Translations under genes and position numbers: made by a program
Shown here: positions 1-64,000 of the stretch, piece after piece
How positions within the stretch are numbered: the first letter of the stretch is position 1
Layout of the letters: each line of letters begins with the position of its first letter
The notes under the pieces: model-generated
The model's database searches: none
Told to the model about the DNA's origin: nothing
What the model saw: only the letters and a program-made list of their open reading frames with translations
Sequence record: NC_010583.1
DNA length: 64,000 bases
Direction: 5' to 3' (one strand)
Source of the DNA: Escherichia phage Eps7

Positions 1-182
1 ATATACTCAGCTTGGATGTAATAATCAGGTACATGATCTTTTGGCAGATTCTTGTTAGTATCATGAACCTCAGCTCTAGCTTCTTCTTCAGAATCAAAAC
101 CACGATACCAGATTTCACCACCCCAGCCACGTTCACTTTCGGTATACTTAACAATGTGTTTCATAAGGTTTTCCTTATTAGT

Positions 183-272
183 TGGAGGAAGGTAATGGAG
201 TCGAACCATCACCATATCGCTACAGCGGGCAGGTTTTCAAGACCTGTTACATACCACTATGTCCTACCTTCC
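183..272 (-). tRNA. tRNA-Ser (anticodon UGA, type II; tentative)
   Basis: Reverse-complement T-arm (aatgg/agtcgaa/ccatc), acceptor halves ggaaggt/accttcc, anticodon hairpin caggt-tttcaag-acctg, long variable arm, encoded CCA (TGG 183-185). Confidence 0.6.
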
Positions 273-279
273 AGTTGTT

Positions 280-370
280 TGGCGGAAGAAGAGAGATTCG
301 AACTCTCAAGCCGTTTTACCAGTCAGCCACTTTCCAAGCGGTTTTCGTCACCTAATCGATTTGCTCTTCC
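280..370 (-). tRNA. tRNA, type II (possibly Ser, anticodon GGA)
   Basis: T-arm gagag/attcgaa/ctctc, acceptor ggaagaa/ctcttcc, long variable region, loop tttccaa in imperfect anticodon stem. Confidence 0.5.
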
Positions 371-544
371 GTAGATCTCAGGATTAAATCATAAACTTCA
401 TTAGCGGATACTGGAAGTATGAGATTATACATCTTTTGGTCATACCTCTGACCATACTCTATAAACACATACTCTTTAGTTAATGTATTAACAGCTAACC
501 AGATATCAGTTATAGGAGTTTTCATCATGAGTTAATCCAATGTT

Positions 545-625
545 TGGTAGGGATGGAGGGACTCGAACCCACACCCGAAGACTAGAATCTAAATCTAGCG
601 CGTCTGCCAATTTCGCCACATCCCC
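545..625 (-). tRNA. tRNA (anticodon UAG? Leu-like with short variable arm; uncertain)
   Basis: T-arm gaggg/actcgaa/cccac, acceptor agggatg/catcccc, perfect hairpin ctaga-atctaaa-tctag. Confidence 0.5.
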
Positions 626-632
626 ATTTTAT

Positions 633-851
633 TTAGTTAGAAATAAATAATAATCCCGCAACAATGGAACCTACGCCACTGAACACCATTATCAGCATAG
701 CTTCTAAGCTGATAAAGCGGACAGTATATGGAGCGCCCCAAGAATAATCAGTAAAGAAAGTTTTCTTTTCTTTAGCTAAATCTTTAACAGTTCTAAAATA
801 GATAGCTAGTGCTAAAGCTGCAAGAACTATAGAGGCTGCTAAGAATACCAT
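633..851 (-). CDS. small hydrophobic membrane protein (72 aa)
   Basis: ORF with two predicted TM-like hydrophobic stretches; position between tRNAs. Confidence 0.35.
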   Translation of the reverse strand: MVFLAASIVLAALALAIYFRTVKDLAKEKKTFFTDYSWGAPYTVRFISLEAMLIMVFSGVGSIVAGLLFISN

Positions 852-870
852 ATTATTTCCTTAATTTGTT

Positions 871-946
871 TGGTGGAGTCACTCAGAATTGAACTGAGTT
901 CCACTGCTTGCAAGGCAGTAAGTTTAACCAAATAACCTATGACCCC
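871..946 (-). tRNA. tRNA-Ala (anticodon UGC; tentative)
   Basis: T-arm ctcag/aattgaa/ctgag, acceptor ggagtca/tgacccc, anticodon hairpin actgc-ttgcaag-gcagt. Confidence 0.6.
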
Positions 947-952
947 GAATTT

Positions 953-1031
953 TGGTGGAGAATAACGGAATCGAACCGTTCTGATGTCCTCGGTGCAAGC
1001 GAGGTGTCCACTCCATGCAGACCCATTCCCC
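953..1031 (-). tRNA. tRNA (anticodon also reads UGC; identity uncertain)
   Basis: T-arm aacgg/aatcgaa/ccgtt, acceptor ggagaat/attcccc, hairpin cctcg-gtgcaag-cgagg; 7-nt variable loop. Confidence 0.5.
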
Positions 1032-1040
1032 AAAATTTAT

Positions 1041-1304
1041 TTATTCTCTATACATATCGAGAACAGTTGCTACAATCTGAGCTTCTAGCCTAGCAATATC
1101 TTTATTCACTATATCAGATTCTACTACTAAGTGATTATATATTGCTTCAGTTTTAGCAAGATCTACATCAGATAGTTTATTAAGACTATTATAATACTTA
1201 GCATTATTGCAACGTTTCTTCATATCGGAAACTCGTTTATGGAGTGTTCTTTGTTGATAACGTTGTGACATTAGTTTCTTAGCCATATCTTTCAGATCAA
1301 ACAT
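1041..1304 (-). CDS. hypothetical protein (87 aa)
   Basis: ORF downstream of a ~230-nt leader from the promoter cassette at 1545-1592. Confidence 0.4.
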   Translation of the reverse strand: MFDLKDMAKKLMSQRYQQRTLHKRVSDMKKRCNNAKYYNSLNKLSDVDLAKTEAIYNHLVVESDIVNKDIARLEAQIVATVLDMYRE

Positions 1305-1544
1305 GGATATTCCTTCTAGTTTACTAAGGCTATTAGCTCGGTGTGCGTATTACCCTCAGACATTAGCCAGTAGAGGATAATCGCTCTTCACAAACCCGAT
1401 ACACTATTCAGTTGCCGCTGAATCTAGCGGACTAATCTAGAACTTCTCCCGAGTCGTAGGGATCGTGCTTTTTTGGCAGCCAGTCCTAGGTCGAGCTAAT
1501 ACCTTAGTGAACTTTGATGAGGATTTCTCCTCATCAATTTATAT

Positions 1545-1592
1545 AAATATTATAACAAGAAATTAAGCATCAAGCAAGTACATTTTTAGCGA
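1545..1592 (-). promoter_or_regulatory. T5-type early promoter cassette (sigma70-like)
   Basis: On minus strand: A-rich UP, -35 CTTGCT, 17-nt spacer, -10 TATAAT, conserved leader ATTTATATAAATTGATGAGGAG. Confidence 0.55.
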
Positions 1593-1929
1593 TTTCTTGT
1601 AGTTCCTTAACGTCGCTAACGAAAAGGTAATCAGAGCTTCCAGAGTGCATACTCTGCATAACCACACCACCATCCGGTGCATCTTCTTTCAGTGTGATAC
1701 CTAACCAGAACTCGGCAAAACTAGGTGTTACCTCACCTTGACTTGCCTTGAACACATCGCCTTCTGTGATCTCTTGACCAGTGGAGAGTCCCATGTATGG
1801 TACGTTCAGATCAATATCTTTGTAGAACTCAGCTAGATCTTGCTCGAAATCCCAACCTTTAGAGATAGCGAACTCCATTGTTACATGACCGAAATAGCCT
1901 TGAACCTTGCTTGATAATTGCATTTGCAA
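1570..1929 (-). CDS. hypothetical protein (119 aa)
   Basis: ORF, protein-like composition. Confidence 0.5.
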   Translation of the reverse strand: MQMQLSSKVQGYFGHVTMEFAISKGWDFEQDLAEFYKDIDLNVPYMGLSTGQEITEGDVFKASQGEVTPSFAEFWLGITLKEDAPDGGVVMQSMHSGSSDYLFVSDVKELQEIAKNVLA

Positions 1930-1948
1930 TTCCTTATTTTGAGTTAAT

Positions 1949-2021
1949 TGGTACTCGGTGATAGAATCGAACTATCGCAACCGCCGTGTAAAGACGGGGT
2001 TCTCCCATTAAACTAACCGAG
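1949..2021 (-). tRNA. tRNA-Val (anticodon UAC; tentative)
   Basis: T-arm gatag/aatcgaa/ctatc, acceptor actcggt/accgagc, anticodon arm ccgcc-gtgtaaa-gacgg. Confidence 0.55.
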
Positions 2022-2026
2022 CAATT

Positions 2027-2104
2027 TGGTGGATTGCCTGGGATTCGAACCCAGAACTGACGGATTAAAGGTCCGCTACTCTTATCCAGTTGAGCTAGCA
2101 ATCC
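2027..2104 (-). tRNA. tRNA (anticodon not resolved; possibly Lys UUU)
   Basis: T-arm ctggg/attcgaa/cccag, acceptor ggattgc/gcaatcc perfect; anticodon arm ambiguous. Confidence 0.5.
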
Positions 2105-2490
2105 AATTTTTCTACTAATAATTTAAAAGCATCTAGTACAGGTACTTCAAACCATTCTCCAGATACTCTATAATCTTTAAGAAGATTATGTAATTCTTTC
2201 TCTGTACGTCTTTTATCCGACGAAAATCTGAAATGGTATAGCTTGTAGTCTCTATTAGGTGAATAAGTTTGATAACTTGTTAACCTCTCATTCACATCTA
2301 TAGTCATACCTATTTTATACATGCCTGGCCATGCTGGATTACCAATTACATATACAAAACCTTCCGTTATAGGTATTTTATGCTCCCTTTTATACTTTAA
2401 GAGATTTAAGGCTGCCATTCGATAACAGAATCTAAACTCTGAAGTTTTTAACTTACCTTCTTTACCTGAAATTTCGTTATATTTGCTCAT
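2095..2490 (-). CDS. GIY-YIG-like (T5orf172-type) domain protein
   Basis: Motifs GFVYVIGNP...YKIGMT...R...Y...E resemble the GIY-YIG/T5orf172 nuclease fold; embedded in tRNA cluster. Confidence 0.5.
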   Translation of the reverse strand: MSKYNEISGKEGKLKTSEFRFCYRMAALNLLKYKREHKIPITEGFVYVIGNPAWPGMYKIGMTIDVNERLTSYQTYSPNRDYKLYHFRFSSDKRRTEKELHNLLKDYRVSGEWFEVPVLDAFKLLVEKLDC

Positions 2491-2556
2491 ATAAGCTCTT
2501 ATGAGCTTATCATCTATAATGAAGTTATCAGGAAGGTTTAAGGCAGCTAAAAACTT

Positions 2557-2721
2557 TATTAATTAGCATAGACTTCCTTAATAGAATAAACTTTTAAGTT
2601 AAGGTGATTAATACCAAATTCCGCCATCACTTCGTTTTCATCTTTACCGTAATGGGCTAGTGGATACTTCTTACGATCTTTGCTAGAACGTAGATCACTT
2701 ACTTTTAAACGAAATAATTTC
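2557..2721 (-). CDS. hypothetical small protein (54 aa)
   Basis: ATG-initiated ORF MKLFRLKVSDLRS... found by manual translation; below the 60-aa ORF-track cutoff. Confidence 0.3.
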
Positions 2722-2743
2722 ATTTCGAAATCCTTCTATTAAA

Positions 2744-2820
2744 TTGGAAGCGGGTGCAGGAATCGAACCTACCTCTTTCTAGCTTATGAGACTAGCGATC
2801 TCTACCAGAGATCTAACCCG
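2744..2820 (-). tRNA. tRNA with CAU anticodon (Met or Ile-lysidine; tentative)
   Basis: T-arm gcagg/aatcgaa/cctac, acceptor agcgggt/acccgca, anticodon arm ctagc-ttatgag-actag. Confidence 0.55.
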
Positions 2821-2827
2821 CAATTGT

Positions 2828-2906
2828 TTGGTCTCCGTGGGAGGATTTGAACCCCCCGACCCTATCGCCCCAAACGAAACGCTCTGGCCAAACTGAGCTA
2901 CACGGA
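2828..2906 (-). tRNA. tRNA-Pro (anticodon UGG; tentative)
   Basis: T-arm ggagg/atttgaa/ccccc, acceptor ctccgtg/cacggag perfect, D-arm gctc...gagc, loop ccccaaa. Confidence 0.55.
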
Positions 2907-2934
2907 GAATATTCTTTGTTAACTCACTTTATAA

Positions 2935-2992
2935 ATATATTATACAGAGAATTAAGCTAAATAGCAACTACATTTTTAATAAATTTACTTAT
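2935..2992 (-). promoter_or_regulatory. T5-type early promoter cassette driving tRNAs at 2744-2906
   Basis: RC shows -35 GTTGCT, spacer, -10 TATAAT, conserved leader; tRNA begins about 30 nt downstream. Confidence 0.55.
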
Positions 2993-3212
2993 TAGGTAAG
3001 TCACCGAGCTATCAACTCATGCTAGCGAAAGTTTGCGAGACCTTCTTTAAGTACTAGAACACACCCGCCGATGTGTCGGACTTACTTAATAAGTAAACTT
3101 TCGTTTACTTACACCTACCTGGTCGGGAGGATTTTCAGCGACTAGAACCGGCCGGAAACTCATCGCCTTGTTTATCTAGGAGTCCGTTCTCTAGGAAGCA
3201 GAAACCTAAATT

Positions 3213-3287
3213 TGGTGCGGTCGGAGGGAATCGAACCCTCAACTTCTGGTTGGCAACCAAAAAATTATACCTTTTAACTACGAACGC
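3213..3287 (-). tRNA. tRNA-Gly (anticodon GCC; tentative)
   Basis: T-arm gaggg/aatcgaa/ccctc, acceptor gcggtcg/cgaacgc, anticodon arm tctgg-ttggcaa-ccaaa. Confidence 0.55.
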
Positions 3288-3295
3288 ATAATAAG

Positions 3296-3500
3296 TCAAT
3301 CTAGGCAGGACTTGAACCTGCTATCACTTGTGCGGATTTACGAGAACCATTCTTTCACTCGAATCGAACGAGCTTCTACCCTCGGCAAGCTGGTGTCCCC
3401 TCTCCACCACGCTAGAATGATAATTAATGCCTGCTCCTTTGAATCAAGAAGTCCACCCCGGACTTTGGGTCTTTGCAGTACATCACGCTGCTCTGATGTT
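3296..3500 (-). other. tRNA-like elements (T-arm hairpins without complete cloverleaf); possible tRNA pseudogenes or small ncRNA
   Basis: Two strong T-arm-like hairpins (gcagg-acttgaa-cctgc at 3306-3322; actcg-aatcgaa-cgagc at 3357-3373) but no matching acceptor stem found by eye. Confidence 0.3.
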
Positions 3501-3576
3501 TGGTACACCCACTAGGACTTGAACCTAGAACCCTCCGCTTAAGAGGCGGTAGCTCTAACCATTGAGCTATGGATGT
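3501..3576 (-). tRNA. tRNA (possibly Lys, anticodon CUU)
   Basis: T-arm ctagg/acttgaa/cctag perfect, D-arm gctc...gagc, acceptor acaccca/tggatgt, loop ttaagag. Confidence 0.5.
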
Positions 3577-3654
3577 ATTATTATGTTTTGCAGTGCTCTA
3601 AATATAGACACTTCCCACGCGGTGGTTATCTATACCAGCGTCCTGCAAAAATTG

Positions 3655-3731
3655 GCGCGACCGATGGGATTCGAACCCACATTTTCTCCCGTGACAGGGG
3701 AGTACCATTACCAAGCCAGCCCCGATCGCAT
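3655..3731 (-). tRNA. tRNA-Asp (anticodon GUC)
   Basis: T-arm atggg/attcgaa/cccac, acceptor gcgaccg/cgatcgc, perfect anticodon arm ctccc-gtgacag-gggag. Confidence 0.65.
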
Positions 3732-3752
3732 AATTTATTTACTCAGTTTTGA

Positions 3753-3936
3753 GTTTTTCGATAGCTTCCTCAACCTCTTTTAGAGCTTCACGACGGGCAT
3801 TCTGTTGCTGCATATCTTGAATTAATGTCAGTTTTTGTTTTTAATTTCTTGATCCCAAACCTTAATATTATTAATCAGACTATCACGATCAGCTTCTAGT
3901 CGAGCAATTGCACGAGTTGTCATATCTATTTCCTCA
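3753..3936 (-). CDS. hypothetical small coiled-coil protein (about 60 aa, apparent frameshift)
   Basis: Two short adjacent ORFs (MTTRAIARLEADRD... and ...MQQQNARREALKEVEEAIEKLKTE) join across an A5CA5 tract; manual translation only. Confidence 0.25.
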
Positions 3937-4025
3937 GTTATTAATGAAAATGGTATCTGTGACTGAATTCAATATCAGTAATGATAGCTGGTTGGCTACC
4001 GGTTTACTTAACTCTACACAGAATA

Positions 4026-4108
4026 TGGCGGGCCGTGTAGGATTCGAACCTACGTTGTCTTTCGACATGGATTAACAGTCCACCGCCAAACCGCTTGGCT
4101 AACGACCC
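4026..4108 (-). tRNA. tRNA with 13-nt variable arm; anticodon reads GUU (Asn?)
   Basis: T-arm gtagg/attcgaa/cctac perfect, acceptor gggccgt/acgaccc, anticodon arm atgga-ttaacag-tccac, variable hairpin gtc-tttc-gac. Confidence 0.5.
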
Positions 4109-4115
4109 TAAAATT

Positions 4116-4191
4116 TGGACGACCGCATGAGATTCGAACTCACATAAGGAGGTTTTGCAGGCCTCCGCCTAAGCCATTCAGCCAACGGTCG
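4116..4191 (-). tRNA. tRNA-Cys (anticodon GCA; tentative)
   Basis: T-arm atgag/attcgaa/ctcac, acceptor cgaccgc/acggtcg, anticodon arm gaggt-tttgcag-gcctc. Confidence 0.55.
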
Positions 4192-4369
4192 AGTTATCTT
4201 GCTTTTCGAGATTAGTAAACTCTAGATCTTTAGAATGTCCTATAGATCTAGCATAATAGCCATCTCCAGCATCATAGCCTGACTTACCACACTCACACAT
4301 CTTAAACTCTCTATAACGAGTGAAAATATGTTCAGAACCACAACACTTAAATTTAACTAACATTTTCAT
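4178..4369 (-). CDS. Cys-rich small protein (63 aa), putative zinc ribbon
   Basis: KFKCCGSEH...CECGKSG cysteine pattern; 3' end overlaps tRNA by about 14 nt. Confidence 0.4.
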   Translation of the reverse strand: MKMLVKFKCCGSEHIFTRYREFKMCECGKSGYDAGDGYYARSIGHSKDLEFTNLEKQDNSTVG

Positions 4370-4608
4370 TTAACACGCTCCGGTAAATCTTCGAGTTTAT
4401 ATTGAGTAGCCACATTAGCAGCATCTAGTAACAAACCCATATGTTTAAGAATCCTAGTGATAGCTTCGCCTTCTGCTTCTTCTACAAAAGTGCGTAGTTG
4501 AATGAAGTCAATACCACCATCCATACCAGAGAAAATGTTAAGTAAGCGAAGCATTACCAGCTTACGTTCTTTTAATTCTTGTTCTGCCATGTTGCTTCTC
4601 CAGTTCAA
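4366..4608 (-). CDS. hypothetical protein (80 aa)
   Basis: ORF directly downstream of promoter cassette 4625-4672; ATGA overlap with next gene. Confidence 0.45.
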   Translation of the reverse strand: MNWRSNMAEQELKERKLVMLRLLNIFSGMDGGIDFIQLRTFVEEAEGEAITRILKHMGLLLDAANVATQYKLEDLPERVK

Positions 4609-4624
4609 TTTATGTAATAATTAT

Positions 4625-4672
4625 ACAGAACTTTAAGGATTTAAGCAACTACATTTTTCAGAAATTTGATGC
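4625..4672 (-). promoter_or_regulatory. T5-type early promoter cassette
   Basis: RC: -35 GTTGCT, -10 TATAAT, conserved leader. Confidence 0.5.
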
Positions 4673-4928
4673 CTTTCTTTTTCTTCTTATACTTCCACGT
4701 TAATGGATTCTGTCGATTATGAACGCTTGAGATCTTTGTCTCGTCAAATTTCTTCAATACCATGTAATCACACGCCAACTGCTCTAGTGGAATGGTTTCT
4801 CCATCAAAAGCATAAACATAAGGCTGTTGACTAGCACGATAATGATAGACTTTGTTAACTCTACGTTTCAGCGACTTATCCGCGCAGTAAATAAAGAAGT
4901 TTTCAGGATGCATCAGCATCTCCTTCAA
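4641..4928 (-). CDS. hypothetical protein (95 aa)
   Basis: ORF; lysine-rich C-terminus overlaps the downstream promoter cassette. Confidence 0.4.
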   Translation of the reverse strand: MKEMLMHPENFFIYCADKSLKRRVNKVYHYRASQQPYVYAFDGETIPLEQLACDYMVLKKFDETKISSVHNRQNPLTWKYKKKKKGIKFLKNVVA

Positions 4929-5011
4929 ATTGGTGCAACCTGTACGTAACGATCGTACCTCTTCTCCTTTTCAGGGAGACGCTAATCCATCTCAGCTAAA
5001 GTCGCAAATAT

Positions 5012-5088
5012 TGGCAAACCTACTAGGACTCGAACCTAGACCGTACGGTTTTGGAGACCGACATGCTGTCCAGTAACACTCTAGGAAT
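5012..5088 (-). tRNA. tRNA-Trp (anticodon CCA; tentative)
   Basis: T-arm ctagg/actcgaa/cctag perfect, anticodon arm acggt-tttggag-accga; acceptor pairing imperfect. Confidence 0.5.
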
Positions 5089-5096
5089 GCAGAAAT

Positions 5097-5172
5097 TGGC
5101 GTCCTGTGCGGGGATCGAACCCGCAAATCCTACCTTGAAAGGGTAGTGACTTTACCAGTTTGTCTAACAGGA
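5097..5172 (-). tRNA. tRNA-Glu (anticodon UUC)
   Basis: T-arm gcggg/gatcgaa/cccgc, acceptor gtcctgt/acaggac perfect, anticodon arm ctacc-ttgaaag-ggtag perfect. Confidence 0.65.
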
Positions 5173-5180
5173 CTTAAATT

Positions 5181-5271
5181 TGGTGTTGGATGATGGAGTC
5201 GAACCACCCGAGACCCTTCCGAGTCGGCAGATTTACAGTCTGCTTCGCTACCTCTACGATACTAATCCAAC
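5181..5271 (-). tRNA. tRNA-Tyr (anticodon GUA, type II)
   Basis: T-arm gatgg/agtcgaa/ccacc, acceptor gttggat/atccaac perfect, anticodon arm gcaga-tttacag-tctgc perfect, long variable arm. Confidence 0.65.
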
Positions 5272-5416
5272 ATATTTGAATGAAAAATAAGTCGGTTAAA
5301 CTCAAGGTGGAATATTTCAGGAAATCCTGACTTTACCCCTAAAAGCAACTCGCTTAGTTACTTCTCATTCAGATATGTTTTCCAAATTAGATAACTATTA
5401 TATCAAGTTTTGAAGG

Positions 5417-5452
5417 ACTGAGCAAGTCAAATTTTAAAGAACTTGCTCAGTG
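5417..5452 (-). terminator. intrinsic terminator hairpin (11-bp stem)
   Basis: actgagcaagt ... acttgctcagt inverted repeat immediately downstream of the 5462-5737 gene. Confidence 0.45.
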
Positions 5453-5461
5453 CTATATCAG

Positions 5462-5737
5462 TTACTCGAAGCTAGGAGTGACACTCAGTTTGAATGGAAG
5501 CTCGAACACTTCTTCATAATCATCATTGAGCGTAATTACACGACCTTCTAGCTTAGTCATGGTGATTTCGATATCAGCCTCTGCATCAGGAGCCATACCA
5601 GCTTCCACACATTTAGCTTTGACTTCCGGCAGAAGTTCTACATCGTAGAAATAAAGCCATTCAATCTCACCTTCCCAGCCACCCCAGGATTTACAAACAG
5701 CACTTTCAACACCAGTTGCAGTAACACGTTTTGACAT
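5462..5737 (-). CDS. hypothetical protein (91 aa)
   Basis: ORF downstream of promoter cassette 5775-5815. Confidence 0.5.
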   Translation of the reverse strand: MSKRVTATGVESAVCKSWGGWEGEIEWLYFYDVELLPEVKAKCVEAGMAPDAEADIEITMTKLEGRVITLNDDYEEVFELPFKLSVTPSFE

Positions 5738-5774
5738 TCGTTAACTCCTTCATCAATTTATATAACTATTATAG

Positions 5775-5815
5775 CAGAAATCTTAAGTAAAAAGCAAGTA
5801 CATTTTTAAAATTTC
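5775..5815 (-). promoter_or_regulatory. T5-type early promoter cassette
   Basis: RC: -35 CTTGCT, -10 TATAAT, conserved leader. Confidence 0.5.
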
Positions 5816-5827
5816 TGCTTGGAGGAG

Positions 5828-6034
5828 TTAAACTCCTGATTCTTCAGCCAGATCAAGCCCAACCAACGTGATTGCCATAATAGCCGCGCCATGTTCTTTC
5901 TCTCCTAGCTCTTTGGCTTGAGTGAGAATATTTAGGAACTGCTTTTGAAAATCTGCAACTTCTTCTGTCATGCCTGCTTCAGCAATAATTCCTTTCAGCA
6001 TAAAGCGTTGTGCCGTAATTTCAGGATTAGCCAT
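5828..6034 (-). CDS. hypothetical protein (68 aa)
   Basis: ORF. Confidence 0.45.
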   Translation of the reverse strand: MANPEITAQRFMLKGIIAEAGMTEEVADFQKQFLNILTQAKELGEKEHGAAIMAITLVGLDLAEESGV

Positions 6035-6185
6035 TTATTATCTCCAGTTATTTAGAATGTAAGCCAAACTTAGGATCATAGCGATCGTAAGTCGTACCAT
6101 TAGTTGAAGCCTTGATGCTATGAAAACGACAGTACATAAATTTACGTAGTGCTTTCTTAATAGCTTTCATTTTATTTCCTTAATT

Positions 6186-6262
6186 TGGTAGGGGTGGTGG
6201 GATTCGAACCCACAAAACCTGAATTTTAAGTCCAGTACCTATGCCAATTCGATTACACCCCC
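6186..6262 (-). tRNA. tRNA (anticodon reads UAA, Leu-like but type I; uncertain)
   Basis: T-arm gtggg/attcgaa/cccac perfect, acceptor aggggtg/caccccc, anticodon arm ctgaa-ttttaag-tccag. Confidence 0.5.
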
Positions 6263-6280
6263 ATGTAATCTTAGCGAATC

Positions 6281-6603
6281 TCTAAACCCTGGAAATATCG
6301 AGGGAATGGAGAGCCAACTTCAAAATTGATGCCCCAATTAAGTTCAACGAGTTCAGATTTATTAAGATCTAGGCCATTACCTTCAAAGATATAGCCGTAA
6401 ACCGCAGGGAACATAGCTGCTAGATCTTCCATATCGGAATGAGCATTGTGTTCTTCACGGAACTGCTCAACTCTTCAATAGAACTTTTCTAGGAGACTCA
6501 GGTACGATGAACGTTACCACATCAGTAGAATCATCGGTACGATACACCGTAGCTTGGAACAAGCCAACACCTAAAAGGTTTATTGCCGGAGTAGTAAAAA
6601 TAT
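6281..6603 (-). CDS. hypothetical protein (about 107 aa, apparent +1 frameshift near 6470)
   Basis: Two sub-threshold ORFs (MDIFTTPAINLLG... and ...EQFREEHNAHSDMEDLAAMFPAVYGYIFEGNGLDL...) in adjacent frames. Confidence 0.3.
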
Positions 6604-6608
6604 CCATC

Positions 6609-6794
6609 TTAGCCTCGCTCAATGTCTAGACAAATTGCATATTCAGGGTTGATACCAGTACCTTTACATGTAGGACATTCCCATTCTCTACAGAAAATAT
6701 CCCCAGGTTCTGCATCATCCTGCCTACCACTACCATGACAGTCCTTACACCGACATTCTTCTAATGCTTTCTTCATTTCATAGAATCTAGACAT
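6609..6794 (-). CDS. DnaJ-type zinc-finger mini-protein (61 aa)
   Basis: Two CxxCxGxG motifs (CKDCHGSG, CPTCKGTG) plus additional Cys pairs. Confidence 0.45.
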   Translation of the reverse strand: MSRFYEMKKALEECRCKDCHGSGRQDDAEPGDIFCREWECPTCKGTGINPEYAICLDIERG

Positions 6795-6811
6795 ATAGTC
6801 TCCTAGTTAAT

Positions 6812-6889
6812 TGGTGGCTCCCGGAGGATTCGAACCTACCTACCTTTCGCTTATGAGGCGACGGCTCATACCAAATGAGCTTGAGAACC
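6812..6889 (-). tRNA. tRNA with CAU anticodon (Met or Ile-lysidine; tentative)
   Basis: T-arm ggagg/attcgaa/cctac, D-arm gctc...gagc, anticodon arm ttcgc-ttatgag-gcgac. Confidence 0.55.
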
Positions 6890-6894
6890 AAATT

Positions 6895-6988
6895 TGGAGG
6901 AAGATGCCAGATTCGAACTGGCACACCGTGTCTCCACAGCTACTGGCTGTTTAGCAAACAGCTCCCTTACCTTTAGGGTTAATCTTCC
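6895..6988 (-). tRNA. tRNA-Ser (anticodon GCU, type II)
   Basis: T-arm gccag/attcgaa/ctggc perfect, acceptor ggaagat/atcttcc perfect, anticodon arm gctgt-ttagcaa-acagc perfect, long variable arm. Confidence 0.65.
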
Positions 6989-6999
6989 GAATTTATGAA

Positions 7000-7045
7000 T
7001 ATATTATACAGAAAATTTCGGCATTAAGCAAGTGAAATTTTACTG
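7000..7045 (-). promoter_or_regulatory. T5-type early promoter cassette driving tRNAs at 6812-6988
   Basis: RC: -35 CTTGCT, -10 TATAAT, conserved leader. Confidence 0.5.
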
Positions 7046-7336
7046 AACATTGCACTGATATACTTGTTTGATACGTGTCACTGACTTCTTAGTTGGGTTG
7101 ATAGAAGAACCCTGCCACCAACGTGATTCTGAGCTGAGAACAGCCCCAGGAACAGCTTGTTCTTTTGGCAGAACAATATCAAAACACTGTTCACCCATAT
7201 TATCTTTAATGTGCGACCAAATGTCTAGAGTAAATCGTTCTAGCTTATTACAAACTTGAACTTGACAAAGTTCCTGTTGTGGAGCAGCAAATACAGAAGT
7301 AGATACTAGAGTCAATGCAAGTACAATGCGTTTCAT
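7040..7336 (-). CDS. secreted/periplasmic protein with signal peptide (98 aa)
   Basis: MKRIVLALTLVSTSVFA signal peptide then Cys-containing mature part; the ORF-track MREESN prefix is read-through of the conserved leader. Confidence 0.5.
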   Translation of the reverse strand: MKRIVLALTLVSTSVFAAPQQELCQVQVCNKLERFTLDIWSHIKDNMGEQCFDIVLPKEQAVPGAVLSSESRWWQGSSINPTKKSVTRIKQVYQCNVQ

Positions 7337-7362
7337 ATTTGATTCCTCTCTCAAATTTATAA

Positions 7363-7400
7363 ATATATTATACAGAAATTTTCTATATAAGCAAGGTAAA
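7363..7400 (-). promoter_or_regulatory. T5-type early promoter cassette
   Basis: RC: -35 CTTGCT, 17-nt spacer, -10 TATAAT, leader ...TTTGAGAGAGGAATCAA then ATG. Confidence 0.55.
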
Positions 7401-7436
7401 AATTTATGTATATAGCCCTCTAAGCGAGGGCTATAA
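7398..7436 (-). terminator. intrinsic terminator
   Basis: Hairpin tatagccctc-taagc-gagggctata followed on the minus strand by a U-run. Confidence 0.5.
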
Positions 7437-7441
7437 CTACT

Positions 7442-8134
7442 TTATTTGTTAACGCGTACAAAGTATCCTTTATAGGCTCCCATAATAGAGTTACCTAAGA
7501 ATACTAGCCACATTGCTAGGATTGCATAAGATGCACCTGTAGATTGAGCAGTTACAAGCCAAATGTACACAGTACCAATGTTAATAGCAATCCAAATCAG
7601 CCATTGTTCAGCATATTGTTTGACCATAAGCCACATAGCAATCACACTACCTACCGCAGTAAATGCATCCAACATTGGGAATGGATCAGCCGTAGTAGCA
7701 AGGAAACTACCATAACCTAACGTGGCTACTGCTAAAATCCCTAGAGTCAGCAAAGCTTGAGCTTTTGTCAGAACTTTAGTTGGAACATCCGGCAGATTAC
7801 TTGGCTTATTTTTATGCCATAAGTACATTCCATAAAACTGCATAGGAACGTAGTATAGCAGGTTTAGTGCAGCGTTACCATAAAGATCTGCGTTTAAAGC
7901 TGTAATACCATATGTAAGAACACCCACTAAGCCCCAAATATAGTTGGAAACACGTCCTTTTGCAACCAGAATAACACAAACCACATTGGTTATTGCAGTA
8001 GCCCAATCTAGAGCTGTACCATTATAGTTTGCTAAACTAATAAAGGCGACTGCTATAAACAGCCACAGATATTCCAGAGGTTTCCAGTTTTTAAAGTCAT
8101 TTACGAGATAGTTAGTCATATTAAAACTCTCCAA
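7442..8134 (-). CDS. pnuC: nicotinamide riboside transporter PnuC-like membrane protein
   Basis: 230-aa polytopic membrane protein; GMYLWHK and VKQYAEQWLIWIAINI match PnuC signatures GWYAW and RKYVENWLLWVIINV. Confidence 0.65.
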   Translation of the reverse strand: MESFNMTNYLVNDFKNWKPLEYLWLFIAVAFISLANYNGTALDWATAITNVVCVILVAKGRVSNYIWGLVGVLTYGITALNADLYGNAALNLLYYVPMQFYGMYLWHKNKPSNLPDVPTKVLTKAQALLTLGILAVATLGYGSFLATTADPFPMLDAFTAVGSVIAMWLMVKQYAEQWLIWIAINIGTVYIWLVTAQSTGASYAILAMWLVFLGNSIMGAYKGYFVRVNK

Positions 8135-9176
8135 AGATAAAGTGATGAATCAGCCAGTCTACTGCGTTTACTGCTTCGTCCATACGAACTTTGTAGTCCG
8201 GAGAGTCGATGTAAACAGTACGCCCTTCAGGGAACTGATTTGGAAATTCTTTCTTCATCTGCTCGAACAGTTCAGAAGTAATTGAACGATCGGAGTTAAT
8301 ACGTAAACCATCATCTACCCACTTGACAGTAGGCGCTAGAACAATTACTAAATCGTAATGTTCTTCTTTTGCAATTGCTGTAACCACAGGGTTCTTACTA
8401 TGTTCATAAAGTCTGTGGTAGAACTCAGTAATAAAAGCATTTGTATCCACAAACATGATCTTATTTGCAGTACGTTTTGCTTCAAACTCTAGCTCTTTGT
8501 GTCTGAACGCAATTTTACTATAGTCTTCGCTGGTAAGCAGATTTTCGTTACCAACTAGATCAACTTCACAATACGTTCGGCCATATTCTTTTACCCACGA
8601 AGTGTTGTATAGCTTCGCAAGGTATTTTGTTAAAGTAGTCTTTCCTGAGCTTTCAGTCCCAATGATTACAACCTTACGCACGTAATCTTTACGAACTACG
8701 CTAGGAAGAAACTCCCAATACTTCATAAGATCATTACGAATCATTGTAGCTGAGATTGGAACACGAGTCCGATCAGAATCTACAATATAATGACCAAACT
8801 TCGGCAGATATTTCTTATATTCTGCATCATAGTCTAGTTCGCTAGAGAAAATGGTGATCTCAGGCAAATGTCCGTAATTTTCATTAAGGATTCTAGCATA
8901 TTCCGGCCAACCATTCGGATATTCAGGAATATCATCTTCAATAATGTACTCTACCGAAATGTGCTCAATATCCGCGTAAGTTTGTTCTAACCAACGAAGT
9001 CGATTCTTTAACTGTAATACTTCCTGATCACGTGTGTTCTGCTTATCCAGCCAACGATTATCATGACTAACTACAACAATAACTCGTTCACACATAGTTG
9101 CTGCTGTGTTTATTAGGTTAATATGACCACGCGTTAATGGCGCGAACTTACCAATTACTAGACCAGTCTTAATCAT
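8121..9176 (-). CDS. nadR: NadR-like bifunctional NMN adenylyltransferase / ribosylnicotinamide kinase
   Basis: N-terminal nucleotidyltransferase motif GKFAPLTRGH (HxGH), C-terminal P-loop GTESSGKTT; true start MIKTGL (track MREESN prefix is leader). Confidence 0.65.
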   Translation of the reverse strand: MIKTGLVIGKFAPLTRGHINLINTAATMCERVIVVVSHDNRWLDKQNTRDQEVLQLKNRLRWLEQTYADIEHISVEYIIEDDIPEYPNGWPEYARILNENYGHLPEITIFSSELDYDAEYKKYLPKFGHYIVDSDRTRVPISATMIRNDLMKYWEFLPSVVRKDYVRKVVIIGTESSGKTTLTKYLAKLYNTSWVKEYGRTYCEVDLVGNENLLTSEDYSKIAFRHKELEFEAKRTANKIMFVDTNAFITEFYHRLYEHSKNPVVTAIAKEEHYDLVIVLAPTVKWVDDGLRINSDRSITSELFEQMKKEFPNQFPEGRTVYIDSPDYKVRMDEAVNAVDWLIHHFIFGEF

Positions 9177-9202
9177 ATTTGATTCCTCTCTCAAATTTAT
9201 AA

Positions 9203-9250
9203 ATATATTATACAGAGAATTTAGCGTTCAAGCAATCGAATTTTTAAACT
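9203..9250 (-). promoter_or_regulatory. T5-type early promoter cassette (drives nadR-pnuC)
   Basis: RC: -35 ATTGCT, -10 TATAAT, conserved leader with GAGAGAGGAATCAA RBS. Confidence 0.55.
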
Positions 9251-9384
9251 TTTTAGTGGAAAAATCTCAAGGCATTTAGTGGTAGCACGTTGTTGCTACA
9301 ATAATAGTATATGTATTACTAAAGTAAATAAAGAATTAAATACTAAAGACCTTAGTTGAATAACTTATGGGCTTTTCTTTTGCC

Positions 9385-9428
9385 TTAAATACAGAAAAGC
9401 CCGCGCTCTCGGAGGAAACGCGGGCTTG
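9385..9428 (-). terminator. intrinsic terminator (possibly bidirectional)
   Basis: GC-rich hairpin aagcccgcg...cgcgggctt with flanking T/A runs. Confidence 0.5.
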
Positions 9429-9546
9429 GTTCGAAGATTACGTGTAACTATTACTTGTTACGCATATCCATGATCATTTGACCATCGTAGCCAGTACCAA
9501 CAACAGTCTGCGGTACACCACCTTGTATTTTTCAGCACGAAGCATT

Positions 9547-10395
9547 TCAAACTTCCAGCTGCTTCCAACGAATCATTTCAGGAGTAATGGTACGTTGCAG
9601 CGCGGCGTTAGCTTCAGCTTCTTTCTTAGCTGCGTACAGTTTAGCATCTGCGTCACGTTCGTTAGCTACTGCCATGTTTTCACGAGCAGAACGATCAGCT
9701 TCAGCTTGCTTAACTTTCTGCTGTGCTTCTTGTTCAACACGAGCCAATTCAGCTTTAGCGGCGTTAACTTGTTCTTCACGAACTTTTGTGTTTTGTACCT
9801 GTTCCATGATTACAGGTGGCAGAGTAATATCCTGAAGGAATACTTGCTTAACCGTGTAACCATAAGGACGCGCGTACTCTTCTACTTCTTGCTGAATAGC
9901 AGTTTGCAGTTGAGCCTGAATCTTAGCGTCGAACAGATCTTGTGCTTTTGGTACAGACTTACCAAACTCACGAATCGTAGATAGCATCTTCTCTTCAACG
10001 TACTTGTTCAGAGCTTGATCCTGAGTACCTGCGTTAACACGGTTCATAGGAGCTTTAGCACCATCAAACTGCAACATAACGGTAATGTCAACAGTGGACT
10101 TAAACTTATCCTGGCTAGGAACCTGAAGTTTATCCAGTTTCATGGAAATATCTTTCGTACTAAAAGTATCAAAAGAAGCAAATGGGTTAACAATATGGAA
10201 GCCTGGCAATACAGGATTAGGGCTAACTTTACCCAGGAAGGTTTGGGTCTTAACAGTACCATCCTGAACAACTGTGTAGGAATTGAGAGCCAGAATAAGA
10301 GCGCCAAGACCAACTACAGCACCAACACCCCAACGTTTGATAGTGCGAATTACTTTTTGCTCAGAAGTCAGTTCTTTAGTGTTTTTAGTAAACAT
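9547..10395 (-). CDS. SPFH/band-7 (stomatin/prohibitin/HflC-like) domain protein; C-terminus probably extends to about 9451
   Basis: N-terminal TM segment, SPFH-like core, Ala/Glu/Gln-rich coiled-coil tail; two in-frame stops within 30 nt flanking an open alternative frame. Confidence 0.6.
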   Translation of the reverse strand: MFTKNTKELTSEQKVIRTIKRWGVGAVVGLGALILALNSYTVVQDGTVKTQTFLGKVSPNPVLPGFHIVNPFASFDTFSTKDISMKLDKLQVPSQDKFKSTVDITVMLQFDGAKAPMNRVNAGTQDQALNKYVEEKMLSTIREFGKSVPKAQDLFDAKIQAQLQTAIQQEVEEYARPYGYTVKQVFLQDITLPPVIMEQVQNTKVREEQVNAAKAELARVEQEAQQKVKQAEADRSARENMAVANERDADAKLYAAKKEAEANAALQRTITPEMIRWKQLEV

Positions 10396-10406
10396 ATATT
10401 TCCTTA

Positions 10407-10607
10407 TTATTTAGAAGAGTTAGCTACTACAGTTACTTTAGTTGCAGAAATAAACAGGCTAGCATCCACAGCAAATTCAGGAGCTTTGATATCTCCATTA
10501 TGAAATATGACTATACCGGAGACTACTTCAAATGCTAGTGCTGTAACATCGGTGGTATTTACTTGTGAATGTTCACCTACTACTTTTACTATATATCGTG
10601 TTTTCAC
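10407..10607 (-). CDS. NfeD-like short OB-fold protein (66 aa), partner of SPFH protein
   Basis: Beta-rich 66-aa protein (YIVKVVGEHSQV...) immediately upstream of and co-oriented with the SPFH gene. Confidence 0.4.
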   Translation of the reverse strand: MKTRYIVKVVGEHSQVNTTDVTALAFEVVSGIVIFHNGDIKAPEFAVDASLFISATKVTVVANSSK

Positions 10608-10633
10608 TTTATTTTCCTAGCAGTTAATAAAAT

Positions 10634-10709
10634 TGGCCGAGGTGACAGGATTCGAACCTGCATAAAGGAATTTAGAAGACTCCTGCCTATCCCTTAGACT
10701 ACACCCCGT
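10634..10709 (-). tRNA. tRNA-Arg (anticodon UCU; tentative)
   Basis: T-arm acagg/attcgaa/cctgc, acceptor cgaggtg/caccccg, anticodon arm ggaat-ttagaag-actcc. Confidence 0.6.
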
Positions 10710-11791
10710 TTAGGTATTTTTAAGAACTCTTATAAAAGCTCTTAAAGATACCCGACGGTAGGTAGGGTCAGCCCCCTCAGATTAAGCTCTGCAGCCCTTC
10801 CGTCAGACAATATCTTCCAGTTTAAGTCAGGGTGACTTTGTGGTTATGTTCTCCGTATGTGAAGAACTCGGTTAGGCTTAGGTCATGACTCCCAGCCTAC
10901 TGCTGCCACTCAACAGGAATTATCGCGAATTACCTGTACTATTGGGCACCATTAGTGACATCTCTCATGTCAGCGTTTCCCACTCTCATATTCACGCGGT
11001 CTGTTAGAATCGCACCTCCGATTTTCGATGCGAAGCTGGATGCCTAGTCTCAGGTTAAACGGGGCACACACTAGGCAGTGATCCCGAGTTCCGAGTTTGG
11101 TTGAGGCCGTCAGGTTTCCTCGTGGTTTAGCTGTTTCGATTCTAACCTAATACTGATCAGGTGGCGTACCTCCTGAACCGTCATAGTATGTACTCCAGCA
11201 GCGAATGCTTATCCGGTATAAGCCCGAGTTATCCGATTCTTTCCAGAAGGAGCAGTAAAGCTCAATGTCAGCCTGTGAGCATCTGGCAGTGTTATCACAT
11301 AAGTCAGTTCGACACCCCACATTTTAGTGCCTGGTAGATCCCGAATGAAGCCCTCAGTCGTTAGACCTCCATCATTCATCAAAGATTTACGCTACCCACT
11401 ATTCGATGGACAATCGCCGCATTGTGGTATACATACGTTTTCACTTGCATCCTAGACGGGTCAGCGTTGAAAGTTATATGGGTTTCTCAAGCCCAACCTT
11501 CAGTCTTCTACCCCTGGGACACGCACCGTATTTCACACTGTGCCTAGCTCCTGTTGAGACCCATCGTTTTGTATAAATTAGAGAAGAGTTTAGAGGAGAG
11601 GTTTCAGACGCCTCATTTTACAAGAAGTCTCGAACCTATATTCGTTACTCTAGTCACTTGGCCGGATATACCGGACTGGACTCGGAACTCTAACAGGTGA
11701 TCATTCTTAACCCACCGACTCTATTCAGTGTCAGAAGCTATCACTAGGTGAATCGCTAAAGCTCACTCAGCGTAATCGGCTCGCTGTTCTC
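10710..11791 (-). ncRNA. candidate large structured non-coding RNA (about 1.05 kb), co-transcribed with tRNA-Arg
   Basis: No ORF of 60 aa or more in any frame over about 1.1 kb; stops dense in all frames; GC visibly higher than flanking genes; conserved promoter cassette at 5' end, tRNA at 3' end. Confidence 0.3.
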
Positions 11792-11838
11792 TAATTTATG
11801 AATCTATTATACAGAATTTTGGAACGTTTAGCAAATCA
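11792..11838 (-). promoter_or_regulatory. T5-type early promoter cassette driving the ORF-free region and tRNA-Arg
   Basis: RC: -35 TTTGCT, -10 TATAAT, conserved leader start; no ATG or RBS follows. Confidence 0.5.
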
Positions 11839-11842
11839 ATTT

Positions 11843-12286
11843 TTAATTAAATTCGCCAGCAACCTGAGCAGCAATGCCACCATCGTAACGACCAGGAAAC
11901 TCTTCCTTAATCGCTTTCATCAGCATACCCTTTGTAATCCCAGGATTCAACTTAACTAATTCTGCAAAGTATTTGCGAATCTCAGAATCAGATAACTGAG
12001 GCGGCAGATACTGTTGTAGCCATTTGTTCAGTATATATTCATACTGAGCAGACTGCAAGCTATAATTATCAAGGTCTTGACCGTGAAGTTTAGCTTTTGT
12101 CTGATTAATGCTTTTCAGTTGAGCTTTTAGATAAGATACAAACTGTTCAGAAGTAATGAAGTCTTTATCAACACGCTGAAGATCTCCGATTATAGTCTGG
12201 TAGCTTTTAGCTACTTCTTTATCAGAACCATCAACCTTAGATTCCTGCAAAGCCCTACGCAAAACATCTAGAATATTCTCTTCCAT
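11843..12286 (-). CDS. GatB/YqeY domain protein
   Basis: 147-aa protein with YqeY-like C-terminal motif NPGITKGMLMKAIKEEFPGRYDGG. Confidence 0.55.
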   Translation of the reverse strand: MEENILDVLRRALQESKVDGSDKEVAKSYQTIIGDLQRVDKDFITSEQFVSYLKAQLKSINQTKAKLHGQDLDNYSLQSAQYEYILNKWLQQYLPPQLSDSEIRKYFAELVKLNPGITKGMLMKAIKEEFPGRYDGGIAAQVAGEFN

Positions 12287-12290
12287 TATT

Positions 12291-12461
12291 TAATTCCCAG
12301 TGCTTGGTTAAAAGATTGTTCTGTCATAACTGCCGAGACTTTAGCGAAATCAAACTTCTTAGGGTTTGTAGTAATTTCAGCAACGTTAGTAGTTTTAACT
12401 GTTTTCGTAGTACGGATACCACGAGTATTAACACCAATAATTACAACTGATTTCATATTTC
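12291..12461 (-). CDS. hypothetical small protein (56 aa)
   Basis: ATG ORF MKSVVIIGVNTRG... immediately after the leader of cassette 12475-12520; manual translation. Confidence 0.4.
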
Positions 12462-12474
12462 GCTTCCTCTCATT

Positions 12475-12520
12475 AATTTATGAAAGTATTATACAGAAAT
12501 TTAAGGCTTTAAGCAATCGA
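12475..12520 (-). promoter_or_regulatory. T5-type early promoter cassette
   Basis: RC: -35 ATTGCT, -10 TATAAT, leader ...AATTAATGAGAGGAAG. Confidence 0.5.
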
Positions 12521-12524
12521 ATTT

Positions 12525-12992
12525 TTAAGTTTTCTTAACCACAGGCTTGTAGAACGTATGGCCTTGAATCTTCGTTGTTTTCTTAAACTTCTTTGTCCAG
12601 TACGGTTTATCTTTACCACTATGGAAGTATAACGCTCCATGTGTTGGATCTTGTGGTAAATCAACGTAGTATATCACTCTAGCTAAATTCTTAGCAACTT
12701 GCCAAGCCTCATCGGTTTTATCAACTTTTGGTCTCTTGGCCACCCAAGAGAACTGGTTAGACTGATATACTACTTTACAGTAAGAATCAGGAAAGTACCA
12801 GAGTTAACACGGTTTTTTAGTAACCTGTGCAACTGCGATCATTCCTTTAGTGCCCTCACCTCGTGCTTCGAAGTAGATATTTTTTGCAATGCAATCAATC
12901 TGCTTTGAGTCGTAGGTCGCATGACTATTGAAGCTATAGGTTAGGGCAGCTATTAAAAGCAAAGCTGCCTTCATTTTATTTACTCCGGCCAA
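12525..12992 (-). CDS. SleB/CwlJ-like cell-wall hydrolase with signal peptide (two apparent frameshifts)
   Basis: N-terminal signal peptide plus NIYFEARGE...AVAQV; middle ...NRVNSG.F.DSYCKVVYQSNQFSW and C-terminal ...ALYFHSGKDKPYW recovered across tracts at 12813-12818 and 12790-12791. Confidence 0.5.
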
Positions 12993-13297
12993 TCGTACTC
13001 AATACGATTAGGGCTTTCTTGATACCCTTCGTCTAAGAGATCATTACGCATGGTCTCTTTAGCTACTGGGTTCGAGGTTACTAGTACCACTTTCTTGGGT
13101 CTCTGACCAAATTCTAGGAGTAAACGAAGAATTTGATAACCTTCCATACCATCTACAGCCAGATCGTTATCCATATAAACGAAATGACCTGTGGTATCGG
13201 TTTTATTCAGAAACTCAATAGCGGCTTCGGGGGTTCGAATGATAATGTCCATTCCATGAAGGTTACGTACATCATCAATCAGAATATGAAAAATCAT
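12980..13297 (-). CDS. CheY-like receiver-fold protein (105 aa), function unknown
   Basis: Pattern ...IDDVRN...YMDNDL...G...KVVLVTSNP resembles a receiver (REC) domain. Confidence 0.4.
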   Translation of the reverse strand: MIFHILIDDVRNLHGMDIIIRTPEAAIEFLNKTDTTGHFVYMDNDLAVDGMEGYQILRLLLEFGQRPKKVVLVTSNPVAKETMRNDLLDEGYQESPNRIEYDWPE

Positions 13298-13323
13298 AAT
13301 AGCCTCGTCTCATCAATTTAAAA

Positions 13324-13372
13324 ATATATTATACAGAAAACTAAACTAATTAGCAAATACATTTTTAAATTG
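13324..13372 (-). promoter_or_regulatory. T5-type early promoter cassette
   Basis: RC: -35 TTTGCT, -10 TATAAT, conserved leader. Confidence 0.5.
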
Positions 13373-13736
13373 AGAGACTAGTAAACCGATAAACAGCCTA
13401 GAGGCGCCACAGGCCATATCTTATGAGCCATGTACCTTTGATCTAGGGTTTGAATCATCAACGAATACTTTGCATCTTTTAGCTTTAGAAGGTTAGAAGT
13501 TTGAGTTCTTTTAACTTTTCAGCTTTCATACTTGAGCGTTGATCTTTGAAGTTGTGTTGGTACTACCAACGACCGTTTTTACAGTTCAGCTTAAGAGGCT
13601 GGTGTAATAAACATAATCTCCAATAGATTATACTTTATAGTATGGTCAGCGGTCTTATTTAACCTCGTATTTCAACCGCTGCTGCGAGGTAAGATGCTTG
13701 GGCTTTCGTCTACCGATTTACTAGTCTTTTAAATTA

Positions 13737-14375
13737 TTACTCTACTTCGATGAAAGTAGAGGCGTTGGACTCAGACAGAACAAAGTCAACGTTAGTTGCA
13801 AAGTCCTGGTATTCTTCGTCGTGTTGCTTGATCAGCTTTTCTAGCTCCAGCGGATCGATCAGGAACGGAGTGTTCTTGAGTTCCAGCAGGTTAAGCTGCA
13901 TCTTAACTTCATCCTCGGAAGTCTTCTTGTCGCGGGTAGCCATGGTATCCTGCAGACGCTCATACTTGGCGTCAAACTGAGCCTTCTGAGTGTTAAACTT
14001 AACAGTAGCAGCATGGAACTGCTTACGCATGTTAGCCAGCAACTGAGCTTTGAGTTCCATAGAACGCTTAGCTTCGATTGCTTCCGCAACAGTCATAGAG
14101 CGAGAACCGATCTCTACAACAGTTTCAGCATTGCTCTTGATCAGCGCAGCTTTCAGCTGATCACGCTGGGACATCATATCCAGCAGAGACTGGAAATCAG
14201 TCTTAATACGAGTAGACAGAGCATCTACTTCGATTGCAGCGCCAACGACAACTTGGTTCTTGTCCTTACCTTCACCAACAGCGATCAAAAGCTGTTGTTC
14301 AGTAGCTTTACGGATTTTAGCTTCCAGAGACTTGATAGTTGCCAGAGCACGAGTTTTAGAGATACGAGTAGTCAT
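13737..14375 (-). CDS. hypothetical protein (212 aa), coiled-coil rich
   Basis: Long ORF with biased codon usage suggesting high expression. Confidence 0.6.
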   Translation of the reverse strand: MTTRISKTRALATIKSLEAKIRKATEQQLLIAVGEGKDKNQVVVGAAIEVDALSTRIKTDFQSLLDMMSQRDQLKAALIKSNAETVVEIGSRSMTVAEAIEAKRSMELKAQLLANMRKQFHAATVKFNTQKAQFDAKYERLQDTMATRDKKTSEDEVKMQLNLLELKNTPFLIDPLELEKLIKQHDEEYQDFATNVDFVLSESNASTFIEVE

Positions 14376-14429
14376 TATTTGCTTCCTTATATGAAGTTTG
14401 AGATTTGAATTTGTTTTAAAAACGGTCTA

Positions 14430-14612
14430 TTACAGACCGATTGCCAGCATAGTGCGCAGAACAGTATCAGAACTGTTATCAATATTCGGATTGGCGCGAT
14501 TCAGCACGTTAAAGATTTTCTGGATGCCGGACTGACGCTCAGCCATACGACGCAGACCCAGGTTACGTTTTGCTACTTTACCATTTTTACGGACGTTTTT
14601 AGATACTGGCAT
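14430..14612 (-). CDS. hypothetical basic protein (60 aa)
   Basis: ORF directly after promoter cassette leader. Confidence 0.45.
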   Translation of the reverse strand: MPVSKNVRKNGKVAKRNLGLRRMAERQSGIQKIFNVLNRANPNIDNSSDTVLRTMLAIGL

Positions 14613-15385
14613 AATTATTTTCCTTTTGTTGTTCTCTCAAATTTATGAATATATTATACAGAATTTGGAGCTGAAAGCAAATCAAATTTTGATTTTTTTC
14701 GATCATGATGGCTACACAATAACTTTCAACTAAAGCATCGAATGCGGGATCATGTTTCACTGGATAGATTCCATAACGAATGGTATCCATCTTTTCCATT
14801 TTAGCTTTTGCCCAGCTAGCACCTTCGGCTTCTAGATCTTTATAGCTATAACCAGCTTGCATCCACTGATTACGGAAAGATCGAACGTTACCTAAGTTCC
14901 AGAATTTCCACGGAACTATTTCTTCATGGGTTCCGGCATGGAACGTATTTGCAGAGTAGATTGTCATATCAAACTCTGGGCCATTGCCGTAATACAGAGC
15001 ATTATCTCCTAGAGACAATTCCATAATGTTCTGAGCCATAGAGAAGGCAGCATAATTAGAGCCTACGTCATTAGTGCAGTGATGCTTACCATCACGGAAG
15101 GCAATCAGTTTAGGATTACGACCATTTAGAGCCTCCATAATATGGAGCGCAGATGGACTGTTTTTTAGCTTGATCCATCCAGAATGCAATAGTAGAGGCA
15201 GTTACCTTAGCACCCGCATTAAGCTGATCTTGAACGTCTAGAGTAACGAATACCAGATCAGGATCTTTATCAATTCCGTGCATCGCTACAAAAGCGAAAG
15301 AAGGCATTGCAATATGAGTAGTACCGCAATTTCCTGGAGTACCTAGAGATTCAATGTCCAGCATACCAAAGGGCTTGAATTTCAT
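14599..15385 (-). CDS. DEDDh-family 3'-5' exonuclease-like protein (frameshifted at T6 tract 15161-15166)
   Basis: Exo I-like LDIESLG, later H-x4-D (HDPAFD); two ORFs join when the A6 run on the coding strand is shortened to A5. Confidence 0.5.
14650..14695 (-). promoter_or_regulatory. T5-type early promoter cassette
   Basis: RC: -35 TTTGCT, -10 TATAAT, conserved leader. Confidence 0.5.
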
Positions 15386-15415
15386 AATTATGTCCTTTAT
15401 TGTTGTAGAAAACTA

Positions 15416-15628
15416 TTAAAGAGCTGTCTCTTTAATAGACTCCCACTGTTTGGGGTCTTTCAGAGGAAGTTCCTCTTCTTCAAACAGGTCTGTTCCATTT
15501 TCACTAACATCCCAGTTTTCTTCCATGATTTCTTCTAGAAGCTCATGTTTAGAAAGACGAGTGTAGTCTCTAGCAGACTTGTGAGTGCTAGCACGGTTAA
15601 AATCATTCTTTGCAACGAAGTTACGCAT
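15416..15628 (-). CDS. hypothetical acidic protein (70 aa)
   Basis: ORF. Confidence 0.45.
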   Translation of the reverse strand: MRNFVAKNDFNRASTHKSARDYTRLSKHELLEEIMEENWDVSENGTDLFEEEELPLKDPKQWESIKETAL

Positions 15629-15629
15629 A

Positions 15630-15660
15630 GTTTCTCCAAATAAGAGGGGCTTTCGCCCCC
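15630..15660 (-). terminator. intrinsic terminator (GGGGCTTTCGCCCC hairpin)
   Basis: Perfect hairpin with TTTC loop immediately after stop of 15670-15885 gene. Confidence 0.5.
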
Positions 15661-15669
15661 TGATTTAAA

Positions 15670-15885
15670 TTACTTGCCCAGCAGTTTAAGGATATTTTCC
15701 TTAATAGTTTGAGCAGATTTTTCACTCTTATTGGTTTCAGCCAGTTTCAGAGCGAGTTCTTCCTGCTGTTTCTGAATATCAGCAGCAGTTTTCTGGTCAG
15801 CTTCAATACGAGCTTGAAGTTCATCAGTAATAGTGGTAAAGGAAGCAACGATTTCAGTAACGGAACGTGGTTTCTTAGAGAACAT
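15670..15885 (-). CDS. hypothetical coiled-coil protein (71 aa)
   Basis: ORF flanked by two terminator hairpins. Confidence 0.5.
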   Translation of the reverse strand: MFSKKPRSVTEIVASFTTITDELQARIEADQKTAADIQKQQEELALKLAETNKSEKSAQTIKENILKLLGK

Positions 15886-15919
15886 AAAAATATCCTTAAT
15901 TAGTCAGAGAAAGAGTTAG

Positions 15920-15940
15920 TATATGGGGCTTTCGCCCCAT
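15920..15940 (-). terminator. intrinsic terminator (GGGGCTTTCGCCCC hairpin)
   Basis: tggggctttcgcccca hairpin directly after stop of 15947-16462 gene. Confidence 0.5.
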
Positions 15941-15946
15941 CAATCA

Positions 15947-16462
15947 TTACTTCGCTTTACGCTTACGAGTAGGTTTAGCGGATTTACGATCAGAAGCACC
16001 AGTAAACTTAATACCGATACCGTAGCACAGAGCGCGAACGTTGTCACGGCTATACTCTACACCGAAAATATTCGGTTTAACGGAGCCAAACTGTCCACGG
16101 GATTCACGCATTACGTCAGCCATTGGCTTACGCTTCTGATTGACTGCTTTTTCGTAGTCTTTCAGAGCCATACCGTTGCGGGCGAACATCTCAGCACCGC
16201 CGTTAAAGCTCAGAGTTACCGGTACAGACTTATGACCTTCACCCTTGATGAACACAACCTGCTTAGCAGTTGCGCGAGTAGAGTTCTTGGCCTTCGGCTT
16301 CTGGCGAACCGGAGCCGCAGACTTCAGGGCAGTCTGAGCCTGAGCATCAGTAGGATGCTTACGCAGATGACGTTCCAGACGAGCCTTACGATTGGCTTCG
16401 GTCTGAGCGAAAGTTTTAACTGCCGGAGCTGCCTGAGTTTTTGCGTTTTTCTGCTTAGCCAT
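15947..16462 (-). CDS. hypothetical highly basic protein (171 aa), possible nucleic-acid binding
   Basis: Lys/Arg/Ala-rich N-terminus and C-terminal KPTRKRKAK; codon usage typical of abundant proteins. Confidence 0.55.
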   Translation of the reverse strand: MAKQKNAKTQAAPAVKTFAQTEANRKARLERHLRKHPTDAQAQTALKSAAPVRQKPKAKNSTRATAKQVVFIKGEGHKSVPVTLSFNGGAEMFARNGMALKDYEKAVNQKRKPMADVMRESRGQFGSVKPNIFGVEYSRDNVRALCYGIGIKFTGASDRKSAKPTRKRKAK

Positions 16463-16498
16463 TATTTGTTTTCCTTTTTGTTGATCAATTTATGAGAT

Positions 16499-16545
16499 AT
16501 ATTATACGAAATTTTGAAGCGTTTAGCAAATGAATTTTTTAAAAA
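16499..16545 (-). promoter_or_regulatory. T5-type early promoter cassette
   Basis: RC: -35 TTTGCT, -10 TATAAT, conserved leader. Confidence 0.5.
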
Positions 16546-16824
16546 TTATCTGCCGATCATCTTAGCTTGTTCCTCACTGGAAACGTACTGATAACCACCC
16601 TTATTGTATGCAGGAGCAGTACACAGTTTCTTACGCTCAATTTCTTCTTGAGCCTTGCGTTCCCTTTCGGCTAACTCTTCATCTAGGTAAATTAGACGTT
16701 GCTCCGGAGGTGGTGGAAGCCTAGTTTCTGGCTCACCAATATTTGCCTTTCTGATCTGACGCGGAGATTGTGCGCGTTTTCTCAAAGGTTTAAATCCTAA
16801 TGAATTTGAGTTGTAAATTCGCAT
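16546..16824 (-). CDS. hypothetical protein (92 aa)
   Basis: ORF. Confidence 0.5.
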   Translation of the reverse strand: MRIYNSNSLGFKPLRKRAQSPRQIRKANIGEPETRLPPPPEQRLIYLDEELAERERKAQEEIERKKLCTAPAYNKGGYQYVSSEEQAKMIGR

Positions 16825-16847
16825 AAAGCCCTCCTCACTTTCAATAC

Positions 16848-16895
16848 GAATATTATACTAAATTAGAGGGCTTTAAGCAAGTGAATTTTTAATTT
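16848..16895 (-). promoter_or_regulatory. T5-type early promoter cassette
   Basis: RC: -35 CTTGCT, -10 TATAAT, leader. Confidence 0.5.
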
Positions 16896-16900
16896 ATTTA

Positions 16901-17377
16901 TTACATCTCAGCAAGTTCTTGCTCAGTAATTACAGTATTGCATAGAGCATCAACTTCTTCATTACCACGAATACCTGAGTGACCTTTAACCTTAACAAAG
17001 GTTGGATTGGTATCATGGAAGTTAATATACTGTTGAGTTAGTTTAAATGCTTCTTGCCAGAGTTCTAGATTAAGAGGAGTTTCACCATCTCCCTTCTTCC
17101 AGCCTTTCTTCTGCCAAGACCACATCCAGCTTTCCATACCATTTTTGCAGTAAGCAGAATCAGTGTAGATAATTACTGGACGATTATCTTTCTTAGTAGA
17201 CCAACGAAGAACTTCTACAATTGCAGTAAGTTCCATTTCGTTATTAGTAGTTTTAGGGCTGAAGCCAGATTTAGAGCCAATACGATCATCATTATCATTA
17301 TAGACAACGAATCCCCACGCACCTAAACCAGGATTGCCTTTACATGCACCATCTGTATATATGTGGAAAACCGACAT
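16901..17377 (-). CDS. rnh: ribonuclease H (RNase HI-like)
   Basis: Motifs YTDGAC.GNPG.G, ELTA, IYTDS.Y, KVKGHSG..GNEE.D; start at MSVFH with GGAG RBS. Confidence 0.7.
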   Translation of the reverse strand: MSVFHIYTDGACKGNPGLGAWGFVVYNDNDDRIGSKSGFSPKTTNNEMELTAIVEVLRWSTKKDNRPVIIYTDSAYCKNGMESWMWSWQKKGWKKGDGETPLNLELWQEAFKLTQQYINFHDTNPTFVKVKGHSGIRGNEEVDALCNTVITEQELAEM

Positions 17378-17646
17378 TATTTGCTCCAATCAATTTCAAG
17401 CCAAAAACCTTCACGCTGTTCATACTTAGCTTCTACAACATAACCTAGTTTGCTAAGTTTTTGCATGACGCTATTTCTAGCGTTTTCTGAGTATTCAGTT
17501 AATCCCTGGATGTGACAGTTAAATTCTTTATCTTTAATAGCTTTGTCAATCTCTACGGCAATAAGTGATTCTAGGTCAATTACTTCCTTTTTAATGCTAG
17601 CAATAGTATTTTGTTTTGCTTCTAAAGCAGATAAAAGAATAGACAT
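17377..17646 (-). CDS. hypothetical protein (89 aa)
   Basis: ORF; ATGA overlap with rnh. Confidence 0.5.
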   Translation of the reverse strand: MSILLSALEAKQNTIASIKKEVIDLESLIAVEIDKAIKDKEFNCHIQGLTEYSENARNSVMQKLSKLGYVVEAKYEQREGFWLEIDWSK

Positions 17647-17648
17647 AT

Positions 17649-18227
17649 TTATTCTCCAATTACTAAAACATCATGTTGGGAAGATACACCACACATATAA
17701 TCTGCACAATGCGTAAAAGCCAGATCAATGATTTCAAATATATCATCTACATCTAAATCTGTGGCTCGACAATCCGCAATAGCTAAACCTGTACGAATAC
17801 TGGAAAGTACATCTTCTCCTCCACAGCCTACACCGGCATATTCAACTTCTAGAATAGAAGCATTAGATTGGAAAATAAAGATTCTTCCTTTGTAGAGCAT
17901 AATAAATTGTCCCAGATTAGGTTCAGCATATTTTTCATTTTTCTTTTCGCCAAAATCTTTCTGGTTAAACATATCACGTAATTTAGGTACTATTTCCGTA
18001 TATAAATATTTATCATCGGAAATATCTGCTAAACGTGGTGGTACAGTAAAGCTATGCTCTAGTAATTGTCCCATGTAGAAGGAACTAGTGTATCCGAAGT
18101 ACAAATCATCAGAGATTTTGAATACTTTCGGATTTTTAACCAGCAGTTTCGTATAGCCATTAGAACCCATACGATCACCAGCTAAGTATACTTTATCTTT
18201 ATATTTAAATGCTACTATGGCTGTCAT
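17649..18227 (-). CDS. HslV-like / proteasome-type Ntn-hydrolase peptidase
   Basis: Begins M-TAIVAFKYKDKVYLAGDRMGS (Thr right after Met; compare HslV TTIVSVRR...GD); about 190 aa. Confidence 0.5.
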   Translation of the reverse strand: MTAIVAFKYKDKVYLAGDRMGSNGYTKLLVKNPKVFKISDDLYFGYTSSFYMGQLLEHSFTVPPRLADISDDKYLYTEIVPKLRDMFNQKDFGEKKNEKYAEPNLGQFIMLYKGRIFIFQSNASILEVEYAGVGCGGEDVLSSIRTGLAIADCRATDLDVDDIFEIIDLAFTHCADYMCGVSSQHDVLVIGE

Positions 18228-18243
18228 TATTAAATCCTTCTGT

Positions 18244-18295
18244 CAAATTAGAAGTATATTATATTTGAATTTCACTCAGTAAGCAAATGAAATTT
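18244..18295 (-). promoter_or_regulatory. T5-type early promoter cassette
   Basis: RC: -35 TTTGCT, -10 TATAAT. Confidence 0.45.
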
Positions 18296-18302
18296 AAATA
18301 TA

Positions 18303-18322
18303 ATAGCCCCGAAGGGCTATTT
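18303..18322 (-). terminator. intrinsic terminator hairpin
   Basis: atagccccgaagggctat directly downstream of 18326-18679 gene. Confidence 0.45.
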
Positions 18323-18325
18323 GAA

Positions 18326-18679
18326 TTAGATTATAATCAAGATTATTAGGGCGTATGTCAGATAATGCAGTAACTGATCAAATCCTAAAGCTATCCAAAA
18401 CTTAGCATCGCTTATAGCATATTTACAGCGTTGTGCTTTCCAATAATCTATAATAAAGTGTAGAATTAATTCCATAATAGCTAAAGCTATAGACATTCCT
18501 GGTGATGTGAATAGGATTAGAATTGCAAATGTTAATCCAGCATGTACTAGCGAATGGGTTAATAATGGAAGTTTCCACCCTATTTTATGCGTCTTTCTTA
18601 GCATATATGGTGTTTGGAGTGGATAATCGGCCATAAAATGTTTTAGAAAGAATATGACAAATAATAGTATAATTAACAT
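18326..18679 (-). CDS. hypothetical integral membrane protein (117 aa)
   Basis: Multiple hydrophobic TM-like segments. Confidence 0.5.
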   Translation of the reverse strand: MLIILLFVIFFLKHFMADYPLQTPYMLRKTHKIGWKLPLLTHSLVHAGLTFAILILFTSPGMSIALAIMELILHFIIDYWKAQRCKYAISDAKFWIALGFDQLLHYLTYALIILIII

Positions 18680-18682
18680 ATG

Positions 18683-19537
18683 TTACACCGTAAATGGATA
18701 TGCAATAGCAGGATGGTGTTCATAGCCACGAACAGTAAAATCATCCTTACTTACCCACGTTAATACATCATCCAAAGTTCTAATATTTGGATTGATTTCT
18801 AAAGTAGGAGGTGCAAAAGGTTCACGATCGAATTGCTTGTGCTCCATCAGAACATTATACTGATCTTCATAGATATGAAGATTAATAATCTTTTGACGAG
18901 CAATACCTGGCTTAAGACCTGTAATCTGTGCCATAATAGCTAGAAGTGCATAGCATTGCACCATATTAAATACTTGGCCCAGCAAGAAATCATTAGACCT
19001 CTGGAAAGAGTTTAGGTATAGTGTATCACCTAAAATAGAGAATTGATGGGTATGCATACACGGACGTAGGCATCCTTTACGAAATTCCCCACGGGTTCCA
19101 AAAGTTAAAATTTCTCCACGATCGTCAATCCCTCTTTTCAAATTATGATAGACTTTGGCTAACTGATCAAATACCATACCATCAGAATTAGTCCAATGAC
19201 GTCCTTGAACACCATAGACTCGTCCCATATCATCCTCGCCTTTACGGAATGGATTACCTAGCCAGGCAATATTTTCATTTGCATTAGCATTCCATGTATT
19301 AACACCAATAGCGCGGAATTGTGCTGCTGAGTCGTACCCACGGAGATATCCGATCATTTCCATTATTGCTTGTTTAGCAAATGCTTTACGAGTAGTTACT
19401 AGCGGCAGTTCTCCTGCTCCTACGTTAAAGGTAAAGTCTGCATCAATAATGGTTAGGCAACGAACCCCTGTTCTAGGATTCGTTACCCATACACCCTCTT
19501 CAAGAATACGTTTTCCAGTTTCAATATATTGCTTCAT
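18683..19537 (-). CDS. thyA: thymidylate synthase
   Basis: Conserved ThyA blocks: PLVTTRK, active-site region [11 protein letters not shown] (PCH), [14 protein letters not shown] and YALLAIMAQ. Confidence 0.8.
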
Positions 19538-20062
19538 TTAAATATCACCAATTCTTGTAAGAATGAAAGCGTTTTATCTGCATTCTGTCCTGCCACATAG
19601 TCCATTCTAGTTGCCATTGAATTATAAGTAATATGATGATGCAGATGTACATCAGCAGATAATGGTGTGGCTGAAGTAATAGTAGAGATATACGCCATAT
19701 CTAGATGATTTTTTGACATACATTTCAAGAAGCAGAGTTGCTCCCCCTAATACTACAGTTACCTCTTCCTTGAGAAAATCAGGCAGACGGTATCCAATGT
19801 TGCTTATGCGTGTAGCTGATCTTATAGAGTTCGGTAGTGGTCTATTTGCATAAATAAATAGGTCAGAATCTCCTAGTATTCTTTTTTGCAGAGTCTCAGG
19901 GAATGCTAACCAAGTTCCTGCTCCTACAATAATATTGTCAGGTGCCAGAGAATCCAATGTAGCATAGAAGATATCTAGTTCTTCTTTGAAAGAACCCCAG
20001 GGGAGCTTACCATTGAGGCCGAACTCCCCATTCGGCCCAGTTGCATAGATTGCTGCTATCAT
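19534..20062 (-). CDS. frd: dihydrofolate reductase (frameshifted at T6 tract 19709-19714)
   Basis: N-terminal [22 protein letters not shown] and [10 protein letters not shown]; continues ...[12 protein letters not shown] in the next frame when the A6 run is read as A5. Confidence 0.6.
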
Positions 20063-21207
20063 TAGAACATATCCTCAAATTCGTTGCCAAGATCTTTCAG
20101 AGTATCAGCAGATGTTTCTGTTACTTGACCTACACGATACGCTGCGCCAATCTGAATCTCTTGCGGAGCAGGTTGTAAAGATGTAGTATCCAACCAGTTC
20201 ATAATCCACGGAATAGGGTTCTTAGTAATTACAGGTAAGTGGCTTGGCCATTCTACACCAATGTGCATAAATGCGTTACGTCCTACAAAGTAAAGGTATT
20301 CTTCAAGCAGTTCTGCGTTCAAACCAATCAGACTGCGGCCTTTAAAGATAAAGTGGCCCCATTCAATCTCAGTTTTCAGAGTTTTTAGGAGTTGTGTTGG
20401 TGCTTTAGCTAATGCTTCATCTACCAGATCTTTATCAAATTGCTGGAACATAATCTGGATGATAGCTTTAGACATTTGAGTATGTAGAGCTTCATCTTTA
20501 GCGATTAATTGCAGGTTCTTAGCAATACCTTGCAGAATATCGTTCTCTGCTAGAGCAAAGGTACATGCAAAGGATGCGTAGAACTGCATTGCTTCCAGAC
20601 CGTAGATTGCAAAGTAAGCATCTAACAGCTTAGCCTGAGTTTCACGTTTAACTTCAGGGAACTCAGTTTCTGGATAAGTATTATCACCACGATGATCACG
20701 TACTGCAAGGAAATACTGACCTAACAGATACAATTCATCAAACAGTTCAACAGAATCTGCGATACGTGCAAATGCTTCTTGGTTTTTAGTTACAGAATCA
20801 ATAAATTCTGCTGGATCAGTCAGAACGTTACGAATAATATTACTATACGCACGGCTGTGCAGATCTTCGAAGTAGCTCCACTGCTTGAGCATACCCTCCA
20901 ATTCAGGACGGCTTACAAGCGGCATAATAGCTGCTTCAGGAGCACGGCTAATGAAAGAATCTGTTTGGGTCTGCCATGCTAAGTTCAGGAGAGTAATTTC
21001 CTGAATATCACGCGGAAGGTTTGGCCATTGTTTCTTATCGGCTTCCAGACTGATTTCAGTTTCAGTCCAAAATTGAGAACGTTGCAGAAGTGCTAGACGC
21101 TCAAGTTCAGGATGTGCTACACGAACGTAATCTGCGATACCAAGAGAATCGCCCAGGAAAAGGTCAGCGTTAGTATGATCCCAATTCAGGTTTAGTAAAG
21201 TAGTCAT
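20062..21207 (-). CDS. nrdB: ribonucleotide reductase class Ia beta subunit
   Basis: Ferritin-like diiron motif region ...FACTFALAEND...AKDEALHTQ; 381 aa; adjacent to nrdA. Confidence 0.85.
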   Translation of the reverse strand: MTTLLNLNWDHTNADLFLGDSLGIADYVRVAHPELERLALLQRSQFWTETEISLEADKKQWPNLPRDIQEITLLNLAWQTQTDSFISRAPEAAIMPLVSRPELEGMLKQWSYFEDLHSRAYSNIIRNVLTDPAEFIDSVTKNQEAFARIADSVELFDELYLLGQYFLAVRDHRGDNTYPETEFPEVKRETQAKLLDAYFAIYGLEAMQFYASFACTFALAENDILQGIAKNLQLIAKDEALHTQMSKAIIQIMFQQFDKDLVDEALAKAPTQLLKTLKTEIEWGHFIFKGRSLIGLNAELLEEYLYFVGRNAFMHIGVEWPSHLPVITKNPIPWIMNWLDTTSLQPAPQEIQIGAAYRVGQVTETSADTLKDLGNEFEDMF

Positions 21208-21235
21208 TGATTTTCCTCTTTCTCACTATTTCAGG

Positions 21236-21282
21236 AATATTATAGCAAATCTGGTAGCGATTAGCAAGTAAAATTATAAACT
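21236..21282 (-). promoter_or_regulatory. T5-type early promoter cassette (upstream of nrdB)
   Basis: RC: -35 CTTGCT, -10 TATAAT. Confidence 0.45.
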
Positions 21283-21756
21283 ATCAAGCTCCAATAGTTT
21301 AGCATCGCGCCATTCTATAGCATCCTCTAATTCTTTAAATGTTTTAGTATGTTTTACACCTTTCCTAGCTATTTGGACTTGATAAGATCCACTTGCTTTT
21401 TGGTGTATATTTTTAATACCTAACTTATTGTCCTTATGTGCTCCAACGTTCTTTCCATTACTAAATCTGTTAGAGGCTAGTAAATTAATTGCTCTATTAT
21501 CATGACGTATTCTATTATCATGATCTACTTCTTTTGGGATGTACCCATGCGTAATATAGAATGCTAGGATATGTGCGTAGTATTTTGTACCTCTTACCTG
21601 CATTACTATGTATCCTGAGCATTTTTCCAAAGAGCCTGCCTCTTTGCCTGCAAACTTAGTATTAAATGATTTATCTTCTCTAGGTTTGTGGGTAAAGATT
21701 CCGGTTTCTGGATTATAGTCAAATAACTCAGCTATTTCTTTGTATTTTTCTTCCAT
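21274..21756 (-). CDS. HNH homing endonuclease
   Basis: HNH motif VDHDNRIRHDNRAINLL...N; free-standing gene inserted between nrdA and nrdB. Confidence 0.7.
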   Translation of the reverse strand: MEEKYKEIAELFDYNPETGIFTHKPREDKSFNTKFAGKEAGSLEKCSGYIVMQVRGTKYYAHILAFYITHGYIPKEVDHDNRIRHDNRAINLLASNRFSNGKNVGAHKDNKLGIKNIHQKASGSYQVQIARKGVKHTKTFKELEDAIEWRDAKLLELDSL

Positions 21757-21788
21757 AATCTAAAATTACAGCCATTATAGGCCTAATA

Positions 21789-21806
21789 AAGGGGCTTTCG
21801 CCCCTT
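21789..21806 (-). terminator. intrinsic terminator (GGGGCTTTCGCCCC hairpin), possibly bidirectional
   Basis: aggggctttcgcccct directly after nrdA stop; T-rich flanks on both sides. Confidence 0.5.
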
Positions 21807-21811
21807 ATTTA

Positions 21812-24204
21812 TTATAATTGACAACCACCAGATGCGCATCCAGCAGCAGCTTCCTCTCCTGCACCTCCACCATTTTCAGTGTTGAAGTTTGCATAATAAA
21901 AGGTTTTCCAACCGTACTTAACAGCAGTCATAAAGTCACGAACTACTACTGGGCCGGGAATGATTTCATTCTCGAACTTGGTGTAGTCATAGTACATATT
22001 CGTACTGATAGACTGGCTGAAGAATTTCTGCATGGTTGCTACCCATTTGATCCACTCGATACGATCTACATCATAAGCCAGTTTATAGCTCATTAATGTA
22101 TCCCAATCAGTTGCACCTGGAGCAATTGCAATTACTTTATTAACTGCACTACCCTTGATAGATACGATCTTACGGGGCGGTTCGATAGAGTTAGTAACAC
22201 CTAGCAGTACAGAGGAACTTTCACCTGGCATCTGAGCAGTCAGAACAGAGTTGCGCATACCATATTTCAGAATATCTGCACGCAGAGATTCCCAATCCAT
22301 TTCTAGACCTACAGTTACCAGTTCATCAACAGTTTTCTTGTACGTGTCGATTACCAGAGTTCCTTGCGAAGGCTTAGTACGATTAAACCAGTCACATGCA
22401 CCTTGTTCTTTAGCCAGACGTACAGAGGCTTTATGTAGGAAGTAGGACAGCTTTTCAGCTTCACGGTGAATCCAGTTACGTGCTTCAACACCTTCGTAAG
22501 CCAAACCTTCTGCTGCCATTGCACCTGCTGCGTTCATCAGACCAATACCAACGTTACGACGTTTCTTAGCCGTGTACTTCCATAGTTGGGAATGGGTAAT
22601 CCTGAATCTCGATGATTGTATCAACGAATTTCAGAAGGATGTAGCAAGTTTTCTCCCATTCAGCCAGAGATTCCATGCGGCCTAGTACAACACCACCTAA
22701 GTTACACAGAGATACTTCACCAATATCTTCTGGACGCATATCGTCTAACTGATCTTGGGTTTTATACAGTTCCGTAACGTGATGGAATGGACGGGTGGCT
22801 GAGTAATTCAACACAAAAGGGTTGGTCATACGAATCGGGTCAAGGAAGTTACCATGACGGTTAGATTCACCAATGTGATGAGCATACATACGCCCTGTTT
22901 CCATACGGATACGTAACCAAGTATCTAGGATTTCTTTTGCAGAGATTCTAGGAGCTGCTGGAATTGTTTTTCCTTCGTGGTCGATCTTTGTAAGAGAAGC
23001 CACACGTTTCTCCGCTGCCACGTAGATTTCTTCAAACTTAGCCTCATCTTCACCATAAAACGCTTCATGAACTTCTGGTGCGTAGAAGTAGGACATTAGC
23101 GTAATATCTTCGTTTTTCAGGTAACGTTTTAACAGAAGGTTGTTAAAGCTCAGAGAATAATCCATCTTATCGATTTTATTCTCGTCTGTAGCACGTTGCT
23201 GCTTAACCTGCATCAACTGAATGATTTCAGGATCGAAGTATGGATAAGACACAGTAGCAGAACCGCCACGGGTTTGCTGAGTGTTAGCTTTTACTGATCG
23301 GTCAATGTGTCGATAATATGGCAGTTTTCCGGAATGCGGGAATGCCCCATTTCGCACCGGATCAGCAATTGATCGGCTTTCAAGATGATACCCGATTCCC
23401 GCTCTGGCTGCGACCATTTTGAAGACGATGTGCTCGGCTGTGTCGATTGAATCCAGCGTGTCAGTGGAATCCACGAGACAGCAACTAGCAAATCCACGGT
23501 CACTAGAGCGCAGGCCAACCAGTGGCGGCGTAGGAACGTTGATTTTGTGGAGCGACATTGCATTGTAGAGGTCGATTGCATCTAGGATTGTCCAGTTAGG
23601 TTGAGATAACATCGCCATTGCCATACCCATGTAGGCAAACTGCGGGGTTTCATAAATTTCACCAGTTGCAATATTACGACGAGAATACTTGTCGAAGAAC
23701 TGTTTCAGTCCACCACTGGTGAATAAACGATCGCGATCATGATCAATAACTTGGTTCAGAGCGTCAAACTGATCATCGCTAATCCATGCACTCATGTCTT
23801 CCCAGCGCCAACACGAACCATATGATCGTGGAAGAAACGCAGAGAAGGGGTTCAAAGGAATCATATAGGCGTTTACGCATCTGCGCAAGACGTAATTCCT
23901 TTGCTACAGTATCATATGCTGGGTTGTCTTTGATAAGACCTTCAGCGGCTTTAATTAACACATCTTGGAGGGTATCGGAATCTACAACACCTTTTGGTAG
24001 ATTTTTCTGGGCAGACATAACGACGGCAGACCAACTTACGTCAGTTGCTTTACATGCCCATGCAGCCCAATCATTGAGTTTTTCAGGAGCAAAGTCCTGA
24101 ACAGTACCGTCACGTTTAATTACTTTTTCAATACTATGGCTCATTGGGGTTTCCTTTTTGTAGTTATCAGGATTTAGGAAATATTCTACTTTGTTTTGGG
24201 TCAT
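21812..24204 (-). CDS. nrdA: ribonucleotide reductase class Ia alpha subunit (three apparent frameshifts)
   Basis: ATP-cone N-terminus, catalytic core ...VIDHDRD..., ...RRNVGIGLMNAAG..., C-terminal CxxxGGC tail; fragments join at G4 tract 23847-23850 (restores FEPP), at 23799-23800 and near 22575-22581. Confidence 0.75.
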
Positions 24205-24267
24205 TATGCAAGTACAATTTTACAGATAAAAAGAGCCCGGATATTTTCATACCCAGGCTCGTCTGTC

Positions 24268-24510
24268 TTACCATTTAAGTTTATCGGTTATATCAATTAG
24301 CTTCTGTTGTATTTCTCGGTTGAAGAGAATATCTACAGAAGTACTTAGTTCATTATAGTTGAAAGGCCGATTTGGATTAGAGGCTACAATTTTCCACGCT
24401 AGGGTAGTCTTAGGACTTTCTTCCCCTTCCTTACGTGTAATCATGTTAGCAGCACTCAGTGAAGTACGGTGGATCTTAGTTTTGCGGTGCAGATGTACGA
24501 CGTTTCCCAT
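24268..24510 (-). CDS. hypothetical protein (80 aa)
   Basis: ORF. Confidence 0.45.
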   Translation of the reverse strand: MGNVVHLHRKTKIHRTSLSAANMITRKEGEESPKTTLAWKIVASNPNRPFNYNELSTSVDILFNREIQQKLIDITDKLKW

Positions 24511-24511
24511 A

Positions 24512-24811
24512 TTACACCTTCCCCATATCCTTAAAGATATCGTAGAATGCTTTAGACTCCGGTGAGCGAACGTTGTCGATCAGTTCGATCATAGAGAAAG
24601 GAGAGTTTTCGTACTTCTCATAGACTTCCATAAGAAGTGCTAGACCTGAATCACCCTTGATGTCTTTCTGAGCTATATCCCCACAGATAATTAAACGACA
24701 ATCTTGTCCTACACGAGTCAGGAGACAGATCATTGCTTCAACGGAGATATTCTGAGCTTCATCGACAATTACATAGGAGTTGTTGAATGTTGCCACGCTT
24801 TCTTGAACCAT
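24512..24811 (-). CDS. PhoH-like ATPase C-terminal-domain protein (short form)
   Basis: Walker B-like YVIVDEAQN and ...IICGDIAQKDIKG...SGL; Walker A absent; start may lie at 24845 if the T6 tract at 24823-24828 is an overcall. Confidence 0.45.
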   Translation of the reverse strand: MVQESVATFNNSYVIVDEAQNISVEAMICLLTRVGQDCRLIICGDIAQKDIKGDSGLALLMEVYEKYENSPFSMIELIDNVRSPESKAFYDIFKDMGKV

Positions 24812-24913
24812 TGCGGTTCTCTCTTTTTTGACGTGCTTTTCCCATAAATAACACTCCTATAGTGTACTTCGCTAACAGAGGATCAACAAAAAGATCTTGT
24901 TTATCAACTTACA

Positions 24914-24960
24914 AATATATTATACCAATATATGCGGGAGAAAGCAACTACAATTTTAAA
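24914..24960 (-). promoter_or_regulatory. T5-type early promoter cassette (leftward, for PhoH-like operon)
   Basis: RC: -35 GTTGCT, -10 TATAAT; part of a divergent promoter region. Confidence 0.5.
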
Positions 24961-25139
24961 TAAGCCTATGATATTGCATTTAAATAAAAAATTTGCTTGC
25001 TTTTATTGGGAGATGTATGGTACTAGATAATCATTTTATATCGCGTACACGGGCGCGTGATTATACTATTTTTAATAGAGGTTGGCAAATAAAATTTTTT
25101 GACCCAGATCAATTTACAGAATGTTATAGTAAAATATTG

Positions 25140-25168
25140 TTGACATCCGCCTTCGAATGAGTTATAAT
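25140..25168 (+). promoter_or_regulatory. consensus sigma70 promoter upstream of nrdD
   Basis: TTGACA, 17-nt spacer, TATAAT (perfect consensus); AGGAGG RBS at 25188-25193. Confidence 0.65.
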
Positions 25169-25197
25169 AGTAGTCTTAGTTAGAGAAGGAGGGTATA

Positions 25198-27072
25198 ATG
25201 AATCGCAATGAAGAACTAAAATATAAAGGAATGCAGTCCTTAATTCGAAACTGCAAAGAAATTATCGAAGGTTCAGCAGATGAAGAGCTGCTGTTTAATA
25301 ATGCCAATAAACCCTCAGAACGTTTCCCTACACAAAGGGATATGCTTGCAGGGGAATTGAGTAAATATCTGATTCTGGAAGAAATGCCAATACAGATTCG
25401 AAATGCTCACATGATTGGTGATATTCACTTCCATGATGCTGATTACGCTGCGTTAGGTATGACTAACTGTTGCCTGGTTGCTTTGGAAGATATGTTGAAG
25501 AATGGTATGAAGGTTGGTAATGCTGAAATCAGTACACCAAACTCTATTACTACTGCGGCTGCTATTACAGCTCAGATTATCACTCAAGTTAGCTCCCATC
25601 AGTATGGTGGTACTTCTGTAGACCGATTAGATGAAGTATTGGCTCCTTATGTTCGTAAGTCTTACGATAAGAATCATGCGTTTGCAAAGCGTTGGACTAA
25701 GGATGAAGCCAAAGCATCTGTAATGGCTACGGAAATGACTGAGAAAGAAGTGTACGATGCCTGTCAAGGTCTAGAATATGAAATCAATACGATGTTCAAC
25801 TCTAATGGTCAGAGTCCATTTATTACCTTTGGGTTTGGTCTAGGAACTTCTTGGGAAGCACGTCTTGTACAGAAAGCAATCCTAGAAGTGCGTATGGATG
25901 GTTTGGGTATCAATAAACGTACTGCTATCTTCCCTAAACTGGTATTTGTTCTGCGAGATGGCGTAAACATGAAGCCTGGAGATGTCAACTACGATATCAA
26001 GAAGTTGGCTATGAAGTGTACTGCCGAACGTATGTATCCTGACTATATCAGCTATGATAAGGTTGTAGAAGTTACGGGAGACTACAAAGTCTCTATGGGC
26101 TGTCGTTCATTCCTGGCTGCTGCGGAAGATGGTGAAACTTCTGGTCGTAACAACTTAGGCGTTGTTTCCGTAAACCTTCCTCGAATCGCTATCGAAGCGG
26201 AAGGAAATATTGATCTATTCTTCGATCTGCTTGAGCTGCGTGTGGATACCGCGTTAAAAGCATTGGAGTGGAGAGTTGATCGCTTAAAATACATTCAAGC
26301 TAACGCTGCGCCCATCCTCTATATGTCAGGAGCCTTTGGATTACGTCTGGGGCCAGATGAATATGTATTTGATCATTTCTACAAGCGTGCTTCTGTATCC
26401 CTAGGATATATTGGCTGCCACGAAATGTTGCAGCTCATGTTTGGTAAAGATGTTGATACAATGTCTGAGTCTTGTATCAAGTTCGTTCAACGTGTGTTAC
26501 AATACATGCGTGATCGTGCTGATCAGAAGAAGGAAGAGACTCAATTAGGGTATAGTCTGTATGCTACACCATCTGAATCTCTATGTGATCGCTTCTGTCG
26601 TCTAGATCGTGAGTATTTCCCAGAGCATGAAGATATTCTGGCTAAAGGATATTACACTAACTCTCATCACCTTGATGTGGAGCGTAAGGTTGCTCCAAAT
26701 GTGAAGTTTGATTATGAGTCTAACTTTACTCCTATTGCTTCTGGTGGGTGCATTTCCTATGTGGAATTACCCGATATGAAACGATTCCCAGATGCGCTGG
26801 AATGGGTTATTAACTATGCTGCAAGTAAGGTTCATTACTTCGGTATTAATACTCCAGTAGACTCCTGTGGGGAATGTGGGTTCTTGGGTGAGACTATAGC
26901 TTCTGAGGATGGTTTCAAATGCCCTATTTGTGGCAACCATGACCCTGAGACTCTTGAGGTAACTCGTCGAGTTTGTGGATATCTTGGAAATCCAGGTGCT
27001 CGTCCGTTTAACCCAGGCAAACAGCATGAGGTAATGGGTCGAGTGAAACATCAGGACATTCGCGCTAAATAA
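25198..27072 (+). CDS. nrdD: anaerobic ribonucleoside-triphosphate reductase (class III)
   Basis: 624 aa; C-terminal glycyl-radical motif RVCGYLG and CxxC zinc ribbon (CPICGN). Confidence 0.85.
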   Translation: MNRNEELKYKGMQSLIRNCKEIIEGSADEELLFNNANKPSERFPTQRDMLAGELSKYLILEEMPIQIRNAHMIGDIHFHDADYAALGMTNCCLVALEDMLKNGMKVGNAEISTPNSITTAAAITAQIITQVSSHQYGGTSVDRLDEVLAPYVRKSYDKNHAFAKRWTKDEAKASVMATEMTEKEVYDACQGLEYEINTMFNSNGQSPFITFGFGLGTSWEARLVQKAILEVRMDGLGINKRTAIFPKLVFVLRDGVNMKPGDVNYDIKKLAMKCTAERMYPDYISYDKVVEVTGDYKVSMGCRSFLAAAEDGETSGRNNLGVVSVNLPRIAIEAEGNIDLFFDLLELRVDTALKALEWRVDRLKYIQANAAPILYMSGAFGLRLGPDEYVFDHFYKRASVSLGYIGCHEMLQLMFGKDVDTMSESCIKFVQRVLQYMRDRADQKKEETQLGYSLYATPSESLCDRFCRLDREYFPEHEDILAKGYYTNSHHLDVERKVAPNVKFDYESNFTPIASGGCISYVELPDMKRFPDALEWVINYAASKVHYFGINTPVDSCGECGFLGETIASEDGFKCPICGNHDPETLEVTRRVCGYLGNPGARPFNPGKQHEVMGRVKHQDIRAK

Positions 27073-27078
27073 TGAATC

Positions 27079-27108
27079 AGCCAGATCGCTAGTCGATCTG
27101 GCTTTTAT
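27079..27108 (+). terminator. intrinsic terminator
   Basis: Hairpin agccagatcg...cgatctggct followed by TTTTATTTTATTT. Confidence 0.6.
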
Positions 27109-27113
27109 TTTAT

Positions 27114-27142
27114 TTGCTTTCGAGCTAAAACTTATGTATAAT
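27114..27142 (+). promoter_or_regulatory. T5-type promoter (TTGCTT, 17 nt, TATAAT)
   Basis: -35 TTGCTT, 17-nt spacer, -10 TATAAT, leader ...AAATTTGAGAGGAGAAAGACT then ATG. Confidence 0.6.
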
Positions 27143-27171
27143 TGATTTATAAATTTGAGAGGAGAAAGACT

Positions 27172-27453
27172 ATGAGCAAATTGCTTCCGAAAGTAGATGT
27201 TTCCCATCTTGGAGAGCCTAGTGAAGAACGTAAGGCTCTTGATTGGCTAGGTGGATTTGATTATCGTCGTGTTGTTGCAACATGGAATACTGGTAAGGTT
27301 AAAAAATTTCGTGTGCATTATGTTGGCAAAGATAAGTGGCTCTGGATCGATTATGAAGAATCGAAGGGATCTACTAAGGCTGTAAAAGTCTATCGTATGA
27401 ATGGGTATTATTATGCTCATTGTGATAAGAATGAATTTACAGTACAGAACTAA
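27172..27453 (+). CDS. hypothetical protein (93 aa)
   Basis: ORF starting MSKLLPKV after cassette RBS. Confidence 0.5.
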   Translation: MSKLLPKVDVSHLGEPSEERKALDWLGGFDYRRVVATWNTGKVKKFRVHYVGKDKWLWIDYEESKGSTKAVKVYRMNGYYYAHCDKNEFTVQN

Positions 27454-27462
27454 GGAACAAGA

Positions 27463-27829
27463 ATGAAGAACGTAAGACATCTTAAATATCGCTTAATTTA
27501 CAACGGACGTATGGAAACAGAAGATCTAGCTCAGCTAGCGATCAATTCAGATGAAGTTACGGTTCGTGCTTTATCTATTGAGAAGCTGCGTGCTTCTTAC
27601 GAAAATCGTATTATGGAACTGGAGGAGAAACTGTATGGACTTCTTGAATCAGAATCTAAAAAATAATCTAGAAAACATGCTTATGGAGCAGTGGAACTCT
27701 GGGTATAATGCTGGGGTGGCTACTTGTATTGCGGGGTTGGATATGCTTATTAAGCAAGAAAAGGTACGTCCAGAAGAAGCAATTCTACTCCAAAATATCA
27801 TCGAAGGATTCAAGCAAGGAATCGTATAA
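27463..27829 (+). CDS. hypothetical protein (about 121 aa; apparent frameshift at A6 tract 27658-27663)
   Basis: ORFs 27463-27666 and 27551-27829 join in-frame if the A6 run is read as A5. Confidence 0.4.
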
Positions 27830-28643
27830 TGCGTAGACTAATCGTTGTTAGTGGTGCAGGTTTGAGTGTAGATAGTGGTGTTCGTGCTTTCCGTACTGAT
27901 ACTGCTAGTGGTAAAGCGTTGTGGGATGATTATGACCTAGAAGAGGTATGTAATATTCATGCCTTTCGTGGTAATTTTACCATAAAACTCATATGTTTTA
28001 CAACAAACGTCGTGAAGAGTTACAAACTGTTGAACCTAACCTAGCTCATTTGCGTATTGGTGAATGGTATAAACGGTATCCAAATCAAGTGGTAAACCTT
28101 ACTACCAATGTTGATGATCTAATCGAACGTGCTGGAGTGCCGAGAGAAGATATACTCCATATTCATGGATATCTGAAAGAAATTATTGTAGAGCATGCGT
28201 TCGACCAGACACGTGATGTTATTGATATTGGGTATAGTTCTATTGATCCAGATGACTTTGATTGGGTTAAACCTAACGTTATCTTCTTTGGTGAGGTTGC
28301 TCCTGCCTATAAAACAATGTATGAGGTTTTTGATGGTATCACCAGTCATGATATGATCATCATTGTTGGGTGCTCTAACCAAGTAATTAACTTCTACTGG
28401 GAGCTATTTCCTGTTCTGAATCTTACTGCTGCAAAACTTATGGTAGTTAACTATTACGATAGTGCAGTAGCTATGGAACCAGGCTATCAGGGCATGACTC
28501 GTAGTGAAATGTATCAGTTAGAAGAACGTGGTATTCCTTACTGGAGTAAAGGTGCTGTGGATGCCTTTAGTGATCCCGATTTTATTGCTCGTGTGGAAGC
28601 TCATCTAGAAGGTAAACCCTATGTTCAACAAAAGCATGTGTGA
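27829..28643 (+). CDS. Sir2 (sirtuin)-like NAD-dependent protein (frameshifted at A4 tract 27984-27987)
   Basis: N-terminal GAGLSVDSGVRAFR (compare sirtuin GAGIS.ESGI..FR), central NVDDLIERAG...ILHIHG, later IIIVGCSN; two ORFs in adjacent frames. Confidence 0.55.
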
Positions 28644-28803
28644 TCTTTTAGTGTGGCCGGATGGTAGTTGGTGCTACCGTTTCGAATTTGCTACCGATGA
28701 TTTCTCATGGAAGAGTGATGATTTCTGTGTTATCTATGAAGATACAGCAGAATGGAAAGAGTTCCTTATTAAGGAGGGAGAATATGGTGAAGAAGATTTT
28801 TAA
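28621..28803 (+). CDS. hypothetical acidic protein (60 aa)
   Basis: ORF MFNKSMCDLLVWPDGSW...; overlaps Sir2-like stop. Confidence 0.4.
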   Translation: MFNKSMCDLLVWPDGSWCYRFEFATDDFSWKSDDFCVIYEDTAEWKEFLIKEGEYGEEDF

Positions 28804-28969
28804 GGGTATCTGGAAAGGTCTAGTATGGTTTGTCAACCTAATCGGTATGATTACCATTTATTCTCTGTTCCTATCTGTTATGTGGGGTAAAGGTGAATTG
28901 AAGGTTCCAGTTCCTTTTACTGATGAAGTTAAAGTCTGGACGTGGGATGCTACTGGTGGAAATAAGTAA
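28784..28969 (+). CDS. small membrane protein (61 aa)
   Basis: MVKKIFKGIWKGLVWFVNLIGMITIYSLFLSVMW hydrophobic helix; AAGGAGGGAG RBS. Confidence 0.45.
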   Translation: MVKKIFKGIWKGLVWFVNLIGMITIYSLFLSVMWGKGELKVPVPFTDEVKVWTWDATGGNK

Positions 28970-29462
28970 TACTCCTATAATTTTCCTGGATATTGATGGG
29001 GTGCTCAATTCGAGCATCTCTCACCATCATGCTCCAGATAGTGAAAAGCTATTCTTTGGTAGTGATTGGGTTTATAAGCCATTACTCCAGGCTTTTCAGA
29101 ACTTCCTTAAACCTTCTCCAATAATGATTGTTGGGGTATCTTCATGGTTTTCTGTACGAAACGAGATGGAGAACGTCCAGAGTATGACCGGGCTCGGTTT
29201 GATCGATCGTTTTCTTGGTACAACAGATTTTACTGGTGGCGGTTTATCTCGTGGTAATTCTGTCTTACGTTTCGTAGAAAAACATAAGCTCAAGCATTGG
29301 TGCGTCCTAGATGATGCTGGTGCTATGATGTATCAATTTCCTACTGTTATTGTAAATGGCAGGACTGGAATAAACCTTCAAGATTTAAATGCTATCAGCT
29401 ATATGCTGGAGTTTAGTCCAGATCTTGAAATGTGTAAGGCTCTTCAGAAACTCAAGGTGTAA
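28947..29462 (+). CDS. HAD-superfamily phosphatase-like protein
   Basis: HAD motif I IIFLDIDGVLNS; start uncertain. Confidence 0.5.
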   Translation: MLLVEISNTPIIFLDIDGVLNSSISHHHAPDSEKLFFGSDWVYKPLLQAFQNFLKPSPIMIVGVSSWFSVRNEMENVQSMTGLGLIDRFLGTTDFTGGGLSRGNSVLRFVEKHKLKHWCVLDDAGAMMYQFPTVIVNGRTGINLQDLNAISYMLEFSPDLEMCKALQKLKV

Positions 29463-29464
29463 AT

Positions 29465-29893
29465 ATGTTCGATAATCTTTTCATGAAAGAGGTAAACCCT
29501 ATGCTCCTCAACTTCTGGCGATCTCTCCCTGATGGTATGTATAATGAAACCATCAATCTGCTCAAGATTTGGTGTGAGAATAACGATATCTTCTTATCCT
29601 TTAAAGGCCCACTAGAGGAAGCTCCGTGTATTGGAGTTAGCGTGGATTTAGGGGAGGGAGTAGAAGAGATTGTAGACTGGAAAGAACTAGATGAAATGGG
29701 TCTGGTTTTTGCCTTGAACCATAAGCTGTTTATGCCTGCAAATCACCGTCTTATTGTAAACTATCGCACTGGTGAAGCTCCTGCTTTCCAGGTAAATGAA
29801 CGGGAGGGCTGGTCATATTCGCCCGAAGAAGTAAATGAGGGGATTCAGAAACTTCGTCGTTTCGGGTATATGATCCCAGGTTTAACTGCTTAA
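29465..29893 (+). CDS. hypothetical protein, paralog A (142 aa)
   Basis: Shares LVFALNHKLF.P...YMIPGL with the next gene (LIVALNFSIFHP...YVPGL). Confidence 0.55.
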   Translation: MFDNLFMKEVNPMLLNFWRSLPDGMYNETINLLKIWCENNDIFLSFKGPLEEAPCIGVSVDLGEGVEEIVDWKELDEMGLVFALNHKLFMPANHRLIVNYRTGEAPAFQVNEREGWSYSPEEVNEGIQKLRRFGYMIPGLTA

Positions 29894-29902
29894 GGAGGCA
29901 GA

Positions 29903-30298
29903 ATGGAACAAGTATTTTGGCGTCAGATAGATCCTAGTTTGGTAGAGCGTGCTGAGGGGCTCCTTGCACGTTGGTTGGGGGTTGACAAGGTTAGTGTAAC
30001 ATTTCCGTTTACTTCTGTAACAGACCCTAGTGTAGGTGTCTTTGTGGACGAAGATGAAGATGATGGTTGGGAAGCTGACTGGAATGAATTGTCCAGTATG
30101 GGCTTGATTGTTGCCCTCAACTTCTCTATATTCCACCCACGTGGTTTAGCTATTACACGTGATCCCGAAACCGGTGAATCCCCTTATCTTTTGCAAGTAG
30201 AAGATGATATTTGGGAGTACACCGAAGATATTCTCGAAGAAGCTAAAGGTCAATTAAATCGCATTGGGATCTATGTTCCAGGCCTAAATGATGATTGA
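29903..30298 (+). CDS. hypothetical protein, paralog B (131 aa)
   Basis: Tandem paralog of 29465-29893. Confidence 0.55.
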   Translation: MEQVFWRQIDPSLVERAEGLLARWLGVDKVSVTFPFTSVTDPSVGVFVDEDEDDGWEADWNELSSMGLIVALNFSIFHPRGLAITRDPETGESPYLLQVEDDIWEYTEDILEEAKGQLNRIGIYVPGLNDD

Positions 30299-30321
30299 TT
30301 TTCATTAGTCCAATCCTGATT

Positions 30322-30345
30322 ACCGAGTCATTTTGGCTCGGTTTT
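30322..30345 (+). terminator. intrinsic terminator
   Basis: Hairpin accgag...ctcggt followed by TTTTCTCT. Confidence 0.5.
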
Positions 30346-30390
30346 CTCTGTGCTCAAAGACACTGATAGCACCTTACGGAAAAATTTTAC

Positions 30391-30419
30391 TTGCAGGATG
30401 GTCAAAATCTTGATATAAT
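30391..30419 (+). promoter_or_regulatory. T5-type promoter (TTGCAG, 17 nt, TATAAT) with about 490-nt untranslated leader
   Basis: -35 TTGCAG, 17-nt spacer, -10 TATAAT; conserved leader start ATTTATATTGAATTGAGAGAC but no ORF until about 30916. Confidence 0.5.
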
Positions 30420-30915
30420 ATTTATATTGAATTGAGAGACATTAGTAAAAATTGATTTTGCTAATTTTTCTTGTTTACAATCCGCAATACGGAACAGTTA
30501 GGCTGCCCCATTAAGGGTTGTTTTAACTATTACTAGTGTTTATACTGCATTAGTTAATTATCAATTAAGTGATCTGCGTACCCTGAATTCGGAAAGGTAA
30601 ATCCAAACCGTGCATATTTAGCTCGTTATATAGGCAGAGCTTTATATGGGGGTGCGAACGAAAAGAGCAGCGAATGGTGACACGTCCAGTAGCCACCTAC
30701 CAATAGGATAGTGAGGGCAATCAGAATCGGCTTAGCGGCCAATGACCTAGGTTCTGATCTGGATAAGAGTTAAGAGAGCGCAGCACTGAGGTATGATAAC
30801 TTATTCATACTGCTTGATGATGATTAATGTTTGTGTAAATGGTAGTAATAGTTGTTCTATTCTTTTGAATAGTCCTAAAGAAAGATATTCGAATAACCAA
30901 CATAGGAGTATTGTT

Positions 30916-33705
30916 GTGTTCTCAATCCTACAAGGTCACGCAGGATTTTCCAGAGATAAAGCTACTGGCATCTGGAAAGAGATCAAAGTGGAAGATTACA
31001 CCTTTGCAAAGCGATTCTCTAAAGAGCATCCAGAAGGTAAACCAGCTTCCATGCCCTTCAAATTTGATGTACTTGAAGAACTTGACCCGCAAAACCTTGC
31101 TGAAATGTTACCTATCATGCGTCGTCTTACCAAAGACCCGCATATTGTAGCTATTCGTGGTAAATGTTTAGCCCCAAAAGATAATGTGCGTCGTACCAGG
31201 GGAAACTTTAACGTATCCAATCCTAGTCATATTATTGCTATGGACGTGGATGGTATTGTAGATACTGGTGGCTATGACAAGTTTAATCTTGTTGGCATGG
31301 CACGTCATATTATTAAGATGTTGAATAGTATTAGTGAGGATATGTTTCCTCTTGATGCAGGGTTTATTGCCCATGCATCGTCTTCGGCTGGATTAAAACC
31401 AGGTATCCGAATGCACTTAATGCTAGAATCTAATGTCAAGGTAACGCAGGGACAGTTAAAGTTCTTATTTACATCTATCAATGATAGTAGTAAGCAAAAG
31501 TACGGCTTTGATATTGCTGACTTAGCTTATTATTCTTCTGTTCAGCTTCACTATTTCGCAGATCCCTTATTTGATGATGGTATAGTCGATCCGTTTAAAG
31601 CGGAGAATAAACCACGTCTTGTGTATGTTAAGGGTTCGAAGGTAAATCTACCTAATAACCTAGTTGACTTTGAAACAACTAGAGGTGAGTTTAAAGAAGA
31701 GTTCTACTCCTTACTTGACCAAATTAAAGGCAAGAAGGCTGCATCTGATAAAGTGGAAGAAACCATCAGCGAACTAGAAGAAGCTGAGGATGGAGTGTAC
31801 CTGCGTATTATTCCAAAACTTTATCACAGAGCGTTAGAAGATGGTGTTGACTTTACGTGGTTAGAACGTGAAATTAAACCAGCTTTATCTGAGTATATTG
31901 CGACTAAAGATAATAGTCGTAATATTCAAGATTACTTTAATAACGGTCGTAAGCAGGCTCTCAAAGCCTTTGTAAATAACTCCAAACGTGAGATTCCACC
32001 AAACTTAAAAGGTGTACCATTAAAACGTCTAGACACAGATTCTCCACCAGAAGTTCCATACCTGAAAATTAACATTGTACCACCAAAAGGACATTTAACA
32101 TTTGTTAAGGCAAGTCTTGGTACGGGTAAAACTACCGCAGTAACTAAGTGGCTAGATGCAGGTGTTCTTCCAGGAAACTTTATTGCAATCACAAATACTA
32201 GGGCACTTGTATCTTCTAACGCGAAGAAATTCGGTGCTGGCCAGTATGATAAGTCAGTTGATATGCTGAACTTCAAACGTGGTGCCATTGATCGTATGTC
32301 TTCAACTATTCACTCTATCCATAAGTTCAAGAGCTTTGTGGGTCAGATTGATACGATCTTTATTGATGAATGTGACGCAGTAATGAATGATCTGTTATTC
32401 GCTCCGGTTGTTAAAAACCGTCGTGAATGTATTCAGGTTCTTCGTGATATCCTTATTACTGCTAAAACTGTTATCTTATCCGATGGTGATATCAGTGCAG
32501 AAACGATTGAAGCCTATGGTTCTTTGATTGATTTTGATAAACCAGTCGCATTTTATAATCACCACCGTAAAATGCTGGCGAAAGCTCATGCTTATGAATT
32601 CCCTGATGAATCCAGTATTTGGGTTGCACTTCAAACATCTTTAGAGATGGGGGAGAAATCAATCCTAGTATCTGACTGTGGCCCGGATGAACTGAATGAG
32701 AAGGGAATGGCATTACGTCGTAATACTGGTGCGTTAGTTAAAGAAATTCACTCAAACTCTACGTCTGATGTAGATATCCGACGTATTCTGGATTATACAA
32801 CTAATGAGCTAATTGATCAACAGATTGATTGTTTATTATGTAGTCCATCTGTAACGAGTGGTGTTGACTTTAACTATTTTGATAACGTATTCGTAATCAC
32901 TAGAACCTCAAACCAAGCGCCAAACATGCGTTTTCAAGCAATCAGGCGCGACCGTGGTGCTCAGAACATTTATTATTTTATTGATAAATCTACGAGTGGA
33001 TTTTCTGCGGGTTCCGAGCAATATAATATTGACGAAGGTTGGATTGAGTTAGCCCAACAACTGTACGCACGTCGTCGTGAGCTGGAATCTAGAAACTATA
33101 CCAGTACTTTGCGGTATTATCTTCTCGATCAAGGTGCAACTATTGATATTTTCAGTGAAAGCTGGGGAACTATCGAAGGTGCAGGCAAAGAGTATACAGA
33201 AGAGCGAATCAAAGCTATTTTGCACTCAACTCCTGAATATTGCGCACCACGTCATGCAGACGCATATGAAGCTAAATTGCTTCTGGTTCGCTATTATCAT
33301 CTGGATTCTATCAAAGATGTAACAGTGGAACATGTTGAACAGTATATCAAGGATAAACCGAATGATCGAGCTGCATTTTTCCACAAGATGCACGACATGT
33401 TCTGGGAAGATATTAAAAAGTGTTCAAACGTAACAATCAAACCGTTTATCGAAGCTCTTAAGAATAAGAAGAAGGATTTCTTCCTTAAGACAGGTCAGAG
33501 CGCTAACCCAAAATATGCTCGTATGTATCTTGGCATGATGGGTATCGGTAAAGATCTGGATACGGAAAAGATTGTGGACTGGTACAGAACTTACTGTAAG
33601 ATCGAATGTATGCCGATTCCAGTTAAGTTTATGACAGACGAAGAACGTCAGATGCACGAGGAAGCTCTTGCTGAATTGGGAGCTAGAAATGACAGTGAAG
33701 AATAA
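30916..33705 (+). CDS. large P-loop NTPase/helicase-like replication protein (putative origin-binding protein)
   Basis: Walker A GTGKTT, DExD-like IFIDECD; likely start GTG 30916 with AGGAG RBS 7 nt upstream (ORF track starts at 30793). Confidence 0.55.
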   Translation: MFSILQGHAGFSRDKATGIWKEIKVEDYTFAKRFSKEHPEGKPASMPFKFDVLEELDPQNLAEMLPIMRRLTKDPHIVAIRGKCLAPKDNVRRTRGNFNVSNPSHIIAMDVDGIVDTGGYDKFNLVGMARHIIKMLNSISEDMFPLDAGFIAHASSSAGLKPGIRMHLMLESNVKVTQGQLKFLFTSINDSSKQKYGFDIADLAYYSSVQLHYFADPLFDDGIVDPFKAENKPRLVYVKGSKVNLPNNLVDFETTRGEFKEEFYSLLDQIKGKKAASDKVEETISELEEAEDGVYLRIIPKLYHRALEDGVDFTWLEREIKPALSEYIATKDNSRNIQDYFNNGRKQALKAFVNNSKREIPPNLKGVPLKRLDTDSPPEVPYLKINIVPPKGHLTFVKASLGTGKTTAVTKWLDAGVLPGNFIAITNTRALVSSNAKKFGAGQYDKSVDMLNFKRGAIDRMSSTIHSIHKFKSFVGQIDTIFIDECDAVMNDLLFAPVVKNRRECIQVLRDILITAKTVILSDGDISAETIEAYGSLIDFDKPVAFYNHHRKMLAKAHAYEFPDESSIWVALQTSLEMGEKSILVSDCGPDELNEKGMALRRNTGALVKEIHSNSTSDVDIRRILDYTTNELIDQQIDCLLCSPSVTSGVDFNYFDNVFVITRTSNQAPNMRFQAIRRDRGAQNIYYFIDKSTSGFSAGSEQYNIDEGWIELAQQLYARRRELESRNYTSTLRYYLLDQGATIDIFSESWGTIEGAGKEYTEERIKAILHSTPEYCAPRHADAYEAKLLLVRYYHLDSIKDVTVEHVEQYIKDKPNDRAAFFHKMHDMFWEDIKKCSNVTIKPFIEALKNKKKDFFLKTGQSANPKYARMYLGMMGIGKDLDTEKIVDWYRTYCKIECMPIPVKFMTDEERQMHEEALAELGARNDSEE

Positions 33706-33922
33706 AAAGTGGGAAACAAGGAAGTTTCCAGTAAAAGAACGTAAAACTTCTGTTTACGATACTGCGGAGAAACTATGTAGGGTTGTACCACCTCGTCTCG
33801 CTGGCATCCCTAATGTCTCCATATGGTTACTTAAACAACGGAAGACTCGTGTGTCTCTTCGCATTGGCTTTGAGTTAGATAAAGTCTATGCTGAACTTGC
33901 TTCTTTGCTCAAAGAATCATAA
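33689..33922 (+). CDS. hypothetical protein (77 aa)
   Basis: ORF MTVKNKKWETRKF... overlapping previous stop. Confidence 0.45.
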   Translation: MTVKNKKWETRKFPVKERKTSVYDTAEKLCRVVPPRLAGIPNVSIWLLKQRKTRVSLRIGFELDKVYAELASLLKES

Positions 33923-33931
33923 AAATTTTAT

Positions 33932-33960
33932 TTGCTTTCAGGAAAAATTTTCTGTATAAT
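33932..33960 (+). promoter_or_regulatory. T5-type promoter (TTGCTT, 17 nt, TATAAT)
   Basis: Conserved leader ...ATAAATTTGAGAGAGGAGTTTAAAT then ATG at 33992. Confidence 0.6.
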
Positions 33961-33991
33961 AGATTCATAAATTTGAGAGAGGAGTTTAAAT

Positions 33992-34696
33992 ATGGCTGGT
34001 TCTCGTAGAAAGAAACTTATCCATGAAATCCCTGATGAAACCTTTAAAAAGGTTATTGAACATCTGGAGAATGGTGGTACTAAGAAAGCAGCCTGTGAGA
34101 TGCTCGGTGTTTCTTCTAACCCAACTATGGAACGAATGATCGAGGAATGGAGAGATCGTCAGGTTCAAGTTGCGGAAATGAAAAAGAAGAAGCGCGGAAC
34201 ACTAATTGAAGGTGTTGAGCTTGCAAACGTAATTGAACAGTATCTTTCTGGTGATTCTTTTGAAGAAATCGCAGATCGTAACTATCGTTCTGTAGCGATG
34301 ATTAAATCTGTTCTGGAACGTTATGGTGCTCTGCTTCGTTTAAACGATATTGTTGATCCATTGAATCCTCCATTGATTCCTGATGATGCAATGGCAGAAG
34401 AATTTGAAGTTGGCGAACTTGTTTGGGTTCCCGGCTACCAGTGTATTGGTGAAATCAAGAAAGCAATGACTAACCCAGTTGGCTGCTACCGTGTTTGGTT
34501 GTTATCAGAAGGTAAACAACAGAACGTTCACTATATGCACTACGAATTAGCTTCTGTTAAACATCTGGAAAAGCTGGGAGTTGATGTTAAAGCTCTGGGC
34601 TTTAAATGGAGCCGTGAAGAAGTTATCACGTTGGTTAATGAAGCTGTTAAAGCCGCCCTGAAACTCGATAAAGAGAAAGGAAAACGTCGTGAGTAA
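33992..34696 (+). CDS. hypothetical protein (234 aa), possible HTH DNA-binding regulator
   Basis: N-terminal helix-turn-helix-like segment (GGTKKAACEMLGVSSNPTMERMI); strong promoter. Confidence 0.55.
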   Translation: MAGSRRKKLIHEIPDETFKKVIEHLENGGTKKAACEMLGVSSNPTMERMIEEWRDRQVQVAEMKKKKRGTLIEGVELANVIEQYLSGDSFEEIADRNYRSVAMIKSVLERYGALLRLNDIVDPLNPPLIPDDAMAEEFEVGELVWVPGYQCIGEIKKAMTNPVGCYRVWLLSEGKQQNVHYMHYELASVKHLEKLGVDVKALGFKWSREEVITLVNEAVKAALKLDKEKGKRRE

Positions 34697-34922
34697 ACTA
34701 ACTGATCTGTTAAAAGCTGGAGACGTGAAATATCTCCAGCGAGATAGCTGGAAGAACACCCGAGACTTTACATTCTTGTTAAAATTTGATGTAGATAGTG
34801 ACACTGTTAAGCTATATGAGTGGCCTAGTATACACTGCGTACGCCCGATAGTAACAGTAGTTAATCTTAGTCTAGAAGAAGCTCTGGCCGACGATTGGGA
34901 GATCGTTGAACTAGATGTGTAG
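34689..34922 (+). CDS. hypothetical protein (77 aa)
   Basis: ORF overlapping previous stop. Confidence 0.5.
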   Translation: MSKLTDLLKAGDVKYLQRDSWKNTRDFTFLLKFDVDSDTVKLYEWPSIHCVRPIVTVVNLSLEEALADDWEIVELDV

Positions 34923-34942
34923 CAGTTACTGAAAAATTTCAG

Positions 34943-34971
34943 TTGCTTAATCCTGTAATTCTTGATATAAT
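34943..34971 (+). promoter_or_regulatory. T5-type promoter (TTGCTT, 17 nt, TATAAT)
   Basis: Preceded by a short palindrome (actgaaa..tttcagt). Confidence 0.55.
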
Positions 34972-35029
34972 ATTCTCATAGTTTGAAAGAACTATTCTGT
35001 TTAATTCTTAATTAAGGAAATCGAAAAAT

Positions 35030-35440
35030 ATGACTACTCCAACTCAGTGGACTGATGAACTGTTCGAAAAAATGTCTTCCGACTACGTTGCTCGTATGGA
35101 GCAATTCCCAGAAGATGAGCGTCCGGGCGTTAGCATGGAAATTGTTAGCGAAATTGCTCAGGAAAATGGTGTAACTCCGAACGGTTTCCGTATGAAGCTG
35201 ACCAAAGCAGGTCTGTATATCAAGAAAGCTGCTGGCTCTACTTCTAAATCAAGCGCATCTACTGGAGAAAAAGCTTCTGGTGGTTCTCGTACTTCCAAAG
35301 CTCAGGCGCACTCCGATCTTCGCTCTGCATTCTCTGATGCTGGCTTAGCACCGGACTTCCTGGACGACGCAATCATCGACAAGCTGACCGGTAAAGCAGC
35401 TGCTCATCTGGCAGAAGCTATCCGAGCTATCACTAAGTAA
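35030..35440 (+). CDS. hypothetical protein (136 aa), probably abundant
   Basis: Codon usage strongly biased to preferred codons (GCT, GGT, CTG, CGT). Confidence 0.6.
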   Translation: MTTPTQWTDELFEKMSSDYVARMEQFPEDERPGVSMEIVSEIAQENGVTPNGFRMKLTKAGLYIKKAAGSTSKSSASTGEKASGGSRTSKAQAHSDLRSAFSDAGLAPDFLDDAIIDKLTGKAAAHLAEAIRAITK

Positions 35441-35476
35441 TTCTTAGATAAATCCACCAACACAAGGAATACAGTT

Positions 35477-35773
35477 ATGAATAAAGCTGAAATTATTGCT
35501 CAATGCGAAAAATTTGGTGAGTTTTATCTTCATTACGAAAAACTTCGTCAGAAAGGAACCACGTACCTTCAGGGTACGATGGAGTTTGATCCAGCTCAGG
35601 ATAAATACCTGGCTGAGCGTATTAAACGTGAGCGCATCCGTAAGCCGAAAGAAGATGAAATCCTAGTTTTCTCTCGTACTAACGATAGCTTCCGTTTCAT
35701 TCCTGTTGTGAAAGTTCGCCGTGTGACGAGCCTCCAGTCAGAGTTAGATCGTGCTTCTCCAGTAGGCCGATAA
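35477..35773 (+). CDS. hypothetical protein (98 aa)
   Basis: ORF followed by terminator. Confidence 0.55.
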   Translation: MNKAEIIAQCEKFGEFYLHYEKLRQKGTTYLQGTMEFDPAQDKYLAERIKRERIRKPKEDEILVFSRTNDSFRFIPVVKVRRVTSLQSELDRASPVGR

Positions 35774-35783
35774 GAAACCAATT

Positions 35784-35808
35784 AGCCCCTATATGGGGCT
35801 TTTTGTGT
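35784..35808 (+). terminator. intrinsic terminator
   Basis: agcccctatatggggct then TTTTTGTGTATTT. Confidence 0.6.
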
Positions 35809-35823
35809 ATTTGGGATATGTAA

Positions 35824-36132
35824 ATGAGCGATCAGGTAAATCAAAACTATGAAGGACACATTGACGACCAGTCCATCATGCTTTGGGAGAAGGACGGGGA
35901 ACAAGTAAGACTAACCGTATCTGAATTTCGTGGGAATCTATACATGGGAATTCGTTACTGGCTCCAAGATATTACTGGAGAGTGGTTTCCAACGAAATCC
36001 GGCTTCTCTTTTCCTTATACCCTAGAAACTACATCACAGCTATTTTACGCTTTTACGCAAATCCTCAGTGAATCCGAGGTCTTGCATGAAGTACAGAAAC
36101 GAGCTGAAGAACTCAAAGCCAAGAATGCCTAG
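35824..36132 (+). CDS. hypothetical protein (102 aa)
   Basis: ORF followed by terminator. Confidence 0.55.
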   Translation: MSDQVNQNYEGHIDDQSIMLWEKDGEQVRLTVSEFRGNLYMGIRYWLQDITGEWFPTKSGFSFPYTLETTSQLFYAFTQILSESEVLHEVQKRAEELKAKNA

Positions 36133-36146
36133 TTCTTGGCTTTTTC
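36118..36146 (+). terminator. intrinsic terminator
   Basis: gccaagaa-tgcctag-ttcttggc then TTTTTCTTT. Confidence 0.55.
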
Positions 36147-36159
36147 TTTATAAATGTAC

Positions 36160-36188
36160 TTGCTTTCGACTCAGTTTTGTTATATAAT
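36160..36188 (+). promoter_or_regulatory. T5-type promoter (TTGCTT, 17 nt, TATAAT)
   Basis: Leader ATTTATATAAATTGATGAGAGATATAAATAA then ATG at 36220. Confidence 0.6.
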
Positions 36189-36219
36189 ATTTATATAAAT
36201 TGATGAGAGATATAAATAA

Positions 36220-37191
36220 ATGACTAATGTAAAAGAATTTATTAAACGCTGTCAAGAAGCATATTATCAAGGTATGTCTTTAATCTCTGACGAAGAATAT
36301 GATCGTCTGATTAAAAGATTCCCACTAGAGGAAGAAATCGGACCGAAAGGTGATATTCCTCATTTGTATCGTATGTATTCTTTGCAGAAAGTCTATTACG
36401 GTCGCGGTGATAAAGCTCCATTCAATCCATTAGGTCAGGTTGAAACTGATAAGTTAGATGGTTGTGCGATTTCTCTATTATATATTAATGGTGAATTTGT
36501 TCAAGCGTTAACTCGTGGTAACGGTATTCTAGGGAATGATGTAACGCATAATGTTAAAATGCTGAACATCCCCAAAACTATTTCCCAAAAAGTACCAACT
36601 CAAATCACTGGTGAAGTTCTCATTACTAAAGAAGTAGAGAACAAACGTAACTACGCTTCGGGTGCTATTAACCTGAAAGACAGCGATGATTTCATCCAAC
36701 GTATTGGTGAAGGTGGTTTAATCTTCGTTGCATACGGTATCCAGTGTTCAGCGGAAACAGTCGGTATTACAGAAGCCTATTTAAAAGATATGCTTTGGCT
36801 AGAGAATGAGAACTTCTTGACAGTTGTTAATGTTCGTTCCTTTTTTAAATGGATTCCGACGGACGGTAAAGTTGTTCGTATTAACGACAACAATAAATTC
36901 TTCCGTGAAGGTTGGACTAATAAATTTCCTCGTGGTGCATTTGCTATTAAAGAGGATGAAGAAGGCGAAATTACCACACTTGTTAAAGTTGAATGGCAAG
37001 TAGGGGCTTCTGGTAAAGTAACTCCAGTTGGTTATTTCGAACCGGTGATTATTGATGATGCCACAATCGTTAAAGCAACTCTTAATAACGTTGATTATAT
37101 TAACGCTCTCGATTTAGAGATCGGTTGCCAGATTCGAGTGATTCGTGCTGGTGGTGTAATCCCTTGTATAGTAGAGCGAGTATACGACTAA
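36220..37191 (+). CDS. ligA: NAD-dependent DNA ligase, N-terminal subunit (adenylation + OB domains)
   Basis: Adenylation motif I ETDKLDGC (KxDG), LigA-like N-terminus ...EEYDRL...; 323 aa ending before the Zn-finger/HhH/BRCT part. Confidence 0.75.
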   Translation: MTNVKEFIKRCQEAYYQGMSLISDEEYDRLIKRFPLEEEIGPKGDIPHLYRMYSLQKVYYGRGDKAPFNPLGQVETDKLDGCAISLLYINGEFVQALTRGNGILGNDVTHNVKMLNIPKTISQKVPTQITGEVLITKEVENKRNYASGAINLKDSDDFIQRIGEGGLIFVAYGIQCSAETVGITEAYLKDMLWLENENFLTVVNVRSFFKWIPTDGKVVRINDNNKFFREGWTNKFPRGAFAIKEDEEGEITTLVKVEWQVGASGKVTPVGYFEPVIIDDATIVKATLNNVDYINALDLEIGCQIRVIRAGGVIPCIVERVYD

Positions 37192-37239
37192 TTCGTAACC
37201 CTTTGCTACCCGTTTACCATGTCGGAATTATAAAGTGGT

Positions 37240-37268
37240 TATTGACATTTTCGCCGCTTAGGTATATA
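37240..37268 (+). promoter_or_regulatory. sigma70-like promoter (TTGACA, 17 nt, TATACT) between ligase halves
   Basis: Near-consensus hexamers; followed by an 8-codon micro-ORF (MARVSKVS). Confidence 0.5.
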
Positions 37269-37334
37269 CTATTATCATTCAGTTGAGGGATAGAAAGTTA
37301 TGGCGAGGGTAAGCAAAGTTAGTTAAAATTGTAG

Positions 37335-37363
37335 TTGCTAAATGCTTAAATACTTGCTATAAT
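37335..37363 (+). promoter_or_regulatory. T5-type promoter (TTGCTA, 17 nt, TATAAT) for ligase C-terminal subunit
   Basis: Conserved leader ATTTATATAAATTGATAAGGAAGAAATTTG then ATG. Confidence 0.55.
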
Positions 37364-37393
37364 ATTTATATAAATTGATAAGGAAGAAATTTG

Positions 37394-38172
37394 ATGAAAA
37401 TCGAAATTCCAACACAATGTCCCTCTTGTGGTTCTAAGCTAGATCTTGTCAACGGGCAATTATTCTGTAGGAATAAGTCCAACTGTCCAGCGCAATCAAG
37501 TAAGTTAATCGAGAACTTCTGCACAAAAATGAAGTTAAAGGGCTTTGGCCCGAAAACTATTGAGAAGCTGGAGCTGACTAAGATCTCAGAACTGTTTTAC
37601 CTGACCGAAGAAGATTTGGTCGGAGCTGTGGGTAGCAAGGTTGCCGCTAAATTGATTAGCGAGTTAAATACAAGGTTCGCGGAGACATTGACTTTGGTTC
37701 AGTTCTCGGTTCTTTAGGAATTCCTCTTATTGGAGAGGTTGCAGCAAAGAAACTGTCCCAAAATTGCACTAGCTTCCACGATGTGAAGGCTGACGGCAAG
37801 GCTGGAGAAAATTACAAAACCTGGCTAAATTCCCCACAAGGCAAGGATGTTATTGAATTACCGTGGAAATTCTCAACTGGTATCCGAGGTGCTAAAGCTG
37901 ACATCATCATTACAGATGATTTAGTTGCCCAGCCAAATGGAATCACGGTCTGTATTACCGGATCTTTGCAAGATTTTGCAAATCGAACGGATGCAACAAA
38001 CTATTTAGAAAGTCTAGGGTATACGGTTAAGAAGTCCGTTACCAAAGACGTCAAATACCTAATCTGTGAGGATGAATCAAAACGTTCTTCCTCATCTTAT
38101 AAGAAAGCCGAAACGAATGGGATAGAAATCCTGTCGATTAAAGAACTATTGGAGAAAAATAATAATGTCTAA
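37394..38172 (+). CDS. ligB: NAD-dependent DNA ligase, C-terminal subunit (Zn finger, HhH, BRCT); frameshifted at T3 tract 37713-37715
   Basis: Zn-finger CPSCGSKL...[10 protein letters not shown], HhH ([14 protein letters not shown]), BRCT-like VCITGSL...; a T4 tract gives ...[13 protein letters not shown] matching LigA ...FLYALGIREVGE. Confidence 0.65.
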
Positions 38173-38932
38173 ACTGAACTGGAACGTAGAAGGTGTAACC
38201 GAGTCTCTGAAAGCAAAAGCCACTGCTCTGGGTGTTGCTGTAATCTCTCAAGAACAAGTAGCTGCTATCGCTGCTGAACTGGCTACCGAGACTGGTAAAG
38301 ACGTTACCGCTCGCTCTGTTGGCTCTAAGCTGCGTAAAGAAGGTTTCGAAGTACAGAAAGCTAACGAAGTACAGAAATCCCCGTGGACTCCTGAGCAGGA
38401 AGCTGAACTGGTTGATTTCCTGAACGCTCATGCGGGTCAGTATACTTACGCTGAAATCGCTGCTGCTGTAGCTGGTGGTCAGTTCGGTGCTAAGCAGGTT
38501 CAGGGTAAGATCCTGAGTCTGGAAATGACTGCTTCTGTTAAGCCAACCGAAAAAGCTGCTGCTGTTCGTTCCTTCACTCCTGACGAAGAAACTGATTTCG
38601 TTAATCAGGTTGTTGCTGGTGCTACTATTGAAGCTATCGCTGCTCACTTCGGTCGCAATATTAAGCAGATCCGTGGTAAAGCTCTGAGTCTGCTTCGTGA
38701 AGGTCGTATCGCTGCTATGCCGGTACAGGAAACTTCAAGTGCTAAAACTCGTGAAGATCTGTTAGAAGGTCTGGATCTGGCTAACATGACTGTTGCTGAG
38801 ATCGCTGAGAAAACTGGTAAGTCTGAGCGCGGTGTTAAATCTATGCTGTCTCGTCGTGGTCTGGTTGCTAAGGACTATGATGGTGCCGCTAAGCGTGCTA
38901 AACTGGATGCAAAAGCTGCGGCTGCTGAATAA
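38165..38932 (+). CDS. putative DNA-binding protein with four internal repeats (255 aa)
   Basis: Four repeats of about 45 aa (...ARSVGSKLRKEG, ...KQVQGKILSLE, ...KQIRGKALSLLREG, ...ERGVKSMLSRRG); highly optimised codon usage. Confidence 0.5.
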   Translation: MSKLNWNVEGVTESLKAKATALGVAVISQEQVAAIAAELATETGKDVTARSVGSKLRKEGFEVQKANEVQKSPWTPEQEAELVDFLNAHAGQYTYAEIAAAVAGGQFGAKQVQGKILSLEMTASVKPTEKAAAVRSFTPDEETDFVNQVVAGATIEAIAAHFGRNIKQIRGKALSLLREGRIAAMPVQETSSAKTREDLLEGLDLANMTVAEIAEKTGKSERGVKSMLSRRGLVAKDYDGAAKRAKLDAKAAAAE

Positions 38933-38949
38933 TCTGGTAAATTAAACCT

Positions 38950-38982
38950 AAGGGGAGGGGGCTATGCTCCTTCCCCTTTTTG
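38950..38982 (+). terminator. intrinsic terminator
   Basis: aaggggaggggg...ctccttcccctt then TTTT. Confidence 0.55.
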
Positions 38983-39014
38983 CATTTAGAAGGCACGAAA
39001 GCGTGCAAAGGAGA

Positions 39015-40487
39015 ATGACCTTGTTTAACGTGCAAGCTGTAGTGTTGAAGATGCTTCTCGCTTCTGAACAGAAGCAAATAGCATTGGAAACATTCTCAAA
39101 ACTGCATAAAGATCATTTTAATGACGCTTTCTCCTCAATTTACCAAGCCGTCCAGAATTATTATAAGAAATATAACGCAATGCCGTCCATTGACGCACTG
39201 ATGCTTGAGGCCAATAGGAACGCCCGCCTTTCTCAAGCTCTTGTCGTCTTAGCTAACACTCAAATTCCAGAAGTGAGCATGGAACAGGCGCTTGAAGTCC
39301 TAGAAGCCGAATATACACAGGATCTATTCCTGAAACTTCTAGAAACAGACGTGCTTCAAGATTTAACAATGCTGGATCAGGGAGAAATTCTCAACCGAGT
39401 TGCCTCCCTTCACTTAAAATTAGAAGAGAAAGTAACGAATACTGGAAAGGTATTCAACGCAGACACAATGCGTATTTTCCAGAGAGAAGAAGATACCAAA
39501 CTGAACTTGATCGCTCTTGGTATTTGTAATGAGTTCGACGCTCAAATTGGTTTAGCTCGCACAGAAACGTTACTGCTTGGTGGTTGGCGTGGTACTGGTA
39601 AATCCATTATCTGTTCAAACATACAGGTTCAGCAATATTTGAATGGAGACATTGCTCCATATTTCTCAATTGAGATGAAGGAGCACGAAGTGTTTAGACG
39701 TAATCTGGCTATGTTAGCTGGAGTATCTGCATTAGCAATGCGTAATAACACTCTTGAAGGTGCTGCTCTGTTGAGATTAGCCAGAACTAGGGCTAGAATG
39801 TTTAATGGTGGTGAAGAGCTTTTCGATAACTTCGTTAAGCAATACACTATGGCTAAAATGAGTGACTTCTATGATATGGAAAGTAAACTCCTTGAAGGCT
39901 ATGAGCTTCACACTCCTATGATCATCGTTTACGATCCTGAACTGTCTATTACGACGGTTGACGTAGAATTAAATAAACTAGTTGCTAAATATGGTGATAA
40001 GGTTACTGTAGCTCTTCTAGACTATATTAACCAAACAAGACTTCCAGATTCAAAGACCATTGACATGTATGACTGGAAAGAACAGATGGTTGTTAGTTCA
40101 TCTTTCAAATCTATCTGCCAGAAACATAACGTGGCTGGTGTTGCCCCTTACCAGATTGACCAAGATGGTAGAACGCGTATGTCTAAAGGGATTCTTGATT
40201 CCGCAGATATGGCTGCTAATCTTAACGCTGCAAAAGCTGATAATGGTCAAGGTGCTATTATGTTTGATTTCGTTAAGACTCGTTCCTCTGATAGTGTGAA
40301 GTTTATGCCTAAGATGAACTGGGAAACTCTACGAATGGATAACACTACCAACCTAGCAATGGAAGATATTGCGCAAATGGAAGCTGAGTTCGTTATTCCT
40401 ATTGAAAAGGATAAACCAGCTCAACCTAAACGTGCTAAGAAAGACAAAGCTGAAAATTCAACAGGTGAACAGGCCAGCGATATATGA
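39015..40487 (+). CDS. DnaB-like replicative helicase (RecA-fold ATPase)
   Basis: Walker A-like GGWRGTGKSI, DnaB-like C-terminal fold; start at ATG 39015 with AAGGAGA RBS. Confidence 0.6.
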   Translation: MTLFNVQAVVLKMLLASEQKQIALETFSKLHKDHFNDAFSSIYQAVQNYYKKYNAMPSIDALMLEANRNARLSQALVVLANTQIPEVSMEQALEVLEAEYTQDLFLKLLETDVLQDLTMLDQGEILNRVASLHLKLEEKVTNTGKVFNADTMRIFQREEDTKLNLIALGICNEFDAQIGLARTETLLLGGWRGTGKSIICSNIQVQQYLNGDIAPYFSIEMKEHEVFRRNLAMLAGVSALAMRNNTLEGAALLRLARTRARMFNGGEELFDNFVKQYTMAKMSDFYDMESKLLEGYELHTPMIIVYDPELSITTVDVELNKLVAKYGDKVTVALLDYINQTRLPDSKTIDMYDWKEQMVVSSSFKSICQKHNVAGVAPYQIDQDGRTRMSKGILDSADMAANLNAAKADNGQGAIMFDFVKTRSSDSVKFMPKMNWETLRMDNTTNLAMEDIAQMEAEFVIPIEKDKPAQPKRAKKDKAENSTGEQASDI

Positions 40488-41374
40488 GTAGAATAACAGA
40501 ACTACTTGATCTGAAAGGCATTGAATACAAAGACACAGGTGGGGATATCCTCATCTGTTGTCTCAATCCAGATCATGATGATAAACACCCAAGCTTGCGT
40601 ATTGACCCTGAATCAGGTATTATGCATTGCTTGAGCTGTGGCTTCGGTAGAGGAATACCGAGCATTTACCATTATTTTAATGAGACTCAGTACAGACAGT
40701 CACCAAGATTGTCACAAGTACGTAAAAAGATTTCAGAGATTAGGAATGGATCTACGAATCTTGCAATTCCTGAATCTGCTTACCTTTTCGAAGGTGATTT
40801 CCGAGGTATCAGTTCTAAGACCTTGAAGAAATATTTTGCTTTCCAACATCAAGCAGACTGGGAAGGCAGAATTGTATTCCCAATAACAGATGCTGTTGGA
40901 CGCAATATCCTATTCTTGGGACGTTCTATAAACAGTTCTGCCCCTCCTAAATACTTAGTAAAACCAAAACAAGTTTCACCACCGATTTTCCCTGTACGAT
41001 ATAATACACCAGTTCTTATTCTAGTTGAAGGTATCTTTGATATGTTAAATCTAGAAGATAACGGTGTGGATTATGCTTCTTGCTGCTTTGGTACACATCA
41101 GTTTACATCTGATAACATTGCCGATAAGTTCAGTCCTTACATTATTGCTGGAGTAAGAGTAGTAGTTATCCTATTAGATAATGATGCCTCTGGTAATAAA
41201 GCTGCGCAAGCATTGGCGAAGCTAATTCGTACAAAAACACGTTTAACACCTGTAATTGGTAACTTCCTTCTTCCAGAAGGCAAAGACCCAGGTGATTTAA
41301 ATAAAGAAGAGATCGATATGTTGGCTCAACGTATTGAAATTTTAGTTGCCGAATCGCTCAAAGATTTGGTATAA
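40484..41374 (+). CDS. DNA primase (zinc-finger + TOPRIM)
   Basis: Zn-binding CCLNPDHDDKHPSL...CLSCGFG, TOPRIM-like ILVEGIFDMLNL and VVILLDNDASG. Confidence 0.7.
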   Translation: MSRITELLDLKGIEYKDTGGDILICCLNPDHDDKHPSLRIDPESGIMHCLSCGFGRGIPSIYHYFNETQYRQSPRLSQVRKKISEIRNGSTNLAIPESAYLFEGDFRGISSKTLKKYFAFQHQADWEGRIVFPITDAVGRNILFLGRSINSSAPPKYLVKPKQVSPPIFPVRYNTPVLILVEGIFDMLNLEDNGVDYASCCFGTHQFTSDNIADKFSPYIIAGVRVVVILLDNDASGNKAAQALAKLIRTKTRLTPVIGNFLLPEGKDPGDLNKEEIDMLAQRIEILVAESLKDLV

Positions 41375-41436
41375 TATATTGGTAAGTTAGAGAAGAAACA
41401 CTGAAGTTATACTTACTTACCAAAAGAAGACTAAAT

Positions 41437-44004
41437 TTGAAAATTGCAGTAGTTGATAAAGCTCTAAATAACACTCGTTATGATAAACACTTCCAGCTTT
41501 ATGGTGAGGAAGTTGATGTATTCCATATGTGTAACGAGAAGTTATCTGGCCGTTTGCTGAAAAAGCATATTACAATCGGAACTCCAGATAACCCGTTCGA
41601 TCCGAACGATTACGATTTTGTTGTACTAGTTGGTGCTGAACCTTTCCTGTATTTCGCAGGTAAGAAAGGTATCGGTGATTATACTGGTAAACGTGTAGAG
41701 CATGGCGGCTATGCCAATTGGATTGCAAGTATTAGTCCAGCTCAGTTACACTTTAAACCTGAAATGAAACCAGTTTTCGATGCAACTGTAGAAAGTATTC
41801 ACGATATTATTAATGGTCGTGAGAAGATTGCAAAAGCTGGTGATTATCGTCCTATTACTGATCCAGATGAAGCTGAAGAATACATCAAGATGGTATATAA
41901 CATGGTTATCGGTCCTATCGCATTCGACTCCGAAACCTCAGCTTTGTACGCTCGTGATGGTTATCTGCTTGGTGTTTCTATGTCTCACCAAGAGTACCAG
42001 GGTGTTTATATTGACTCTGACAGCATCACCGAAGTAGCTGTACATTATCTCCAGAAAATTCTGGATAGCAAGAATCATCAGATCGTTTTTCATAACTTGA
42101 AGTTTGATATGCACTTTTATTCCTATCATCTAGGACTTTCCTTTGAGAAAGCACATAAAGAGCGTAGACTTCACGATACCATGTTACAACACTATGTTCT
42201 TGATGAACGTCGTGGTACTCACGGCCTGAAATCTCTGGCTATGAAGTATACTGACATGGGTGATTATGACTTTGAACTGGATAAGTTCAAGGAGGATTAT
42301 TGCAAAGCACATAAGATCAAGAAAGAAGATTTCAGCTATGATCTGATTCCATTTGATATTATGTGGCCTTATGCTGCAAAAGATACCGATGCTACTCTGC
42401 GTCTGCATAACTTCTTCTTACCGAAAATTGAGAAGAATGAAAAGCTTTGCAGTCTATACTATGACGTTCTGATGCCTGGTTGTGTATTCTTGCAACGTGT
42501 TGAAGATCGTGGTGTACCAATTTCTGTTGATCGCTTGAAAGAAGCTCAGTATCAGTTAACTCACAACCTGAACAAGGCTCGTGAAAAGCTGTATACTTAT
42601 CCAGAAGTCGTTCAGCTAGAGAAAGACCAGAACGAAGCATTTAACCCTAACTCTGTTAAGCAGCTCCGTGTTCTTTTATTTGATTATGTTGGTCTGACTC
42701 CAACTGGTAAGCTGACAGATACAGGTGCAGATTCTACAAACGCAGAAGCTCTGAACGAACTGGCTACTCAGCATCCAATTGCTAAGACTCTGCTAGAGAT
42801 TCGTAAGCTGACTAAGCTGATCTCTACTTATGTTGAGAAGATTCTTCTGAGCATTGATGCAGATGGTTGCATTCGTACTGGTTTCCATGAACACATGACT
42901 ACTTCTGGTCGTCTGAGTTCTTCTGGTAAGCTGAACCTGCAACAGTTACCACGTGATGAATCTATTATCAAGGGTTGTGTAGTAGCTCCCCCTGGATATC
43001 GTGTAATCGCATGGGACTTAACAACTGCGGAAGTTTATTACGCTGCTGTACTGTCTGGTGACAGAAACATGCAACAAGTATTTATCAACATGAAGAATGA
43101 GCCAGATAAATATCCTGACTTCCACTCAAACATCGCACACATGGTATTTAAACTGACCTGTGAACCGCGTGATGTTAAGAAGTTGTTCCCAGCTCTGCGT
43201 CAGGCTGCTAAGGCAATTACCTTCGGTATTCTGTACGGTTCTGGCCCAGCTAAAGTAGCTCATTCTGTTAACGAAGCTCTTCTGGAACAGGCCGCTAAGA
43301 CAGGCGAACCGTTTGTTGAATGTACCGTTGCAGATGCGAAGGACTATATCGAAACTTACTTCGGTCAATTCCCTCAGCTTAAGCGTTGGATTGATAAGTG
43401 CCACGATCAGATCAAGAACTTTGGATTCATCTACAGTCACTTTGGTCGTAAGCGTCGTCTGCACAATATCCATTCTGAAGATCGTGGTGTTCAGGGTGAG
43501 GAAATCCGTTCTGGATTTAACGCAATCATTCAGTCTGCATCTTCGGATAGCCTGTTATTAGGTGCTATTGATGCTGATGAAGAAATCCTGTCCCTGGGTC
43601 TAGGAAAAGAGATGAAGATCGTCATGTTGGTTCACGACTCCGTGGTTGCCATTGTACGTGAAGATCTGATTGATCAGTATAATGAGATTCTGATTCGTAA
43701 CATCCAGAAGGATCGTGGTATTAGTATCCCTGGCTGCCCAATCGGTATTGATTCTGATTCTGAGAAAGGTGGTTCTCGTGACTACTCTTGTGGTAAGATG
43801 AAGAAACAGCACCCATCAATCGCTTGTATTGATGATGATGAGTATACTCGTTATGTTAAAGGTGTATTACTCGATGCAGATTTCGAGTATAAGAAGTTAG
43901 CTGCAATGGATAAAGAGCATCCAGACCACAGCAAATACAAGGATGATAAGTTTATTGCTGTATGTAAAGATCTGGATAATGTGAAAAGGATTTTAGGTGC
44001 TTGA
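41437..44004 (+). CDS. DNA polymerase, family A (T5-type, 855 aa) with 3'-5' exonuclease domain
   Basis: Exo motifs (IAFDSETS), Pol motif B-like RQAAKAITFGILYGSG, motif C VHDSVV; N-terminus MKIAVVDKALNN...; apparent TTG start. Confidence 0.9.
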   Translation: MKIAVVDKALNNTRYDKHFQLYGEEVDVFHMCNEKLSGRLLKKHITIGTPDNPFDPNDYDFVVLVGAEPFLYFAGKKGIGDYTGKRVEHGGYANWIASISPAQLHFKPEMKPVFDATVESIHDIINGREKIAKAGDYRPITDPDEAEEYIKMVYNMVIGPIAFDSETSALYARDGYLLGVSMSHQEYQGVYIDSDSITEVAVHYLQKILDSKNHQIVFHNLKFDMHFYSYHLGLSFEKAHKERRLHDTMLQHYVLDERRGTHGLKSLAMKYTDMGDYDFELDKFKEDYCKAHKIKKEDFSYDLIPFDIMWPYAAKDTDATLRLHNFFLPKIEKNEKLCSLYYDVLMPGCVFLQRVEDRGVPISVDRLKEAQYQLTHNLNKAREKLYTYPEVVQLEKDQNEAFNPNSVKQLRVLLFDYVGLTPTGKLTDTGADSTNAEALNELATQHPIAKTLLEIRKLTKLISTYVEKILLSIDADGCIRTGFHEHMTTSGRLSSSGKLNLQQLPRDESIIKGCVVAPPGYRVIAWDLTTAEVYYAAVLSGDRNMQQVFINMKNEPDKYPDFHSNIAHMVFKLTCEPRDVKKLFPALRQAAKAITFGILYGSGPAKVAHSVNEALLEQAAKTGEPFVECTVADAKDYIETYFGQFPQLKRWIDKCHDQIKNFGFIYSHFGRKRRLHNIHSEDRGVQGEEIRSGFNAIIQSASSDSLLLGAIDADEEILSLGLGKEMKIVMLVHDSVVAIVREDLIDQYNEILIRNIQKDRGISIPGCPIGIDSDSEKGGSRDYSCGKMKKQHPSIACIDDDEYTRYVKGVLLDADFEYKKLAAMDKEHPDHSKYKDDKFIAVCKDLDNVKRILGA

Positions 44005-44494
44005 TTTCAAATTGCCCGTATATGCTTTACGGGCATTTGTATCAATTGAGCAGGAAGGTGATTATTCCGTAATTACAACAAAATATAATAAATATGTGCT
44101 AGATAACAGGAAGTTGCCCGGCACATTCTCCCAACGTAGGTTAGCCCTATTTGAGAAGCGGAAAGAATTACCGTATAAGCTCTATCCTATTCGTGGTAGA
44201 ATATCAATGTTGTCCCAATTAGTAGGGTCAAAGCGTAGCCAGTTTATAGATTCTGATGGAAATCTTATTAACTGGAAGAAAACTACGTTCTATGATGTTA
44301 TCACATCTAAAGTTCTGCATTCTGCAAGAATTTATAATGGAAAGTATCAATGTTATGTGGCTAAAGTCCCATATCCATTCGTGCTATCCTATGTTCCAGC
44401 TTATATAAGCTATATTCTGGTAAATAATAGCCCTGTTATTTATCAAGTCCATCAAGAGGAGCCTGAAATTCCTAGACTTAGAATAAAATTATGA
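43997..44494 (+). CDS. hypothetical protein (165 aa)
   Basis: ORF between polymerase and helicase, overlapping both. Confidence 0.5.
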   Translation: MLDFKLPVYALRAFVSIEQEGDYSVITTKYNKYVLDNRKLPGTFSQRRLALFEKRKELPYKLYPIRGRISMLSQLVGSKRSQFIDSDGNLINWKKTTFYDVITSKVLHSARIYNGKYQCYVAKVPYPFVLSYVPAYISYILVNNSPVIYQVHQEEPEIPRLRIKL

Positions 44495-45843
44495 AGGTTG
44501 TTATATCTAATAAAGCCTATTTCAAGCCCGATGATGAACTCTGGGATTACTGTAGTAAGCAAACCACTTATCACATCGAGACAATGACTAGTAAATACCC
44601 TATTATGTATAAGAATAGTGGTGTTGTTGCTAAAGAGATTAAGTGGATTCCTATTACGCGTCTGGATTTACTAGATGCTAAGGGAGTAAAGTACGAATTA
44701 GTTGATAAACGTACGTTAGCTCCGGTAGAAATACCAGAACCTCAGTTCAAACTGCGTGAAGAAGATCAGCTTCCTATATATGAAGAGTGTGATGATACTT
44801 GTATTATCAATGGTAAGCCTGGGTTTGGTAAAACTATCCTAGCTCTTGCTCTTGCATATAAGTTTGGCCAGAAAACTCTGGTAATCTGCACCAACACATC
44901 CATTCGTGAAATGTGGGCTGCAGAAGTTCGTAAATGGTTTGGGTTTGAACCTGGTATTATTGGCTCTGGGAAGTATAATATTGATCCACCAATCGTGGTC
45001 AGTAATATACAAACAGTGAATAAACATGCGAATAATCTTTCTAAAGTGTTCGGTACTGTTATAGTTGATGAAGTACACCACTGTGTGGCTACAACTTTCA
45101 CTAATTTCCTAGAGATCTCATGTGCTCACTATAAGATTGGTCTATCTGGTACGTTAAAGCGTAAGGATGGCCTGCAAGTTATGTTCAAAGACTTCTTCGG
45201 ATATAAGATCTTTAGTCCACCCGTTAATAATACTGTTCCACCTACAATCCATAGGTACTCCGTGCCTGTTGAGTTATCAGGTAACCAAAACGTACCCTGG
45301 GCATTACGTGCTAACGATGTGTATAATCATCCTGAATATCGAGAAACTATTATAAACCTAGCGCATTTATATGTGTCTATGGGACATAAGGTTCTCTTTG
45401 TAAGTGATAGGACGGAACTAATCCAAACAATACTAGAAGCTCTCGCACAACGTGGTGTTACAACCTATGAGATTATAGGTGCAACTCCTTTGGATGATCG
45501 ATTGAGAATCCAGAAAGATGTAGCGGAGGGCGGACCTTGTGTACTTGCAGCAGCTCAGAGTATCTTCTCAGAAGGTATTTCTCTTAACGAGCTGTCTTGT
45601 TTAATAATGGGAAGTCTCATTAATAATGAATCTCTCATAGAACAGTTAGCAGGCCGCGTTCAACGTATTGTTGACGGAAAGCTAGATCCGATTGTTGTAG
45701 ATTTAATTATGAAAGGAGGTACTGGTTTAAGACAGGCTTCTGGACGTATGGCCGTGTATCGCAATAATGCATGGAAAACTATTACTATGACTCCGGAGAA
45801 AGCAGTACAATTAGCTAAAATTGCATTTGGCAACTGCTCATAA
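44491..45843 (+). CDS. SF2 (DEAD/DEAH-box type) DNA helicase
   Basis: Walker A GKPGFGKT, Walker B VIVDEVHH, helicase C-terminal motifs. Confidence 0.75.
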   Translation: MKVVISNKAYFKPDDELWDYCSKQTTYHIETMTSKYPIMYKNSGVVAKEIKWIPITRLDLLDAKGVKYELVDKRTLAPVEIPEPQFKLREEDQLPIYEECDDTCIINGKPGFGKTILALALAYKFGQKTLVICTNTSIREMWAAEVRKWFGFEPGIIGSGKYNIDPPIVVSNIQTVNKHANNLSKVFGTVIVDEVHHCVATTFTNFLEISCAHYKIGLSGTLKRKDGLQVMFKDFFGYKIFSPPVNNTVPPTIHRYSVPVELSGNQNVPWALRANDVYNHPEYRETIINLAHLYVSMGHKVLFVSDRTELIQTILEALAQRGVTTYEIIGATPLDDRLRIQKDVAEGGPCVLAAAQSIFSEGISLNELSCLIMGSLINNESLIEQLAGRVQRIVDGKLDPIVVDLIMKGGTGLRQASGRMAVYRNNAWKTITMTPEKAVQLAKIAFGNCS

Positions 45844-45856
45844 TTATTGTATAATA
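45827..45856 (+). promoter_or_regulatory. promoter (TTGGCA, 17 nt, TATAAT) with leader but no obvious ORF
   Basis: Conserved leader ACACATAAATTTGAGAGAGAAAG followed by hairpin gtttcgga...tccgaag and a second promoter. Confidence 0.45.
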
Positions 45857-45927
45857 TACACATAAATTTGAGAGAGAAAGTTTCGGATTGATAAGAAAGT
45901 CCGAAGCAGAAAAAATAAAAATTGTAC

Positions 45928-45957
45928 TTGTCAAATCCTCCCGATTTAATGTATAAT
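45928..45957 (+). promoter_or_regulatory. T5-type promoter (TTGTCA, 18 nt, TATAAT)
   Basis: Leader ATACATAAATTGATGAGAGACAAAA then ATG 45985. Confidence 0.5.
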
Positions 45958-45984
45958 ATATACATAAATTGATGAGAGACAAAA

Positions 45985-46347
45985 ATGAAATTCTTTGATT
46001 ACGAGAGAATTTACCTCTTAGCTAGAGGAAACTCCGACCTGATTGTCAAGCTATTTAATAGAATGCTTGCAGAGCCTGATGCTCACCAGTTACTGGTCGG
46101 TTCTTCATTCATCTTGAATGAATCAACTATTGTTGATAACCCTTACAAATTGTCTAATAGACAACTGGCAGAATATCTAGGAATTCTAAGTCTACGAAAT
46201 TATGCCGAATATAAGTTTACAAACGATCCGAGTTTGGACATGCAATATGTTCCCATATGGATACCACGTTCTGTAATCGACACTAACCCACTAATTGCAA
46301 TCAATAAATCGAAGATAATCTTTAAAGAGGAAATAAAATATGGCTAA
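45985..46347 (+). CDS. hypothetical protein (120 aa)
   Basis: ORF. Confidence 0.5.
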   Translation: MKFFDYERIYLLARGNSDLIVKLFNRMLAEPDAHQLLVGSSFILNESTIVDNPYKLSNRQLAEYLGILSLRNYAEYKFTNDPSLDMQYVPIWIPRSVIDTNPLIAINKSKIIFKEEIKYG

Positions 46348-47113
46348 GTCTTGGGGCGAAACTACTGGCGGTTCTAACGATAAAATCGACTTCCTGAAAT
46401 TCAACAACGGTGTAACTCGTGTTCGTATCGTTTCTGGTGTTCTTCCACGTTATGTCTACTGGCTGACTAACAAAGATGGTAATGCAGCTCCGTTTGAGTG
46501 CCTGCGTTTCAACCGTACTAAAGAGAGCTTCGTTCGCGGTAAAGCTGACCCGATTCACGAAATGGGCTTCTTCGAGAAAGAGCTGGACAAAGATGGTAAT
46601 CGTGTTCCGCTGAAACCGAAGAAAAACTACATCGCTTTCGTTATCGACCGTTCTGATAACAAACTGAAAGTTATGGAAGTTAAAGCTACTATCCTGAAAG
46701 GCATCCAGTCTATCATGAAGCAGCTTGAATTGGCAGATCCATTCGATATCGATATTTCTATCGAGAAGAAAGGTAAAGGCTTCGATACTGAGTACGATGT
46801 ACAGCAGATCGCAGCAATGCAGTTCCAGATGAAACTGAAAGATCCTACCAGTGCTGAATCAAAACTGCACGCCGCAGATACTGATATTCTCGGTGAAGCA
46901 CTGAGTGATGAAAATGGCGATTTCCTGAAGTTCGAAAAAGTTCCTTCTCTGGAAGAAACCTATCCGGTTCCGTCCTACGAAGAGCAGAAAGAAGCTATTC
47001 TCGCCTTCATGGAAGGTCGTGAGAAGCAAGACGGCGGTGACGCTAAGTCTGGTGGTGATGCTGGTTCTCAGAAAGGCATCGACGCTGAAGCTGCTAGCGA
47101 TCTGGACGACTAA
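46340..47113 (+). CDS. hypothetical abundant protein with acidic C-terminal tail (possible ssDNA-binding protein)
   Basis: 257 aa, highly optimised codon usage, Gly/Asp-rich C-terminus ending DLDD, in replication cluster. Confidence 0.4.
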   Translation: MAKSWGETTGGSNDKIDFLKFNNGVTRVRIVSGVLPRYVYWLTNKDGNAAPFECLRFNRTKESFVRGKADPIHEMGFFEKELDKDGNRVPLKPKKNYIAFVIDRSDNKLKVMEVKATILKGIQSIMKQLELADPFDIDISIEKKGKGFDTEYDVQQIAAMQFQMKLKDPTSAESKLHAADTDILGEALSDENGDFLKFEKVPSLEETYPVPSYEEQKEAILAFMEGREKQDGGDAKSGGDAGSQKGIDAEAASDLDD

Positions 47114-47120
47114 TAAACCA

Positions 47121-47146
47121 AGGGGAGCTACGGCTCCCTTTCTTTT
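47121..47146 (+). terminator. intrinsic terminator
   Basis: gggagc-tacg-gctccc then TTTCTTTTT. Confidence 0.55.
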
Positions 47147-47152
47147 TAACTT

Positions 47153-48130
47153 ATGAGAATACTATTTAGTGCTGATCATCATATCAAACTAGGACAAGAT
47201 AAAGTTCCAAAGGAATGGCAGAAGCGTCGCTTCCTGATGCTAGGAGAACGGTTAAATGACATATTCCATAATCATAACTGTGATCTGCATATTGCTGGTG
47301 GTGATATTCTTGATGTTGCCGACCCATCGTCGGAAGAAATAGAACTTCTTGAGCAGTTCATGTCAAGACTTGATCATCCAGGCAAGATCTTCACTGGGAA
47401 CCATGAAATGTTAACTAAAACTATTTCATGCCTGTATCATTATGCAGGGGTTATTAACAAAGTAACAAACGGAAATTGGGAAGTCATTACTAAACCATAT
47501 CGTTCTCCTGAATTTGATATTATCCCTTACGATGAAATTCACAAACCAAAGTGGAAACCCTCTGAATCAAAATTATGTTTCACGCATGTTCGTGGTGAAA
47601 TCCCTCCACATGTAAAACCAGAGATTGATCTAACGAGGTATAACTGTTACGACACTGTAATTGCTGGCGATTTACATTCTTATACTAATAGTCAAACTGT
47701 TGGTTCTACTAGACTTCTTTATCCAGGATCTCCATTAACTACATCGTTCCATAGAGAACGCACAAAAGGTACAAATGGTTGTTTTATCATTGATACCGAC
47801 ACATTAAAAGTAGAATGGATTGAACTTGGTGACTTACCACAACTGATTCGTAAAACAATCGGAGTCGGTGAGGAAATGGAGCCTAGTGACTATGACCGTG
47901 TAATTTATGAAGTCACTGGTGACGTCGTTCAGTTAAAGTCTATTAAAGATTCCGATCTCCTAGATAAAAAGATTAACCATCGAGTTACTAAAGATGCTAA
48001 GTTAAATCTTGTCGATCTTGATATGTTAGGCGAGCTTGAGCTTTACTTCCGTGAAGTTGAAAAGCTGTCTCAAGGCGACATTGATAGAATCTTAGCTAGA
48101 GCTGCTAAATATGTCAAAGATTACAATTAA
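47153..48130 (+). CDS. SbcD/Mre11-like nuclease (calcineurin-like phosphoesterase)
   Basis: Motifs SADHH, GGDILD, FTGNHE; followed by Rad50/SbcC-like partner. Confidence 0.75.
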   Translation: MRILFSADHHIKLGQDKVPKEWQKRRFLMLGERLNDIFHNHNCDLHIAGGDILDVADPSSEEIELLEQFMSRLDHPGKIFTGNHEMLTKTISCLYHYAGVINKVTNGNWEVITKPYRSPEFDIIPYDEIHKPKWKPSESKLCFTHVRGEIPPHVKPEIDLTRYNCYDTVIAGDLHSYTNSQTVGSTRLLYPGSPLTTSFHRERTKGTNGCFIIDTDTLKVEWIELGDLPQLIRKTIGVGEEMEPSDYDRVIYEVTGDVVQLKSIKDSDLLDKKINHRVTKDAKLNLVDLDMLGELELYFREVEKLSQGDIDRILARAAKYVKDYN

Positions 48131-49949
48131 GACACTAAAATTCAGCAACGTTATGTCTTACGGTAAGGATATCGTAATTCATTTCGATAAGAATCCAGTT
48201 ACTCAGTTAATTGGAGGAAATGGTCTAGGGAAGTCCACTATTGCTACTGTTATTGAGGAATTGTTTTATAACAAGAACTCACGTGGTATCAAGAAGGACG
48301 CCCTATTCTCTTGGGGTTCTCCGAAGAAAGAGTATGATATGCACGCTTACTTCTCGAAAGATGAAGATGAGTATGAATTGCATAAAGTAGTTAAATCAAC
48401 TGCTAAGGTTACGCTGATTAAGAACGGGGAAGATATCAGTGGGCACACAGCAACTCAAACGTACAAGATGATTGAAGAGATTATGGGTGGTGACTTCCAA
48501 ACATTCACTAAACTGATCTATCAATCTGTTGGTTCCAATCTAGACTTCCTCAAAGCAACTGATGCAACACGTAAAGCTTTTCTTGTTAATCTGTTCAATC
48601 AGGAACAGTATAAAGAGATGTCAGAAACTATTAAGGCTGATCGTAAAGAAGTGGCAAGTACGTTAAGTAACTTGCAAGGCCAGATGGCCGTAATTACGAA
48701 GATCCTCAATGGAAAAGGTAATCTCGGAAGTTTACAAGAACCAGTTGAAGTTCCAGAGTTTGATGAAGAACCGTTAGCACAAGAACTTACTGAATCGAAA
48801 ATTAAGGCGGCATTAGCCAAGTCACAAGAGGCTAATATTACTAAACTCCGTAATTTGGACAAAGCTGTACAAGTTGCCGAACAATCTTTCGAGCCTTTCA
48901 AAAATTTCCCTGCGCCCACTGACCAATCTGAAGAGATCTCAAGTGTTACGCGTGACCTAACGATCGTTACCTCACGTGCGGGAGAAGTCAAGAAACGTTA
49001 TCAGAAGTTCAAGCAAGAGGCTTCAAATACTGAATGTCCTACTTGTGGCACTCACCTTGATACAACTGCTGCTCAAAAAGCCATGGATATGGCTAGAACA
49101 GAATATGATCCTCTGTTTAAAGAGAAACAATCTCTTGAAGCTACATTGGAGCAGTTGAAGAAAGAACAAGTCGAGTACACTGCGTATACTAGAGCTAAGG
49201 ATGCTTTGGATAAGGCAGTAGCAGCTAGAGACGAATTCAAAAATTCAATGAGTGATTCTTCTTTTGAAGAACTCAATGTGCAAATCCTACAGGTGCAAAT
49301 CCGACAATTAGAACAGGAAATCGCAGATGGACGTTCTAAAGTTGCAATTGCCAAAGAACATAATGCAAATGTCGAATTAGCCAATGCAAAGTATAAAGCG
49401 AAACTAGAACAGATTGAGAAAGCTGAGGCAGAAATGTCTGAGATAACGTCCAAACTGGAAGGAGTATCAGAAGCTGTTGCTGATCTTGATATTCTGATCG
49501 CTGCATTGAAAAATCTGGTAGGATATAAACTAGAGCATAGTGTGAAAGTATTTGAGGAATTAATTAATAAATATCTTTCTATTATGACTGGTGGTAAGTT
49601 CGCACTTGGATTTGAACTTGATGAAACTAAATTACAAGTAGTAATCTTCAATGATGGAAATCGTACTAGTATGGAGAACTGCTCCACTGGTCAGCAAAGT
49701 AGAATTAATTTAGCAACTCTGTTAGCTATTCGAATGCTGTTAACATCTATCAGCAAAGTTAATATTAATCTTCTGTTCCTTGACGAAGTTATTAGCTTTA
49801 TTGATACGAAAGGACTTGATACTCTCGTTGAATTATTAAATGAGGAAGATAGTCTAAACTCTATCATTGTTTCTCATGGGCATACGCATCCATTAGCCCA
49901 TAAGATTACTGTCAAAAAAGATGCAGAAGGATTTTCCTACTTAGAATAA
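48111..49949 (+). CDS. SbcC/Rad50-like ATPase
   Basis: Walker A GGNGLGKST, central coiled coil with zinc hook CPTCG, signature STGQQSR, Walker B LLFLDEV. Confidence 0.75.
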   Translation: MSKITIKTLKFSNVMSYGKDIVIHFDKNPVTQLIGGNGLGKSTIATVIEELFYNKNSRGIKKDALFSWGSPKKEYDMHAYFSKDEDEYELHKVVKSTAKVTLIKNGEDISGHTATQTYKMIEEIMGGDFQTFTKLIYQSVGSNLDFLKATDATRKAFLVNLFNQEQYKEMSETIKADRKEVASTLSNLQGQMAVITKILNGKGNLGSLQEPVEVPEFDEEPLAQELTESKIKAALAKSQEANITKLRNLDKAVQVAEQSFEPFKNFPAPTDQSEEISSVTRDLTIVTSRAGEVKKRYQKFKQEASNTECPTCGTHLDTTAAQKAMDMARTEYDPLFKEKQSLEATLEQLKKEQVEYTAYTRAKDALDKAVAARDEFKNSMSDSSFEELNVQILQVQIRQLEQEIADGRSKVAIAKEHNANVELANAKYKAKLEQIEKAEAEMSEITSKLEGVSEAVADLDILIAALKNLVGYKLEHSVKVFEELINKYLSIMTGGKFALGFELDETKLQVVIFNDGNRTSMENCSTGQQSRINLATLLAIRMLLTSISKVNINLLFLDEVISFIDTKGLDTLVELLNEEDSLNSIIVSHGHTHPLAHKITVKKDAEGFSYLE

Positions 49950-49952
49950 AAC

Positions 49953-50435
49953 ATGGCCGTAGATAGTAGAGAGAAAGGTAAACGTGGTGAATATCAGGTA
50001 AGAGATATACTGCGTGAACGTACAGGTCTTGAGTGGGAACGTGTTCCAGGCTCTGGTGCTTTTGGCCAGAGCCATGGACTGAAGGGTGACATCTACCTCC
50101 CACCACAAAGCGGACACATTAGTAAATACTGCTTCGAAGTTAAGTGGTATAAAGATGATAACATATCAAGTAATTTATTTAACGTTGGTGAATCCACTCT
50201 AGAGAAGTGGTGGCAGCAGTGTTCCCGTGAAGGTGAACAGATGAACTCCAAACCAGCCTTAATATTCAAGAAAGACAGAGGACAGTGGTTAATTGCTTTG
50301 GATAGCTCAGACCCGATGGTTGACAACTTAATGAGTCGTACCCATATGGTGTTAAATAAGAAAGACATGGAAATCGTAATAGGGTTATTCGAACCGTGGT
50401 TACATCACGCATCTGTTGAGGACTTAATTAAATAA
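49953..50435 (+). CDS. hypothetical protein (160 aa)
   Basis: ORF between SbcC-like and flap endonuclease genes. Confidence 0.5.
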   Translation: MAVDSREKGKRGEYQVRDILRERTGLEWERVPGSGAFGQSHGLKGDIYLPPQSGHISKYCFEVKWYKDDNISSNLFNVGESTLEKWWQQCSREGEQMNSKPALIFKKDRGQWLIALDSSDPMVDNLMSRTHMVLNKKDMEIVIGLFEPWLHHASVEDLIK

Positions 50436-51310
50436 TGAGTAAATCCTGGGGAAAATTTATTGAAGAGGAAGAAGCTGAGCTGGCTTCTCGTCGCAACCTA
50501 ATGATTGTTGACGGAACTAACTTAGGCTTCCGCTTTAAGCATAATAACAGTAAGAAACCTTTTGCTTCTAGTTATGTATCAACGATTCAATCTTTAGCGA
50601 AATCTTACTCTGCTAGAACTACGATCGTCCTTGGTGATAAAGGGAAGTCTGTGTTCCGTCTTGAACATCTTCCTGATTATAAAGGCAATCGTGATGAAAA
50701 GTATGCACAACGTACAGAAGAAGAGAAAGCTCTAGATGAGCAGTTCTTTGAGTATCTTCGTGACGCTTTCGAGTTGTGTGAAACTACATTTCCAACCTTC
50801 ACTATTCGCGGTGTAGAAGCAGATGATATGGCAGCTTATATTGTTAAGCTCATTGGTCACTTATATGATCACGTTTGGCTGATCTCTACTGATGGTGACT
50901 GGGATACTTTATTAACTGATCGAGTTTCTCGCTTCTCCTTTACCACACGTCGTGAATACCATCTTCGTGATATGTATGAACACCATAACGTTGATGATGT
51001 TGACCAGTTTATCTCTCTGAAAGCAATCATGGGAGATCTTGGTGATAACATTCGTGGTGTTGAGGGCATTGGTGCAAAACGTGGTTATAATATTATACGT
51101 GAATTTGGTAATGTTCTGGATATTATTGATCAACTCCCGTTGCCTGGGAAACAGAAATATATACAGAATCTGAACGCATCGGAGGAGTTGCTTTTCCGAA
51201 ACTTGATTCTGGTTGATTTACCGACCTATTGTGTAGATGCTATTGCTGCTGTAGGTCAAGACGTATTAGATAAGTTTACGAAAGATATTTTGGAGATCGC
51301 AGGACAATGA
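50435..51310 (+). CDS. 5'-3' exonuclease / flap endonuclease (T5 D15-type FEN, 291 aa)
   Basis: N-terminus MSKSWGKFIEEEEAE...LMIVDGTNLGFRF and conserved acidic residues (VEADDMAAY, ISTDGDWD); length and sequence as recalled for T5 exonuclease. Confidence 0.85.
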   Translation: MSKSWGKFIEEEEAELASRRNLMIVDGTNLGFRFKHNNSKKPFASSYVSTIQSLAKSYSARTTIVLGDKGKSVFRLEHLPDYKGNRDEKYAQRTEEEKALDEQFFEYLRDAFELCETTFPTFTIRGVEADDMAAYIVKLIGHLYDHVWLISTDGDWDTLLTDRVSRFSFTTRREYHLRDMYEHHNVDDVDQFISLKAIMGDLGDNIRGVEGIGAKRGYNIIREFGNVLDIIDQLPLPGKQKYIQNLNASEELLFRNLILVDLPTYCVDAIAAVGQDVLDKFTKDILEIAGQ

Positions 51311-51753
51311 TTAAAATTAAACTAACTCATCCAGATTGCATGCCGAAGATTGGTTCTGATGATGCCGCAGGTATGGATCTGCGTGCATTCTTCGGTACTA
51401 ACCTTGCAGCAGATTTACGTGCTATTGCACCAGGCAAATCCCTTATGATTGACACCGGTGTCGCGGTGGAAATTCCGCGAGGTTGGTTTGGTTTGGTAGT
51501 TCCTCGCAGCTCTTTAGGTAAGCGTAAACTGATGATCGCAAACACCGCAGGAGTGATCGACTCAGACTACCGTGGTACTATTAAGATGAACCTTTATAAC
51601 TACGGTTCTGAAATGCAAACTCTGGAGAATTTCGAGAGACTTTGTCAGCTAGTGGTACTACCACACTATTCAACCCATCATTTTGAAATCGTTGACGAAC
51701 TAGAGGAGACTGATCGTGGAGAAGGCGGCTTTGGAAGCTCAGGAAGTAAATAA
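51307..51753 (+). CDS. dut: dUTP diphosphatase (dUTPase)
   Basis: Motifs AAGMDLRA, RSSLG, GVIDSDYRG, C-terminal GGFGSSG. Confidence 0.8.
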   Translation: MIKIKLTHPDCMPKIGSDDAAGMDLRAFFGTNLAADLRAIAPGKSLMIDTGVAVEIPRGWFGLVVPRSSLGKRKLMIANTAGVIDSDYRGTIKMNLYNYGSEMQTLENFERLCQLVVLPHYSTHHFEIVDELEETDRGEGGFGSSGSK

Positions 51754-51982
51754 TTTTGCTGATCCTAATATGGTAGGGGTAGATGTAGACCAACCTAATT
51801 TTTGCAAGATTGATATTAAATACGTTGAACCTGAGAAAATAGTATTGAGGGTTGATGTATCTGGTGTAGTAGAACAGTGGGATGAAGAAGGATTTATCGC
51901 ACTTTGCACTGAATCTCAAGATCATATGCTTAAAGCCATGCTAGCAGTATATAACTTAGGTAGTATTGCAGGTAGTAGATAA
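51716..51982 (+). CDS. hypothetical protein (start uncertain)
   Basis: ORF overlapping dut 3' end; alternative ATG at 51769. Confidence 0.35.
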   Translation: MEKAALEAQEVNNFADPNMVGVDVDQPNFCKIDIKYVEPEKIVLRVDVSGVVEQWDEEGFIALCTESQDHMLKAMLAVYNLGSIAGSR

Positions 51983-51987
51983 TAATA

Positions 51988-52018
51988 AACCCCAGTGGAC
52001 AATCCACTGGGGTTTTCT
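51988..52018 (+). terminator. intrinsic terminator ending the plus-strand replication cluster
   Basis: aaccccagtgga-caa-tccactggggtt then TTTCTCTTATTT. Confidence 0.6.
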
Positions 52019-52100
52019 CTTATTTAGTAAGGAGTTGTTTTACTAATTCCTTTATTTTATTAATCTTTTTTTTTTTGAAAGGGTGCAAAACGAACCTCTT

Positions 52101-52128
52101 GCATTTTGCATTTTGCATTTTGCGTTTT
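52101..52128. repeat. tandem heptamer repeat (GCATTTT) x4 in convergent intergenic region
   Basis: gcattttgcattttgcattttgcgtttt; preceded by a T11 run at 52066-52076. Confidence 0.6.
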
Positions 52129-52264
52129 CATATTGTACATAAGAACAGCCTAAGAATCAGCGAACTGTTAACATAGCAGAACACGCGTTGCGTTGCTAGG
52201 ATAATCAATGTTCAGGCTTGTTTCGCAGCAATATTTTTCAGTGACAGATTGCACTCCACTTATA

Positions 52265-55215
52265 TTATGGTAGTTCTGTAATTGTTGGAGCATTTCCGTT
52301 AAGCATTGATTTTACAAGGTTTTTCAGTTCATATAACTCATTGCGTAATACGTTAATTTCCTCCTGTTGATTATCAATCTTTGCTTTTTGCTCTTTGAAT
52401 GCGTTAACAAGAAGTGCGACAACACCATTATAGTTAATGCCTTTGATTGCCTCGCCTTTTGGGTCTAGCTGACCATCGTTATTCAAAGAATGAACCGCTT
52501 CCGGCAAAACCCTTTCAACATCTTGTGCGATCAATCCAGCCTCAATACTATAAACGCTGTTTTCATCTTCAATTAGATTGTTGCGCTTGTAGTAAGTATA
52601 ACCAGTTAGATAATCAATTTTGTCGGATGCCGTTTCGATCTCTTTTAGATGTGCTTTTAATCTAATGTCAGACCTGCTAACCCAATTTGATGCGCTACCA
52701 TTTCCAGCACTATCAAAAATAAAGTCAGCGCCCTTAACATAAAGATGTGTTTCAGCGCCGCCAGAAGTCCACGGAACAACATCCATGCCAGCTATCCAAT
52801 CTTTCCCCAATAAACAGATTTAAATATGGCAACCGCAGAATCAAATCCAATGTGCTCAACAAGCAATCCAGACGCACGACTACGCCAGTCGGCAAATGAA
52901 CCACCCTCAACTTGACCAGCAATAAGAGCGTTTGGATCACCGCGCCTAACTCCATTTACATACATACCCCTTGCGTTATCATCAACATAAGATGATATGA
53001 CCCTGTAAGTGTTTATTCCTGATGGAGTCCATGCAAATATTCTCGCTGAATCAGCAAACGCGCTTATGTGACCATCACGATCCCATTTAAGACCTGAATC
53101 ATGATCCCCAATTGCTATAGAGTAATCACCAAGAGCCGATTGAGCATCCGGACTTAATAACATCAATTGCCTATCAGATCTTGCTATCCTGTACCATCCA
53201 CCCCAAGAGCCAGCACTGCAAATGATACCCCATTTATTACCGTTCATTGCGGTTGCAACAATATTTCCATACTCAACATGACCGTTTGCATTTTTACCGT
53301 GAACATGCAATTCATACATCCACCAACCAGAGGCTTCAGGTGGTTGATATGTAACAAGTTCTCCGCTTGAGTAATAACCGCTTTCTGCGTATGTTGACAT
53401 AAACCCAAGAATGTTTGAATTATTAGGAATAATAATTGCTTGACCACCAACAGGAGTATTTAAGTTCTTTCTTGCTCCAACTTCAGTATTAGATCCAGTG
53501 CCGCCAGCATCAATTGAAAGAGGAATCCATCTTCCAGTTTCATCAGTCCAAACACCCCACGCCGCATCAGGTCTAATTGTGATTCGATAAGGTGAGTTAC
53601 TCCCTGGTGCATACATCATAGTTTCTGTTTCTGTTTGCTTTAAACGATCAATGCCAAAGTTTATTTTTGCGCCCTCAACGTTTTCAGCACCAGTACCGCC
53701 AGCACCAATAGAAAGCGCAGATGTGCTGTTATTGTCATTACGCGCAACGCGCCATTCCCCATTGTTAGCGATCCGTAATTCATAAGTCCATGCAGGATTA
53801 CGAAAAGAATTATAAGCGCCAGCATATTGATCTTTTACAGAATTAACAGCCTCAACTTTTAGCGCCTCCCTTGCAAGGTCTTTGTTTGCAAGATCATTAA
53901 GGTTCTGATCCTTCTTTAACGACGCTTGCATAACCTGTTCTGCTGATGCAGCCGCTGTCTCCGCTCTATCTGCTGCACTGGTGGCATTAGTAGCTTTCTC
54001 TCCTGCTATTGTAGCGCTACCAGCGGCCTCCAGGGCCTTGTCTGTTGCTGTCGTTGCAGCAGTAGTGGCGGTATTTTTAAATACCTCTGCTTCGTCTCTG
54101 TAGCCTTTGGTTGTGGTCATCGCTTGCGTAGCTGTATTCGCACTACCTGATGCACTTTGCTGAGCTAGCTTAGCAGCGTCTTCACTAGCTTTTGAGTTAA
54201 TTTCACTAGTCTTTGTATTAGTTTCTGAGTTTTTTGCTGCTAATGCTGATGTGGAGGCTTGTGCAGCGAATGCTTCTGCTTCATCCCTGAATCCTTTGGA
54301 GTCAGAAGCAGAGGCAGCGGAATCAGCAGCATTAGTCTCACTAGTTTTTGCTGCTGCTGCATATGCTGCTGCATTAGTCTCACTAGTTTTTGCATTAGTC
54401 TCACTAGTTTTTGCATTAATCTCACTAGTTTTTGCTGCAGCTGATGATTCTATAGCAGTAGTTTCACTAATTTTTGCTGCAGCTGATGATTCTGCAGCTT
54501 TAGTAGCGGATGCAGCAGATTGAGAAGCAGAAATAGCAGACTGAGAAGCAGAAGCTTCAGAAGCTTCAGCAGAAATAGCAGATTCATTCTCAGAATTCTT
54601 AGCATTAAGTTCTGAAGTCTTAGCAGCTATCTCGGAGTCTTTTGCAGTAGTAGCGTATTCTCCCGCCTCTGTAGCAGAACCAGCAGCAGCAATAGCCTGA
54701 TTGGTAGACTCAGTAGCAGATGTAGCAGCATTTTGCTCAGAAGTAGCAGCAGCAGTCTTAGCAGCCTCAGCGTCCTTCTTAGCTTGTTCAGCTAATAGAC
54801 GACTCTGTTCAGCATTTTGTGCAGCAAGTTCAGCAGAATCACGGAATCCTTTGGATTCCTCAGCTGACGTAGCAGAGGCATCAGCACTATCTTTAGATAA
54901 ACCAGCTTGTCTCTCCGCTTCAGTAGCAGAAGCAGCAGATTGAGTTGCAGAAGTTTCTGAAGAGTTAGCGTAAATTGCAGCTAGGTTCTCCGAGTCCTTA
55001 GCATTTGTTTCAGATTCTTTTGCTGCAATTTCAGAATCTTTTGCTGCCGCAGCAGAAGCAGCAGAGGCCTCAACAGCCCCTGTTAGTTCACTAGCAGTAA
55101 TAGAACTAATAGAAGTACCTAAAACTACCGTATACTTAGGATATTTACTAGCAGTAGTTGTAGTGTCATCTATGTTCAGAATCTGCTGTACAATAATTTT
55201 AGTTTTAAGTGCCAT
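52265..55215 (-). CDS. ltf: L-shaped tail fibre protein with C-terminal intramolecular chaperone (peptidase S74-like) domain; frameshift at C4 tract 52805-52808
   Basis: N-terminal repetitive AK.SE.NAK.SE fibre shaft, central beta-rich region, C-terminal chaperone motifs (SDIRLKAHLKEI...DYLTGYTYYKRN...SIEAGLIAQDVERVLPEAV); two ORFs join across the tract. Confidence 0.7.
54371..54500. repeat. in-frame tandem DNA repeats inside tail-fibre gene
   Basis: 21-nt unit gcattagtctcactagttttt x3 (54371-54433), then tgctgcagctgatgattct x2; encodes repeated TSETNAK-type peptide units. Confidence 0.7.
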
Positions 55216-55637
55216 TATTGAGTTACTCCATCGCTGATGTATACTTTACCTTCCATAATACGGAAAGAATTGACTTCAGAGCCAATTACATCACGAGTCA
55301 TTAGGATATCATAATAACCAGCAAAACGTTGTCTTGGGTTATACTTATCACGTTCTTTAGATGCTTTTTCACCAATATTAGTAGTGTCTGCAATGGAAAG
55401 ACTAATTGCAGCAGCACCTTGAGCAGCATCAATAACATGAGTTTTAAAATTAGCTAGAACCTCGGCGTTCTCATCTAAACTAGATTTAATAGTTCCTCTG
55501 AGTGAATACCCTGTCAAGTTAACAGGAAATTCTGTTGGCGGATATACGCTATCATCAACATCCATAAATTGCATGATAAGACTATAAGGCACTTTCTCAT
55601 CAACAACAATATCAATAACTCGGTTTTCTGTACTCAT
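55215..55637 (-). CDS. tail collar protein (T5 p132-like, 140 aa)
   Basis: Size and position (between pb4-like and tail-fibre genes) match T5 p132; beta-rich sequence. Confidence 0.5.
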
Positions 55638-55642
55638 TATAA

Positions 55643-57701
55643 TTACCTTATATGGATATACCCACTATTTAGGTCTATCTTCATCTTGTAGTATGCTTCA
55701 GGGTTTCCTGATAACGCAGCATTTCTATCGTAGATTATATTAACACCTATTTGTGATAAGAAGGCATTTCCTGCCACAATCTTATCAGCAGTTACAGTTC
55801 CATTAACAATCATGTTGCCATGAAGAACCATTGCAGGGTTAATCCATCCAGCCCCGTTCCATTGACGGGTAAATGCTGTTTGTGGAGCATTACTGTTAAA
55901 TTGTGTTAGAACATCGTATTTAACCGGAGGTTTTCCAAAGTTATTTTGAAAGAATGCGTTAGCTTGTCCATCATCCCAACCGCCTAATCCAGGAATACCC
56001 ATGGAGTACATCCCAGGACCACGCTGTCCATCATGTCCTATAGTACCTTCAGTACCACTCCATTGAACTACATCAGACCAGCTAGTACCTTCAAGAAGTT
56101 TGTTAGTAACTGGATCAAGTGTACCTGTAGTCGCATAGATATTTTGTGTCATATCTGTACGATTAGGTGGAGTTTTTGACCAACCAGGAGGTGGATAATC
56201 TTGTTCTAACGGTTTGGCCGGTAAAGATGTTGCTAACTTATAAACAAATACTGTTTGCTTACCTTGTAAACCAGTTCCAATATCTACGTCACCATTTGGT
56301 GTTCCAATTACTACACCACTAGAAATACGCAGAGTAGTACCATCATAACGTATCCATTGTGTAGCATTACCAATGTCTAACTTAGCTTTGGCAGAGGTAT
56401 TATCCATACCCATCCAAATACCAGAGTTATTATCTCCCCAAGATTTACCTTGAGTATAAATTGCTGGATTATCTTTACCAGATAAGTTAGTCATGATAAA
56501 GTTCGCAGCATTAATATCTCTAGTAATTACTTTACCATCGACGTTAACAACACGATTTATAGGGTCGAAAGAAATAGGTGCTTTTCCTTCTTCATCTAGC
56601 AGACCAATGTTAATAGCACCAGTAGCTGCATCAATTAAGAATGTCTGTCTCCAGATTTCTCCATCTTTCATACTACCCTTAATAAAGGCATAGTTAACAT
56701 CAATACCAGTCTCATTGACAAAACTATTATCTAGAGGAGTATCTTCATTCAATATAAATGTTACAGGAGCTGATTCTGTTATATCTTGCTTATTTGGTCC
56801 CCAGGCAATTGATGAAACCTTAAAGGTATGTTCAACTTTCCATGGGAATGATATAATCGTTGCAGCTCTAGCAGCACCCACGTTTATCTTTTGAGCTTTA
56901 GCCCATCCGGTTTTAGCGTATTCCTCGGAGTTTATATAAGTAACCAAGAACTCACGAACGTTAGCACCAGCACCACGTTCCCATTCCCACTCAATTCTAA
57001 CATCATATCGTTCTTTACCATCAGCAATTCGTGCAGCTTTAAAAACAATATCGATAGGTGCAGTAGGTGGAACAAAGTTATAAGCTACAGTTAGAATATT
57101 AGGAAACTCGTAGTATCCTGAAGAATCAACTGTAACACCATCAGGCATAGTTACTTGACCAGATATTCTGATCTTATAGTCTCCGATAGGAACTCCACCA
57201 AATTTAATAGTAGAACCTAAAGCCCCAATATAATATTTAGTCCAAGGACTGTCTTCAGTGGCTGTACTTTTTAACTCAATAGTACAGTAACTTGCTTCAC
57301 CAGTTGTTTCCACAACAACTATCGGTGCGCCCACCCCAACATCCACAGGTTCTGACTCAGATCTTGCTGCGACAATTATTGGCTTCTCTTTTGTTTTAAA
57401 GTTAGTTTCATTAGAGAGGTTAATACCAATTTTTGCATTTAAAAGTTCTGAGTCAATAATCGAGTCATAAAAAAGCTCCCTGAACCTGATAGGTAGTTGA
57501 GGGAGTTAAATTATTGATCATAACAAAGAAAGTGTCGATTCCAGTGAAATCTCTTCTATCCACTTCTTCGCCAAGTTTAAGCCAGAATGATCTACCGATA
57601 ACATCGTAGTCGGTATAGATAGAATGCTGGATATACGCCATCGTATACCCAGTCATAATACTATTTAAGACCATCTTGGCTGGTGCATTATTCGAAATCA
57701 T
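55643..57701 (-). CDS. pb4: baseplate/central fibre protein pb4-like (frameshifted at A6 tract 57469-57474)
   Basis: Combined length about 685 aa (T5 pb4 is about 688); 78-aa and 567-aa ORFs join when the T6 run on the coding strand is read as T5. Confidence 0.65.
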
Positions 57702-60551
57702 TTAAATAGATGCCCAATCCACAGATTGCTCGCCATTATCACCTTCTGCTCTTATACGGAAGCGTAACTTCCTATTAATACCCAGAGCATCCTCATTATG
57801 AAGAGCATAGTCTGCCTTATTGTATATCAGTAGATAATCGTAGACATACTGATCTTCAATTCGTACACTTCTTAATAAACGATCTAGGTTATCGTAGATT
57901 TCGAGAGTGTAGAAGATTCCATCAATGATATCTTCTTCTGGAATTCTATCCCAGGCCAATTTAACGTCTGGTCCTACAAACTCCGAAGCATCTCCTGAAG
58001 CTGTATTAGTAACCCTGAAGTTACTAACGACGCTTAAGTTTTTAGCAGAGTTAAGTTCTACTGATAATGTTACAGGAGAACTTCGTCTACCATTAATATC
58101 TACAGCTCTAATCTCAAAGACTGCTAAACCAGCAGGTTCTCCAATAATTTCTTGGATCATTCGTAGATTTGGATTAGTTTCTAGTTGCTGTACGATATAA
58201 GGATCAGCATGTCCAGAATGAACGATGGAGTAATAAACAACGTTATTAGTTAAGCTAGGAAGCCAAGATAGCTCACCATTCTTACCAATAGACCCTACTT
58301 GTCCACCTGGTGTTGGTGTATACATAAAGTCTCTAGGAGGCAGTACGTTATTACTAACATCAGGGATATCGTTACCACTATTATCAACCTGCTCGGAGTT
58401 AATGAATACATCCTCACCATACTCTTGCAGTGTAATATTAATCTTACCTTCTCTAGAGTTTTCAACTTCATCAACTAGGAAGTATTTCTTATCCCAACCA
58501 TAACGACCATATGTAAAAGCAACCGGATCGTTAGGCTCAATACCTATGAAATGATATGGTAATGAGAATGTGAGAGTTCGTGAGTAACGAGATTTTTTCA
58601 GTTCTCTATCTGCAAAGCTACGTGCAGTATAATAGTTAGTGATGTTTGCAAAAGAAAGCTGAAGTTTTTTATCTAATCCTTTATCTTGTTCTTTAAATAT
58701 AGAGTTAAAGAATGTAATGGAGTTAGTTTTCCAGCTTAATGCGGGATCTAGTATAGAGGCCTGTACTGAGTTGAATTTATTTCTGCCAGTAGTATCTGAC
58801 AATTCCAGATCACCATAGGTATCTAAGAAGTCAATCTCCAGTGGAGTATTCGAGAACTTCTCAACAGTTATTCTATACTGACCAGATAAGTTGTTGATAG
58901 CACCCCCATAAGACTCTATTAATCCCTGCACGTTTTTAAATACTGACTCAGAGGTATCGAGAATAGTGTTCATTTGAACTATTTGTCTATTCTCTCCTAC
59001 AGCATCAGTCCATCCAACGTATCTCCAGTAGGGTTGCCAAGAAACCTGATAGGATTCATCAATTATATCCAGAATAGCTGCTTCTTGAATAAGTTGCTGG
59101 AGAGGGAACTGATCAATAGTGATATTAGCACCATAGCGATCAGAGGTTAGGTAGTCCAGAGTTTGCCAGATACCATTTAAGCTAGTCTTATCAGCAGTTA
59201 CTCTACCATCTGAATGATAGATCTTAATCTTCTTACCTTGAACTTCAGCGCTAACTTCTGGAATTTCTGTTCTGTTTTCATTAATAGTAAAGCGAACAAT
59301 AGCGTAAGCAGTATCTAACAGTTTATAACGAGAGTCCCAGTATTCTGGTCCATTCTCATTCATGTTCTGTAGGTAGAAACCTTTCTCTTTTGCAATGTTA
59401 ACTAGAACATCCGCAGCAGATTGGTCTGCTTTACCATGATAAGTCCAGATACGTATATCGCCATTACCATCGTTATACCTATATTCCTGTCCATGAACAG
59501 AGGGTTCAGAGCTTGATTGACCAGAAGCAATACGTTGCATGGTATCTCCAGCTACTTTCTTAGTACCAAAGCAAGTACGAGACTTACTATCGTTAGGATC
59601 AATACAGATCATTGGTACATCACCAAAGTAGAAATCTAGAAATCCATCAATCTCACCCTCACAGAAGGCATATACTATATATACGATATTAGGGTTATGC
59701 AGCTCAGTATCCGCAAATACGGGGATTCCAGGGATTTTCTGAGTTCCATACACTACTGGAAGGAACTTAGCCGCTAAGTTAAAATCGATGTCAACTTCCT
59801 TAGTCACAGTCTCATAGTATTTCTTTAGGCTATAGCTTCTAGAAAGACCAAATAACTTTTTCTTAGACTGTAACTTGTAACGTTCTTCCTGAACCTGATA
59901 CTTAGCGAGAATAGAAATACTTTTATTAGCATGGAAGAATCCGTAGTCCTCTTGATACTCAGGTCGCTTAGCACCATTAGATGGAACTAATTGGCCAGCA
60001 ACAATCTCAAGTCCCCTATGGTCAGCATCGTCTGTGAAACGTCCGTTTACTCTATCAAAGTCGTAAAACTGGTTCGAACAGTTCCATGTGATAGTGGATG
60101 TGCTAATTCCAGAAGTACCAATGTTATCCTTAATACCACCACCAGTGATTTTACCACGGAAGTAAAGTAAAGGACCATTAGTGTCTGGATCCACAGGAAG
60201 AATGTTACCTTCTTCATCAATAACCGCTTGATGGATTGAGATGGATCTATCTAGGAATGATACACCATTTTGGACTAGTTTTAATACTTCATCCTCAGCA
60301 GTACCTGTGATAGTAAAAGAAAGACTACCAATGGAAAGATCTCTATTTTGTTTATGTGTTGTTATAGACTTAACCTTACCGGATGTATAAAGAATCCCAT
60401 TATATCTTACATCTCTAAAATAATCTGTAAGATATATGTAGGCAGAACTTGATCCAGTAGAGCTTGGCAATTCAAGAGTAATAAGGCATGCAGTTTTTAT
60501 TTTATTATTAGTTCTTAAATACTCTCTTGCACTGTCAAGAATTTTCTTCAT
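57702..60551 (-). CDS. pb3: baseplate hub protein pb3-like (949 aa)
   Basis: Length identical to T5 pb3 (949 aa); between distal tail protein and pb4 homologs. Confidence 0.75.
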   Translation of the reverse strand: MKKILDSAREYLRTNNKIKTACLITLELPSSTGSSSAYIYLTDYFRDVRYNGILYTSGKVKSITTHKQNRDLSIGSLSFTITGTAEDEVLKLVQNGVSFLDRSISIHQAVIDEEGNILPVDPDTNGPLLYFRGKITGGGIKDNIGTSGISTSTITWNCSNQFYDFDRVNGRFTDDADHRGLEIVAGQLVPSNGAKRPEYQEDYGFFHANKSISILAKYQVQEERYKLQSKKKLFGLSRSYSLKKYYETVTKEVDIDFNLAAKFLPVVYGTQKIPGIPVFADTELHNPNIVYIVYAFCEGEIDGFLDFYFGDVPMICIDPNDSKSRTCFGTKKVAGDTMQRIASGQSSSEPSVHGQEYRYNDGNGDIRIWTYHGKADQSAADVLVNIAKEKGFYLQNMNENGPEYWDSRYKLLDTAYAIVRFTINENRTEIPEVSAEVQGKKIKIYHSDGRVTADKTSLNGIWQTLDYLTSDRYGANITIDQFPLQQLIQEAAILDIIDESYQVSWQPYWRYVGWTDAVGENRQIVQMNTILDTSESVFKNVQGLIESYGGAINNLSGQYRITVEKFSNTPLEIDFLDTYGDLELSDTTGRNKFNSVQASILDPALSWKTNSITFFNSIFKEQDKGLDKKLQLSFANITNYYTARSFADRELKKSRYSRTLTFSLPYHFIGIEPNDPVAFTYGRYGWDKKYFLVDEVENSREGKINITLQEYGEDVFINSEQVDNSGNDIPDVSNNVLPPRDFMYTPTPGGQVGSIGKNGELSWLPSLTNNVVYYSIVHSGHADPYIVQQLETNPNLRMIQEIIGEPAGLAVFEIRAVDINGRRSSPVTLSVELNSAKNLSVVSNFRVTNTASGDASEFVGPDVKLAWDRIPEEDIIDGIFYTLEIYDNLDRLLRSVRIEDQYVYDYLLIYNKADYALHNEDALGINRKLRFRIRAEGDNGEQSVDWASI

Positions 60552-61162
60552 AGACTTTCCCTCAAGGAAAGTGAAATACCAGTATATGTACCATTGCTAT
60601 TTAACGTAGAGCCGAAGCTGTCTCCATTCATTAATTTAGTTCTAAATAGAATACCATTAAATACCGGTTTCTCACTACCCGTAGTAGTAATGAATAGATC
60701 AGGATAAACACTTATATTCCAAGTATTTCCTGCTGTGTTGATAGAAGTGATTTTATACACTTTTGGATGATTGGACAACTTAAATAAATCTCCTGGTTTA
60801 GGCAGTCCACGAAGTGTACCTTTAGTGTCCATAATAACTGTTGAACCTTTTTGTCCAGCAGGAATATTTACAGCACTAGTATCACCACGAACTCGGAAAG
60901 CCTCATATTGTGGTAATAACACATCAATATAGCTACCTGTTCTTTTATAATCTAGGATGAATGAGTCTAATTTAGCAAATTCATCTGGGAATAATTCTGG
61001 ATAAGAGATATTAATACCCCAATATTGAGCAGACACCTTAACCTCCCTAACTTTACCATTAGGTAATTCATCACGAATCATAGGGTCATTGTCTACTAAG
61101 TTAACGCTTTCAAAACCTAACCCTGATAGCTCTGGGTTCGTGTATGGGTCTGGTAGTCTCAT
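60548..61162 (-). CDS. pb9: distal tail protein (Dit, T5 pb9-like, 204 aa)
   Basis: Size and position immediately downstream of the tape-measure gene. Confidence 0.7.
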   Translation of the reverse strand: MRLPDPYTNPELSGLGFESVNLVDNDPMIRDELPNGKVREVKVSAQYWGINISYPELFPDEFAKLDSFILDYKRTGSYIDVLLPQYEAFRVRGDTSAVNIPAGQKGSTVIMDTKGTLRGLPKPGDLFKLSNHPKVYKITSINTAGNTWNISVYPDLFITTTGSEKPVFNGILFRTKLMNGDSFGSTLNSNGTYTGISLSLRESL

Positions 61163-61184
61163 AGTTAATTTCTCCTCTTAATAA

Positions 61185-61220
61185 CAATATTATAATAGGA
61201 TTGGAAAATTTTATCAAGAA
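61185..61220 (-). promoter_or_regulatory. sigma70-like promoter upstream of pb9-like gene
   Basis: RC: UP element AAAAATAAAAATTT, -35 TTGATA, 18-nt spacer, -10 TATAAT, RBS AGGAG. Confidence 0.45.
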
Positions 61221-61229
61221 ATTTTTATT

Positions 61230-61263
61230 TTTCCATAAAGAAAGGAGGACATAAAGTCCTCCT
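61230..61263 (-). terminator. intrinsic terminator after tape-measure gene
   Basis: Hairpin ggaggac-ataaa-gtcctcc followed on the minus strand by a U-rich run. Confidence 0.5.
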
Positions 61264-61269
61264 CCAGTA

Positions 61270-64000
61270 TTAAGAATTACCAAGTGATTTCAGGGTGGTT
61301 CCATTCTCATTAAGAGCCTGTTCCACGGCATCCCTGAAAGCAGCACTGTTACTCGAAGCAAAGTCTCGGAAGCTAGCCGCATCCATCGTACTGATGTTCA
61401 GCACAATAGGCCTACCCGATGTACCCTTTGAAGATCCTTTGAGTTCATCAGTAGGAGTAGCCTTCATCGGAACCATAGGAGTGATTACTTCGGTACCATG
61501 CTCACCCATCTGGTAACTAACTCCAGGGTACATATTACCACCTTCTGCACGAGGTACGAAAGAGTTCGCATTACCAATCCCTTGATCTCCTCGAATATAA
61601 GAAAGTTCTCCTGCGTTAGCCGACATAGAAACGTCTACGTTCTTCTGGCGCTCTCCAAGAGACAAGTATTGAGCTGTCTCAGTACCCGAGTCTCCAATAG
61701 AAGACATACCAGATGCAGAGGATGCTTGTGCAAGAGACAATGCACCTGCAACACCTGCTGCAATCATAAGAGGGATAGACCACGGGTAAGGAACAGCTGT
61801 TGCTGCTTGCATCACCGCTACTGCCGTCTGAATTATGATCTGCTTCTTAGCTGCGTCTTGCTGGATCTTAACCTTTTCCGCTTCCAGTTTCTTGAGCTTA
61901 GCTTTAGATGCTTCGGATTTACCGTCACGTTTTTGCTCTGCTGCAATAGCCTGGTCAATAGCTGATACTTGATTACTTACTCCCATAGCAATCATTGAAG
62001 AAACCATCTGCATACCTGCCGCCACAGTGCTAACAGTATCTAAAGATCCCTGAGAGAACTGCATCATGGCATTAGTAAGATTTCCCATACTCTGGCCAAC
62101 TTCCGTTGCTTGGCTATTTAATGCTCCAAGTTTAGAAATAGCTTCGTCGTAAGAGGCCATCTGGTTCTGCATATCAGCATACTTCTTATCATCCCCAGAT
62201 AAACCAGTCGTAGGAGTATAAGTAGCTCCAACAGAAGAACCTACCTGTTGCTGCATCTGAGCATTACGTTGTGCTGTTAAAGCCGACATCTGAGCCCTTG
62301 TCTTGGCTATTTCAGCATTCCAGCGCATTTGCTCGTTAGCATTACCTTTGGTAAGTTCTTTCATCTTGGTATAAAAATCTAACTGCATTTCCATTTTTTT
62401 GCATTTCCCCTGCCAGAGGGAACATGGAAGTTAGAGTATTTTCAAAGGCTTCTTGCCTTTTACTGGTCATTTCAGCTTGCTGGTCTTGGCGGAATTTCCA
62501 GATTTCACGCCCTATCTGTGCTTGAGCACGTCTTGATTGTTCAGCTTCTTTCTGCTTATCAGCTTGTTTTGTATACCATTCGTACTTCTCTTTTTCAATA
62601 GTCAATTCAAGATTTAACTGTGCTAGACGATACTGAGTATCTGTCATAGTACGGTTATTTAAGAGAGCTATTTCACGATCAACACCAAGAATCTTATCCG
62701 TATAGTCCTTAACTTTCTTCTGAGCTTCCATGTCCTGGTTAGTAATTTTGATACGTTCTAACTGAACCTTAGCTATTTCATTCTCAATTGCCTTGTTACC
62801 TTTGTTAGTTTCTAGGACACGCTTAAGAGCTGCTTCCTGTTCTTCTAACTGTTGGATTTCTAGACGTCTACCCGCTTCCTGTGCTTTCTCTTTATCCTTG
62901 GTCTGGTTGTACACTTCGGCAATCTTTTGCTGAACTTCTAGCTGATTTTTAGTCTCATTACTAGTTAATTTTACATAACCAGCAAGAGCTTGTGAGGCAG
63001 TCTTCATCTCACTAAGAGTATTATACCCTAAGTTCAGACTCTTAACATACTCATCAGCATTTTTACCAGTGCCGGCAGATAGAGACTCAATAGTCTTAAT
63101 CGTATCCGATAGGGATGCACTAGTTTTAGCCGCAGTATTAGTATTTTCGGCAATGTTCTGGATATCGTTAGCTAAATCACTAGCAGTTTTCTTAGCCTGA
63201 TCATATGCTTTCTGCTGTTCCGTCAGTCCTTTCAGAGTTGCGGAGTTAAAGTCATAAACCGCATCAGGGTCATTCATATCCTTCTGCAGATTAATCTGCT
63301 TCTGAAATTCTGGATTAGTCTTAGCAGCCGCAGCACCAGCAGCTTGATACGCAGATTTCCAAGCATTAAGGTTTTCAGTAGAGTCATCAACTTCTTTACC
63401 TAACCTTGCTACCTGTAGTCCCATAGCTGCGGTTTCTTCTACAAACTTTTTGTTAGCTTCGGAAGAACCTATGCGCACTCCCCCTACTTCAAATCCCCCA
63501 GCAGCTAATCCAACAGGCATTCCCTCACCCACTAATCTAATAGCGGCAGCAGTACTAGCATCTGCTTGGGACATACGTTTATCAAACTCAGTCTTTAGTT
63601 TATTACGCTTATCCAGAGACTCTTTATACATATCAAGAGCTTTATTATATCCTTCCTCGGAAGCGGAAAGACTTAAAGCTACAGCACCAACGTTAGTTGG
63701 GTCAATCTGACGGTTAGTTTCTTCTTGTGCTCTAGCAGCAGAAGCCGAGATAGATGCTTGAGAAGTATAGAATACTGCGTTAATAGAATCAATTACCGGC
63801 CCTAAATACTTAGCAGCAGCCTGTTGAACCTTTCTTAGTGCAGCATCAGCGTTAGCAGCAAACTGTTCCCATGGAGTTGCACGGAGTACGTCATCCAAGT
63901 AGCCGAAACGTTTAGTAGATTCAGCAATTACTGCGTTAGCATATGCTTGTTGCTTTTGGAAAGTGGAAAGACTATTGACGTTATATGTGATACCTGTGTT
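61270..64000 (-). CDS. pb2: tail tape measure protein (T5 pb2-like), N-terminus beyond window; frameshift at T7 tract 62364-62370
   Basis: Ala/Gln-rich coiled-coil, frame open to window edge; ORFs 62342-63898 and 61270-62394 join if the A7 run is read as A6 (...AGEMQKMEMQLDF...). Confidence 0.75.

What the first reader, a model, noticed from the sequence alone, without database searches (positions are those of the whole stretch)
52021..52264. Convergent early/late junction with T11 run and (GCATTTT)4 repeat
The 240-nt gap where plus-strand replication genes meet minus-strand tail genes contains a plus-strand terminator, an 11-T homopolymer (52066-52076), an inverted repeat (tgcaaaa...ttttgca) and four tandem GCATTTT heptamers. 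This could be a bidirectional terminator zone or a protein-binding site; the heptamer array is the only clear microsatellite-like repeat in the window.
Basis: seen in the sequence. Interest (0 to 1): 0.35.

Follow-up and report, generated by a model that had tools for sequence, protein, structure and literature searches.

The report
Gene relics beside a phage terminator
The T-run and heptamer repeat lie in decaying leftovers of two old genes, stacked next to a conserved two-way transcription terminator in a T5-like Salmonella phage, and they change in length between close relatives, so this is an ordinary recombination scar and not a regulatory site.

Summary
The sequence features are real. 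T11 is at 52066-52076, and GCATTTT x3 plus GCGTTTT is at 52101-52128. The window is an Epseptimavirus (T5-like, 99.7% identical to Salmonella phages BSP22A and Seafire).

The 282-nt gap (51983-52264) resolves into four parts:
1. 51987-52015: a hairpin whose stem is invariant across T5-likes. Its T5 counterpart is annotated as an efficient bidirectional rho-independent terminator.
2. 52020-52064 (-): the last 14 codons and stop of an older tail-fibre gene.
3. 52066-52076: the T-run, at the junction of the two relics.
4. 52078-52254 (-): a pseudogene fragment of PHROG 9288, a gene that sits intact downstream of the tail-fibre gene in T1-like phages. tblastn gives E 4e-13, with two in-frame stops.

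The heptamer array is a slippage expansion of a single AAAATGC inside this dead coding sequence. There is no array in intact homologues. Among T5-like relatives the copy number is 1, 2, 3 or 4. The T-run ranges from 11 to 23 among relatives that share its pure form. There is no Rfam match, no significant fold and no promoter above chance.

Only the terminator is likely to be functional. Interest is low.

The parts
51716..51982 (+). Last early-strand ORF (88 aa). It is the homologue of T5.132 and belongs to DUF7369 / PHROG 5592. Its stop defines the left edge of the gap.
   Evidence: ORF list. Pfam DUF7369 at 4.9e-30 and phrog_5592 at 2e-40. Annotated as a hypothetical protein in Seafire and T5.
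51987..52015 (.). Bidirectional intrinsic terminator hairpin: 13-bp stem (AAACCCCAGTGGA / TCCACTGGGGTTT), 3-nt loop, and T-rich tails on both strands. This is the only part of the gap likely to be functional.
   Evidence: Called on both strands by the terminator scan. Seafire annotates a terminator on both strands. T5 RefSeq annotates the counterpart as an 'efficient bidirectional rho-independent transcription terminator'. The stem is invariant in T5 and 7 diverse T5-likes. It accounts for the fold z-scores of -3.5 and -3.2 over the whole gap, which vanish when it is left out.
52020..52064 (-). Relic 1: the stop codon (52020-52022) and last 14 codons of an earlier L-shaped tail-fibre gene that ended directly against the terminator. 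It reads INKIKELVKQLLTK*. A weak AT-rich hairpin on the + strand falls inside it.
   Evidence: The minus-frame translation KINKIKELVKQLLTK* compares with the live tail-fibre C-termini EIDELKKLVKQLLDK* (L008) and EIEELKELVNQLLTK* (L003, L005). These end at the same distance from the terminator. Ungapped identity is 35/48 and 32/48 nt, against a null of 13.5 +/- 3.1 with a maximum of 26 in 20,000 random 48-mers. DNA similarity of other T5-likes runs through the terminator into this stretch.
52066..52076 (.). T11 (A11 on the gene strand): a slippage-prone homopolymer at the junction between relic 1 and relic 2.
   Evidence: Exact run, and the only one of 8 or more in the window. Lengths in relatives that share the pure run: 11 (window), 12, 13, 14, 15, 18, 18, 23, plus about 17 in SB9. 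In S147-type, GRNsp8 and PMBT31 genomes the run is short or interrupted (AGAAAAAAA, AATAAAAAA, AGTAAAAAA).
52078..52254 (-). Relic 2: a pseudogene fragment of a PHROG 9288 gene (about codons 145-202 of 233-238). It is truncated at both ends and carries two in-frame stop codons. It lies between the tail-fibre stop codon and the terminator, so the late transcript probably reads through it (inferred).
   Evidence: tblastn with the intact proteins of Drexlerviridae phages grams (gp60) and PHB07 gives E 4e-13 and 2e-13, 49-51% identity, two stops and a 5-residue insertion at the heptamers. DNA identity to the annotated CDSs of those phages is 78-80%. S147-type Epseptimaviruses keep codons 1-204 with the same two stops plus a third.
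52101..52128 (.). Heptamer array GCATTTT x3 plus GCGTTTT (AAAACGC then AAAATGC x3 on the gene strand): a slipped-strand expansion inside relic 2. The TGCAAAA/TTTTGCA inverted repeat is a by-product of the array lying next to the old 'R-F-A' codons CGTTTTGCA.
   Evidence: Intact genes read ATGAAAGCGCAATTGCAAGAGG with no repeat. S147-type genomes have one AAAATGC, and GRNsp8 and PMBT31 have one variant unit. SB10 has 2 and fuchur is inferred to have 2 from a match 7 nt shorter. Window, Seafire, faergetype, SH9, 1-29, BD13 and SB9 have 3. MET_P1_137_112 has 4. TRF score 53.
52265..55215 (-). L-shaped (lateral) tail-fibre gene with a C-terminal Peptidase_S74 intramolecular chaperone domain. Its stop defines the right edge of the gap. 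In this window it is split into 807-aa and 181-aa ORFs by a 1-nt deletion in a C-run.
   Evidence: ORFs. PHROG tail-fibre families and Pfam PF13884. Seafire carries a single 984-codon CDS (983 aa plus stop). The window has C4 at 52805-52808 against C5 in Seafire, faergetype and SH9, and adding one base restores one 983-aa ORF. The C-terminal 170 aa are 77% identical to the lateral tail fibre of Hanrivervirus JakobBernoulli.

Best explanation
The gap between the early (+) and late (-) gene blocks of this T5-like Epseptimavirus holds one functional element and a stack of recombination scars.

The functional element is the conserved bidirectional intrinsic terminator hairpin at 51987-52015. It ends both the early transcript (after the DUF7369 ORF) and the late tail-fibre transcript.

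- Relic 1 (52020-52064) is the last 14 codons and stop of an older tail-fibre gene that once abutted the terminator.
- Relic 2 (52078-52254) is a fragment of a PHROG 9288 gene. In T1-like phages (Drexlerviridae, Tempevirinae) this gene sits just downstream of the lateral tail-fibre gene.

Inferred history: a foreign 'tail fibre + PHROG 9288' cassette replaced most of the old fibre gene. The PHROG 9288 copy lost its 3' end and acquired nonsense mutations. A later fibre swap in this lineage removed its first ~144 codons.

Freed from selection, the A-rich junction became a pure homopolymer (T11 on the + strand), and one AAAATGC unit expanded by replication slippage to three copies. Both tracts now vary in length like neutral microsatellites.

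The RNA consequence is probably only that the tail-fibre mRNA carries a ~250-nt untranslated tail.

What is shown and what is inferred:
- Shown: the homologies, the stop codons, the copy-number variation and the hairpin conservation.
- Inferred: the order of the recombination events, the neutrality of the tracts, and actual termination at the hairpin.
For: Identity of the phage: 99.7% to Salmonella phages BSP22A and Seafire.

Terminator: called on both strands; annotated as bidirectional in Seafire and in T5; stem invariant in eight divergent T5-likes.

Relic 2:
- tblastn E 4e-13 and 2e-13 to intact 233-238-aa proteins, with two in-frame stops.
- The homologous DNA lies inside annotated CDSs directly downstream of the tail-fibre gene in grams, PHB07 and JakobBernoulli.
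- Of 176 phage records carrying this DNA, the listed matches at about 73-80% identity lie in annotated CDSs of Drexlerviridae and Sashavirus, and 129 records (T5-likes among those listed) cover at least 80% of it.
- S147-type relatives keep codons 1-204 with the same two stops, a third stop, and frameshifts at a poly-A tract.

Relic 1: KINKIKELVKQLLTK* against live fibre C-termini; 35/48 nt identical against a null maximum of 26; same offset from the terminator.

Repeat history: no array in intact genes; 1, 2, 3 or 4 copies among relatives; T-run 11-23.

Other tests: no Rfam family near threshold. Fold z-scores without the hairpin are -1.27 and +0.25. Promoter-like sites are at chance level and none falls in 52016-52240. 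The window's fibre C-terminus is 77% identical to a Hanrivervirus fibre that is followed by the PHROG 9288 gene. Published work describes the LTF locus of T5-likes as reshaped by recombination (PMC10644984).
Against: - No transcript data: termination at the hairpin and read-through of the relics are inferred.
- The relic is 86-88% conserved between two Epseptimavirus lineages. This is compatible with recent common descent but does not by itself exclude weak constraint.
- Some homopolymer length differences among database genomes could be sequencing errors rather than biological variation.
- Neutrality of the T-run and array was not tested experimentally.
- The order of the recombination events is a parsimony argument from about 20 genomes.
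Confidence: 0.85

Rival explanations
1. The heptamers are iteron-like binding sites for a phage or host protein, with the T-run as an easily melted AT-rich element. Together they would act as a replication origin, packaging signal or operator.
For: Four tandem units next to an 11-nt T-run superficially resemble an iteron plus an unwinding element. No perfect 3-copy 7-mer array occurred in 200 shuffles.
Against: - The array is a recent expansion of one unit inside a pseudogene. It is absent from intact homologues and from S147-type and GRNsp8-type relatives that share the same flanks.
- Copy number varies from 1 to 4 and the T-run from 11 to 23 among close relatives.
- T5 and most T5-likes lack the whole segment, with only the terminator conserved.
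- No initiator gene is adjacent.
Confidence: 0.03
2. The relic region is a functional 3' UTR or a small RNA derived from it. Alternatively, the weak AT-rich hairpin plus T-run is a second, backup + strand terminator. In either case tract length would tune tail-fibre mRNA stability or read-through.
For: - The segment lies between the fibre stop and the terminator, so it is probably transcribed with the fibre gene.
- A 9-bp AT-rich hairpin (about 52030-52053) is followed by a U-rich stretch ending in U11 on the + strand.
- The relic is 86-88% identical across two lineages.
Against: - No Rfam match near any gathering score.
- Folding without the main hairpin is no better than shuffles: z -1.27 and +0.25.
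- The backup hairpin has too few G-C pairs to be called by the terminator scan.
- Length hypervariability and shared nonsense mutations fit neutral decay.
- A 14-nt change in array length between relatives argues against a defined structure.
Confidence: 0.06
3. The gap encodes small proteins. Candidates are the 41-aa ORF at 52168-52293 (-) and the ORFs that some database records annotate here.
For: An ATG-initiated 41-aa ORF exists. BD13, SB10, SB9 and PMBT31 records carry 'hypothetical protein' calls in this gap.
Against: - The calls differ in position and strand from one annotator to another. Seafire, faergetype and 1-29 annotate none.
- The 41-aa ORF starts inside the fibre gene in another frame, and its first part cannot exist in S147-type phages, whose fibre 3' end is different.
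- The reading frame homologous to real proteins is broken by stops.
Confidence: 0.03

Closest known systems
Phage T5 bidirectional rho-independent terminator between T5.132 and ltf (NC_005859 81641-81680)
   Same: Same position, at the convergent junction after dut and the small DUF7369 ORF and before the end of the tail-fibre gene. Same stem sequence CCCCAGTGGA/TCCACTGGGG.
   Different: In T5 the terminator is followed by an annotated + strand promoter and the antisense ORF T5.134, and then by the ltf stop. The window has no homologue of that promoter segment and instead carries the two gene relics. Loop sequence and orientation differ among relatives.
PHROG 9288: uncharacterised 233-238-aa protein encoded downstream of the lateral tail-fibre gene in Drexlerviridae (for example phage grams gp60 YP_009901854 and PHB07 AVQ09773)
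   Same: The minus strand of window 52078-52254 is homologous to codons ~145-202, in the same place relative to a tail-fibre gene.
   Different: The window copy lacks the first ~144 and last ~30 codons, and has two in-frame stops and a repeat expansion. It is a pseudogene fragment, not a family member in any functional sense. The family has no Pfam, NCBIfam or PDB match.
Mosaic recombination scars and defective remnants at phage tail-fibre loci. From general knowledge: the frameshifted stf of laboratory lambda and module swapping in T-even fibres. For T5-likes: LTF variants attributed to recombination (PMC10644984).
   Same: Successive replacement of the host-range module leaves partial genes behind. 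Here one module is shared between Demerecviridae and Drexlerviridae.
   Different: The scars here sit in the 3' untranslated region next to a terminator. They have secondarily spawned a microsatellite and a homopolymer.
Simple-sequence contingency (phase-variation) loci
   Same: A short-unit repeat and a homopolymer whose lengths differ among near-identical genomes.
   Different: Contingency repeats lie within a reading frame or a promoter, so that length switches expression. These lie downstream of the fibre stop codon in dead sequence, with no gene to switch.

Membership tests
Bidirectional intrinsic (rho-independent) terminator | G+C-rich hairpin followed by a T/U-rich tract on both strands | tested here: met
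   13-bp stem with 7 G-C pairs and a 3-nt loop at 51987-52015. Tails are TCTCTTATTT (+) and ATTATTATCT (-). The minus-strand tail is the weaker of the two.
Bidirectional intrinsic (rho-independent) terminator | Located between convergent transcription units and conserved among relatives | tested here: met
   Lies between the last + strand ORF and the - strand fibre gene. The stem is invariant in T5 and 7 T5-likes. Annotated as bidirectional in T5 and Seafire.
Bidirectional intrinsic (rho-independent) terminator | Transcripts from both strands actually end there | not testable with these tools
   Needs Term-seq or 3' RACE. The only support is the wording 'efficient' in the T5 record.
Pseudogene relic of PHROG 9288 | Significant translated similarity to intact family members | tested here: met
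   tblastn E 4e-13 and 2e-13 with 49-51% identity over ~58 codons. 78-80% DNA identity to annotated CDSs.
Pseudogene relic of PHROG 9288 | Reading frame destroyed (stops, truncation, indels) | tested here: met
   Two in-frame stops, no start, codons 1-144 and ~203-233 missing, and a 15-nt net insertion at the heptamers. The same stops occur in S147-type copies.
Pseudogene relic of PHROG 9288 | Conserved gene order with the intact gene's context (downstream of a lateral tail-fibre gene) | tested here: met
   In grams, PHB07 and JakobBernoulli the fibre gene is followed 160-180 nt later by the PHROG 9288 gene. The window's fibre C-terminus is 77% identical to JakobBernoulli's.
Relic of an older tail-fibre 3' end | Similarity to live fibre C-termini at the same offset from the terminator | tested here: met
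   35/48 and 32/48 nt identical against a null maximum of 26/48. The peptide KINKIKELVKQLLTK* compares with ...ELKKLVKQLLDK* and ...ELKELVNQLLTK*. The stretch is short, so support is weaker than for relic 2.
Iteron / origin-type protein-binding repeat array | Repeat number and spacing conserved among relatives | tested here: not met
   1, 2, 3 or 4 units among Epseptimaviruses, and absent in T5 and most T5-likes.
Iteron / origin-type protein-binding repeat array | Specific protein binding | not testable with these tools
   Needs EMSA or footprinting.
Simple-sequence contingency locus | Length polymorphism among close relatives | tested here: met
   Heptamers 1-4 and T-run 11-23. Some homopolymer differences may be sequencing error.
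Simple-sequence contingency locus | The repeat lies in an ORF or promoter, so that length changes switch a gene | tested here: not met
   Both tracts are downstream of the fibre stop, in a frame already broken by stops. No promoter was called in 52016-52240.
Structured non-coding RNA | Match to a known family, or a fold better than shuffles | tested here: not met
   The best Rfam hit is 26 bits against a gathering score of 49, and it spans the terminator. Without the terminator, z is -1.27 and +0.25.

The most novel reading that the evidence does not exclude
The slippery homopolymer and heptamer tract at the junction of the two relics may not be merely passive. It could be a preferred site of illegitimate recombination and tandem duplication that helps tail-fibre cassettes move between T5-like (Demerecviridae) and T1-like (Drexlerviridae) phages.

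Supporting hints: phage SB9 has a perfect 298-nt tandem duplication (T-run, relic, and fibre 3' end) whose junction is at the A/T run. Phage bobsandoy also carries two copies. The fibre tip here is 77% identical to a Hanrivervirus fibre.

A weaker variant is that T-run length tunes read-through into the terminator, and thereby fibre mRNA stability.
Probability: 0.08. Interest if true: 0.35.

Novelty: new member of a known kind. Interest (0 to 1): 0.12.

Why it matters
The main value is for annotation and triage. About 130 T5-like genomes in GenBank carry this segment. They label it as nothing, as a 'repeat_region', or as assorted spurious 'hypothetical proteins'. It should be annotated as a pseudogene fragment plus an old fibre 3' remnant beside a conserved bidirectional terminator.

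It also gives a readable record of at least two successive host-range (tail-fibre) module replacements, with one module shared between two phage families. And it provides a natural marker (heptamer copy number and T-run length) for telling very close Epseptimavirus isolates apart. It does not open a new mechanism.

Tried and rejected
- Rfam scan of 51500-52800 at E up to 10 gave only sub-threshold hits centred on the terminator.
- tRNA/tmRNA scan found nothing in the gap. All 21 tRNAs lie at 183-10708.
- Promoter scan found sites at chance level (7 found, 7.4 expected), none in 52016-52240. TTGCAT/TATTGT spacings of 12, 19 and 26 nt do not fit sigma-70, and they shift by 7 with each repeat unit.
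- RNA folding of the gap gave z -3.5 and -3.2, but this is due entirely to the terminator. Without it, z is -1.27 and +0.25.
- Searching IMG/VR for an exact flank pattern returned only 2 contigs, and a search with the upstream ORF returned 7 loci. I therefore sampled relatives from GenBank instead.
- Characterising the parent family (PHROG 9288) found no Pfam, NCBIfam or PDB relative. The only PDB hits were non-significant compositional matches (E about 0.05) of its Gly-rich N-terminus to influenza HA2.
- Literature searches found no description of this relic. They found only general statements that LTF loci of T5-likes recombine.
- I looked for a homologue of T5's annotated promoter and antisense ORF T5.134 in the gap. 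There is none.

Full report
**What the window is.** A 2.5-kb query around the finding matches 449 phage records. The best matches are Salmonella phages BSP22A and Seafire at 99.7% identity (Demerecviridae, Epseptimavirus, T5-like). Gene order is as in T5. D13, D14, flap endonuclease D15, dUTPase and a small ORF (51716-51982, DUF7369, the T5.132 homologue) lie on the + strand. They converge on the L-shaped tail-fibre gene on the - strand, which ends at 52265. The 'convergent early/late junction' is therefore correct.

**The observation.** Direct reading confirms the features.
- T11 is at 52066-52076.
- GCATTTT is at 52101-07, 52108-14 and 52115-21, followed by GCGTTTT at 52122-28. This is three perfect copies plus one variant.
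- The inverted repeat is TGCAAAA (52084-90) and TTTTGCA (52104-10).
- TRF reports period 7, 4.3 copies, score 53.
- T11 is the only homopolymer of 8 or more in 64 kb. The array is the longest of only three perfect 3-copy repeats with units of 4-9 nt. No 7-mer x3 array arose in 200 shuffles, whereas an A/T run of 11 or more arose in 15.5% of them.
- Corrections: the gap is 282 nt (51983-52264), and the strong terminator hairpin lies at 51987-52015, just outside the stated start.

**The terminator.** The hairpin AAACCCCAGTGGA-caa-TCCACTGGGGTTT is called on both strands. Seafire annotates it as a terminator on both strands. In T5 its counterpart is annotated as an 'efficient bidirectional rho-independent transcription terminator'. 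Its stem is invariant in T5 and seven divergent T5-likes, while the loop varies. Whole-gap fold z-scores of -3.5 and -3.2 come from this hairpin alone.

**Relic 2, the key result.**
- A sensitive DNA search with the gap unexpectedly hit ~50-kb T1-like phages (Drexlerviridae: grams, PHB07, vojen, egaa and others) at 77-80% identity, inside annotated CDSs.
- In those phages the CDS is a 233-238-aa hypothetical protein lying 160-180 nt downstream of the lateral tail-fibre gene. It belongs to PHROG 9288, of unknown function, with no Pfam, NCBIfam or PDB relative.
- tblastn of these proteins against the window aligns residues ~145-202 to the minus strand of 52066-52254 (E 4e-13 and 2e-13, 49-51% identity). 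The alignment has two in-frame stop codons and a 5-residue insertion exactly at the heptamers.
- In the nucleotide alignment the intact genes read ATGAAAGCGCAATTGCAAGAGGCTCGTTTTGCA. The window reads ATGAAAACGC-AAAATGC-AAAATGC-AAAATGC-AAGAGGTTCGTTTTGCA.
- The array is therefore an expansion inside former coding sequence. The TGCAAAA/TTTTGCA inverted repeat arises only because the repeated unit lies next to the old CGT-TTT-GCA codons.

**A decay series in relatives.** S147-type Epseptimaviruses (vaffelhjerte, vB_SenS-3, MET_P1-88, ende, bux) retain the gene from its ATG to about codon 204. Their copy has three in-frame stops and frameshifts at a variable poly-A tract. The two downstream stops are the same two seen in the window (annotation). 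Pseudogenisation therefore preceded the split of these lineages. In the window lineage a different fibre 3' end now abuts codon ~145, 10 nt after the fibre stop. That fibre C-terminus (170 aa, including the Peptidase_S74 chaperone domain) is 77% identical to the lateral tail fibre of Hanrivervirus JakobBernoulli, whose fibre gene is itself followed by PHROG 9288.

**Relic 1.** Between the terminator and the T-run, the minus strand reads KINKIKELVKQLLTK-stop (52020-52064). In other T5-likes the live fibre gene ends at the same offset from the terminator, with EIDELKKLVKQLLDK-stop (L008) or EIEELKELVNQLLTK-stop (L003, L005). Ungapped identity is 35/48 and 32/48 nt. The null from 20,000 random 48-mers is 13.5 +/- 3.1 with a maximum of 26. 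This is the stump of an older fibre gene.

**The T-run.** It sits exactly at the junction of relic 2 (...TCTCAG) and relic 1 (AAAGATTAAT...). In S147-type, GRNsp8 and PMBT31 genomes the junction reads AGAAAAAAA, AATAAAAAA or AGTAAAAAA. In the Seafire/BSP22A clade it is a pure run of length 11, 12, 13, 14, 15, 18, 18 or 23, with about 17 in SB9.

**Variability of the array.**

| AAAATGC copies | Genomes |
|---|---|
| 1 | six S147-type genomes; a variant single unit in GRNsp8 and PMBT31 |
| 2 | SB10; fuchur (inferred from a match 7 nt shorter) |
| 3 | window, Seafire, faergetype, SH9, 1-29, BD13, SB9 |
| 4 | MET_P1_137_112 |

Sources. The segment occurs in 176 phage records. It is absent from T5 and most T5-likes, which share only the terminator and the first few dozen bases beyond it.

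**Other functions tested.**
- No Rfam family comes near threshold.
- No tRNA lies in the gap.
- Without the terminator the fold is no better than shuffles.
- Promoter-like sites are at chance level and none lies inside 52016-52240.
- ORF calls in this gap differ between database records in position and strand.
- T5's annotated promoter and antisense ORF T5.134 in the equivalent gap have no homologue here.

**Mechanism (inferred).** Both convergent transcripts probably end at the conserved hairpin. The late fibre mRNA would then carry a ~250-nt untranslated tail made of two gene relics. The homopolymer and heptamer array arose and fluctuate by replication slippage in unconstrained DNA. The history is at least two fibre-cassette replacements, one involving a cassette of the kind found in T1-like phages. 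Published comparisons also attribute LTF diversity in T5-likes to recombination (PMC10644984).

**Verdict.** The features are real and the explanation is ordinary: a previously unannotated pseudogene fragment and fibre stump beside a known terminator. The most novel reading not excluded is that the slippery junction acts as a recombination or duplication hotspot. SB9 carries a perfect 298-nt tandem duplication joined at the run, and bobsandoy has two copies. I rate this at about 8%.

Noticed in passing
window 52805-52808 (tail-fibre gene 52265-55215, - strand): The window has C4 where Seafire, faergetype and SH9 have C5. This 1-nt deletion splits the 983-aa tail fibre into 807-aa and 181-aa ORFs, just upstream of the Peptidase_S74 chaperone domain. 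Adding one base restores a single ORF. It is either a sequencing error or a natural fibre-truncation mutant.
   Followed up: yes
window 51999-52003 (terminator loop); L003, L005, L006, L012-L015: The terminator loop is reverse-complemented between close relatives (GGA-CAAT-CC versus GGA-TTGT-CC) while the stem stays identical. This suggests inversion of the hairpin by recombination between its arms. ende and H8 show odd poly-G extensions of the stem that look like assembly errors.
   Followed up: partly
L021:730-1304 (Salmonella phage SB9); also phage bobsandoy: A perfect 277-nt direct repeat at 298-nt spacing duplicates the T-run, the PHROG 9288 relic and ~100 nt of the fibre 3' end in tandem. 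The junction lies at the A/T run, at a short AAATTAA-like microhomology.
   Followed up: partly
L012:1291-1620, with the same coordinates in L013-L015 and the equivalent ORF in L024 (S147-type Epseptimaviruses): The 109-aa 'hypothetical protein' annotated downstream of the fibre gene in these phages is the N-terminal fragment of the same PHROG 9288 pseudogene, cut by a shared nonsense codon at position ~110. A poly-A tract near codon 153 varies from 6 to about 15.
   Followed up: yes
L010:2360-3061(-), L011:2363-3076(-), L026:2827-3531(+) (Drexlerviridae): PHROG 9288 is an uncharacterised family that lies next to the lateral tail-fibre gene in the three Drexlerviridae loci inspected. It has a Gly-rich hydrophobic N-terminus, a CCC motif and a C-terminal TGCCG(C). 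It has only non-significant (E about 0.05) resemblance to influenza HA2 fusion-peptide regions and no Pfam, NCBIfam or PDB match. BASEL annotates part of it as a 'putative sugar-binding protein'.
   Followed up: partly
L027:3736-4327 (phage T5 81735-82326): T5 carries an annotated + strand promoter and an antisense ORF (T5.134) running into the 3' end of ltf, with a long rho-dependent terminator annotated. This Epseptimavirus has nothing homologous at that position.
   Followed up: partly
window 54181-54569 and 55008-55057: Imperfect tandem repeats of period 21/42 nt (74-94% matches) inside the tail-fibre gene, probably coding repeats of the fibre shaft. faergetype annotates repeat_regions in its tail-fibre gene.
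   Followed up: no
window 183-10708 (- strand): A cluster of 21 tRNA genes, typical of T5-like phages. It includes duplicated tRNA-Ala(tgc) and two tRNA-Met.
   Followed up: no

What the first reader, a model, noticed from the sequence alone, without database searches (positions are those of the whole stretch)
52265..55215. L-shaped tail fibre is shorter than T5's and carries in-frame tandem DNA repeats plus a self-cleaving chaperone domain
The reconstructed tail fibre is about 983 aa, whereas I recall T5 pb1 as about 1396 aa, although neighbouring tail genes match T5 lengths (pb3 949 aa, pb9 204 aa, p132 140 aa). That points to a host-range module swap. The shaft region contains perfect 21-nt tandem repeats (54371-54433) encoding TSETNAK-type units, prone to expansion or contraction. 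The C-terminus has the S74 intramolecular chaperone signature.
Basis: partly seen in the sequence, partly recalled or inferred. Interest (0 to 1): 0.45.

Follow-up and report, generated by a model that had tools for sequence, protein, structure and literature searches.

The report
Frameshifted side tail fibre gene, phage EPS7

Summary
The window is phage EPS7 (Epseptimavirus): the 807-aa ORF product is exactly GenBank ACB97589.1. The region 52265-55215 (minus strand) is the ltf gene, 99.2-99.8% identical to more than 30 deposited phage records, where it encodes 983 aa. Here it is 2951 nt, not 2952. One G is missing from a G5 run (52805-52808), which splits it into an 807-aa ORF and a -1-frame ORF carrying the S74 chaperone.

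All 54 matching phage records keep the extra base. The same window has frame breaks in at least 10 other conserved genes, including tape measure pb2 and pb4, so a sequencing error is the leading reading (about 55%). A real knockout cannot be excluded. An unrelated Salmonella Derby read set carries a different 1-nt deletion in the same 9-mer, and a third assembly breaks exactly there.

- T5 pb1 is 1396 aa.
- Only the N-terminal ~210 aa are homologous to T5.
- The distal half is shared with ~50-kb T1-like phages.
- The 21-nt repeats are real (3 copies, one mismatch).
- Repeat number does vary among relatives in 7-aa steps.
- Pfam S74 is significant.

All of this is already described for T5-like phages.

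The parts
52792..55215 (-). ltf 5' ORF, 807 aa: N-terminal collar-binding region, helical heptad shaft and most of the distal receptor-binding module. It ends prematurely at TAG 52794-52792.
   Evidence: ORF list and translation. The product is exactly ACB97589.1 / YP_001837069.1, 'tail fiber protein [Escherichia phage Eps7]'. Residues 1-205 match PDB 8hqz chain d, an L-shaped tail fibre, at E 8e-64.
52265..52810 (-). ltf 3' part in the -1 frame (181 codons). It holds the last ~44 residues of the mature fibre plus the S74 intramolecular chaperone. An ATG at 52786-52784 lies 5 nt after the upstream stop.
   Evidence: tblastn of the BSP22A and PSa2 Ltf proteins switches frame here. In the Derby assemblies the gene caller annotated the same piece as a separate 173-aa S74 protein.
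52801..52808 (-). Frameshift site GGGGAAAG (GGGGGAAAG in all relatives). In the 0 frame it reads G_GGA_AAG (52807-52801), a canonical -1 slippery heptamer.
   Evidence: Alignment to four relatives shows one G missing. All 54 matching phage records span 72 nt (one truncated hit 70 for 69) against the window's 71. The sequence was read directly.
52490..52672 (-). Peptidase_S74 (endosialidase-chaperone) domain. The predicted cleavage Ser849 codon TCT is at 52672-52670, in the motif S-D-I-R-L-K.
   Evidence: Pfam PF13884, E 1.6e-10. S849, D850 and K854 are invariant in 54 homologues. It aligns to PDB 6f45_A residues 92-202.
54371..54433 (-). Three tandem 21-nt units encoding KTSEINA, KTSETNA and KTSETNA. 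There is one T/C mismatch, in the first unit.
54329..54349 (-). Fourth copy of the 21-nt unit, separated from the tandem block by a 21-nt Ala-rich spacer.
53917..55095 (-). Ala/Ser-rich heptad-periodic shaft (residues about 41-433), predicted to be alpha-helical. It holds degenerate 21/42-nt periodic DNA, and all the length polymorphism among relatives maps here.
   Evidence: TRF rows with periods 21 and 42. Repeat families D1-D7. AF2 secondary structure is helix over 41-433, at low confidence. Indels in relatives fall here.
52303..53914 (-). Distal module (residues about 434-971, read across the frameshift), shared almost unchanged with fibres of ~50-kb T1-like phages.
   Evidence: BLASTP against Citrobacter phage Brooksby, where near-identity starts at KDQNLNDLANKDL. 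Hits of 754-813 aa on ~50-kb contigs.
55215..55637 (-). p132/LtfC collar protein (140 aa), to which the fibre N-terminus attaches.
   Evidence: 100% identical to the BSP22A and PSa2 proteins. Pfam PF23926 LtfC is recorded on the homologous gene of the Derby contig.

Best explanation
The region is the ltf (L-shaped or lateral tail fibre, pb1/LtfA-type) gene of Salmonella/Escherichia phage EPS7, and it carries the standard 983-aa allele of a large Epseptimavirus clade.

**How the fibre works.** This is inferred from homology and from the T5 literature.
1. The N-terminal ~200 residues dock a trimer onto the p132/LtfC collar.
2. A ~390-residue Ala/Ser-rich heptad region (KTSETNA-type units) forms a helical shaft. 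Its length drifts by slippage or recombination between the 21-nt DNA units.
3. A beta-rich distal module binds a surface glycan, probably O-antigen. That binding speeds reversible adsorption but is dispensable.
4. The C-terminal S74 intramolecular chaperone (residues 849-983) drives trimer folding and then cuts itself off at Ser849.

**The frameshift.** In this particular sequence one G of a G5 run is missing at 52805-52808. The fibre ORF therefore stops at codon 807 and the chaperone falls out of frame. I think the most likely cause is a base-calling or assembly error in an error-rich 2008 record. In that case the real phage makes the normal 983-aa fibre.
For: **Identity**
- The 807-aa product exactly matches the EPS7 protein.
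- The region is 99.2-99.8% identical at DNA level to the 32 best-matching records (about 20 distinct phages), whose ltf CDS is 2952 nt where inspected.

**Architecture**
- Homology to T5 pb1 is confined to residues 1-211.
- PDB 8hqz_d matches the N-terminus, and 6f45_A matches the distal tip and chaperone.
- Pfam S74 is above its threshold. Ser, Asp and Lys are invariant.
- Heptad indels occur in relatives.

**Error reading**
- None of the 54 matching phage records has the G4 allele.
- Proteins of two relatives (BSP22A, PSa2) switch frame in the window in the metallopeptidase (15161), DHFR (19709), NrdA (three times: 22578, 23804, 23848), ligase B (37672) and pb4 (57469, A6 against A5). PhoH is split by an internal deletion, and two small ORFs are also broken.
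- Tape measure pb2 switches frame at ~62399 (T7), shown by tblastn against BSP22A and as an indel against both relatives.
- pb2 and pb4 are essential tail parts, so a viable phage cannot carry all of these breaks. Several sit in homopolymers like the ltf one.
Against: - The same 9-mer is genuinely polymorphic elsewhere. Two independent assemblies of SRR3182272 / GCA_008843455.1 (Salmonella Derby) give GGGGGAAG, where an A is lost rather than a G. They show the same 807-aa plus 173-aa split, with intact pb4, pb3 and pb9.
- The 112.8-kb contig of GCA_019385035.1 is broken exactly around this site. Each end stops 21 nt short of the base where the wild-type and A-deleted alleles diverge.
- The fibre is dispensable in T5 (Saigo 1978 and Heller & Braun 1982, as cited in PMC12617516), so a true knockout would be viable.
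- The two EPS7-unique substitutions in ltf (52724, 52268) both lie downstream of the break. That would fit relaxed selection.
- No reads are available to settle the question.
Confidence: 0.55

Rival explanations
1. The missing G is a real mutation. The sequenced EPS7 stock is a side-fibre knockout, as laboratory lambda PaPa is for stf. It arose by polymerase slippage in the only G/C run of 5 or more in the gene, and was tolerated or selected during propagation because the fibre is non-essential.
For: - There are independent natural frameshifts in the same GGGGGAAAG tract: the Derby phage, and an assembly break in a third sample.
- G5 at CDS position 2408 is the only G/C run of 5 or more among 13 runs of that length.
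- The precedents are the lambda PaPa stf frameshift and T5 LTF dispensability (PMC12617516).
- EPS7-unique substitutions cluster downstream of the break.
Against: - The record carries at least 12 other frame breaks, including some in essential genes, so its indels are not trustworthy.
- All 54 matching phage records keep G5.
- My rough estimate gives about equal odds for error and real mutation. Nothing here separates them decisively.
Confidence: 0.3
2. The tract acts as a leaky or reversible switch. The G-deleted allele creates an in-frame G_GGA_AAG heptamer, the same slippery sequence as lambda G/GT. A few per cent of ribosomes slipping -1 would then make a full-length fibre identical to wild type (...YWGK|DWIAG...). 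Gain and loss of one base in the G5A3 tract would toggle fibre expression in the population.
For: - The heptamer is in the correct 0-frame register and the downstream ORF is in the -1 frame.
- The predicted slip product equals the relatives' protein.
- Two different 1-nt deletions occur in the same 9-mer, and a third sample apparently holds a mixture of wild-type and A-deleted alleles.
Against: - The arrangement is not conserved: 54 of 54 phage records, and about 46 of 48 proteins carrying the motif, are in frame.
- No downstream RNA structure stands out from shuffled sequence (z -0.31).
- The Derby allele G_GGG_AAG is not a canonical slippery site.
- There are only two or three samples, and two of them are the same phage lineage.
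- Slippage efficiency is inferred from lambda, not measured.
Confidence: 0.1
3. The gene is short relative to T5 because tandem repeats collapsed during assembly.
For: - Repeats exist, and one relative's assembly does break inside them: P0044, a 687-aa partial protein starting just after the repeat block at about residue 297.
Against: - More than 30 independently deposited records give the same 2952-nt gene.
- The 413-aa difference from T5 lies in non-homologous distal sequence, not in repeat copies.
- Repeat variation among relatives amounts to only -28 to +33 aa.
Confidence: 0.01

Closest known systems
Ltf of Epseptimavirus phages (BSP22A, Seafire, 3-29, S116, SuperGirl/Bas29 and others), 983 aa
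   Same: - The DNA is 99.2-99.8% identical.
- The flanking genes are the same: pb4, p132, ltf, then a terminator and dUTPase on the other strand.
- Once the missing G is restored, the protein differs by 1-2 residues.
   Different: In the window one G of the G5 run is missing, so the ORF is split into 807 aa plus 181 codons. E831D is unique to EPS7 among the close alleles.
Phage T5 pb1 (Ltf, 1396 aa, binds polymannose O-antigen)
   Same: - The genomic position is the same.
- The N-terminal ~210 aa are 53% identical, including the AKTSETNA heptad units.
- Both have a C-terminal S-D-x-R-L-K S74 autocleaving chaperone.
- The role is a dispensable adsorption accelerator.
   Different: - It is 413 aa shorter.
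- Beyond residue ~366, BLASTP finds no similarity.
- The solved T5 pb1 tip structures did not appear in the PDB sequence search at E of 0.01 or better.
- The receptor is therefore expected to differ.
DT57C-type LtfA (PDB 8hqz chain d, 1076 aa; I assign it to DT57C from memory)
   Same: Residues 1-205 are nearly identical (E 8e-64). Both carry an S74 C-terminus (PMC4728585).
   Different: DT57C has a second fibre protein, LtfB, branching from LtfA. EPS7 has a single ltf gene (PMC4728585). The distal parts are unrelated.
Tail fibres of ~50-kb T1-like (Drexlerviridae-type) Citrobacter and Salmonella phages, e.g. vB_CfrD_Brooksby (754 aa)
   Same: The distal module, from KDQNLNDLANKDL (residue 434) to about 971, is almost identical. 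That includes the GGGGGAAAG tract at DNA level.
   Different: The N-terminal attachment and shaft are unrelated, and the virion family is different.
Salmonella phage S16 gp37 distal tip (PDB 6f45 chain A)
   Same: The motif ALG..SIAIGD.D.GL.W (residues 692-736) and the S74 chaperone (848-971) align, at E 2.6e-19.
   Different: S16 is a T4-like myovirus whose gp37 tip carries a separate gp38 adhesin. I did not see a gp38-like gene next to ltf here.
Lambda PaPa stf frameshift (Hendrix & Duda 1992)
   Same: A frameshift splits a dispensable side-fibre gene into two ORFs in a widely used stock (PMC12617516).
   Different: In lambda the mutation is experimentally established as real. Here it may be a sequencing error.

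Membership tests
T5-like L-shaped tail fibre (pb1/LtfA) | N-terminal region homologous to pb1/LtfA | tested here: met
   BLASTP to T5 pb1 over residues 1-211: 53% identity, E 1.7e-30. phmmer to PDB 8hqz_d over residues 1-205: E 8e-64.
T5-like L-shaped tail fibre (pb1/LtfA) | Gene sits immediately downstream of the collar gene p132/LtfC in the pb3-pb4-p132-ltf block | tested here: met
   ORF order in the window matches the T5, BSP22A, Seafire and PSa2 annotations.
T5-like L-shaped tail fibre (pb1/LtfA) | One uninterrupted ORF from the N-terminal anchor to the C-terminal chaperone | tested here: not met
   The span is 2951 nt. The frame switches at 52801-52808, with a stop at 52794-52792. This feature is met in every relative examined.
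T5-like L-shaped tail fibre (pb1/LtfA) | Forms three L-shaped fibres on the collar and accelerates adsorption through O-antigen | not testable with these tools
   This needs electron microscopy and adsorption assays. It is known for T5 only.
Peptidase_S74 intramolecular chaperone (endosialidase CTD type) | Profile match above the curated threshold | tested here: met
   PF13884: 41.5 bits against a cut-off of 22, E 1.6e-10, covering the full 58-position profile.
Peptidase_S74 intramolecular chaperone (endosialidase CTD type) | Cleavage-site Ser and catalytic Lys in the motif S-D-x-R-x-K | tested here: met
   S849-D-I-R-L-K854. S849, D850 and K854 are invariant across 54 homologues.
Peptidase_S74 intramolecular chaperone (endosialidase CTD type) | Covalently joined (in cis) to the fibre it folds | tested here: not met
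   In the window as written the domain is in the -1 frame, after a stop codon. It is joined in all relatives.
Peptidase_S74 intramolecular chaperone (endosialidase CTD type) | Autoproteolytic release after trimerisation | not testable with these tools
   This needs protein chemistry or virion proteomics.
Programmed -1 ribosomal frameshift | X_XXY_YYZ heptamer in the 0-frame register, with the downstream ORF in the -1 frame | tested here: met
   G_GGA_AAG at 52807-52801. ORF2 is in the -1 frame.
Programmed -1 ribosomal frameshift | The two-ORF arrangement is conserved in relatives | tested here: not met
   54 of 54 phage records have the in-frame G5 allele. About 46 of 48 proteins with the motif read through.
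Programmed -1 ribosomal frameshift | Downstream stimulatory RNA structure | tested here: not met
   The 93-nt fold gives -22.1 kcal/mol against a shuffle mean of -21.2, z -0.31. From memory, lambda G/GT also lacks a stimulatory structure, so this feature is weak evidence either way.

The most novel reading that the evidence does not exclude
The GGGGGAAAG tract near the 3' end of this ltf allele may be a recurrent one-base indel hot spot that switches side-fibre production off, and perhaps on again, in natural Epseptimavirus populations. The G-deleted form would stay leaky through lambda-G/GT-like -1 slippage at the newly created G_GGA_AAG. That would amount to a phase-variation-like control of a host-range organelle in a virulent phage. 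Three observations support it: EPS7 (G deleted), the Salmonella Derby-associated phage (A deleted), and a third assembly that breaks symmetrically 21 nt either side of the tract.
Probability: 0.12. Interest if true: 0.55.

Novelty: already known. Interest (0 to 1): 0.2.

Why it matters
For the finding as written, little is at stake. The allele, its modular relation to T5, the heptad repeats and the S74 chaperone are all documented for T5-like phages.

The practical value is a correction. Anyone using the EPS7 record should know three things:
- Its ltf, pb4, pb2, nrdA and other genes carry frame breaks.
- The '807-aa tail fiber protein' in the databases is a truncated product.
- The record cannot be used to infer that EPS7 lacks side fibres.

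The one thread worth a small follow-up is that the same 9-nt tract is independently frameshifted in short-read data from Salmonella isolates. That hints at real fibre-off variants in carrier cultures.

Tried and rejected
- **Assembly collapse of repeats.** Rejected, because lengths are concordant in dozens of genomes.
- **Source record.** I looked for EPS7 in the phage collection. NC_010583 is not held. I identified the source by exact protein look-up instead.
- **EPS7 genome paper.** PMC9021807 is not held, so the sequencing method remains unknown.
- **Pattern scans for the three alleles of the tract.** The viral contigs gave one hit, on a contig whose length (111,607 bp) equals that of phage SH9; I did not inspect which allele it carries. 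The metagenome and GTDB genome contigs gave nothing.
- **Structure prediction.** The full-length relative P0010 as a monomer gave a poor model (pLDDT 55.9, pTM 0.27). I ran no fold search on it and take only the secondary-structure trend from it.
- **RNA structure downstream of the slippery heptamer.** It is not better than shuffled sequence.
- **KKP_3822 and GRNsp8 'S74 fragments'.** KKP_3822 ltf is shattered into several ORFs at other positions. That is uninformative for the tract and probably reflects record quality. I did not inspect GRNsp8.
Full report
**1. What is at the coordinates.**
- On the minus strand, the ORF list shows 52792-55215 (807 aa, ATG start) and 52265-52810 (181 codons), not one 983-codon frame.
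- The span 52265-55215 is 2951 nt.
- The upstream ORF ends ...FKSVYWGKIG-TAG. The downstream frame continues ...GKDWIAGMDVVPWTSGG....

**2. Source and relatives.**
- The 807-aa product is exactly ACB97589.1 / YP_001837069.1, 'tail fiber protein [Escherichia phage Eps7]', on a 111,382-bp contig. The window is therefore phage EPS7. Its record is not in the phage collection I could search.
- Megablast of 52000-55700 finds 418 phage records. The 32 best records (H1-H32, about 20 distinct phages, since many appear as both GenBank and RefSeq entries) are 99.2-99.8% identical over the whole query: BSP22A, Seafire, 3-29, S116, SuperGirl and others, all Demerecviridae, genus Epseptimavirus.
- In each relative I inspected, the ltf CDS is 2952 nt, i.e. 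983 aa.
- Base-by-base alignment shows 4-10 differences per relative. One is common to all of them: a G present in the relatives and absent in the window, within TTATTGGGGG-AAAG.
- A 71-nt probe across the site hits 54 records. All the full-length hits span 72 nt (the one truncated hit spans 70 nt for 69 query bases), so none shares the G4 allele.

**3. Is the missing G real?**

*Evidence for an error.*
- I translated the annotated proteins of BSP22A and PSa2 and searched them against the window. Apart from ltf, frame switches appear at these places:
  - metallopeptidase, 15161 (T6 against T5)
  - DHFR, 19709 (T6 against T5)
  - NrdA, three times (22578, 23804, 23848)
  - ligase subunit B, 37672
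  - two small ORFs
  - pb4, 57469 (A6 against A5)
  - tape measure pb2, ~62399 (T7); the tblastn frame switch is against BSP22A, and the indel is seen against both relatives
- PhoH also lacks about 400 nt internally.
- A viable phage cannot carry broken pb2 and pb4, so the record contains many indel errors. The ltf indel is of the same kind.

*Evidence for a real mutation.*
- The protein cluster of the 807-aa product contains a second 807-aa protein, from Salmonella Derby whole-genome data.
- Two independent assemblies of that sample (Logan SRR3182272 and NCBI GCA_008843455.1) agree base for base over ltf. They show 807-aa plus 173-aa ORFs, with pb9, pb3 and p132 at full length in both and pb4 called at its full 685 aa in the NCBI assembly.
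- Their tract is GGGGGAAG. An A is lost rather than a G, so this is a different event within the same 9-mer.
- A third sample (GCA_019385035.1) has a 112,805-nt phage contig whose two ends lie inside ltf. It lacks 40-41 nt centred on the tract. Each end stops exactly 21 nt before the base at which the wild-type and A-deleted alleles diverge. That is what a k=21 graph fork at a mixed site would give.
- The G5 run is the only G/C run of 5 or more in the gene.
- T5 side fibres are dispensable, and lambda PaPa carries an accepted frameshift in stf (PMC12617516).

*Weighing the two.* I estimate roughly 55% record error, 30% real knockout, and 10% for the more elaborate switch reading.

**4. A curiosity of the G-deleted allele.**
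- In the 0 frame the window reads TGG GGA AAG ATT GGA TAG. That contains G_GGA_AAG, which from memory is the slippery heptamer of lambda G/GT. The downstream ORF is in the -1 frame.
- A -1 slip there would give ...YWGK-DWIAG..., identical to the wild-type protein.
- There is no notable downstream RNA structure (z -0.31), and the arrangement is not conserved.
- I therefore treat this as a by-product of deleting one G from GGGGGAAAG, not as a programmed signal.

**5.

*Length against T5.*
- T5 ltf is 81865-86055, i.e. 1396 aa.
- BLASTP aligns only residues 1-211 of the frame-corrected protein with T5 (53% identity), plus repeat-on-repeat matches up to about residue 366. Nothing aligns beyond that.
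- T5 itself carries AKTSETNA units, so the heptad motif is ancestral to the family.

*Module exchange.*
- Residues 1-205 are nearly identical to a 1076-aa L-shaped fibre in PDB 8hqz. Residues 692-736 and 848-971 align to the S16 gp37 tip, 6f45_A.
- From residue 434 (KDQNLNDLANKDL) to about 971 the protein is almost identical to the 754-aa fibre of the 50-kb Citrobacter phage Brooksby. Many proteins of 754-813 aa on ~50-kb contigs share this module at roughly 73-82% identity over the aligned part.
- This is clear evidence of module exchange between T5-like and T1-like phages. It is a known theme (PMC4728585, PMC8594841).

*Repeats.*
- 54433-54371 holds three 21-nt units, aaaaactagtgagaTtaatgc and then two copies of aaaaactagtgagaCtaatgc. 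A fourth copy lies at 54349-54329.
- These are embedded in a degenerate region of 21/42-nt periodicity.
- Relatives differ here. Compared with the 983-aa form, proteins of 976, 990, 966, 961, 955 and 1016 aa have changes of -7, +7, -14, -21, -28 and about +33 aa, all within residues about 247-290. Wa28 lacks 112 aa (16 heptads).

*Chaperone.*
- Pfam PF13884 matches residues 849-909 at E 1.6e-10.
- S849, D850 and K854 are invariant in 54 homologues.

*Structure.*
- A monomer AF2 model of the near-identical Seafire protein was poor (pLDDT 55.9).
- It supports only a long helical shaft (residues 41-433) followed by a beta-rich distal part.

**6. Verdict.** This is an ordinary, already described tail-fibre allele in a deposited genome. 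The only thing particular to this window is the one-base frame break, which is most simply one of many errors in the record. The recurrence of one-base deletions in the same tract in short-read data from Salmonella cultures is the single observation that might repay a cheap follow-up.

Noticed in passing
window 57469 (pb4, 55643-57701, minus strand): The central straight-fibre gene pb4 is also frame-broken. It has A6 (plus strand) where BSP22A and PSa2 have A5, giving a 78-aa and a 567-aa ORF instead of 685 aa.
   Followed up: yes
window ~62396-62409 (pb2 tape measure, minus strand): The tape measure gene switches frame at a T7 run that is TTTTC-T in PSa2. An essential gene is broken, which argues that the record has indel errors.
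   Followed up: partly
window 15161, 19709, 22578, 23804, 23848, 37672, ~3837, ~6495: Frame switches relative to both BSP22A and PSa2 proteins occur in the metallopeptidase, DHFR, NrdA (three breaks), ligase subunit B and two small ORFs. Some sit in homopolymers and some do not.
   Followed up: partly
window ~24789-24797 (phoH-like gene): About 400 nt, corresponding to residues ~20-158 of the 250-aa PhoH-like protein of the relatives, are absent from the window. This is either a deletion or a misassembly.
   Followed up: no
window 52066-52128 (intergenic, downstream of ltf): The T-run is variable: one T more than BSP22A and four fewer than PSa2. There is also a 7-nt tandem repeat, TTGCATT x4.3, with one unit more than PSa2. 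Both lie in the bidirectional terminator region between ltf and the dUTPase-side genes.
   Followed up: no
window 52724, and L012 CDS position 2487: Each of the two frameshifted alleles carries its own unique non-synonymous change, in adjacent codons about 25 codons downstream of the break: EPS7 E831D and the Derby phage A830T. Every other allele examined has A830; E831 holds in all but the divergent P0034, which also has D831. This could be coincidence, relaxed selection, or local low sequence quality.
   Followed up: partly
L013 and L016 (GCA_019385035.1 contig ABBNMR010000014.1, both ends): A 112.8-kb T5-like phage contig in a Salmonella isolate assembly is cut exactly around the GGGGGAAAG tract. 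Each end is 21 nt from the position where the wild-type and A-deleted alleles diverge, which suggests a mixed population in that culture.
   Followed up: partly
L007 / L008 (T5 RefSeq NC_005859, 86055-86479): The T5 reference record itself annotates the collar protein p132 as two overlapping CDSs, T5.135 (264 nt) and T5.136 (186 nt), where relatives have one 140-aa gene. This looks like another frame problem in an early T5-like record.
   Followed up: no
L015 (Salmonella phage KKP_3822, OQ674104.1, 33701-36636): The ltf gene of this phage is annotated as three separate CDSs with gaps between them. The breaks are at positions other than the G5A3 tract.
   Followed up: partly
one search hit list (P0020, P0033, P0034, P0044, P0072, P0093 and others): Many near-complete T5-like phage contigs of ~105-113 kb occur inside Salmonella enterica isolate assemblies. 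One fibre allele is seen on 34 contigs. This suggests frequent carrier-state or contaminating T5-like phages in sequenced Salmonella cultures.
   Followed up: no

Follow-up and report, generated by a model that had tools for sequence, protein, structure and literature searches.

Programmed frameshifts are in fact used by phage tail genes, the tail-assembly chaperone being an example, and the +1 frameshift site of prfB, the gene of RF2, consists of an SD-like element, a 3-nt spacer and the sequence CUU UGA C. Homopolymers subject to phase variation are typically at least 7-8 nt long for high-frequency slippage, and a run of 6 nt is short for efficient transcriptional slippage. Regarding the protein concerned here, the closest described system is pb4 of phage T5, a trimer which extends the central fibre from pb3 and has the receptor-binding protein at its far end (PMC10038345). 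In T5 the contact with pb3 is made by the N terminus of pb4 together with the first FNIII domain (PMC10038345).

In this study we analysed a stretch of 64,000 nt, called the window below, of the genome record of Escherichia phage EPS7 (CP000917 / NC_010583, GenBank 2008), in which the pb4 gene is interrupted at a run of six T on its coding strand. A preliminary description of the window considered an error most likely, and at the same time kept programmed slippage and phase variation under consideration, tail genes being classic sites of both. Our analysis leads, with a probability of roughly 0.93, to the reading that the extra T is a base-calling/sequencing or assembly error in the EPS7 record, and that neither recoding, phase variation nor gene splitting is involved.

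The interrupted pb4 gene and its product

On the minus strand, which is the coding strand of pb4, the site reads CAG GTT CAG GGA GCT TTT TTA TGA and the T6 run is present. Frame 0 proceeds from the ATG at 57701 to the TGA at 57465, so that it halts after 78 codons (78 aa), and the splitting of the gene by the T6/A6 tract, as the preliminary description had it, is thus confirmed. The +1 frame is open, without any stop, from 57505 down to 55643. The two stop-free frames share 41 nt (57465-57505), in agreement with the overlap of about 40 nt which had been given for the 78-aa and 567-aa ORFs; the ORFs themselves, when taken from start to stop, do not overlap but lie 118 nt apart, the first start in the +1 frame being the GTG at 57346, from which the 567-aa ORF begins. 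Only this truncated Pb4 of 567 aa is annotated in the EPS7 record. For the 78-aa fragment, an exact-match look-up, which is weak evidence, returned no exact match in the protein collection or in any indexed contig, and this fits an artefact unique to the EPS7 record. The coordinates of the features are collected in Table 1.

Table 1. Coordinates of the tracts, genes and ORFs in the window that bear on the interrupted tail genes
Feature	Position	Strand	Remarks
T6 run, coding strand (A6 on the plus strand)	57469-57474	-	one T more than in any relative; apparent frameshift
Whole pb4 (central straight fibre) gene	55643-57701	-	2059 nt here; 2058 nt (685 aa) in relatives
78-aa N-terminal pb4 fragment	57465-57701	-	made by the extra T; ends within Fn3-I_PB4, profile positions 1-68 of 88
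567-aa GTG-start ORF, 'Tail protein Pb4'	55643-57346	-	ACB97591.1 / YP_001837071.1 / UniProt B2I4I6; begins in Fn3-II, profile position 18 of 95
pb3 (baseplate hub, 949 aa)	57702-60551	-	directly upstream of pb4; its stop (TAA) adjoins the pb4 ATG
p132/LtfC collar protein (140 aa)	55215-55637	-	directly downstream of pb4; PF23926 LtfC
A7 run in the tape-measure (pb2) gene	62394-62400	-	splits the gene; frame change at about 62396-62409 (tblastn)
G4A3 tract in the side-fibre (LTF, pb1-like) gene (52268-55215)	52802-52808	-	consensus G5A3; 983-aa gene becomes 807 aa + 173/181-aa ORF
807-aa LTF ORF	52792-55215	-	ACB97589.1 / YP_001837069.1

When one T was deleted in silico, a single pb4 product of 685 aa was obtained. 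The expectation that this product would be close to T5 pb4 holds, for it aligns end to end with both solved chains: residues 1-685 with 1-685 of 8hre_A (8HRE, 685 aa) at 1460 bits, and with 1-688 of T5 pb4 (7ZLV, 688 aa) at 1221 bits, and both alignments run through the junction GAFYDS without a gap. All four PB4 Pfam domains are recovered over their full length, the E-values ranging from 2e-37 to 5e-199, namely PF24169 (Fn3-I) at 10-97, PF24170 (Fn3-II) at 103-196, PF24171 (Fn3-III) at 211-335 and PF24168 (PB4 spike) at 350-664. In addition, the gene order distal tail protein, pb3, pb4, p132/LtfC and LTF is the same as in annotated relatives. The pb4 of EPS7 would, as judged from its corrected sequence, be an ordinary T5-type central fibre, biologically of little consequence.

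The break itself falls inside folded domains and not at a boundary between them, the 78-aa piece ending within Fn3-I and the 567-aa piece starting within Fn3-II (Table 1). Since the break is placed in this way, and since the N-terminal part that is lost makes the pb3 contact in T5, the split is biologically implausible; a pb4 without its N-terminal part should not enter the virion.

The tract in relatives and the indel load of the record

A query of 121 nt, with the tract at its centre, matched 217 related phage records, and the T6 allele occurs in none of them (0/217); the best match reached 120/121 (99.2%), the difference being the single gap, and a match of 100% was not found. Seven relatives were aligned base by base (BSP22A, Seafire, PSa2, one IMG/VR contig and three contigs from Salmonella assemblies), all of which carry T5, with 91-nt flanks otherwise identical in six of the seven. 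Among the 40 matches listed, pb4 spans 2058 nt in all, against 2059 nt in EPS7, and 36 records reach an identity of 99% or more across the gene, with one intact CDS wherever it is annotated. At the protein level, the 90% cluster containing EPS7 Pb4 has 358 members, and those read are 685 aa or, with a later start, 665 aa long, the 567-aa protein of EPS7 excepted. The closest matches to the window in the phage collection are 97-98% identical. Exact-pattern scans gave no T6 match and one T5 match in IMG/VR, and neither T6 nor T5 in the JGI metagenomes, collections in which close relatives are too few for these counts to be informative.

Two of the matching records deserve a remark of their own. 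In phage INF11 (PV692321.1, 34587-34705) the tract region measures 119 nt instead of 120 and the product is annotated as 'hypothetical protein', so this could be another record with a pb4 indel. In Seafire (MK050846.2, 8001-10058) the pb4 protein has the accession QEQ55430.1 while its neighbours are numbered AZF880xx, and this break in the series suggests that the pb4 gene there was revised after deposit.

Regarding the record as a whole, the window was compared with PSa2 and NG_S8, modern genomes about 98% identical to the window and to each other, and its tail region with five more relatives; a non-3n indel was taken as unique to the record when it was contradicted by every covering relative (at least 2). 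By this definition, 19 unique non-3n indels were found in about 47 kb, 15 of which fall in conserved coding sequence as mapped onto the annotations of PSa2 and NG_S8. At the level of genes of at least 100 aa, tblastn detected 9 frame-broken ones out of 57 in the window: those of NrdA (with three breaks), DHFR, ligase subunit B, a 233-aa protein, a 117-aa protein, the tape measure, the LTF and pb4, together with a ninth in which the change is probably an insertion and not a frameshift. When PSa2 and NG_S8 were compared with each other by the same test as a control, 1 of 36 and 0 of 35 genes were frame-broken, and 4 isolated non-3n indels were seen in 32.6 kb. Moreover, the runs of the EPS7 record are biased in length, with +1 expansions against the relatives in 7 of the 22 comparable 6-nt runs and in both of the two 7-nt runs, while 5-nt runs agree in 125 of 138.

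As all these lesions together would be implausible in a viable phage, the simplest reading is that the deposit is technically error-prone. A homopolymer-length error would then have lengthened the T5 run of pb4 to T6 in the 2008 deposit, base-calling being the cause that we infer from the sequence comparison, and the real phage would most likely have GGA GCT TTT TAT GAC, encoding one central straight-fibre protein of 685 aa. The ranking of error above programmed slippage or phase variation, already given in the preliminary description, is upheld by the absence of T6 from 217 records, the many unique frameshifts and the +1 bias of runs of 6-7 nt. Its statement that the same signature recurs genome-wide is correct, but only 7 of the 19 unique indels are situated in runs of at least 4 nt. 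A purely homopolymer (pyrosequencing-type) signature is accordingly only partly true, the other 12 being single-base indels in ordinary sequence. In the literature searched, no statement on the quality or the re-sequencing of the EPS7 sequence was found; the phage EH7 of PMC11237722 is not EPS7 but a different phage.

The second tract to which attention had been drawn is an A7 run in the tape-measure gene. The position given for it, 62364-62370, was mistaken, as those coordinates read 'accaaga' and the A7 run lies 30 nt away (Table 1). The closest relative here, phage ende, shares 99.3% identity with the window over 59751-64000 and has A6 at this tract and an intact gene of 1236 aa. From this comparison the A7 of the tape measure appears to be the same kind of error as the T6 of pb4.

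Elsewhere in the window, the frame changes in nrdA (21815-24204, minus strand) are situated at about 23848, 23804 and 22578, and in the same gene four 1-nt indels that compensate one another are clustered at 22796-22819, none of them shared with any other record compared. In the PhoH-like gene about 400 nt of PSa2 and NG_S8 (about aa 22-162 of 253) are absent at 24788-24797, where the flanking alignments overlap by 10 nt; this gap reflects either a genuine loss at a microhomology or a collapse in the assembly. Between nrdB and nrdA there is a 160-aa ORF (21274-21756, minus strand) at a place where relatives have only about 35 nt. By eye, its translation resembles an HNH endonuclease that includes a DNA-binding region of the AP2 type; a single homing endonuclease has been reported for EPS7 (PMC3326045), and this ORF may be the one. 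The intergenic poly-T downstream of the LTF gene (52066-52105) has T11 here and T10, T12 and T15 in three relatives, so the spot looks genuinely hypervariable, and a 7-nt tandem duplication of TTGCATT adjoining it is unique to the window. Finally, the spacer upstream of the distal-tail-protein gene reads AAAGAAAGGAGG at 61241-61244 and AAAGAAAAGGAGG in 5 of 5 relatives, a 1-nt difference, unique to the record, beside the ribosome-binding site.

The side-fibre gene requires a different assessment. Its tract is G5A3 in all 54 matching phage records (54/54), and the G4A3 of EPS7 leaves downstream of the 807-aa ORF a 173/181-aa ORF which carries the Peptidase_S74 chaperone domain. The motif SDIRLK, presumably the S74 autocleavage site, follows the shift at a distance of about 47 aa. 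At this tract G5A2 is found in another phage (L005, 8344-8432; L012, 1790-1878), whose identity to the window is 97.7%. Two Salmonella sequencing runs, separate from each other, yielded this phage (SRR3182272 / GCA_008843455.1; SRR15251447 / GCA_019385035.1) as contigs that are 100% identical, and with either deletion, G4A3 or G5A2, the protein ends at 807 aa in ...YWGKIG*. At the indel density seen in the EPS7 record, a random error would, by our estimate, have a chance of well under 1% of falling in the same 8-nt tract. The G5A2 counterpart and the low chance of such a coincidence together suggest that the LTF frameshift of EPS7 may be a genuine, recurrent truncation, for which the tract may be a mutational hotspot or the truncation may be selected. 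T5 tolerates truncation of its side fibre, the fibreless T5-hd1 being an example (PMC10038345; PMC11313276). The proposition that every frameshift in the EPS7 record is an error was therefore rejected for the LTF gene, in view of its G5A2 counterpart. The case is not transferable to pb4, because the T6 allele has no counterpart anywhere. Thus the idea of real frameshift variation in tail genes, raised in the preliminary description, finds some support for the neighbouring LTF only and none for pb4.

Recoding, splitting and phase variation as alternatives

If the extra T were genuine in the EPS7 stock, full-length pb4, in an amount sufficient for its three copies per virion, might still be made by an unevolved, low-level +1 slippage involving tRNA-Phe, or by slippage of RNA polymerase on T6/A6. 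It is the +1 frame that holds the body of the gene, and rescue of the pb4 frame needs a shift of +1 (or -2). In this respect the site has suitable neighbours, for tRNA-Phe on UUU can re-pair perfectly one base downstream, which restores the GAFYDS junction of the relatives, the frame-0 UGA follows two codons on and the SD-like AGGGAG stands just upstream; besides, at least one further tail-gene frameshift, that of the LTF, would be real in this phage group. Nevertheless, this explanation is very unlikely, since T6 is carried by none of the 217 relatives, since the tape measure, nrdA (three times), DHFR and ligase B would also have to be broken in the same viable phage, and since the record-wide +1 bias of homopolymers indicates a technical cause.

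A related proposition, which we rate lower again, is that the extra T is real and that full-length pb4 is produced by an RF2-like +1 recoding at AGGGAG-C-U UUU UUA UGA, arisen de novo within an essential gene of the tail fibre. Were it true, a siphophage would be surviving on a few percent of the normal supply of its central fibre. The apparent context of AGGGAG is simply the conserved codons Q-G-A-F plus an artefactual stop, and no relative has this arrangement.

Still less credit can be given to the view that pb4 is truly split or decayed in EPS7 and that the annotated 567-aa GTG-start protein is functional. Both GenBank and RefSeq annotate exactly this protein, but it is devoid of Fn3-I and of the first 17 profile positions of Fn3-II, and it is through the pb4 N terminus and the first FNIII domain that pb3 attachment takes place in T5 (PMC10038345). 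What is more, its GTG lies well past the stop of the 78-aa fragment, and no SD-like sequence was seen, by eye, just upstream of it.

With respect to an evolved site, the extra T makes the heptamer U UUU UUA, which is in phase for classical -1 slippage. A -1 frameshift on it was tried and rejected, as the -1 frame hits a stop after 9 codons. No significant stimulatory RNA structure was found in the 99 nt downstream of the tract, where the minimum free energy is -11.6 against a shuffle mean of -8.85 kcal/mol (z = -1.05) and 32 of 200 shuffles fold as well. The two-frame arrangement was found in none of the homologues, a single in-frame CDS being annotated in the relatives, and no polymorphism of tract length was seen among close relatives, which have T5 throughout, both in the 217-record match and in the seven aligned. 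At 6 nt in EPS7 and 5 nt in the relatives, the tract is below the length of a contingency locus. Programmed frameshift and phase variation thus fail their defining test, because the site is neither conserved nor polymorphic. The least credible of all the readings is therefore a programmed frameshift or a phase-variable (contingency) tract evolved to regulate pb4 expression, for which the in-phase heptamer and the known use of programmed frameshifts by tail genes could be adduced, but which is contradicted by a gene uninterrupted in all relatives, an invariant tract length, a -1 product stopping after 9 codons next to an insignificant downstream fold and a short product that is only a partial domain; the suggestion of programmed slippage or phase variation at pb4 is consequently abandoned.

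Significance and comparison with known systems

The chief value of the reading preferred here, an error in the record, is one of curation, as it flags the reference Pb4, tape measure and NrdA of EPS7 as truncated artefacts. EPS7 gives its name to the genus Epseptimavirus, and the Pb4 of 567 aa in RefSeq and UniProt, the split tape measure and the fragmented NrdA can mislead comparative as well as structural work. More generally, when a tail gene shows a frameshift at a homopolymer, a comparison with close relatives and with the total indel load of the record should come first.

In comparison with the -1 heptamer of the HIV-1 type, the EPS7 site has the identical U UUU UUA in the correct phase; it differs in that the -1 frame comes to an early end and lacks a downstream structure, and the heptamer is owed solely to the extra T. 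With the +1 frameshift of RF2 (prfB) it shares the need for a +1 shift, a frame-0 UGA and an SD-like AGGGAG upstream. The spacing is different, as AGGGAG is separated from UUU by 2 nt and from UUA by 5 nt whereas the spacer of prfB has 3 nt, and the P-site codon by the stop, UUA, cannot re-pair at +1; moreover, the site is absent from all homologues and no autoregulatory logic is apparent. The likeness to the fibreless T5-hd1, a laboratory variant with a pb1 truncation, concerns the LTF tract of EPS7 and not pb4, and a fibreless phenotype is not known for EPS7. Homopolymer-length errors in early or low-coverage phage deposits resemble the present case in the unique expansion of a 5-nt run, in the many other unique indels and in the +1 bias of runs of at least 6 nt, and EPS7 differs from them in having 12 of its 19 unique indels outside runs of at least 4 nt. 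The closest likeness concerns T5 pb4 itself: as deposited, the EPS7 gene consists of a 78-aa fragment and an annotated 567-aa ORF, whereas once the extra T is removed no difference is left, the corrected product having the same four domains in the same order within the same T5-like succession of pb3, pb4, p132/LtfC and LTF.
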